DNA of 32,487 nucleotides from Basidioascus undulatus (GCA_000826855.1 JTLS01000091.1:1-32487), one strand, 5' to 3'. Shown: positions 1 through 32,487, counted from the first letter of the stretch. Notes: generated by a model not told the origin, from the letters alone. Made by a program: numbers and translations.

Positions 1-586
1 TCTTGGGTTAGTACTCGCGGTGCAGGATGCGCACTATTGTGCGCCCTTACTTTGGAGGGGACGGGATGAAGGGGATGGGGAGGTGGGGATAGAGGAGGGA
101 TAGACGGACCGGTGGACGTGCTTGATCCGGATGCGGAGGAGCGGGTCGGGCCACCAGTTGTTGCAGGGCAGGCTGCAAGAAAGTTGCGGGGATTAGTATC
201 CGTGACAGAGGAGGAGAAAACTAGCGAGTCTAAAGAGAGGAGAAAAAAGAAAAGCAAGTGAAATGATGGTGAGACAGACGCACGAGAGCCCGTTGTGGAT
301 GACGAGCATCCCGAAGACGGAGAGCAGGATGCCAAAGCCGAGCGCTCGCATGCCGTTGTACCTATCCGACCACATGCATTTTCAGCTCCATTCCAATTAT
401 TTTCCTCTCGATTTCCGAATACGAACGTGTCTGTAGGCCAGATGACCTGTTCCACCATCGAGTATCCGACAGTCAGCTCAATGAAGGCAGTAGGAAGTGA
501 GCTAGACGAACCCCATCATTGTCCCTATCAAAGAATGAGGCGTGTCCCTGCAGCTCTGTGAGAGGAGGAAGGACTTGGTCCTCCAT
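1..586 (-). CDS. Caleosin / peroxygenase (EF-hand, proline-knot lipid-droplet protein); spliced, 3' end runs off the window start
   Basis: Four exons joined at GT-AG introns give MEDQVLPPLTELQGHASFFDRDNDG|VIWPTDT|YNGMRALGFGILLSVFGMLVIHNGLS|LPCNNWWPDPLLRIRIKHVHR. This has the caleosin LQxHxxFFDxDxDGxIWPxDT EF-hand, a hydrophobic segment and the PDP proline knot. A TACTAAC branch point near position 10 shows the gene continues leftwards. The ATG at 586 is the likely but unproven start. Confidence 0.9.
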
Positions 587-1005
587 CGCTGGGGCGGGGT
601 GTTGCGGGAGGTCGGGAGGAGGCCTGGAGAAGACGCACCGGTGGGAAATGGTGCACTGTTAGTGCTGCTGGCTCTAAGACGACTCGCCACTTGCTTCATC
701 TTCCGAATAAGCACTGCCTACATTCTGGGAATGTTTTCTAGTCTCTAATGCCTTGAAGACGGTCGGACGAAGCGAGAGGAAGAGAGGAGCGATTCTTGCT
801 TGACTGTTCCGAGCGGGAGCGATAAGCCTGACGCGCACATCGCGTTGCGTCATCGTCTCCAAACTCCTTCCTTTGCTGTTTTGCACGTGCAAACGCGATC
901 GCGTTCAGGCTCCACTCCACGTTCACATTCACCCTTCATCCTTCATCCAAATCTAAATACACCTTTGCCTTCTTGAAAAAGTGTCTATACCCTCAACTAC
1001 GAAGA

Positions 1006-1974
1006 ATGCAGGACCCCCAGCGCGAGCTCCCCGACGTCGTCAAGGCGCTGACGACCGCGCCCTCGCCCGACAAGCAGCTCGAGGCGATTCGGACGTGCGT
1101 CTCTCCCTCCTCCCCTCGCATACACTACCACTCTCTCCTTCCCGGCAAGCTCATCTGGGGAACTCTGGGATAGGTACTTTTCAGACGACGCGGGCATGAA
1201 CCACCCTCTGTGCCGCGTCAAGTCTAGCCGCGGGAGCAGGGACGACAGCATTTTGGGGATCTACCAGTGCGTCTTGCTCTGCTTCGTGTTGTGGGAAAGG
1301 CGCTCAAAGAGGGGGGGGGAAACAGATGGTACAGGATAATGAGCCCCGAGTTGCCGCTCGAGGTGGTCCAGCACGTGTGGAACAAGGAGACAAACACGGC
1401 GTTCGTCGAAGTCGTGTGCGTCCATCCCCTCCATCTTCTCTCCTCCCCTCCCCGCCCCTCCCATCCCATCCCACATAATCCCACCAACACCCGCAATAGA
1501 CAAACATTCCACATCTTCCTTTCCCCCCTCAAGCCTCATCAAACCCGGTCAGTCCCTCCCCCTTGCCCTTGCTCTTGCCCTTGCCCCTGCCTTCCCACCC
1601 CTCCCCTTCTTCCCTCCCTTCTTCCCTCCCTTCTTCCCTCCCTTCTTCCCTCCCTAACTCACTCTCCCCCACACGCAGCTTGGTCGTCAAAGTCCAACTT
1701 CGCCGCGACCCCGATGGCCTGTACCGGATCATGCAGCAGGACGACTTCTACCAGCCTGAAGTGTGTCCTCCTCCCCTGCTGCTTGGTCCGGCCGCCGGCT
1801 GATTGTGAGGGTGTTGATGTGATGTGGTAGGACGTCGCCTACCTCGTCGTCCCGCCTCTCGCGAAGCTCATCCTCGCCGCCAAGCACGCTGGCACGCTTG
1901 CGAGCAATGTGAATGCGTGGGCCTTCCAGACGCTGCTGGGGTGGTGGAGGCCGAGGGCCGGTAAGGGGGAGTAG
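1006..1974 (+). CDS. Conserved fungal NTF2/SnoaL-like fold protein (6 exons)
   Basis: Splicing gives an uninterrupted frame: MQDPQRELPDVVKALTTAPSPDKQLEAIRT|YFSDDAGMNHPLCRV...ILGIYQ|WYRIMSP...AFVEVV|QTFHIFLSPLKPHQTR|LVVKVQLRRDPDGLYRIMQQDDFYQPE|DVAYLV...WWRPRAGKGE*. The YFxxDAxxxHP, IYQWYRIxSP and YxIxxQxDxY motifs match a conserved fungal NTF2-like family recalled from memory. All five introns are GT-AG and in phase. Confidence 0.75.
1561..1655. repeat. Intronic pyrimidine-rich micro/minisatellite
   Basis: Imperfect (CCTTGC)n at about 1561-1590, followed by four copies of CTTCTTCCCTCC at 1606-1653, inside an intron of the NTF2-like gene. Confidence 0.85.
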
Positions 1975-3377
1975 TGAAGAGGTGTTGCGAGCCTGAGGAG
2001 AGAGCGGGTTAGGTGTGGGAGGGGTGGGCGTTGCGAATATACACGAGTGCGGTAAGATGATACTTATACATGACATCCGAAATGCTTGTTTGCTTGAGCA
2101 CATATGAGAGGTGAAACGAACAGGTCGTTTGTCAGAGTATATCCTTTTATGAGTATCCTTGTGCTGTACGGGCAGATCTTGCGTGAAATTATAGCCTTCT
2201 GTAAGTACCCTTACGAAGGCATGAACCACTCTCTCTCTCTGCCATGGCAGGACCGCAAGGGGCCTTCGACCACTTGGACACAACACCATTGTATGCAGCC
2301 CAGACTCAGGAAGGCAGCTTGATGACTGATGCCGGTGCGCCTCGTCGGATATGGAGGTGATCGGATACCCCATCCTTCGCTCTGCGAAGAAGACTGGTCT
2401 GTGTTCCAAACTTTTGCGTACATGTTCGAAGCGGTTTCCCACCAGCACACCTGTATTTCGAACGAAAGAATAAGATAGCCGCGAAATGCTGTCACTGATC
2501 CTCCGATCCCATTTGAGCGCCGCCTCATCCATCTCCGGACTTCCCCTCTTGCCAGAGGAGCTCACGACCTCCTTCCCGCGCTTCCGCTTGCCCTTCGACG
2601 ACTCACTACCCTCCAATCCCCTGTCCTTCTTCGCAGCCTTGGCCTTCCCAAGTCCCCCCACCAAAGAGACAGCCTTCTTGCCCGGCTTCACTGCTCGTTT
2701 CTTGGAACTGGGCGATGGTCTGCTTCAGCTCCAAGCGCCACCGCTCGAGCTCCTCGACGACGACCGTGAGCTGCGCCTTGGTCGGGTCGGCTCCGACGCT
2801 GCTTCGCCTCGTCCTCTCGAGGCCTCCATCCGTCGTACCGCTGGCCCGCCCGCCAGGCCGATCGCGTACTCCGCTCATACCTCCGTGACGGTCGCGAGAG
2901 TGGTTGAGAGCTTGTAGATCGAGGGGAGTGAGTTTGCGGTAGAAGGAAGGGGAGGCGTGACCGGCTGCGCAGTGCAATCTATTGTTACTGAACGGTCGGT
3001 GGGAGTGATAACGCGATGTACACACCTTGTTTTCAGTGCGGTAGAGCTGTTTCAGACCTTCGGTCGCAGAGAGTCATGAGCCACATCGGCGGACCTGTGG
3101 AGCGGAAGTTAACCGCTGCTGCAACCCGCGCCGCTCAAGACGATGGTGCTCGGTGATGTGTGCATCGAGCTGAGCGCGACGCGAATCCGAATGCGGTGCT
3201 CGAGAGCGTAAGGGTGCTTGGCTTGTCGGCTGAACGAGGAAGAAACATCAAAGATGAGCAAAGCGAGGAGAGGCATGTCAGTGTCAGCTTGCAGGGTTGC
3301 GCAGGGCTGTCATTTCAGGCTGACAGGCACAACGCACCAGCTCGCGCAGCTTTTCCGGCCTTCGACCCGCGAACTCT

Positions 3378-5330
3378 TCAGAAATTCTTGAGTTCTTCGA
3401 GATACTCTTGCCTTTGCGCGGCAGCCGCTCCACGCTTGCGAGCGTACGAGTTGCGAGGCCGCCTGCGACCGATCGTGCGCAGGAAGTTGTCGACCTAGGC
3501 ACAGAGGAGTGAGCGGACGCTTTCCCTTTCGATCTGTATGCACTTCCACATACCTGTGTCCGCGACCGGACAATTCCAGCTTCTACACCAAGCTCCTCGG
3601 AAAACGCTTCTGCATCACGCTTAACCTTGACGTGCCACTCTTGCGTCGGCTGCCGAGGACCGTGGTTGTGCTTGCAGCGGAGGAGGATGAGGAACTGGAG
3701 CTTGATGTAGAAGTCGAGTTCATAGAGAGTGAGATGAAGTTGAGGATGGTGCTGTGGGCGACCGTTATCTGGCCCGCAGAGGAGAGCACGAGATCGCCGA
3801 AGCCGTAGCTGACGACGAAGGGTTAACGGTTGACTCCTTCGAATAGTTCAAGCAGCGCTTACCCGCAGATGCAGATCGTCCCACAAACGAGAATCCAGTC
3901 AGGCGTCGGTGTCTCGCGCCAGGTGATGACGACCGTGATGAGCACGAGAAGACGGTTGAGCAATGACTTGTTGACCTCTCGCGGCCGCTCCATGAAGGCG
4001 CGGATATCTGGATGATCCGGCAGATGAAGTAGACCTCGCTGGAATAGGCTGTTGATCTAAAAGCCCGTCAAAGTGTAAGCATACAAGCGGTTCCATAACC
4101 CGTTGCTATACAATGGTAACCTTGGAGGAGCTGGTCCGGATAATTGCGGAACGGACGAGCAGAAGATAACGAACGAAGTATAGGATGGCGAAGAGGATCA
4201 AGACGTGTCTAAACATCCAGTGTAAGCGATATCACAGAGGGACTCCTGCGACGAGAACAACGAATGAAGCACAAACACCAGAAATCAACGAATGCGAAGA
4301 AGTAGTGCGATATACGGTTGACGCCGTCTGTCGGCCGGTCAAGCTCCGCAGGATAGCCGGCTGCACGACAGAAGCTTGCCCGCTCAGCACTGAAAGAGCG
4401 ATACGAAAGGAGTCAACGATTGGGCTTCATCAAACTCAGAGGAGAGATACGTACCGAGGCCCAGTCCCGGCTGCAGGCCCAAAGAACGTTGCCTCGCCGA
4501 GAAGATCCGGCAGCGGCATGTATTTCATCACAACAACGGACTCCGCCCCGCCATGCTCGTCCAGCTCGAACGCGGAGCCGTTCTGGATCACATCGGTGAG
4601 GCACGTGTCGGACGCGATCTTGCCGGCGTCCGGCAATTCTGCGAGGTTGTTGCGCTGCGTCTCGAAGTACGTCTTGGTATCGGAGCGAACTTCGGCGAGC
4701 TTGGGGGAGACGTGGCCCTCGTCTGAATGGATTGTTTTAGTTTGAACTGCGAGAAGCGCGGAGATGCACAAGGCTCTAACCGGATGGACCGTGATGCGAG
4801 GGGAGAATATCGCCGACAAAGGTATGGACCAGTGGAAGTTTCAGCCCCAGGAAGTTTCAGCCCCAATATTACTTGAAAGGACGAGTATACACAGGGCTGT
4901 ACGGACCCGTTCGCGGGCCTCGATTTGCTCGGGAAGAAGAACGAGCTCCCCGATCTCGATATCGCCGGTGCCGAGTTCATCGAATGGGGATCCGTTAACA
5001 GTCACGAGGATGTAATTGAGAATGGATGTGATGCATACCAGATGAGCCGATGAGCATATGCTCCATGCGACAGATCTCAGGTTGTTGCAGCAAGACGCTC
5101 CGAGAGTCGTCTTCGTCAGCGGGCAGGTCGACAGTTTGCCCTATAACCCCCAATTCAGCGGGCTCATCGACCATATAAGCCTAAACGATGTACCTACTCA
5201 TGGCAAACCACTCGTATACCTTCCACTCGTCCGCGCGTGTGCACGACTGGAAGTGCGAGACGCGCCGGGACGAGCCTTCGATCAAGAGCTCCTCGGCGGA
5301 CATCTCGTCTTTGACGCCGAAAACTGTAAA
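3378..5330 (-). pseudogene. Multi-exon hypothetical protein gene, apparently disrupted
   Basis: Protein-like exons are bounded by GT/AG: ...SDTCLTDVIQNG...VVVMKYMPLPDLLGEATFFGPAAGTGPR|AERASFCRAAGYPAELDRPTDGVN; INSLFQRGLLHLPDHPDIRAF; LHLTLYELDFYIKLQFLILLRCKH...RSRTQ|VDNFLRTIG...EYLEELKNF* (stop at 3378-3380). The exon at about 3862-4056 cannot be joined in one frame without a frameshift or the TGA at 3899. The 5' boundary is uncertain. Confidence 0.4.
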
Positions 5331-6977
5331 GTCTTCAAGAAACGTTGTTCAGGACTAGATGCTGGTCAATCAGAGGCATCACAGTGTGAGAAGAGCCCTA
5401 AATCGCAAGAAGCAGACTGCGTACAAATGGGCCACCCCGTCGTAGCCGATTGAGAGGAGCTTCTCTGGACTATTCTCTGCCACCCTAGAGAAAGTTCCTA
5501 ACAAGGCGATGGAGCGCGGCTTGCGGTGAAAGCAGCCGAGTAGCTCGAGGCGACTGAAGATGGCCGGACGTAGTCGCGGACATAGAACCGACAGTTACGC
5601 TGCAGTACCACCGATTAATCGGACTTCCAGGGTTAGGGTAGACTGCCTACTTACAAAAGGAGCATCGGACTCGGAACCTGCATTGCTTTGGGGCAGAGTG
5701 AGAGGGTAGTCGGCTGTGTTCCAACCGAGCGGATCCCAACAGCGAGCGGCGAGGGCGTCGAGTGTGGGTTGGTAAGTTATGGGGAGAGAATTCTAGGGCT
5801 CCACGCGAGCGAGTTTCCGCTCAGCGTTGATGACTGCGAGCACGACTTCGTCTGACGATGCTCCCGGTGCGAGGGAAGACAGGACGTCCTGACGACGGAC
5901 ACGAGCTCTTTGCTCCTCCCGGTACCCCTCTAAGATCGCCTCATTCTCAGGCCCGAAGTTGAGGGAGGGAGCCCCAGAGGATCTCGCTCGTGCCGCTTCT
6001 TGGTCGCCTCGCGGCGAGCCTCTGCGTGAGGCTCCTCGGAGAAAGTGTGCTCTGGCGGCGCCGTCTGCGCGTTAGGAGAAGGGAACGAGTGCCAAAGTCG
6101 ATCGGGGAAGTCAGCCCCCATCCTGGTACTATGGGGAGGGGTGCACCGTGGTAAGAGCAAGAGTGAGCGGGAAAGGGAACGGGCTCGGGGATCGCAGCGT
6201 CAGGCTCATCAGGAACGGGCGGAAGACTACACCGCGTGCACTGCCGTGTGCTCTGCATAGGTTCACACCGCTTCCCCTCTCACCTGAAATGTAATAAAGC
6301 TTTGCTCGAAAGATCCTAGTGCATTCCCAGTCCATTCGCATACTTGTGCAGACTCTTCCACTCTTGTTCGTCGTCCACTGTGCTGCCCATCTTGCTACTC
6401 CGCGGCACAAACCAGCTCTCTCAATCTTGAATGAACTCTACCGTTTCTGCCCGTTTATTGTACCAGTCGCTTTCTCCCCCTTCGGGAGCACGTTCAACGC
6501 GTTCTCGGCGCACCTCCAGCCCATCGATCGATGTGGTTCTTCCTTACATTTTGTGCATTTATCCGAGAGGGTCAACTTTGGAGAGATAGTCTGAATGCCG
6601 GGAGGAGAACAACAAGAGTGATTGTCATATGTGACCGAATCTGTTAAAAAATGTGCCTTTGCGATCGTCTAGCTTGCGTGCCGTTCGGCGGCGGGCTGGT
6701 TATGTCCTGGCCAGGATGCCGTCTCATGGCAAACTGCTGTACAATACTTGCACCTTGTCAGGTGAATTTGCACTTCATTCTATTTTAAGGGCTAGTTCCA
6801 AATGCTTTTGTAGGCTATAGGTCGCTCTTGGGTAGTTGCAAGCGCGGCCCAAGCGTCTGAACGTGACACGGCGGGCACCTCCGCCTCATTCCTACATTTG
6901 CTGCCAAGTCTCTGACGTCTGACTAACCTTCTTTGATCCTAGGGATAAAAAGTATAACGAAACATTGAGCACACCAA

Positions 6978-7086
6978 GGCGTTGTGGCCGAGTGGTCCAA
7001 GGCGTTGGACTTGAACGTAGTGGTAATATCACTACAAAGAGATCCAATGGGCTATGCCCGCGCAGGTTCAAACCCTGCCGACGTCG
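6978..7086 (+). tRNA. tRNA-Ser(UGA) with a 26-nt intron after position 37
   Basis: Acceptor stem GGCGTTG/CGACGTC with discriminator G; A box TGGCCGAGTGG; anticodon arm TTGGA-CT-TGA-A-[intron CGTAGTGGTAATATCACTACAAAGAG]-A-TCCAA; long variable arm GGGC-TAT-GCCC; T arm GCAGG-TTCAAAC-CCTGC. Confidence 0.93.
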
Positions 7087-7089
7087 CAC

Positions 7090-7095
7090 TTTTTT
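7090..7095 (+). terminator. RNA polymerase III T-run terminator of tRNA-Ser
   Basis: TTTTTT lies 3 nt downstream of the tRNA 3' end. Confidence 0.8.
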
Positions 7096-7481
7096 GCATG
7101 TCAGGCATAGGGGCCTGCGAGGGCCTGGACGGTCCTATATCGTGGTTTGAAATACCTAAAGTATATAAACAACTGTAGTTCAGAAGTGGCCGAAACCGAC
7201 AGCGCCGCTCCCTTCAATATCTATGTGCGAAACCCCACCTCTTCCGCTGATCCTTCCCTTGATGTATCCGACAGCGGTATATCTGCATTTCGCCGTCAAT
7301 CTCAATGTGAATGTGCTCCAGTACCAGTGCCGGTCTTAACTGCGGAGCCAACGGTGTCGCTAAAGGTCGGCTGTGACATGAGCTGCAAGAACGTAGTATA
7401 GTAGCAGTAGAGTGAACTCCAAACTCACCGGTATTGGTTCGACTCCAATCGTTTCTTGGCTGGGTATCACGGTGGCCTGCG

Positions 7482-7587
7482 GAGGCTGGGGCCGAGTGTG
7501 TTAAGGAGTTAGCCTTGTTATCCTTGAATACAATTCAAGGTTATCTGATGGGCTCTGCCCACGTAGGTTCGAACCCTGCTCATGTCG
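7482..7587 (+). pseudogene. tRNA-Ser(UGA) pseudogene
   Basis: Retains a GGCCGAGTG..TTAAGG D-arm remnant, variable arm GGGC-TCT-GCCC, B box GGTTCGAACC and discriminator G. The acceptor stem is poorly paired. The anticodon arm carries an imperfect 9-bp tandem duplication (GTTAGCCTT/GTTATCCTT, 7508-7525) before TGA at 7525-7527, then a short intron-like segment. Confidence 0.75.
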
Positions 7588-7623
7588 GACATTTTGCTCC
7601 CTCCCTCTATCAGAGGAGCAGCA

Positions 7624-8457
7624 ATGCCCGGTCATGGGCGTCATTCAGATTCCCGTAACTGGTGAAAAGACAGAAACCTTTCAAACCGGGTCATGGGCCT
7701 ATCAGAGAAGTAGAGATGCCGGTTCGGCGAGCGGGCAGTGCACGTCCACGAAGCCGTTCACACGGTGCCGAGGATGCAGCGTAACAGGTGTGATTGCATC
7801 CAAATGGGAATAATCTGGTCAAGTGAGAATAAAACAGTTGAGAATATAACAGTTACAGAGGTCATGCTTGGCTATACACCCCTAAACCTGCATTCGCCCC
7901 ACGCTGCGATGCTTGAAAACAGGTCCTTCCTCTCCCACCTCGTTTTCTGTGAATACATCTTGCGATGGGGGTACTGCGTTCGAGTTCCCTTAAGAGACCT
8001 GTACCTAGCAAGGCCAGTTATACTTTTTGAATTCGACTGTAAAACCTCAGCTGTTCCGACACCCAGTGTAACGCTGAAGGCTGGAAAATCAACGTGAGCG
8101 CCGGAGGATGAGCTGCATCCTTTGATCCGTTATTGGCCTGGAGAAAACCCGGAAAAACTCTGCTCTTCCTGAAGACTAGATTTGGAGCTCCATTGCAGCC
8201 GAATGAACTCCGAGTCCATCGGCATACGCAGTGGACGCACGCAACGGTGAGGCGGTCACCGCCACTGAGGCCGAGGACGAAGAGGAAAGTAGGCAGGACA
8301 GACAGGTTCTAGGTCATTAAACAACAATGATCTCCTACCTCTGCATGTTGCTGAGCTGCGCCTCCTTCAGTGCTTACCCTCCTCCTGATGCGAAGCGGCC
8401 CACGCCTGCATGAAGTCACCATTTCATTCGCTTTCTTCTCATTCTCTGATCTCAAAG
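7624..8457 (+). repeat. Diverged dispersed repeat, copy 1 (~0.8 kb)
   Basis: Collinear with the reverse complement of 17289-18084. Shared anchors in order: ATGCCCRGTCATGGGCGT, AGTAGAGATGYCGGTTCG, GTGCACGTCMACGAAGC, AACAGTTACAGAGGTC, CCACGCTGCGATG, TTCGACTGT, CTGCATCCTTT, GGTCACCGCCA, AAGTCACCATTTCATKCGCTTTCTTCTC. Confidence 0.85.
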
Positions 8458-9058
8458 TATGCGTATCAAATTCCCCAAGCATAATCGACCTCTCGCAATA
8501 GAGCCCACCAAGAACCCGAACGAGCCCCAGAAGTCCGTGAGGCGGCCCTGGGGCTGCTGCTGCTGCTAGCCGGCACACCCTCCAAGTCAGCCTGGAGCCC
8601 AGCTGTGATAGGGTTCCTGAATACGCTGGGGGACGCACCTCTTGTCCTTGGGTGGGGTTTTCGGGAGCGCTCGAGGGCGAGTCGGAGGGTGGCGGGGGGT
8701 TGGAGGCAGGCCTGGGGGTACAATGGAATGAGCAGCTGCTGATTGATGATGTCTTGCGTGCGGAGCTCATATTGTATTTAGGGAGTGAGTCTTTGCCTGA
8801 ATTACTTGCTCGTGGGGCAGCACAGCATGCGGTTACCCGAATGCACATGCAGACTCCTGGAGACTCTGAACGCCGCGACGCCCGAGCTGCCATCGCCGGG
8901 CGTTCCCAATCTCGAGGCCCAATAACATTCCATTCCAAAACATTTTACACTTGGGGACCCTTTTATTCGGAAAGAACAGCGTAGAAAAAGATTTGACGTG
9001 AAGCCCGGCCGGTAATCGCTCGCTCGTTAGTGTCAAATCCTGATGACGGCGGCTGCAG

Positions 9059-9120
9059 CAGTTTCATGCACTGCTCCGGGCGCGCCACAGTTTCACGCAC
9101 TGCTCCGGGCGCGCCACAGT
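9059..9120. repeat. 29-bp direct tandem duplication
   Basis: CAGTTTCAYGCACTGCTCCGGGCGCGCCA occurs twice (9059-9087 and 9088-9116) with one mismatch. Confidence 0.9.
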
Positions 9121-9260
9121 CTTCCACACCGTGCACAGAATAACGAGCCACACGCAGCAATCAAGCATTCGAGCCATGCGCATGCAAGGTAGCAAAGTGT
9201 ACAGACCGTCATTGGCAGCATAATCAGTCAGCGTCCCCTTCTTACCTCGCCCGCCGGTAC

Positions 9261-10607
9261 TCAGAAGACTGCACTCCTCCGCGCATCAGTCTCGGCCCTC
9301 CCGATGTCGCGGTGCAAAGGAGAAGACGACGGACCAACGACATCCTCCCCAGCCGCAGCGGCGGCCTCCTGGCTCTCGTCCCACTCCGGCGCCGTGTCCT
9401 CCTCCATCTTGACCTCGCTCTCGTCGCGCTCCTTTTTGGGACTGCCGTTTACGGGGGTGAATTCGCCCCTGCTCCTCCCCACAAACACATCAGTCGGGTG
9501 CGGGGAGAGCTTTGGGGGGGGGGTAGGTTGTGGGAGGAAGAGAGGAGCAACGACTGACCTCTCCTTCCTCCTCTGCCTGTCCCACTCCTCATCCAACTTC
9601 TTCGCCTCCTACCTCAGCCGCTCGCGCTCCTTCTCCTCCCTCCCCTCCCGCAGCGCCTCCTCCGCGACCTTCCTGCGCAGCTCCACAACCTCCTCGAGCA
9701 GCGCCTTGCGCTGCGCGGCCCACCGCTGGCGCTCCGCGTCCGCGGCCTCCTCCACCGCGCGCCGCTGCATAGCCAGCGCGTCCTCCTGCGCGGGAGTCAG
9801 CACCGCGGGGAGGTAGTACACTGATGGGAGGGCCGGCTTGACGAGCGTTTGGTGCGGGGCTAGCGCGGTCGGCGGGAGGGACGGGGACGGGGAGGAGATG
9901 AAGAAGTGCGAAGAGGAGAGGAGGGCGGTGATGCGCGCTTTGTGCTGTCGTCCCGGACCAGGTGTCAGATGTTGTCCCCGGCCTTCACTGGGGTGCGGAG
10001 GGGGAGGAAGGAAGACGACGACGTACCATCGCCTCTCCCACGCCGACCTCCTCCTCCTTCCTGGCCGCGACCGCCTGATCCCGCTTCGTATGGAGCGCCC
10101 GCTCCCGCGCATCGCTGTACCGATTGCTCTCCGCCCTAAGCTTCGTCTGCAGCCTCGCCTCGAGCTTTTCCCTGCGCTGGGCCTGTCCCCACCACCATTA
10201 GCCAGTCTCCCCTCCCCCCCCTCGCCCCTGCTCCTCCAAAGGGACGACGAAGACGCACCGCCTCCGATTTTGCCTTCTGTGCGCTCTCGTCCTTGAACTT
10301 GTTGAGCGTCCCAACGAGCACGCCAAACAGCCGCTGCCCGCGCTTGCGGTCGCCTTCGCGCGTCGCAGGCCGCGCACGCTTCGCCTCGTGCTGCTGCTGC
10401 TCCTCAGGCGCAGCCGCCTCAGGCGCAGACGGCTCGTCTTCCACCTTGATCGGAGATGGCGAGCGCGTGCGCTTGGTTGACCCCGGTGGGGGAGAGGCGT
10501 CGCTGTGTGGTGCGGGGGGTTCAGTAAGCACGGAGGAAGGGTGGGTGACTGGGGGGGCGGATGAGTTACCGAGGGGATAGGGAACATGCGCGGTCGTCGT
10601 CGGACAT
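9261..10607 (-). CDS. Pinin/SDK/memA-domain protein (splicing/EJC-associated); spliced, with an in-frame TAG at 9609-9611
   Basis: Has the pinin signature DRKRGQRLFGVLVGTLNKFK, a coiled coil AQRREKLEARLQTKL, the SVYYLPAVLTPAQE motif and a charged tail. ATG at 10607, final stop at 9261-9263. See the finding on the internal TAG. Confidence 0.82.
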
Positions 10608-11179
10608 GCTGGGTTGGACGCCGGGGTGTCTTTTGGCGAAAAAGACCGGGAGGAAAGGCGGCGAAGGGGCTATGGTGCAGAGCGTGGTGAGCGTAGCGAG
10701 TCGAAAAGCGCGAGCGGCAAACAGCGCGGGAGAATGGGACGGTTTTGTTTGGCGGATTTGGGCACGCTCGCATGGAAAACTTCTTCTCCTTAGGTCCTCC
10801 GCAACTCATCAGAAGTCTGTAGAAACCAATTTGCATAATAATCACAAGGAGGCGACAATCGGCATGAATGGAAAGCAGCCACTCCTCGAAGGTACTGCGA
10901 AGACTGCGCCGAGCTTGGGAGCGCTGTATCCTTCTCGCCTTCATCATCTACTGACCCTGAACGTCTCATTTTTTACATTCAAAGTACTAACTCTCCAGAA
11001 TCACCTCGATCGGTATCCGTCCCGTCGGAAACTCTTCCTCACCCAATCGAGAGCGGAATACGCGTCCCGACTCGCCTCGAACCTGAACACGCGCCTCCGT
11101 TCGTCTGCCCCCCTCTCGTCTACGGATCTTCCCCTCATGATCACTTCATACGCAGCTATATTGTATGCTCAGCCTCAAA
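10608..11179. promoter_or_regulatory. Putative bidirectional promoter region between divergent pinin and CTK3
   Basis: Head-to-head start codons about 570 bp apart. No specific elements were identified; the call is inferred from gene geometry only. Confidence 0.4.
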
Positions 11180-12173
11180 ATGGACGCCTTCGAGATCCGC
11201 CTCTCCCTCCTCTCGCACCCGCGCAAGCTCAACGCCTCCGTCCAGTCCATCTCCAAGGTCGTCTCGTACGCGATCACCTACGCGCCGCGGTGCGGGGATG
11301 ATCTGTGGACGTGTTTCATTGACGAGTGTCGCAAAGTCCGCAGCCTCCCCTCTCCCATTTCCTTGGCTGACCGGCTGGCGGGCAGGGCGCCCTGAATCAC
11401 CGCATCAACATCCTGCACACCATCGACACGCTCTTGAACAACCCGCCGCTTCCGTCGCCGTATACGGAGCATGTGGCGAGGGATCTGGGGACGATTATCG
11501 GGCTGGTCGTGCCCGAGGGGAGGGAGGGGGTGGTTAATCTGATGAGCGCTATGCAGGTGCGTATGTGCGGATGGCTCCCCCGGAAGATAGCTCATACTCT
11601 TGCTTCGTTTTTAGATCCTTGAGTCTTGGAGGACAAAGCACCTCCTCCCGCCGGGCGTGGTAGAGAACGTCGAAGAGTCCCTGCAAGTCCGGCGAGAATC
11701 GTGCGTCCCTTTCCCCCTCCGTCCACTTTCACACCATCTCACGCTTCCTTTCCTCCACCGCAGACTCCGCTCTGCCCTCCCAAGCAGTGCCGAGCCTTCC
11801 CTTCTCCCTCAAAAAGACATCCTGCGCCGAATTGAAGAAGACCGGGAACGCGTGCGTACCTCCCTCTCCTCCCCACCATCCCCTCCCACCCCATCCCTCA
11901 TCCCCTTCCCCACTCCCTCTTCCTCGCTTCCCGATTGACCCTTATCCCGCCGCACAGCACAAGAGACTCCGCGAACGGCTGTGGGTCATGCCACCCCGCT
12001 CAAGCGACGCGCTGGTGACGCTCAAGCCCGCCGGCGCGCCGGACGAGGACGACGCGCTCGACGTGGAGTTTGAGCAGGCGTGGGAGAATACGAGCGATTG
12101 GAACGAGGATGATGAGGAGGGGGTGAGGGACGATGTCTGGGGGTGGAGGCCGTGGAGTTCGGGGGGTATGTGA
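11180..12173 (+). CDS. CTK3: CTD kinase I (CTDK-I) gamma subunit (5 exons)
   Basis: Spliced product MDAFEIRL...RKLNASVQSISKVVSYA...DDLWTCFIDEC|..LNHRINILHTIDTL...RDLGTIIGLVVPEGREGVVNLMSAMQ|ILESWR...|...DILRRIEEDRER|HKRLRERLW...DVEFEQAWENTSDWNEDD matches the Ctk3 N-terminal (MDxFE, LNAS, NxRINI) and C-terminal (RIEEDRERHKR, EFExAW) motifs. Confidence 0.92.
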
Positions 12174-12811
12174 TTGCTGGACTTAGGATTTCGAGGAGCG
12201 GGAGGGTGTGAGACTCCGTGCGAGTGTGCATCTGGTGCGCTTGGTTTACCGGCGCTCACACTTCAGCCTCGTCTACGGTGTCCGCAGTACGAATAAACCA
12301 TAAATGAGTGAAATCTCGAACGCCGGAGCCAGCCAATTAATCACGGCGGCGTGAGCGACGCGGCAAAGAAAGGGAACCAGCTCCTTTATGTTCCGTTTGG
12401 CGTCCCGCTTTCAACTGCTGCCATCACAATACTTTGCCTCGTCTTCTCCATCTTCCAAAAAAAATCACAACGGAAAAGAGCCTTAACAACAGCATTAACT
12501 CGCAGACCGCCCTCCTATGCTCCAACGGCACTCTCTCGCAGTTTCACGGAAGTTCCTCGGACAGGGCGCGTTCACGGCGCGTTCTCCTCTGAAACGACCC
12601 GGTTTCCCGCCTCGTCCTCATCCTGCCTTTGACCGACTCCGTCTCGGTCAAGCATACTCCGCACCCGCCCAGAATCAGGAGCACAGTGATATTTCCGGGT
12701 TCCCACTCTCGCCAACCTCTTTCCCGCCCTCCGCCGCTGCACCGTACGCTCGCGCCTTCCCTCCCCTGGCCTTCCCGCTGAACCAGAAGTCCCATCTGGA
12801 TCCGCAGCCGC

Positions 12812-15800
12812 ATGTCTGACGAGGACTACGATGCCGCCTTTGGCGCGGCACCCTTCTCCGATGGCGCCCTCGCCGAGATAGACGCCATCGAGCTCGCGTC
12901 CTCGCAGCCCCACCCGCAGCAGCCCTCGGCGGACGGCGAGCTCGCGCCGGAGATGGAAGAGGCGTATGAACTGCTGCGGGAGACCTTTGGGCTGCAGGAG
13001 TTCAGGCTGAAGCAGAGGGAGGTTGTGGAGCGTGAGTCGTTCGGTTGAGAGATCAGGCCGTGTGGGAGGGGAGGGCGAAGGATGGTCGGGCTGAACTGGG
13101 AGGGGGACAGGCTTGGTCGTAAAGAACGAGTCGGCGGTCGCTATATTCCCTACTGGAGGAGGGAAGTCGTTGCTGTACCAGGTGTGCCGCATCTCCTTCT
13201 CCTCTTCTCGGCCGCCCTCATGTCCGTGCTGAGCCCCCTCTGCAGCTGCCCGCGCTCTGCTTCCCCCACCTCACGCTGGTCGTGTCGCCTCTTGTGCGGC
13301 AACTCTGTCGAACTTGTTGTTTGAGTCATCGCTGAAACGGCGTGGGAGCTTCCAGATCGCATTGATGAAAGACCAAATCGACGTGCTGCGCAAGAAGGGC
13401 ATCGCGGCCGCCTCGCTCGACTCGAGCCTCTCCGCGGCGGAGGCGTCGGACGTCCAGCGGTCTATCAAGTCTGGGAAGCTCAAGATCCTCTATGTCGCTG
13501 TAGGCTTCTTTTGCTCATGGTCTCTCATCGCGTCGGAAGCATGCTGAGCGGCTGTCACCTCTTCCTACAGCCAGAGCGACTGAACAACGAGCGCTTCGTG
13601 GGGTGAGGTAAATATCGTATTTGCGTACATTGCGGGGACTGATCTTGAGGTACTTGATCAGAATGATGGCCGACGTCCGCGTCTCCCTACTCGCGGTTGA
13701 CGAGTCACACTGGTACGTTCGGGACGCTCCCCTACATCATGAAGTGCCCGCAGACCTGACCTCGTCTTTCCAGTGTCTCCGAGTGGGGACACTCTTTCCG
13801 CCCAGGTTAGTCGTTGGCGGGTGCTTTGCAGTTCTCAAAGAGTACTGCTGACACGGGCCTTTTGCAGACTACCTGAAGGTTGCCCGCTTCGCTGAGGAGT
13901 GTGGTGCGCATTTTCTCTTCTCACCGTTTAGATAGCAGCGATTGTTACTGAATATTGTTGGACTTCCCATATCTGCAGAGGCGGAGCATATTCTGTGCTT
14001 GACCGCAACCGCTACCACCAAGGTCGCCGACGATATCGCGGCGCGCTTCGGCATGTGCGTGATGTCTTCCCATCCAACAGCCATCGCTCTTCGTATCCCA
14101 ATCACTCCCGGATTATCCAGTCCGCCCGAAGGAATTTTCCGCACGCCCTCATATCGCCCCAAGTCCGCGCACATCCCTCCCCCTACTCCAAGAATCCATA
14201 CTGACCTCGCCTTCCAGCCTCTCGCTCGCTGTCCAATCCGTCCCGAACGACCCGCACGGGGCGACCCGCAAGAAGCTCCTCGTCGACTCTTTCAAACGGA
14301 TTCCTGGCGCGTCGATCGTCTACGTTACGACGCAGCTGGACGCGATGACCGTCGCGAGGCACTTGAGCGATGCGGGCTTGCATGCGAGACGTGAGTGGGG
14401 CGGCGGATGAATCAGAATGCAGGGGATGTGCTGATGCTTTGGTCGCGGCGGTCAGCGTATCATGCGGGGCTGCCGCACGGTGAGAATCACGGAAATACCT
14501 TTGGGACAACCGAAAGCACGCCCTGACGTGCTGTGCGACAGACGAACGAAAATCTACGCAGGACTGGTTCATGGATCCCAGCACTGTAAGCAACTCTATC
14601 TCTCTTCCTCTCTCTCGAGACTTATTCCTGAACCTTTCTCGCAAAGGAAAACCCGAGTCCGTCGCTTCGCTTCGGATCTTCAGAGCGTCGACACTCGCTG
14701 ACGTTCCCCATGATCAGTCGTTGCTGCTACGATAGCCTTCGGCATGGTATATTCCAGAGCTCCTTTCTCGCACAGCGCAGTGGTTGATGTGTGCTCGGAC
14801 ACAGGGTATCGACAAGAACAACATCCGGAACATCATCCACTACGTCCGTTCAGCGCTCAATTGTACCTCGCGCCGGAAAAGCAACTGACCACAAGATCAC
14901 AGAACCTGCCGAAATCGATTGAAGGCTACTCGCAGGAGATTGGCCGCGCCGGCCGCGACCGCTTGCCATCCCGTTGTCTTCTGTTGCTCTCCGGATCAGA
15001 CACCATCACGCTCGAGGTGCGTCCCTCCGCAGCTTCTACCTGTCGCTTGTCTGATTGCTTTTCTCGTCTTCTCTCGCCAGAGCTTCGCACGCGGTGACAC
15101 GCCGTCGAAGGAGGCTGTGGTCTCGTGGCTGCGCGAGGTCTGCTCAACCGAGAACCAGTCCAAGAAGGTCGGCGAGGCGATGCACTTCTCGCACTACGAC
15201 CAGAGCACGAAGTACGACATCAAGGTCAGCCTCTCGCTCCCTTCAAACGACACTAATTTGAGGGACTGAAAGTGCGATGCGTTACAGACCGGCACCATCA
15301 ACATGCTCTTCGCTCACCTCGAGCTCACGTACGACTTGTTGCGGGCCATCACACCCTGTGAGTGCACCTTTATCAGATGTCGGACGGACTGGATTACTGA
15401 TCGTTTTATTCGATGTTCAGTCTACGAGACGTACAGCCTCCGCGAGCTGATGGCCGGCGCGGTCCGGTCCGACAGCTCAACCGTCGCAAAGGCGCTCGTC
15501 TCCTGCTTCCAGCCCAAAGCAGTGCGCTCTTCTTCGCCCTTAGAAATGCGAAGCACCTTGCTGATTATTTATTTGTACTCTTCTGCAGCTATGGACGCAT
15601 GTCGACGTCACGCAGGCCGCGGGCATTGCGAATGTCGACCGCACCATGGCGGCTGCTAAGCTGCAGGAGTGGGAGAGCAAGGTGAGACGCTCTCGCCATC
15701 AACAGTGCAGTCTGCGGTAGGTTCTGACATGCTGCGTTTTTTCCAGGGATGGATCACGCTCAAGGCCGAGCGCGTCCGTCACCGCTACGCTCTGCGGGCG

Positions 15801-16683
15801 AAGCTCCCGACGGACGTTACCAAGATGGCCGAAGAGCTGTACCAGACGCTCGAGGATAAGGAGCAGGACGAAGTGGAGCGCATGCACAAGGTCCGATAAC
15901 TCGCAGTCGCCCCTTTAAGTGCGCTGTTCATCATGCTGGCGAGGCGCCACAGGTCATCCAACTGGCGACTTCCTCAACATGCCTCGCGGCCGGCTTGTCA
16001 GAGCACTTCGGGGACGTCGGCCAGCCAGCTTGCGGTACTTCTAGGCAGCGCTCGTTCAATTATACTTGATTGCTGACAGTATCGATTGCCGAAAGGCCAA
16101 TGTTGCGTTTGTCGCACCGGCGGTGTTGGTGCCACTATCGACCTGCAGACCCACCCGGACGTCGACAAGGCGCGGTGGCAGGCACTGCTAGCGGCGGTTC
16201 CCGACAGGGACGAGCCGCGTCTCCTGTGCCGGGTTGCTTTCGGGATTTCCAGGTGCGCATTCACGAATGATCCATGCTCTATGCGCTAGGCATTCTGGTT
16301 ATTGTTGGTTCCATGTCCAGCCCGCGAATCACGAAGGCTAGGTACTCCAAGAGCGATGTACGCCGCATATCTGAAGCATGGCGAATCTTGGAGCCCGGAC
16401 ACTGATCTACATTTTGCAGGTCTTCGGGAGCATGGTCGACGTACGCTCATCTAAGCAATTCACAGACAAATTCCGTCCAGCGTTGCTGACGTTAGCCTCC
16501 TCAAAGCACGACTTTGGCACGCTCCTCAAAGCGGCCCACGCCGCGTGCGTCGCGGGCAACTGGCAACCGGCGGCTGCGCCCGTGCCGGCGACGAAGAAGC
16601 GGACGGCGAGCAGTGCGCCCGCAGGTGCGAAAGCGCCTGCGGCCAAGAAGGCGAGCACCAGTGCGAGGGGAGGGACGAAGTGA
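12812..16683 (+). CDS. RecQ-family ATP-dependent DNA helicase (about 27 exons)
   Basis: Helicase motifs are recovered across introns: FGLQEFRLKQ, PTGGGKSLLYQ, VVSPL|IALMKDQ, YVA|PERL, AVDESH|CVSEWGHSFRP|DY, LTATAT, YHAGL, ATIAFGM|GIDK, GYSQEIGRAGRD. Zn-binding cysteines appear as TCLAAGLSEHFGD...ACG|QCCVC. I counted 26 in-phase GT-AG introns. Stop at 16681-16683. Confidence 0.95.
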
Positions 16684-17288
16684 ATGCTGTCTGCAGGAGG
16701 GTAGAAGACATTGGATGGCGGCCCAAGGCGTTGGCATTGCCGCGTCGTTAGATTCTACATCATTTGTGACTTGACTGCATGTTCAACTTCCCATGATCTT
16801 CTGTTGCATGAGTATGTCTATCTTCCGTAGACCTTGTTGAGCAGTTGCATTTGCCGCGATGCTCGCCTTGCCTAGGGCCGACGCGCACTACGGCTCATGC
16901 GCAGCGAGTCGGTGTTACCTATTTGCTGGCTGCCAACTGTACTCCGCATTGCCACGTGCTGAATGCGGGCCCGGAGTTTACTCTGCATCTTATACGACTG
17001 AAGGAGAGACAGAAGTGCAATGGCGGAAGTTCCCAGCTGACGGTTTGACCACTGTCACACATCTTGCAAACTATTATCATGTTGTTCAAACCTGCTCAGA
17101 TTATGAGTTCAATATTTTTTTGTTCATGTTGACTTCTGGTGCGGCTTTTGCGAACTAGCGGTCTGCAACGCCTGCTTGCGAGGTCAGAGGAGCGGGGACA
17201 GGGAGCGCCCGCTTGCCGGTCTTGAAATGTTGGCCTGTCAGGATGAGGCGGTTATATGATCAGAGTGGGGGATTGTTAGAGAGGCAGG

Positions 17289-18084
17289 CTGTGAGACGCA
17301 TGGAACGAGAAGAAAGCGCATGAAATGGTGACTTGATGAAGGCGTGGGGTGTTTTGCATCCGGGGAGGAATCGGATCTGCAGCACTCGCAAGAGAACGAC
17401 AGGTCAGTAAGACTGAAAGTGGGGCATCTCAACGACATAGAGAGGGAAGAGTTCAGACTATGGACCCAGAGCGGTCAGTAACTCGGCGCTACCTTCCTCT
17501 TATCGTCCGGCCCACTGGCGGTGACCCACAATCGCGTGCATGCCACTATATTCGCAACCTGCAGATGGGCCCGCACTGCTTGAACTTCGGTGAGGCTGCC
17601 ACACTTGCCGCGAGGGAAGAGTGAGGTGTTTTACAGGAGTAACCGATGAAAGGATGCAGCATCCGCCGGCGCCTACGTTGACCTTACCTTTCAACCTTAA
17701 AAAAAGCAGTACACTGAGTGCCGGCACAACTGAGGTGTTAACAGTCGAACCAGGTATCTGGAGCGTACTTGACCGCCGTGATATAGGCCTTACCAAAGCA
17801 TATTTTCGGTGCAGCAAGCAGGGAGAGAAGGACACCTGTTTCACACATCGCAGCGTGGAGGTGCGAGTGCTGGTAAGAGTAGTTGGGCGTGGGGACCCAT
17901 TACGAAGTAGGACCTCTGTAACTGTTTTCTGGTCTGTTTGACCAAACTATACCCATTTTTACGCAATCGCAGCCTGTGAATCTGAACCATGGCAACATGT
18001 CAACCGCTTCGTTGACGTGCACGAACCGACATCTCTACTCGTCTGAAAACTGGGAACTTCTTCATCACGCCCATGACTGGGCAT
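17289..18084 (-). repeat. Diverged dispersed repeat, copy 2 (inverted relative to copy 1)
   Basis: The reverse complement aligns collinearly with 7624-8457 using the same anchors. No tRNA-like head is visible at its 5' side. Confidence 0.85.
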
Positions 18085-19669
18085 CCCGTGGCGTGGTATC
18101 AGTGTTATGACTTCCAAGATCCTATAAAAAACTTTCCATACAAGCTTTATGTAGAGTCATTCAGTGCAGACCATTCTTTTCATTGGGGTTGTTTACATCT
18201 CTAGGGAAAGTATGCTAGGTGATCCAAAAGCTTTTTCAAACAATCAAACACTTTGATCACCGACAAGGATCACGACTGCCAGGCACCTGCACGCACGGGG
18301 CAGATCGAGAGCAATGGGACGGCAATGCTAAGCAACTAAAGAAGACTACATGCACTACAAGTTTTCTAAAGGTAGCCCTCCTCCTCTTGGCTGCCGAAAC
18401 TCCATTAAAGGCCTCGATAGTGCCACGCCAGCTGCTTTCAGACACAGCTACAGGGCTGTATGTTGTACGGAGACAGCAAGCCTTCCCAAGGGTAGTCTCA
18501 TCTACGTTCCGCTTCACACAGTTGCCTTCTCTGGAGAAAATTAGTGCAAGGGTGAAAGGGGACCCTTTTTTGTAGCATTGTGAGCATAGCATGTGTCGAC
18601 TTTCTCTACTGCACACTGGAATGACCCCCCAGTCTCCGGCCTTGCAGTATGGCGGCCTTCGAGGCACCTACCTCCTTCTTTCCTTTGGTATGCCCTTGGA
18701 TGCCGAGATTATAATTTCTTGCTTACAGGGGTTGGCTGGCCTGTTTGGACCGTTGTGCCTGCTTTTAAAAACCTGGCTCAGCCGTTCTCTCTGCCCTACC
18801 AATTGGCATATGAAGAGGTGCCACTGAGCGGCCTGAAAGATCATTTCAGTAATTTCTTTCTTTCTATGAGACTCTCTTTGATCCGGTCAAGATATATTTA
18901 GGCCACTCACTTGGCAGTTTGCTTCGAAGTTCGATACGCTTCTCATTTGTCTACGAAATTTTGTAACAAGGTTGGAATTGTATAACGGTTAGTACATTGG
19001 ATTCTGATTCCAAGGATCTGCGGTCACTTCCCAGTCCGACTTTACTTTTGCTTTTGGGCCGCAGGGCTTTCCAAACCCCGAGCTTCGTGTACATCGGAGC
19101 ATGTCACGCCGACTAGGCTTGGTACACGCAAGTTGTGCTACCTTGCCATGTTCTTCTCCAACCCATCTTCGTTTCAAACAATTGGCATTCATTACCCTAG
19201 CCACCGTGTAGATGATGTGGGGCGAGCCGCACCGCCGGTGGCTCTGGCTCTTACACAATGTGCCAAACATAGGAGCTGCATTCTTTCTCAAGATTCCATG
19301 GGTCAGGCCACTATGTCAACATCATAACCTCTCCGCAACTGCGATTTGATTTCCGTTCCAGCGTTAGCGCGCATTGCTGCTTATGGGTCTCTTCCGGCTA
19401 AGTATCTTAACTTCCCCGGTGTAAAGCTCTCGCTGTAGCCTGCTCAGGTTGAGAAGTTCTGAAAGGTTACGAAACTTTCGAAGCACAGTTCAGTTTAAAT
19501 CCCAGTGCGGCCCAATTGCACCGCCACCGTTGCAGGCCACACCGTGACGTGTTGTCCGTTGTCCGCTCCCCGAGTCTCGTCGCAGAACCACCGCCCTCTT
19601 GTGTGCCACCAATCCGTTTTCTGCCCGAGCATCTCCCTCTACCCCCAAACTCGTAGAGCATTTTCAAAT

Positions 19670-20400
19670 ATGGTCCTCCAGCCACTGTTCCCTGACAATC
19701 ACGCGCTCATACATCGCCGAGGCCGGCGCTCTCTCGCACCCACTCGCGTACACCAGAGATGCCGCCACCCTGGCTTCCCTCTGCCTCGTATCGCGCTCCT
19801 TCAACACGCTGGCATGGCGCCTGCTCCACTCGTCCATCACCCTTTCAAACCGCAAGCAGCTTTCAAGGTCGCAAACACCGCCGAAACCAACTCGCGGCTT
19901 CTCACTCTGACATAGTCGCTTCTCACTTCGCACGCCCCCCTCTCCTGATCTTTTTTCGTGGATGCAGAACCTGCGGAGCCTCTACATGGAGTCTGAACCG
20001 CTTGGAAACCTCGGCCCTTTGCTCTTTGGAAGAATGCTCGATGTCGTACCATGATCTTGCCGCGATTTCTCAGCTCGCATTGAAGACTATTCAACGCCTT
20101 GCGCTGGTTCGAACTTGCGAGCGAGGTGGATGCGCTGCTCGCAATGCCTTACCTCACTCATGTCGCTATCCACGCTTCTTCTCATCATAGCGGGAAATAT
20201 CTGAGCGGCATCTCCCGGTTCGTGACCACGCGCCTGCGCTGGCAAGCAACGGCGAGATTGGTTTCTCAGTGACGGCCCCATGGACATTTGGCCTCCGGCC
20301 TTTTCCACGTTCGTGTGACTTCTACAAAGGGAAGTCGGGGCTCTGCCTCCAGTAGTCCAGGCCCAAAGAAAGACGAGAAGGTGTGCCTCAGGTTTAACGC
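19670..20400 (+). pseudogene. F-box/LRR-type protein pseudogene
   Basis: Consecutive fragments in different frames: MVLQPLFPD / ITRSYIAEAGALSHPLAYTRDAATLASLCLVSRSFNTLAWRLLHSSITLSNRKQL / FKVANTAETNSRLLTLT* / NLRSLYME / TIQRLAL. LxxLCLVSRxF..A..LL..I.L is typical of basidiomycete F-box proteins. There are several frameshifts and a stop. The 3' limit is approximate. Confidence 0.65.
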
Positions 20401-20542
20401 ACAGTGTGAAATGCCGGTCAAGTCTCGAGGATGGGGAGCGTAAAACAACCAAATCGCCAATTCGAGATAAGTTCAAGCTAAGTGACATTTGAATTCGTCA
20501 CTATCGTGACCTCGTTTGTGCTCGTGCGTGTGCGGTGAACTC

Positions 20543-23500
20543 TCACCAGCACCCCTCGTCGTGATGCCCACCCCCAGCGAGCGCCCTGCGACCCTGCAAA
20601 ACCTCAACCAGCCCCCTGAGCGACTCCCAGGCGTTCCCCGTACCCCGTCTGTTCTTCCTCTGCGGACCAGGAGGAACAATTCCTAGTCAGCTAAGAGCGT
20701 CTTCGTACTTTGAAAACAATACAAACAGGCTCACGTCCTCCCTTGCGCGCACTTCCGCAATGCTCGAGAAGCGTACCTCCTCGCCCTCAACGCCCGCGAC
20801 AGCGGCCCCCTTCTCTTCATCCTCCTTCTCGTTCCAAATGCCAACGGGGATGAGGTCCCGGCTTAAACCGCGCTTCGCAGCGCGGCGGTGCTCCTCGAGG
20901 AAGCGCACTGCGCGCACGGCCAGCCGGGCAGCACGCGTACGGTCGAGCGGGGAGGGGACGAGGCCTTGGAGCGTGTGGCCGAGGATCGCAGACCGGGCGT
21001 CAAAGAGGTCCCCGCCGCATTCGTTTAGGAGAGCAGTAACGTGCTCGGTGGTATAGACGGAAGAGGCGGCTTCGTTTCTGCGGGTGTAGCTCCTGCCTCA
21101 GCTCCGCGATCCTGCGAGAATTGATAGTCTGAGAGCGTACCGGATGAGCAGCCGACCCTCGTTCTTTCCCTTCGCGTCAAGCTCAAAACGCTTGCGCAGG
21201 AAAGCGCAGTCCTTCTCGAGCAGGTCGAGCGAGATGCCGACTTCTGGGGTGTAGACGATCGAGGCGGACGACTGTGGACATCGAATTAATGCAGTTTTGA
21301 CAGAAATCAGTCACTTGTAGAGGTCGATCGGGAGTTGGTTAGAAGAGAACCGTACAGCCAAAGCGCCGACAGTTGCGAGATAGCCGGAACGGCCGCCTTG
21401 CGTTTCGACAACGAACGCACGGTTGCTGTGAAAAATAGATTCGCAGTCAATGCCTCGCCTTTCGCCGGTGATGAAGAAGGATTATCTCACTTGGAAGCGC
21501 TTGCGCTCTGGCGGATCACGTCGCAATACTCTACCAGGGTATTCAGACTACGGGGGGTTGAAAAGATGTTGAGCAGCAACGCTATAGTGGAAGCGGGCCT
21601 GCTTGCCTACCTCGTGTCGCTGCCGATCGAAGCACTCGTTCCGGGTACCTACATGCGCAAAAGCCTGTTCAGCGTACTGCCCACATCAACCCAGGCAATA
21701 GGACTCACGTTATTGCTGATCGTAGCCGGGGCGATGACGAGCGGGCCTCTGAACCAAGGCCAGTCCTTCCTTCCCTTAACTATCTGCTTACCAGCCTCCC
21801 ACGCCTCCCACCCGCCCACAATGACCAGTCCCTGCACGCCCCACTCCTGCAGCTTCATCGCGACCTCGCCCAGCCCGACCTCGCTCGGCAGCGTCCGGTC
21901 CGTCCCGATGTCGCACCCTCCACGCGAGGACCAAAAATCGACCCGCAGCCATGAGAGCGGGCTGACGCGGTCGGCGAGTAGGCCGGGAATTCCAGAGTGG
22001 ATCGCGAGCGGGGTGTGCCCGCGCGCCAGGGCGAACCGCGCGAAGGAGCGGACGAAGGCGTTCATACCGCCCGCGGGAGCACCGACGCTTTATTGTGGGG
22101 AGATGAGTCAGTACGACACGGCCCAAAGCCTTCGGCAGCGAGAAGATTCAAACGAACTGAACGACTGCGATGCGCATTCTCTGGAAGAGGCAGCAAGGTC
22201 AGCGAGAGCGACACGCAGTCCGTGAAAGCAAGCAAGCGCGCACCTCTGCCTCAGGCAGCCTCCAGTCCTCCCCGAAGTGGCTGAGATACTCGAGCGTCTC
22301 AAGCGCTTCGTCGAACTCGGGGCTGCGTAGCCTCCGAATGGCAGCAAAGTCCTTCGCGGCGTTCGCTTTCTCGATCTGGCTGATCTGTTCGGAATTACGG
22401 TTGAGCTCAGTCTGCTGACTAGATTGTCGATGTAAGATACGGACAATATTGACTGCCTTGGCCAGCGGGACCTTCGTAACCTCCCCCGCCTTCCAGGCAA
22501 TCATGTACGGGGGTTGCGGATCGGTCGCCTCGAGCGAGTCGAGCGAAGCTTGGACAGCGTGTACGCCTTGCAGGGTGGCCTGTCGCCCACCAGCCGAGCC
22601 AGGTAAGTACCATTCTTCTCGCTCCTTTTCTGTCAAGGCGTACTCGGCTAACGTACCAACATGCGGTCAAACGCGCACGGCTTGCCCCCGCGCTGGACGT
22701 GGCCAAGCTGGGTGATGCGCGTATTCAGTCCGAGCCGGTTGGTGAGTAGCTCAGCGACCTCCGCAGACTTTCTAATCATCGTAAGAGCCAGGTCAGTCGG
22801 TGAGGATGAATATAAATGGGAACCGCGCCGCCGTACATCGGTTTCAGATGCGCATCCCGGGCGCCTTCGGCGACGAGGACGATCGTGCGGCGCTTTCCGA
22901 TCTCGCGCAGCTATGGAAAAATAGCGAAACTGTCAAGTTAAGTTCCGCCCTTCATGAATGCTTGGAAGCGAAATCAGATCGCACCTGCTTCAGTTTCCCG
23001 CACATGAGCTCCTTCCAGTCCGCGGCAGCCGGCGGCCTTTCGGGGATGAACAGGTAGTCTGCTCCGGCGCTGAAAGTCGGAAAGCCAGTTAGTGAGATTG
23101 CAGAGAGAGAATGAACTGCGGTGATTGGCTTACGCTATACCAGCTTGCAATGCCAGCCAGCCCGAGTGCAGTCCCATAACCTCGACGACGAAAACGCGCT
23201 GGTGCGAGCCGGCCGTTGTGGAGAGGGCGTCAACGGCCTCACTGTGAACCAAAATATGGGCCTTTGCCCTAAGCAAAAAAGGAAGACAAGTACAGCTGAA
23301 GGGGATTTGACGAACCAAATGCGAAGCACTGCCGTCAGAGCGCCGATTGTCTGGTCGGTCAAAGCCGTGTCGTTGTCTGGGCTTCCAGCAGCGGACTCAG
23401 TCAGCAAATGTTTAGGTTTGAATTATAGAGACATCCCACAGATCGATGCGACCACTCCAGTCACAGTCAGCTTTCTGGGCTTCTCGCCAAGCTCCTCTGC

Positions 23501-24248
23501 TTTTTGCGGGTCAGTCCCGAGGCTTCGACCAAAGCTCCGCTTGCAACTTACTGACCAGCCCCTCCCATTCTTTCTCAAGAACCCAGGCGCCCGTCATGGT
23601 CCCGTTACCGCCCACAACGACGAGCACGTCAATCTCGTACGCGAGCAGTGTCCGCGCAGCGGTGAGCCTGCCCTCGCGTGTGCGGAACCCCGCGGAGCGC
23701 GTCGTTCCCAGGAGGGTGCCTCCCTAGATGTACTTCATTTTGTAAGATTACACGGTACCGTAGCGTGATCGAACAGAAGACGCACTTGGTCGATCCACCT
23801 GTTCACATCGTCCCATCCCGCCCTCAGGAAGTATTTGCCCGTCATCTCGGGCGCGTCGCCTCCCTCCTTGAGCTCATCGGTCTCCCCATAGCTCAGCGGA
23901 CACCCAAGCTCCTCAGCCACCTGCTTCCGCGAGCTCTTCGAGTTCTCCGTCCCCTCCTTCGCCTTTTGCTCCGCGCCGCGCAGCAGGCCATCGAAACCGT
24001 CGCGGACGAGGTACACCTCGCAGCCTCTGCGAGAGAGCTCTCAGCGGCTATTAATCCAGGTAAGATGCTACGATTCCCGACCGCATACCGATGCAGAGCA
24101 TACTTGGTGACCGCGCGAACGCAGGCGTTCATGCCCTGCGGTGGAAATCGTCCTCAGTTCCGGCCTTGTGGTTCCTGTATTTCACACTCACTTGAGCATC
24201 ACTCCCGGACGTGAGCACTGCAAAACGAGGGCGCTTTGCCGATTTCAT
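20543..24248 (-). CDS. Eukaryotic-type (tandem two-half) 6-phosphofructokinase homolog with a degenerate catalytic site; about 19 introns
   Basis: N-half: [87 protein letters not shown]-half: [44 protein letters not shown]. Last exon [24 protein letters not shown]...CW*. The junctions I checked restore one continuous frame. Confidence 0.92.
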
Positions 24249-24995
24249 GGTGATGGTGGTACGTCTCTGAAGACAAGAAGCATACGCGTCGTGCGAAGGG
24301 GAAGCTTCCGACTGCACGTGGTTCCAAGGGGTACCAGCAGTCTGGGTCGACGTTTGACGTCACTTGTTTTCTTGTTGGGAGGCCTTGTTTAAATTGCATG
24401 TTAGAAAGCAACAGAAATGACTGTGCTGAGGAGGATATACGCCATGTGAAAATATGCACAGAGAGAGCCTTCAAGTTGCCAGTCTCTTATCTCTCTGTGT
24501 CCGTCGTGAATGTAAAGGAGATACAGCGAAGTGGTTCAAAAGTTTCAAGAGCATCTGGTTCGACAGCACCATAATTTGTTTGAGAGAGACCGTCTCGCCA
24601 TCGTTGTTCTACTCCGCAGTGTGGACTGTTGTGCGCATAACCAGAGGCCAGCTTGTCCTTATTGCTGTTGTCCTCATTGCAACTTTTCCCCCACAGTGTA
24701 GATTCACCAGACGCTGTGCTATTTAACAGGCTTCCGATCAGAGACAGAAAAACGGCAAAATGATCTCCATGCGCCGTGGACAGCAACACCCTGTGAAGCT
24801 TATTCTGTGATCTATGCAGAAAGAAAGGACAGAAAATAGAAAGAGGTGTGGTATCTGTGAAAGGATTAGATGCGGAGAATGCGGAAGAAATGGCCAGTGT
24901 ACGCGAACAACGAAAATGTTCCACAGAAGCAAAAATGTGAAACGGCGGAAAGAATCATGACAAGTTCGTAAATCGTCCCAGGCCAGAAACACAAA

Positions 24996-26787
24996 TTATT
25001 CCAACCCCCGCTGGGGTTGATGCCTCGGGTACGCCGGGGGAAGCTCGATCGGCACGAGGCTGTGCGGGTCGGAATCGACGTGCTGGATGACGGGGGCGCC
25101 CTCGTCGCTCCTCGCGGAGAGGTGTTTCCCGCTAGCGCTGGTCGCGCCACCGTCAGACATCGAGATGGGGCGGAAGCCCGTGGCGCAGCTCATGCCGGGG
25201 CTATGGGCGTAGTGCTGAGGGTCGCCCGCTCTCGTGCGCGAGGGCGCGTATGCACCGCGCGGAAGGCCCTCGGATAACGCTGAGAACGAGAAGGCCGTCG
25301 GGCTGCTCGGCGGCCGGAGGGGCGTGGGCTCGTACGGCTCGTTGACCATGTCGCTGTCCAGGTCGACAGGTGACCGAGCCAGCCCGGCCCGCGGGCTCGG
25401 CGCCGGCGCTGGCGGAGGAGGAAGAAGAGCGCAGCGGCGATGGCCAGAAGGCCGACGACGACACCGACGACAATGCCGGCGATGGCACCGCCGGAGAGAC
25501 CCGACGATCCGGGGGAGAAGATGGCGATCAGAACATCCGTGGGTGCTATCTTGATCGCCGAAAAGGAAGGAGAAGTCTCACTTCTTCGCTCTCGCAGCGG
25601 CAGCAGCTGCTGCAGCAGGATGTCCTGGACGACGCAGCCTGGCTCCGTCTCACTGTCATCGCCGGGCTCTGCGACGGTCAAGAGGACAGTTGAGCCGCCA
25701 GTCTGCCACCGTCCGCGTCGAGAACGACAAGCGAATATTGCCAGCCGGCAGGGACAGGTATGAGCACGTCGAAGACACTTGGGCCCGGTGTCGATTTCCT
25801 CCTGCGTGATATTGCGGCCGAACGCCAGGTGCGGGTTGCCCTCGAACGGGGAGCACCAGGAACTGGAACGGCGCGGTCGCGTTGTCGACGTCGGTGTAGG
25901 GGCCTGGATACTTGGTTAACCTCATTGCGTCTACAAGAAGGAACAAAAGTAGCCCACTGGGAGGGATGCTGGCCTCCGCGTCGAATGCGATCTCTGCTCC
26001 ACGATCATCGGGATGTTGACTGAGCTAAATATGAGCATGCGAAGGGATCACGGGGCAGCGGGGACACGCACGAAGGGTAGAACAGGCGTGACTGCGAGCT
26101 GGGGCTCGGCGATCTGTGTGCCGTTCTGGTGGTACGTGCCGGAATCTCGAAGGTGAAGTCCTGCAACGACCAGCGCCCAACCCCACACGCCGGTCAGTCT
26201 CGAGCCCGGCTTGACACATGGCCTACGCAAAGAGTAACGCACGATCGGGCGCTCGTTGCTGGTGCAGTCAGTGTTGAAGGATTGGGCGATTTCCTTGGGT
26301 TCTGAACAGTACAAATGATTGGGTTATTCCTTTCCCTGGACGCTGGCCGAAAAAGCGAGGAGACTCACCGGAGACGACGCCATTGTCCCACCCTGTCGTA
26401 TCGCGCACTGCTACAACGGCCCCTCCTGGGAGTCGTTTTATGGTCCAGAGAACCTCCGATGAGTTACCCTAAAGGATATTCTCAACGTCAGATCCTCTGC
26501 ATACCTCAGCAGCCGGCCTGCAAAGCGTCCGCATTTCGCACCTCTGGATTGACCACAATCGGAGCTGTAACGACGGGAATATGTGAGCCCCTACTTATTT
26601 GGAGACCCTATAAGAGCTCACCATTCGAAGAGTTCGGATCGAAGACCACGACGAACTGGTACGGCGGCTCACCACCTATCGCCCGGAGCCGCGACTGCCC
26701 GCACGTTTGCAGCCGGTCGACCTCCAGCTGGAGCGCGGACGCCACAGCGAGGAGCGAGGTAAGAAGAAGAGCGCGAAGGAGTAGCAT
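24996..26787 (-). pseudogene. Type I single-pass membrane protein gene (signal peptide, TM helix, PPxY tail); several apparent frameshifts
   Basis: Signal peptide MLLLRALLLTSLLAVASA, GGEPPYQF motif, D..G.TGGST.L.TV motif, TM LSGGAIAGIVVGVVVGLLAIAAALFFLL followed by RQRRRR, and tail VIQHVDS...ELPPAY. The TM and the PPAY tail are in different frames with no intervening intron, and about three more frame changes occur at about 25700-25855. Confidence 0.7.
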
Positions 26788-27917
26788 GTCGGGGTCGGCT
26801 CTGGGATGGCCAGATATGTCCACAAGGCAAGGCGGGATCCGAAAGCCGCAGCGTTAAAGTTGAGAGCAACGGTCGGCCGTTTGCCCTACGTGGTGGAGAC
26901 CTGGACGCTCGAGATAGACGAGGACTCTTTGAAAGAGGAAGTGCCACTGGAAGTGGGTGGGAAGGTAAGATGAAGAGAGAGGGATGGGGCGTAGTGGACG
27001 GCATGGCGCCACAGAGATGCGAGGAGGATGCAGCACGGCGTTGCAGTTTGCGCACGCAGGGTGTGGAAGCGGTGCCAGCATGCTTTGCCCTGATCGACTC
27101 AGTAATCGCTCGATCTTCGGATACATGACGTGATGGAAAGCGGGCCGTATAGATTTAGCAGAGGTCGGAGACGGTCCAGGACGGCGGCAGAACCTAGTTA
27201 CTCTGGCACTGGCCGTGCGGAGTAAACAAGGCTTAAGGACCTGATGCCGGAGGGAGGTACAGGCGGGATCATGATAGAGGAACCGGTATTCCGGGGTCCA
27301 ACAGCTTGTCGACAGCGCAAAAACTTAACATGCAAGAATCTAGCCCTCCGCAAGACAATCAGGACCATCTCACCCAATTATCGCCAGGTCGTCCGCCGCC
27401 TACTCAGCCGACTCAGCCGAGCGTGACCAGTCGCGATCTGCAATCGGCGCCCGCTAATAGCCTACACCGTGGCATCCTACAGAAGTGCTTATGCAATAAT
27501 AGACCTGAGTTAAAGACAATATTGCAAGCTAAGTGAGCGTGAAGGGCCGCAGCCCTCAAGGACGGCGGCAAGGGATAGGGAGTCTAAAGGAGCTCCAGAG
27601 CCTTCGGCTGTGCAGTGCAGTGCCAACGAGTCGGCTGAAGCTGCGGAGGCACTCTAAGGTTTTTTGTACTAGCCCACTGAGTGGACGTCAATTCAGTCTT
27701 CACATTGCCTGAACGTCAGCGAAAGGACTCCAAATCCTCAACAAGCTGCTATATGAAGCAAGGGAAGCGACTGCAGCACCGCGATGTCTATACTCCGGGG
27801 TAGCTCCTAGCTGTGTCGCACCAGCAACGGGAACACTTTGGGATAGTGCGAAGCACAGGCACGGTCTGAGCAGGTGGGATGTCGAACGTCGGAGGGCGAG
27901 GGGAGGGAGGGCGAGGG

Positions 27918-27955
27918 GAGTGCAAAGGAGTGCACTGAGTGCAAAGGAGTGCACT
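27918..27955. repeat. 19-bp direct tandem duplication
   Basis: GAGTGCAAAGGAGTGCACT occurs twice in perfect tandem. Confidence 0.9.
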
Positions 27956-30409
27956 GGCCAGCCTTACTTCTTATTTCTCCTTCTTCGACAGCTTCATGTC
28001 CGTTCTGGTATATCGCCCTCTTCTGGACTATTTGAGGCCCATGAGTATTACAGTGTGGCAGGTAACGGGCGCCTACTAGCCAAATTCCGAACCCACTCGC
28101 TCAGGCTGTGTAGGCCAGGGAATAGTGGCTGTCGGGTCCTCCCGTAGGTTGCTTGATAGCCCTTGGCGGGTGTCGTACGGGTGGTCCAGGCCCTCTTGCT
28201 CGCTCAAAAGACACACACACACACACGATGAGCTAACAGCGGGATAGGACCGTGGTGCCGATAGGCCCATGAGTTTTTCAGAGCAAATGTATACGGCTTT
28301 TGCTTTCAATCCAAAAGAGTGTGCACAGCGTACTTCGAAAATAGGACTGCGCTGTCCAGTCTCCTTATGTCAGTATTAGTATGGGTGAGTCGCCCAAGTG
28401 TATCGCTTGAGCAATTGCATTTGCGACGGTGGGCATAGCGATGTCTGCCTCCAGCGTTCACTTGGCCTCGCCACGAAGCTGAGCTTGTCAGATTGCTGTG
28501 TAAAGCTAATTTCAGGACCCAATTCTGCAATCCAGACAGTTACAGACTGAAACGCTGCAGGAATGGCGGCAGAGTGGCGGCGTCCTTCGCTGTCGGTCGC
28601 TGCCATGGCTCGGGTGTACACAGAAGTTGTGCAAGTATTTATGGCGAAGTGAAAATAGCTTTCTTTGTTATCGAGAACAAATGCATGGTCGTGGGACCAT
28701 GGACAACGACGCAGTGAGGTGACCACTGCATGCCACTATCCGCAGCAGGTCCTTGTACATCTTTTGGCTCTCTCCAATCTGTGCAGCCCAGCTCGGGGGT
28801 TTAGCCTCTATCGTGAATAACAAACTCCAGGTACAAAAATTCAGCTAATAGAAAACTCCGACTCTGTCAAATATGCGAACTTTCGGATGTGCAGTACTTG
28901 CAGTTTGTGAAATGCAGGATGCGGACAGGGTGGACAAGCTCGCGAAGTGCGGGGCTTTGGGCGCAGCCATGGGAACTTGGTGCGGTTAACATCGGTTTGG
29001 TACAGATTAAAGGAAGGTAAGTGTAGGACGATGGAAGCTGGAAGGACATGGAAGAATGCAAGACAATACCAGTACTCCCACTCCCAGACGGTTGCCTCAA
29101 ACTTGCCCATACCTGCTTAAGTGTGCCTGCAGGGCAACCGCTCTGCCTGATGCCAAATCTGAACGGCACAAGAAATATTTTCGTGAAGTTAATTTAGAAA
29201 AGTGGGCGGCGCGTCAGGGAGAATACAAAAGAAAAACCTATATGAGCTTGATGGCGCAGGGGAAGCGCGGTGGGCTCATAACCCACAGGTCTCTGGATCG
29301 AAACCAGATCAAGCTACTTTTTGATTGATATCCGTGTGAACGGAAGAGTTTCTGGTCCGAGTCAGTTGAGATGCGAACGAGCGATGGCAGACCGTCAGAC
29401 GTAGACTGCAGCGTATTAGGACTGTGAGTGCCGCACTGATGGAGAGTACCTCTCGGAGCGCAGAACGAGCTTTTTGGCCGGGGAGCATGGTGCCAGAAGA
29501 GCGAAGTCCATGGGGTAAAAATCCTTGAGAATGGGAAGCCGGCGAAGCACGACAAAGTACGGAAAGACGGCCACTCGCGATTGGACATCCACTTGCGATT
29601 ACATGCTTTCGTGAATGAGTGGAACTTTCAAGCTGCGTTATTGAGGCTATCACAAGGCGTGGCCCATGTCAACCCCATAAGACAGCAAGCACAGAAACAC
29701 GAGCTCTTTCCTGCCAATCTCCCACATCTCCCATAACCTTCTGCGCTTTGTGACAGGGAAGTGCTGCTTGCCTTCCAGCAGGATGCGCAAACCGCCCTCT
29801 GATCTCTCGGAAACGCTTCACTCTCACCGAAGAAATCATGTCACGAGAGAGCTCTCTTTTTCCGGACTCTTTCCATACACGGAGTCGTCAAAGCAAAGCG
29901 GACACGGTCATTCTTCAAGTTTGTCGTCTACCTCAGCCCGACTGAATGATTTGCGTTGTCTTGCTTTAACTCAGCGGGATAAAACGCATCCCAACAGATA
30001 TCTTCTTTGCTTCTTTGCTTTATAAACGTAAACAACCGTGTGCAGAACACCTGGACCGCAACAGCTGAGCTGCGTTGAAATTTTGGACATGACCCACAGC
30101 CTCAGCTACAAGCTATGCAAGGTACATGCATGAATCTTGATTGAAATTTTCGCAAGCTAGCGAAACAGTATTCCAACATTTTCATCAATCTACTAGACAA
30201 ATTCGTTGTCGAACGCTAGACTTGGGTGTATGCGTTATCTATTATCGGGAACAGCACACGTGACGTCTTTCGAGATTGAATCGCAGCTTTCAGCCGTTCG
30301 CTCGCCCCCTTTCCTTTCACTCATTTCGCTCAACACCCTCACGCAACTCTCACACCGCAACCACCACCATCACCACCACCATCACCGTCTCCCTGCGCTC
30401 CCCGCCCCG

Positions 30410-31518
30410 ATGCCCCCTCTCCACCCCGCCGCCACCCGCCCGCGCCTCCTGCGCTCCTCGCCGTCCTCCTCACCCTCCCCGTCCAAGCCCAAACGCCCCC
30501 GTCCCCCAGCTCCACCCACATCCCAATCCCAAACGACGCCCAAGCGCACGCTCGTCGGCCGCTCTTCCAACACCAGGAGCGAGAGGTCGTCTTCGGCCCT
30601 CCCGCCGAGCACGCCGCCCAGCCTCGGGCTCGGGGTGAGGACGGGAAAGGAGAATGTGCTAGCGCAGGAGGAGGAGGAGGCAGGGGAGAACTCGGATTCG
30701 GAGCTGAGCTACGTGGAGGTGTACAGGGGTGCACCCGGCGTGCAGCCCGTTCGGGTGTCCAGACCTAGGTCTCCTACACCTACCCCCGCTCGCGCTCCGC
30801 CACCCGCAGAAAATGCAGACGACGACGACCCCTTCGGCTTCGCGCTCGCCGAGCGGCGGATCCAAGCAGCGCGCGAACTCGCAGCTGCACGCCCACCCGC
30901 ACCCGCACCTGCTCCTACACCTCCTCGGCATCCGCTTCCCGCATCGCGGGAGAGCGCGTCCTCGTCTTCGCTGCCTTCACCCCGAGCAGCCGCCGCGGCC
31001 GCGGCGGAGGAGAGGGAAGAGGAGGAGGAGACGCCGAAGCCTTCCCGGCGCAATAGGGGGAAGGCGGGCGGGGAAGGGAAGGGAAAGGGGAAAACGAAAC
31101 CCCCCGACCCCGTGCACGAATCCCCCCTCGCAGCGGACGACCTCGCTGCGCTCCTCCCTCGTCGTCGACGTCAGCGTCGGCCTTCCCGCTCCTCCACCAG
31201 CCCTCCCAAGCGCGCCGCACCCTCCCGCTCTCGCCGTGCGGGGGCTGACACCTCGTGGGAGGAGGAGGACGAGGGAAGCTCGCCCCCGAAGCGCCCCCGC
31301 GGGGCGAAGGGGAAGGGGAGGGGGGAGTTAGGGGCGAAGAGGGAGAAAGTGAGATGGGATTCGGGGAGCGGGATGAAAGGGCGACTGGAGGAGTTGAGGA
31401 AGGCGGATGAGTGGGTGCTGGATGAGGTGCGTTTGGTCGCGTTTGAAGAGGTGGAAGTGAAACGGGTGTTCGCTAATGCAGGGATGCGGTGGGCGGGTAG
31501 GAGCTGGTCTTGCCATGA
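30410..31518 (+). CDS. Sororin-like cohesin regulator candidate (2 exons)
   Basis: Long disordered Pro/Ser/Arg-rich ORF from ATG 30410 with a KEN box (30647-30655) and DPFGF (FGF at 30833-30841). The intron at 31427-31500 (GTGCGT...GCTAAT...TAG) gives the C-terminus RLEELRKADEWVLDE|ELVLP*. The gene itself is well supported; the family assignment rests on short motifs. Confidence 0.6.
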
Positions 31519-32334
31519 TTTTGGAGCTTGGACATCGTAGGGGGGGATGCGCGGACTGCGCGCGGGGTGCTTGGCTCTTGGGTTCAGAATGGGAGTGGGT
31601 CAGAGGTAAAGCTGTGGAGCGGAGAGGCTCGGACTGTTCTGGTATGGTATGGCAATGCTTTGGTGATTCCGCCCCGAGCACGCTAGCTTGAGGCGGATTA
31701 GCGGAAAATGAATGTGAGGATCACGGCCGGGACGCCGTTAGGGCAGCGTGGGGGAAGGAGTTGGCTGCGCAGCGTCGGTGTGGAACCGTCCGACTGTGCG
31801 ACCATGGACCACGTTTCGAAGTTGTACCACTGAGAACATTTCCGCAGGACTGTACATGATTTGTCATGCTGTATTGGAAACAACTTCATGGTTTTTTTCA
31901 AATGCCTCTCCTGCGGTCCCAACATGGCTTTGGCTTGTGAAAGCCGTGCCTTGGCCCGGTGGGAGGGAGTGAGGCTAGCTGCACTCGCAGCCATTTCGAG
32001 TCGCGGATCTTTCACCCTGCAGGCCGCTCTGACTCGCCTCTGAGGCCTGAGGCCAACTGATGCACTGATTGCGGAATGGTGAGGACGTGAGGTACATGTA
32101 GGATAGGTTCTTGGTTCTTGGGGTGCCTGGTCGGGGTCAGCTCATGTTGCGCTCCGGCTGGGCTGAGTTCGCTTCTTCCTTCGCTGCTTGTTAATTCTTG
32201 ATTCTTGCCACCACACCTTGCCACACCAATACCTCCCATCAGCTCATCAGCTACGAGATCCTAACCACCACGTATTATATCAGCCTCAGCCTCTCCAAAT
32301 CCTCCTTCGAAGCTTTCAAAACCCTCCAGAATCA

Positions 32335-32487
32335 ATGCTGCACTTTCTCGCGGCTCACGCTCCTAGAGCTCCCGCTCGACGTTCTGAAGCACATCATCGA
32401 CGAGTTGACTACGCGGCCTCACCCTCGCGCTTACACATCTGACTTGTACACACTGGTTTCGCTGTGCCATGTTTCAAGGGAGATTTG
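32335..32487 (+). CDS. F-box domain fragment, truncated by the window end; possibly a pseudogene
   Basis: The frame LTLLELPLDVLKHIIDELTTRPHPRAYTSDLYTLVSLCHVSRGDL is a classic F-box pattern (LLxLPxDVLxxI...LxxLCxVSR). The nearest ATG (32335) is out of frame by one base, so the start is unresolved. Confidence 0.65.

What the first reader, a model, noticed from the sequence alone, without database searches (positions are those of the whole stretch)
20543..24248. Intact phosphofructokinase gene that appears to have lost its catalytic base: candidate pseudoenzyme or regulatory subunit
Seen: splicing the intron at 23377-23439 joins T+AC, giving VVASIYND where PFKs have SIDND. Retaining the intron hits a TAA, and the nearby alternative AG is out of frame. 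The MGR motif reads MGL (about 23169-23177), TSGGD reads TSGSD, and GGDGS reads GGNGT. Known: the first Asp of T/SIDND is the general base (E. coli D127 equivalent) and MGR binds fructose-6-phosphate. The ORF, the ~19 splice junctions and the regulatory C-half motifs (TISNN, ETQGG, RNE, GHTLQG) appear preserved. Inference: this is a catalytically dead or very weak PFK kept for a structural, allosteric or metabolite-sensing role, for example in a heteromer with an active paralog.
Basis: partly seen in the sequence, partly recalled or inferred. Interest (0 to 1): 0.7.

Follow-up and report, generated by a model that had tools for sequence, protein, structure and literature searches.

The report
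Expressed, catalytically dead fungal phosphofructokinase copy
A fungus related to Wallemia keeps, beside its normal glycolytic phosphofructokinase, an old, intact, correctly spliced second copy that has lost the residues that transfer phosphate but kept those that bind sugar phosphates, so it is probably a non-catalytic regulator or partner subunit.

Summary
Confirmed. The minus-strand gene has 20 exons and encodes 816 aa with no stop. A spliced contig in run X3 skips introns 6-19 as modelled, and its lengths fit only the Tyr-making junction 23440/23376. General-base Asp127→Tyr, Asp103→Asn, Arg171→Leu and Gly11→Ser (E. coli numbering) are real; 278 of 279 homologs keep Asp127. The genome has one other PFK, fully canonical and 55% identical. 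Neutral decay is rejected: 16% of near-invariant sites changed against 51% of variable ones, and 0 of 1000 neutral simulations left the gene intact. The partner-facing arginines and the C-half effector site are kept. All four losses fall on positions that the regulatory C-half also lost (post hoc p≈0.035). Best reading: a long-maintained pseudo-PFK that co-assembles with and retunes the active paralog (about 0.5); a stand-alone non-catalytic role is the main rival. Binding and activity are untested. No ortholog was found; a mite protein independently shows the same Asp→Tyr. Ten literature searches gave no natural dead PFK-1 paralog, and this scan had not noted one.

The parts
20543..24248 (-). 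PFK-1-like gene, 20 exons, 816 aa, predicted catalytically dead
   Evidence: gene model; Pfam PF00365 in three exons; spliced contigs
24192..24248 (-). exon 1; TSGSD motif, Gly11-equivalent is Ser (codon 24203-24201)
24089..24135 (-). exon 2
   Evidence: depth fit
23786..24026 (-). exon 3 (fungal insert region)
   Evidence: piece of X3 record 6
23552..23723 (-). exon 4; Arg72-equivalent kept; GGNGT, Asp103-equivalent is Asn (23606-23604)
   Evidence: X3 piece with 0 other letters
23440..23496 (-). exon 5 (acceptor 23497); Gly124-equivalent is Ala; ends with the T of the Tyr codon
23377..23439 (-). intron 5 (63 nt, GTGGGA..CAG, phase 1), splits the codon of the general-base position; absent from the paralog
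23316..23376 (-). exon 6; completes Tyr192 (Asp127-equivalent); Asp129-equivalent kept
   Evidence: side=61
23134..23241 (-). exon 7; partner-facing Arg227 (Arg162-equivalent, 23198-23196) kept; MGL, Arg171-equivalent is Leu (23171-23169)
22657..23069 (-). exons 8-10; Glu222-, partner-facing Arg243- (22719-22717), His249- and Arg252-equivalents all kept
22158..22579 (-). exons 11-13; end of N-half and linker
21709..22087 (-). exon 14; start of regulatory C-half, Arg503 and TISNN kept
21141..21648 (-). exons 15-18; Arg599 and ETQGG (21421-21392) kept
20543..21077 (-). exons 19-20; RNE, Arg692, GHTLQG kept; stop codon

Best explanation
An old duplicate of the fungal ATP-dependent phosphofructokinase (PFK-1) that has become a pseudoenzyme and acts as a non-catalytic subunit of the active paralog on contig C2723.

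Shown: intact, spliced, under purifying selection; lacks the general base, the Mg-binding Asp, Arg171 and Gly11; keeps the sugar-phosphate-binding set of both halves.

Inferred from PFK chemistry: it cannot transfer phosphate at a useful rate (about 0.9 likely).

Inferred, untested: it pairs with the paralog, donates its two partner-facing arginines to the paralog's active site and its C-half to the shared effector site, so a mixed oligomer has fewer working sites and altered allosteric tuning. It would then be a conditional damper or retuner of glycolytic entry rather than an obligate subunit. Its N-half site may now be a ligand-sensing site, as happened to the C-half in the ancestor of eukaryotic PFK.
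For: Asp127 is the general base (PMC12203962, passage). 278 of 279 homologs keep it. Yeast Pfk2 D348S (proton acceptor) and D301T (Mg-ATP site) are catalytically dead yet form a complex in which intact Pfk1 supplies activity (PMC12980061, passages); by motif these are the two Asp residues lost here. R201 (= bacterial R162) and R292 bind the F6P phosphate in the adjoining subunit's active site (PMC11345425, passages); both equivalents are kept. All 17 C-half positions matching the active-site set are as in the paralog except Tyr→Trp at the 103 position. Four of 14 core residues are lost, all among the 7 that the C-half lost (hypergeometric p=0.035, post hoc, residue list recalled). Selection: 36/225 near-invariant versus 69/136 variable columns changed, p=3.5e-12; 0/1000 neutral runs without a stop or splice hit; 10/36 changes need two or more steps versus 1.3 expected. 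Exactly two PFK loci in the genome; a 6PF2K family match exists to supply fructose-2,6-bisphosphate.
Against: No binding or activity data. The paralog is 72-74% identical to Wallemia-type PFKs and no degenerate partner appeared among the Wallemia-like hits, so the paralog probably works alone; Wallemia gene number was not tested. The protein has changed broadly, not only at the active site: 26/134 near-invariant N-half and 10/91 C-half columns, on a branch 8 times the paralog's (0.95 vs 0.118), which may have altered interfaces. Loss is not significantly greater in the N-half (p=0.10). Keeping the arginines is equally expected for a homo-oligomer that still binds F6P. No ortholog was found, so present-day constraint cannot be measured.
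Confidence: 0.5

Rival explanations
1. Dead enzyme kept for a stand-alone non-catalytic job (sugar-phosphate sensor, RNA binding, scaffold), as a homo-oligomer or with other partners, not with the active PFK.
For: Yeast Pfk2 has catalysis-independent RNA-binding and cell-cycle roles that dead mutants rescue (PMC12980061, passages). Broad divergence outside the active site suits a new partner. The sugar-phosphate residues of both halves are kept.
Against: No new domain or extension; length and layout match the paralog over 826 aligned columns. The partner-facing residues are intact.
Confidence: 0.28
2. Still an enzyme, very slow or with another substrate or phosphate donor.
For: Arg72, Ser125, Asp129, Glu222, His249, Arg252 and Gly104 equivalents are kept. 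Recalled, not found in the library: an E. coli Asp127Tyr mutant was reported with low activity and retained allostery.
Against: Both catalytic Asp residues are gone and no acid replaces them in the motif. The PPi signatures (GGDD; Lys in PKTIDXD; PMC12203962 section 9) are absent: the window has Gly104 and Ala124.
Confidence: 0.1
3. A transcribed relic now decaying: function lost recently, not yet hit by a stop or frameshift.
For: Very long branch; changes at near-invariant sites are only slightly more conservative than random (p=0.046); no orthologs found.
Against: A neutral phase long enough to change 17% of codons gave on average 5.7 stops and 6.2 splice-site hits, and 0 of 1000 runs had neither (indels not modelled, which would add more). 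Multi-step changes are in excess. GC3 is 0.76. A very recent loss of function cannot be excluded.
Confidence: 0.1
4. Artefact of assembly or of the splice model.
For: X1 and X2 may be the source of the window; the key joint itself was not displayed.
Against: Three of the four substitutions lie inside exons; the spliced X3 contig lists no other letters, and its lengths fit the Tyr junction.
Confidence: 0.02

Closest known systems
Fungal ATP-dependent 6-phosphofructokinase (PFK-1, PF00365, EC 2.7.1.11); nearest: own paralog G000:C2723 and Wallemia-type PFKs (P0293-P0296)
   Same: Tandem two-half layout, 51-55% identity, 7 intron positions shared exactly with the paralog
   Different: Gly11, Asp103, Asp127 and Arg171 equivalents replaced; 38 of 228 near-invariant columns changed
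S. cerevisiae Pfk1/Pfk2 hetero-oligomer with engineered dead Pfk2 (D348S, D301T)
   Same: Same two catalytic Asp positions lost; dead subunit beside an intact paralog (PMC12980061, passages)
   Different: Engineered, whereas this is natural; wild-type yeast subunits both carry the catalytic residues and need each other for in vitro activity; no complex shown here
Regulatory C-half of eukaryotic PFK-1
   Same: PFK domain that lost catalysis and kept the sugar-phosphate site as an effector site (PMC12203962 section 7); the four positions lost here are also changed there
   Different: Here both halves of a whole separate gene are dead; Asp129, Met169 and Arg252 equivalents are still kept in the N-half
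Plant PFP alpha subunit
   Same: Regulatory paralogous subunit beside a catalytic beta subunit (PMC3653104, passages)
   Different: PPi-dependent plant enzyme of another branch; not compared by sequence here
Komagataella (Pichia) pastoris PFK gamma subunit
   Same: Accessory subunit of a fungal PFK (PMC12203962 section 7)
   Different: Derived from a methyltransferase, not from PFK
Trypanosome prozyme and dead deoxyhypusine synthase paralogs
   Same: Catalytically dead paralog that regulates its active copy (PMC5201418, PMC3663545; search listings and abstract starts only)
   Different: Unrelated enzyme families; activation is proven there, untested here
Dinothrombium tinctorium 6-phosphofructokinase-like protein RWS06465.1 (P0183)
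   Same: Tyr at the general-base position and Ser at Gly11; Asp103 and Arg171 also lost
   Different: Mite, about 32% identical to the paralog, so independent; far more eroded (Arg243, Met169, Gly170 lost); single unverified gene model

Membership tests
PFK superfamily, eukaryotic tandem type | PF00365 domains in two homologous halves | tested here: met
Active ATP-dependent PFK-1 | General-base Asp (Asp127) | tested here: not met
   Tyr192; role
Active ATP-dependent PFK-1 | Mg-ATP Asp of GGDG (Asp103) | tested here: not met
   Asn155; 273 of 280 aligned proteins have Asp; role
Active ATP-dependent PFK-1 | MGR Arg (Arg171) and TSGG Gly (Gly11) | tested here: not met
   Leu236, Ser16
Active ATP-dependent PFK-1 | F6P-binding set including partner-facing Arg162 and Arg243 | tested here: met
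   Arg227, Met234, Gly235, Glu291, Arg319, His325, Arg328; partner role; rest of list recalled
Active ATP-dependent PFK-1 | C-half fructose-bisphosphate effector site | tested here: met
   Arg503, Thr561-Asn565, Arg599, Gln606-Gly608, Glu666, Arg692, His698, Gln701 as in the paralog; sequence only
Active ATP-dependent PFK-1 | F6P kinase activity | not testable with these tools
   needs an assay
PPi-dependent PFK | GGDD motif and Lys in PKTIDXD | tested here: not met
   Gly104 and Ala124 equivalents; signatures
Pseudoenzyme (dead paralog under selection) | Catalytic motifs lost, gene intact and transcribed, purifying selection | tested here: met
Regulatory dead subunit (prozyme / PFP-alpha type) | Physical complex with, and effect on, the active paralog | not testable with these tools
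   the spliced proteins could not be given to the folding tools; no job sent
Pseudogene | Disabling lesions or neutral divergence | tested here: not met
   no stop, 19 canonical introns; neutral simulation 0/1000

The most novel reading that the evidence does not exclude
The first natural, dedicated pseudo-PFK-1 subunit: a whole eukaryotic PFK whose catalytic half has repeated the ancient conversion of the C-half into a sugar-phosphate effector site, giving a two-site metabolite sensor that tunes the active enzyme in trans. The mite protein with the same Asp→Tyr and Gly→Ser changes would make this a recurring, unrecognised class hidden under '6-phosphofructokinase' annotations.
Probability: 0.3. 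Interest if true: 0.8.

Novelty: new variant of a known kind. Interest (0 to 1): 0.62.

Why it matters
PFK-1 is the main control point of glycolysis and its catalytic residues are nearly invariant. A natural full-length dead copy kept under selection points to regulation by subunit mixing, or isolates the non-catalytic roles of PFK (RNA binding, scaffolding) that in yeast can be studied only with engineered mutants. It is also a natural replay of how the regulatory half of eukaryotic PFK arose, and it is directly testable in yeast. Limits: one lineage, no ortholog, no functional data.

Tried and rejected
Ortholog searches, none found one: exon 14 against 5.8 billion proteins (1155 hits, best 120 listed, best 59%); exon 4 (257 candidates, none passed); exon 14 against 50%-cluster representatives (606 hits, 150 listed), where the fragments scoring slightly higher against this protein than against the paralog lacked its signature changes; metagenome contigs (20 loci, best 57%). 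The tools call such blanks weak evidence.

Pairwise codon-model dN/dS: the fit ran to its bound, so the values are not usable; 116 of 283 four-fold sites are identical against 95 at saturation.

Age of the duplication: without Wallemia the two copies were sisters (0.992; that tree's rooting on P0066 was wrong, since the record is labelled bird but groups with fungi). With Wallemia the window copy fell outside paralog+Wallemia (89.6/90), but the AU test rejected no placement (p=0.87, 0.057, 0.21; 5000 replicates, flagged as too few). Long-branch attraction is possible, so this is unresolved.

No RNA holder was listed; X3 was found to be spliced only on laying. Contig depth in X3 was 415.6 for the paralog piece and 31.5-33.5 here; the tool states that contig depth cannot rank genes, so it is not used.

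An in-frame alternative splice (donor 23432, acceptor 23382) that would bring in a shifted Asp does not fit the contig; contigs drop rare forms, so a minor isoform is not excluded.

An early guess that the organism was Tilletia was dropped: the paralog is closest to Wallemia-type proteins.

No structure or complex prediction was run: single exons are not whole domains. The atlas search on the mite protein returned only PFK clusters. A recalled human tetramer-interface residue could not be confirmed and is not used.

Literature: ten searches showed no natural dead PFK-1 paralog. Most hits were seen as listings only; the library lacks most subscription papers; no supplements were read. Earlier scan notes: none on PFK.

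Full report
Observation. Reading the minus strand gives a phosphofructokinase gene from ATG 24248 to a stop ending at 20543, with 20 exons and 19 GT..AG introns of 55-84 nt (intron 4 as revised below) and no internal stop. With the intron 4 acceptor corrected to 23497 the protein is 816 aa. In E. coli numbering (assigned by motif; the numbers other than 127 and 162 are recalled) they are Gly11→Ser16, Asp103→Asn155, Asp127→Tyr192 and Arg171→Leu236, with Ser105→Thr and Gly124→Ala beside them. Each of the four needs one base change. Only the Tyr codon is split by an intron.

The junction. No run was on record as RNA, but run X3 holds contigs that skip the introns. Fourteen displayed joints match introns 6-19, one further joint belongs to the paralog, and five were not displayed. 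The DNA contigs of X1 and X2 have no such joints and no differences from the window, though they may be its source. Record 6 of X3 leaves 118 letters for exons 5 and 6, and the joint table gives exon 6 as 61 letters. Of seven canonical solutions only one fits, and it reads SIYND. Binned depths match this model and not intron retention, the 23500 acceptor, or an in-frame alternative with a shifted Asp. A G at the junction would give 62 letters or a listed mismatch; neither is seen. The gene is therefore transcribed and spliced to the Tyr form, deduced from lengths in one contig of one sample.

A second PFK. Family and protein searches of the genome hit two loci only, the window and contig C2723. 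The C2723 gene (about 12898-9522, 14 exons, 824 aa) has every canonical motif and is 55% identical. Seven intron positions are shared exactly and two are shifted by 1 and 2 nt, which points to a gene duplication rather than a retrocopy. The paralog's nearest relatives are Wallemia PFKs and two unnamed proteins that group with them (82-86% over one exon; 72-74% overall). Window copy, paralog and Wallemia-type proteins form a clade at 99/98 support; the window branch is 0.95 substitutions per site against 0.118 for the paralog. Whether the duplication predates the split from Wallemia is unresolved. The organism is a basidiomycete of the Wallemia-related lineage but not Wallemia itself.

How unusual. 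Against 120 mostly fungal homologs the protein departs at 38 of 228 near-invariant columns; the median is 1, the paralog has 3 and the next highest sequence 19. Of 400 proteins in hand, 280 (window copy included) align across the N-half: 278 have Asp127 and two have Tyr, the window copy and a mite protein; Asp129 and Glu222 are kept in all 280. Arg171 is Arg in 264, Gly in 14 (those listed belong to one Nakaseomyces glabratus cluster), Glu in the mite and Leu here. The set was gathered by similarity and includes near-duplicates.

Dead or alive as an enzyme. Asp127 is the general base that deprotonates F6P (PMC12203962, passage). In yeast Pfk2, D348S removes the proton acceptor and D301T affects the Mg-ATP site; the authors call both catalytically dead and ascribe the remaining activity to intact Pfk1 in the complex (PMC12980061, passages). 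The window protein lacks both equivalents. It has neither PPi signature (PMC12203962 section 9). I put loss of useful kinase activity at about 0.9; this is inference from established chemistry, not an assay.

Kept or decaying. Synonymous sites are near saturation between the paralogs, so dN/dS is unusable. Three other tests point to long maintenance. Where the paralog carries the consensus residue, the window copy has changed 36 of 225 near-invariant columns, 25 of 86, 33 of 97 and 69 of 136 in successively more variable classes (extremes p=3.5e-12). Neutral substitution run to 16.7% changed codons left no copy of 1000 free of stops and splice hits. Ten of the 36 changes need two or more steps, against 1.3 expected and a maximum of 8 in 3000 neutral runs: a few sites have been free for a long time while most stayed fixed. 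Against a tidy story, the changes are only slightly more conservative than random (p=0.046), and the N-half is not significantly more eroded than the C-half (p=0.10). A very recent loss of function cannot be excluded without orthologs.

Pattern of loss. Of 14 core active-site residues (list recalled), four are lost. Three of them (11, 103, 127) sit at the phosphoryl-transfer centre; Arg171's equivalent R210 is described as F6P-binding. The rest of the sugar-phosphate set is intact, including the two arginines that in human PFKL (R201, R292) bind F6P in the adjoining subunit's active site (PMC11345425, passages). The C-half effector residues match the paralog, and the genome has 6PF2K matches on two contigs. 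Aligning the halves shows that all four lost positions are among the seven that differ in the regulatory C-half (p=0.035, post hoc), the domain known to have lost catalysis and become a sugar effector site (PMC12203962 section 7).

Mechanism. The best reading (0.5) is a non-catalytic subunit that mixes with the active paralog, completes its sites in trans and changes its output or regulation. Shown: intact gene, spliced transcript, lost catalytic residues, kept binding residues, purifying selection, an active paralog. Inferred: no catalysis, folding, ligand binding, heteromer, any effect on flux. Since the paralog resembles Wallemia enzymes for which no such partner turned up, the role is more likely modulatory than obligate. 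Rivals: a stand-alone non-catalytic role such as the RNA binding shown for dead yeast Pfk2 (0.28), slow or altered catalysis (0.10), recent decay (0.10), artefact (0.02).

Comparison and novelty. It belongs to the PFK superfamily by architecture, fails the test for an active PFK-1 at four residues, and meets the sequence definition of a pseudoenzyme. Dead or accessory partners are known for plant PFP (PMC3653104, passages), the K. pastoris gamma subunit and trypanosome enzymes (listings only). Ten searches showed no natural dead full-length ATP-dependent PFK-1 paralog. Nine papers hold both 'phosphofructokinase' and 'pseudoenzyme'; I read passages of one (PMC12869072, irrelevant) and saw the rest as listings. 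The library lacks most subscription papers and no supplements were read. The scan's earlier notes hold no PFK case. No ortholog was found. The mite protein RWS06465.1 shows the same Tyr and Ser independently, from one unverified gene model.

Verdict. Real, expressed and unusual: a new variant of a known kind. Interest 0.62, limited by the single lineage and the lack of functional evidence.

Noticed in passing
P0183 (RWS06465.1, Dinothrombium tinctorium): Full-length mite PFK-like protein with Tyr at the general base, Ser at Gly11, Arg at Asp103 and an eroded MGR motif: an independent candidate pseudo-PFK.
   Followed up: partly
P0127 cluster (Nakaseomyces glabratus CAGL0I05698g): Diverged beta-type PFK (41% to the paralog) with Arg171→Gly and Arg72→Lys but both catalytic Asp kept; cluster of 36 members; no paper in the library names the gene.
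   Followed up: partly
window 24136-24191 and 23724-23785 vs L011: Introns 1 and 3 sit 1 and 2 nt away from the matching introns of the paralog (possible intron sliding); 10 of the 19 introns have no exact or near-exact match in the paralog, one of them inside the general-base codon.
   Followed up: partly
L011 (G000:C2723:9522-12898): The active paralog has Ala for an otherwise invariant Gly before HVQRGG (120 of 120 homologs have Gly).
   Followed up: no
P0295, P0296 (Wallemia): Wallemia PFK records are 1008-1274 aa and carry PF05686 besides PF00365: a fusion or merged gene models.
   Followed up: no
P0066: Record named as a bird PFK groups with Kwoniella/Tremellales proteins, probably contamination.
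   Followed up: no
window 7387-7457, 18969-19043, 29245-29317: tRNA-Trp, tRNA-Gln and tRNA-Met genes; further tRNA-like stretches near 6900-7150 and 7500-7600 were not called and may contain introns.
   Followed up: no
window 10139-10669 (-), 11141-12170 (+), 832-1336 (+): Neighbouring genes with Pinin/SDK, CTK3 plus CTK3_C, and NTF2_SigF-like Pfam matches.
   Followed up: no
window about 12800-16700 (+): Exons that look by eye like a RecQ-family helicase; the three pieces scanned gave no Pfam match.
   Followed up: no
window about 25000-26850 (-): Gene with a signal-peptide-like start and one transmembrane segment followed by a basic stretch, upstream of the PFK gene; no convincing family.
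   Followed up: no
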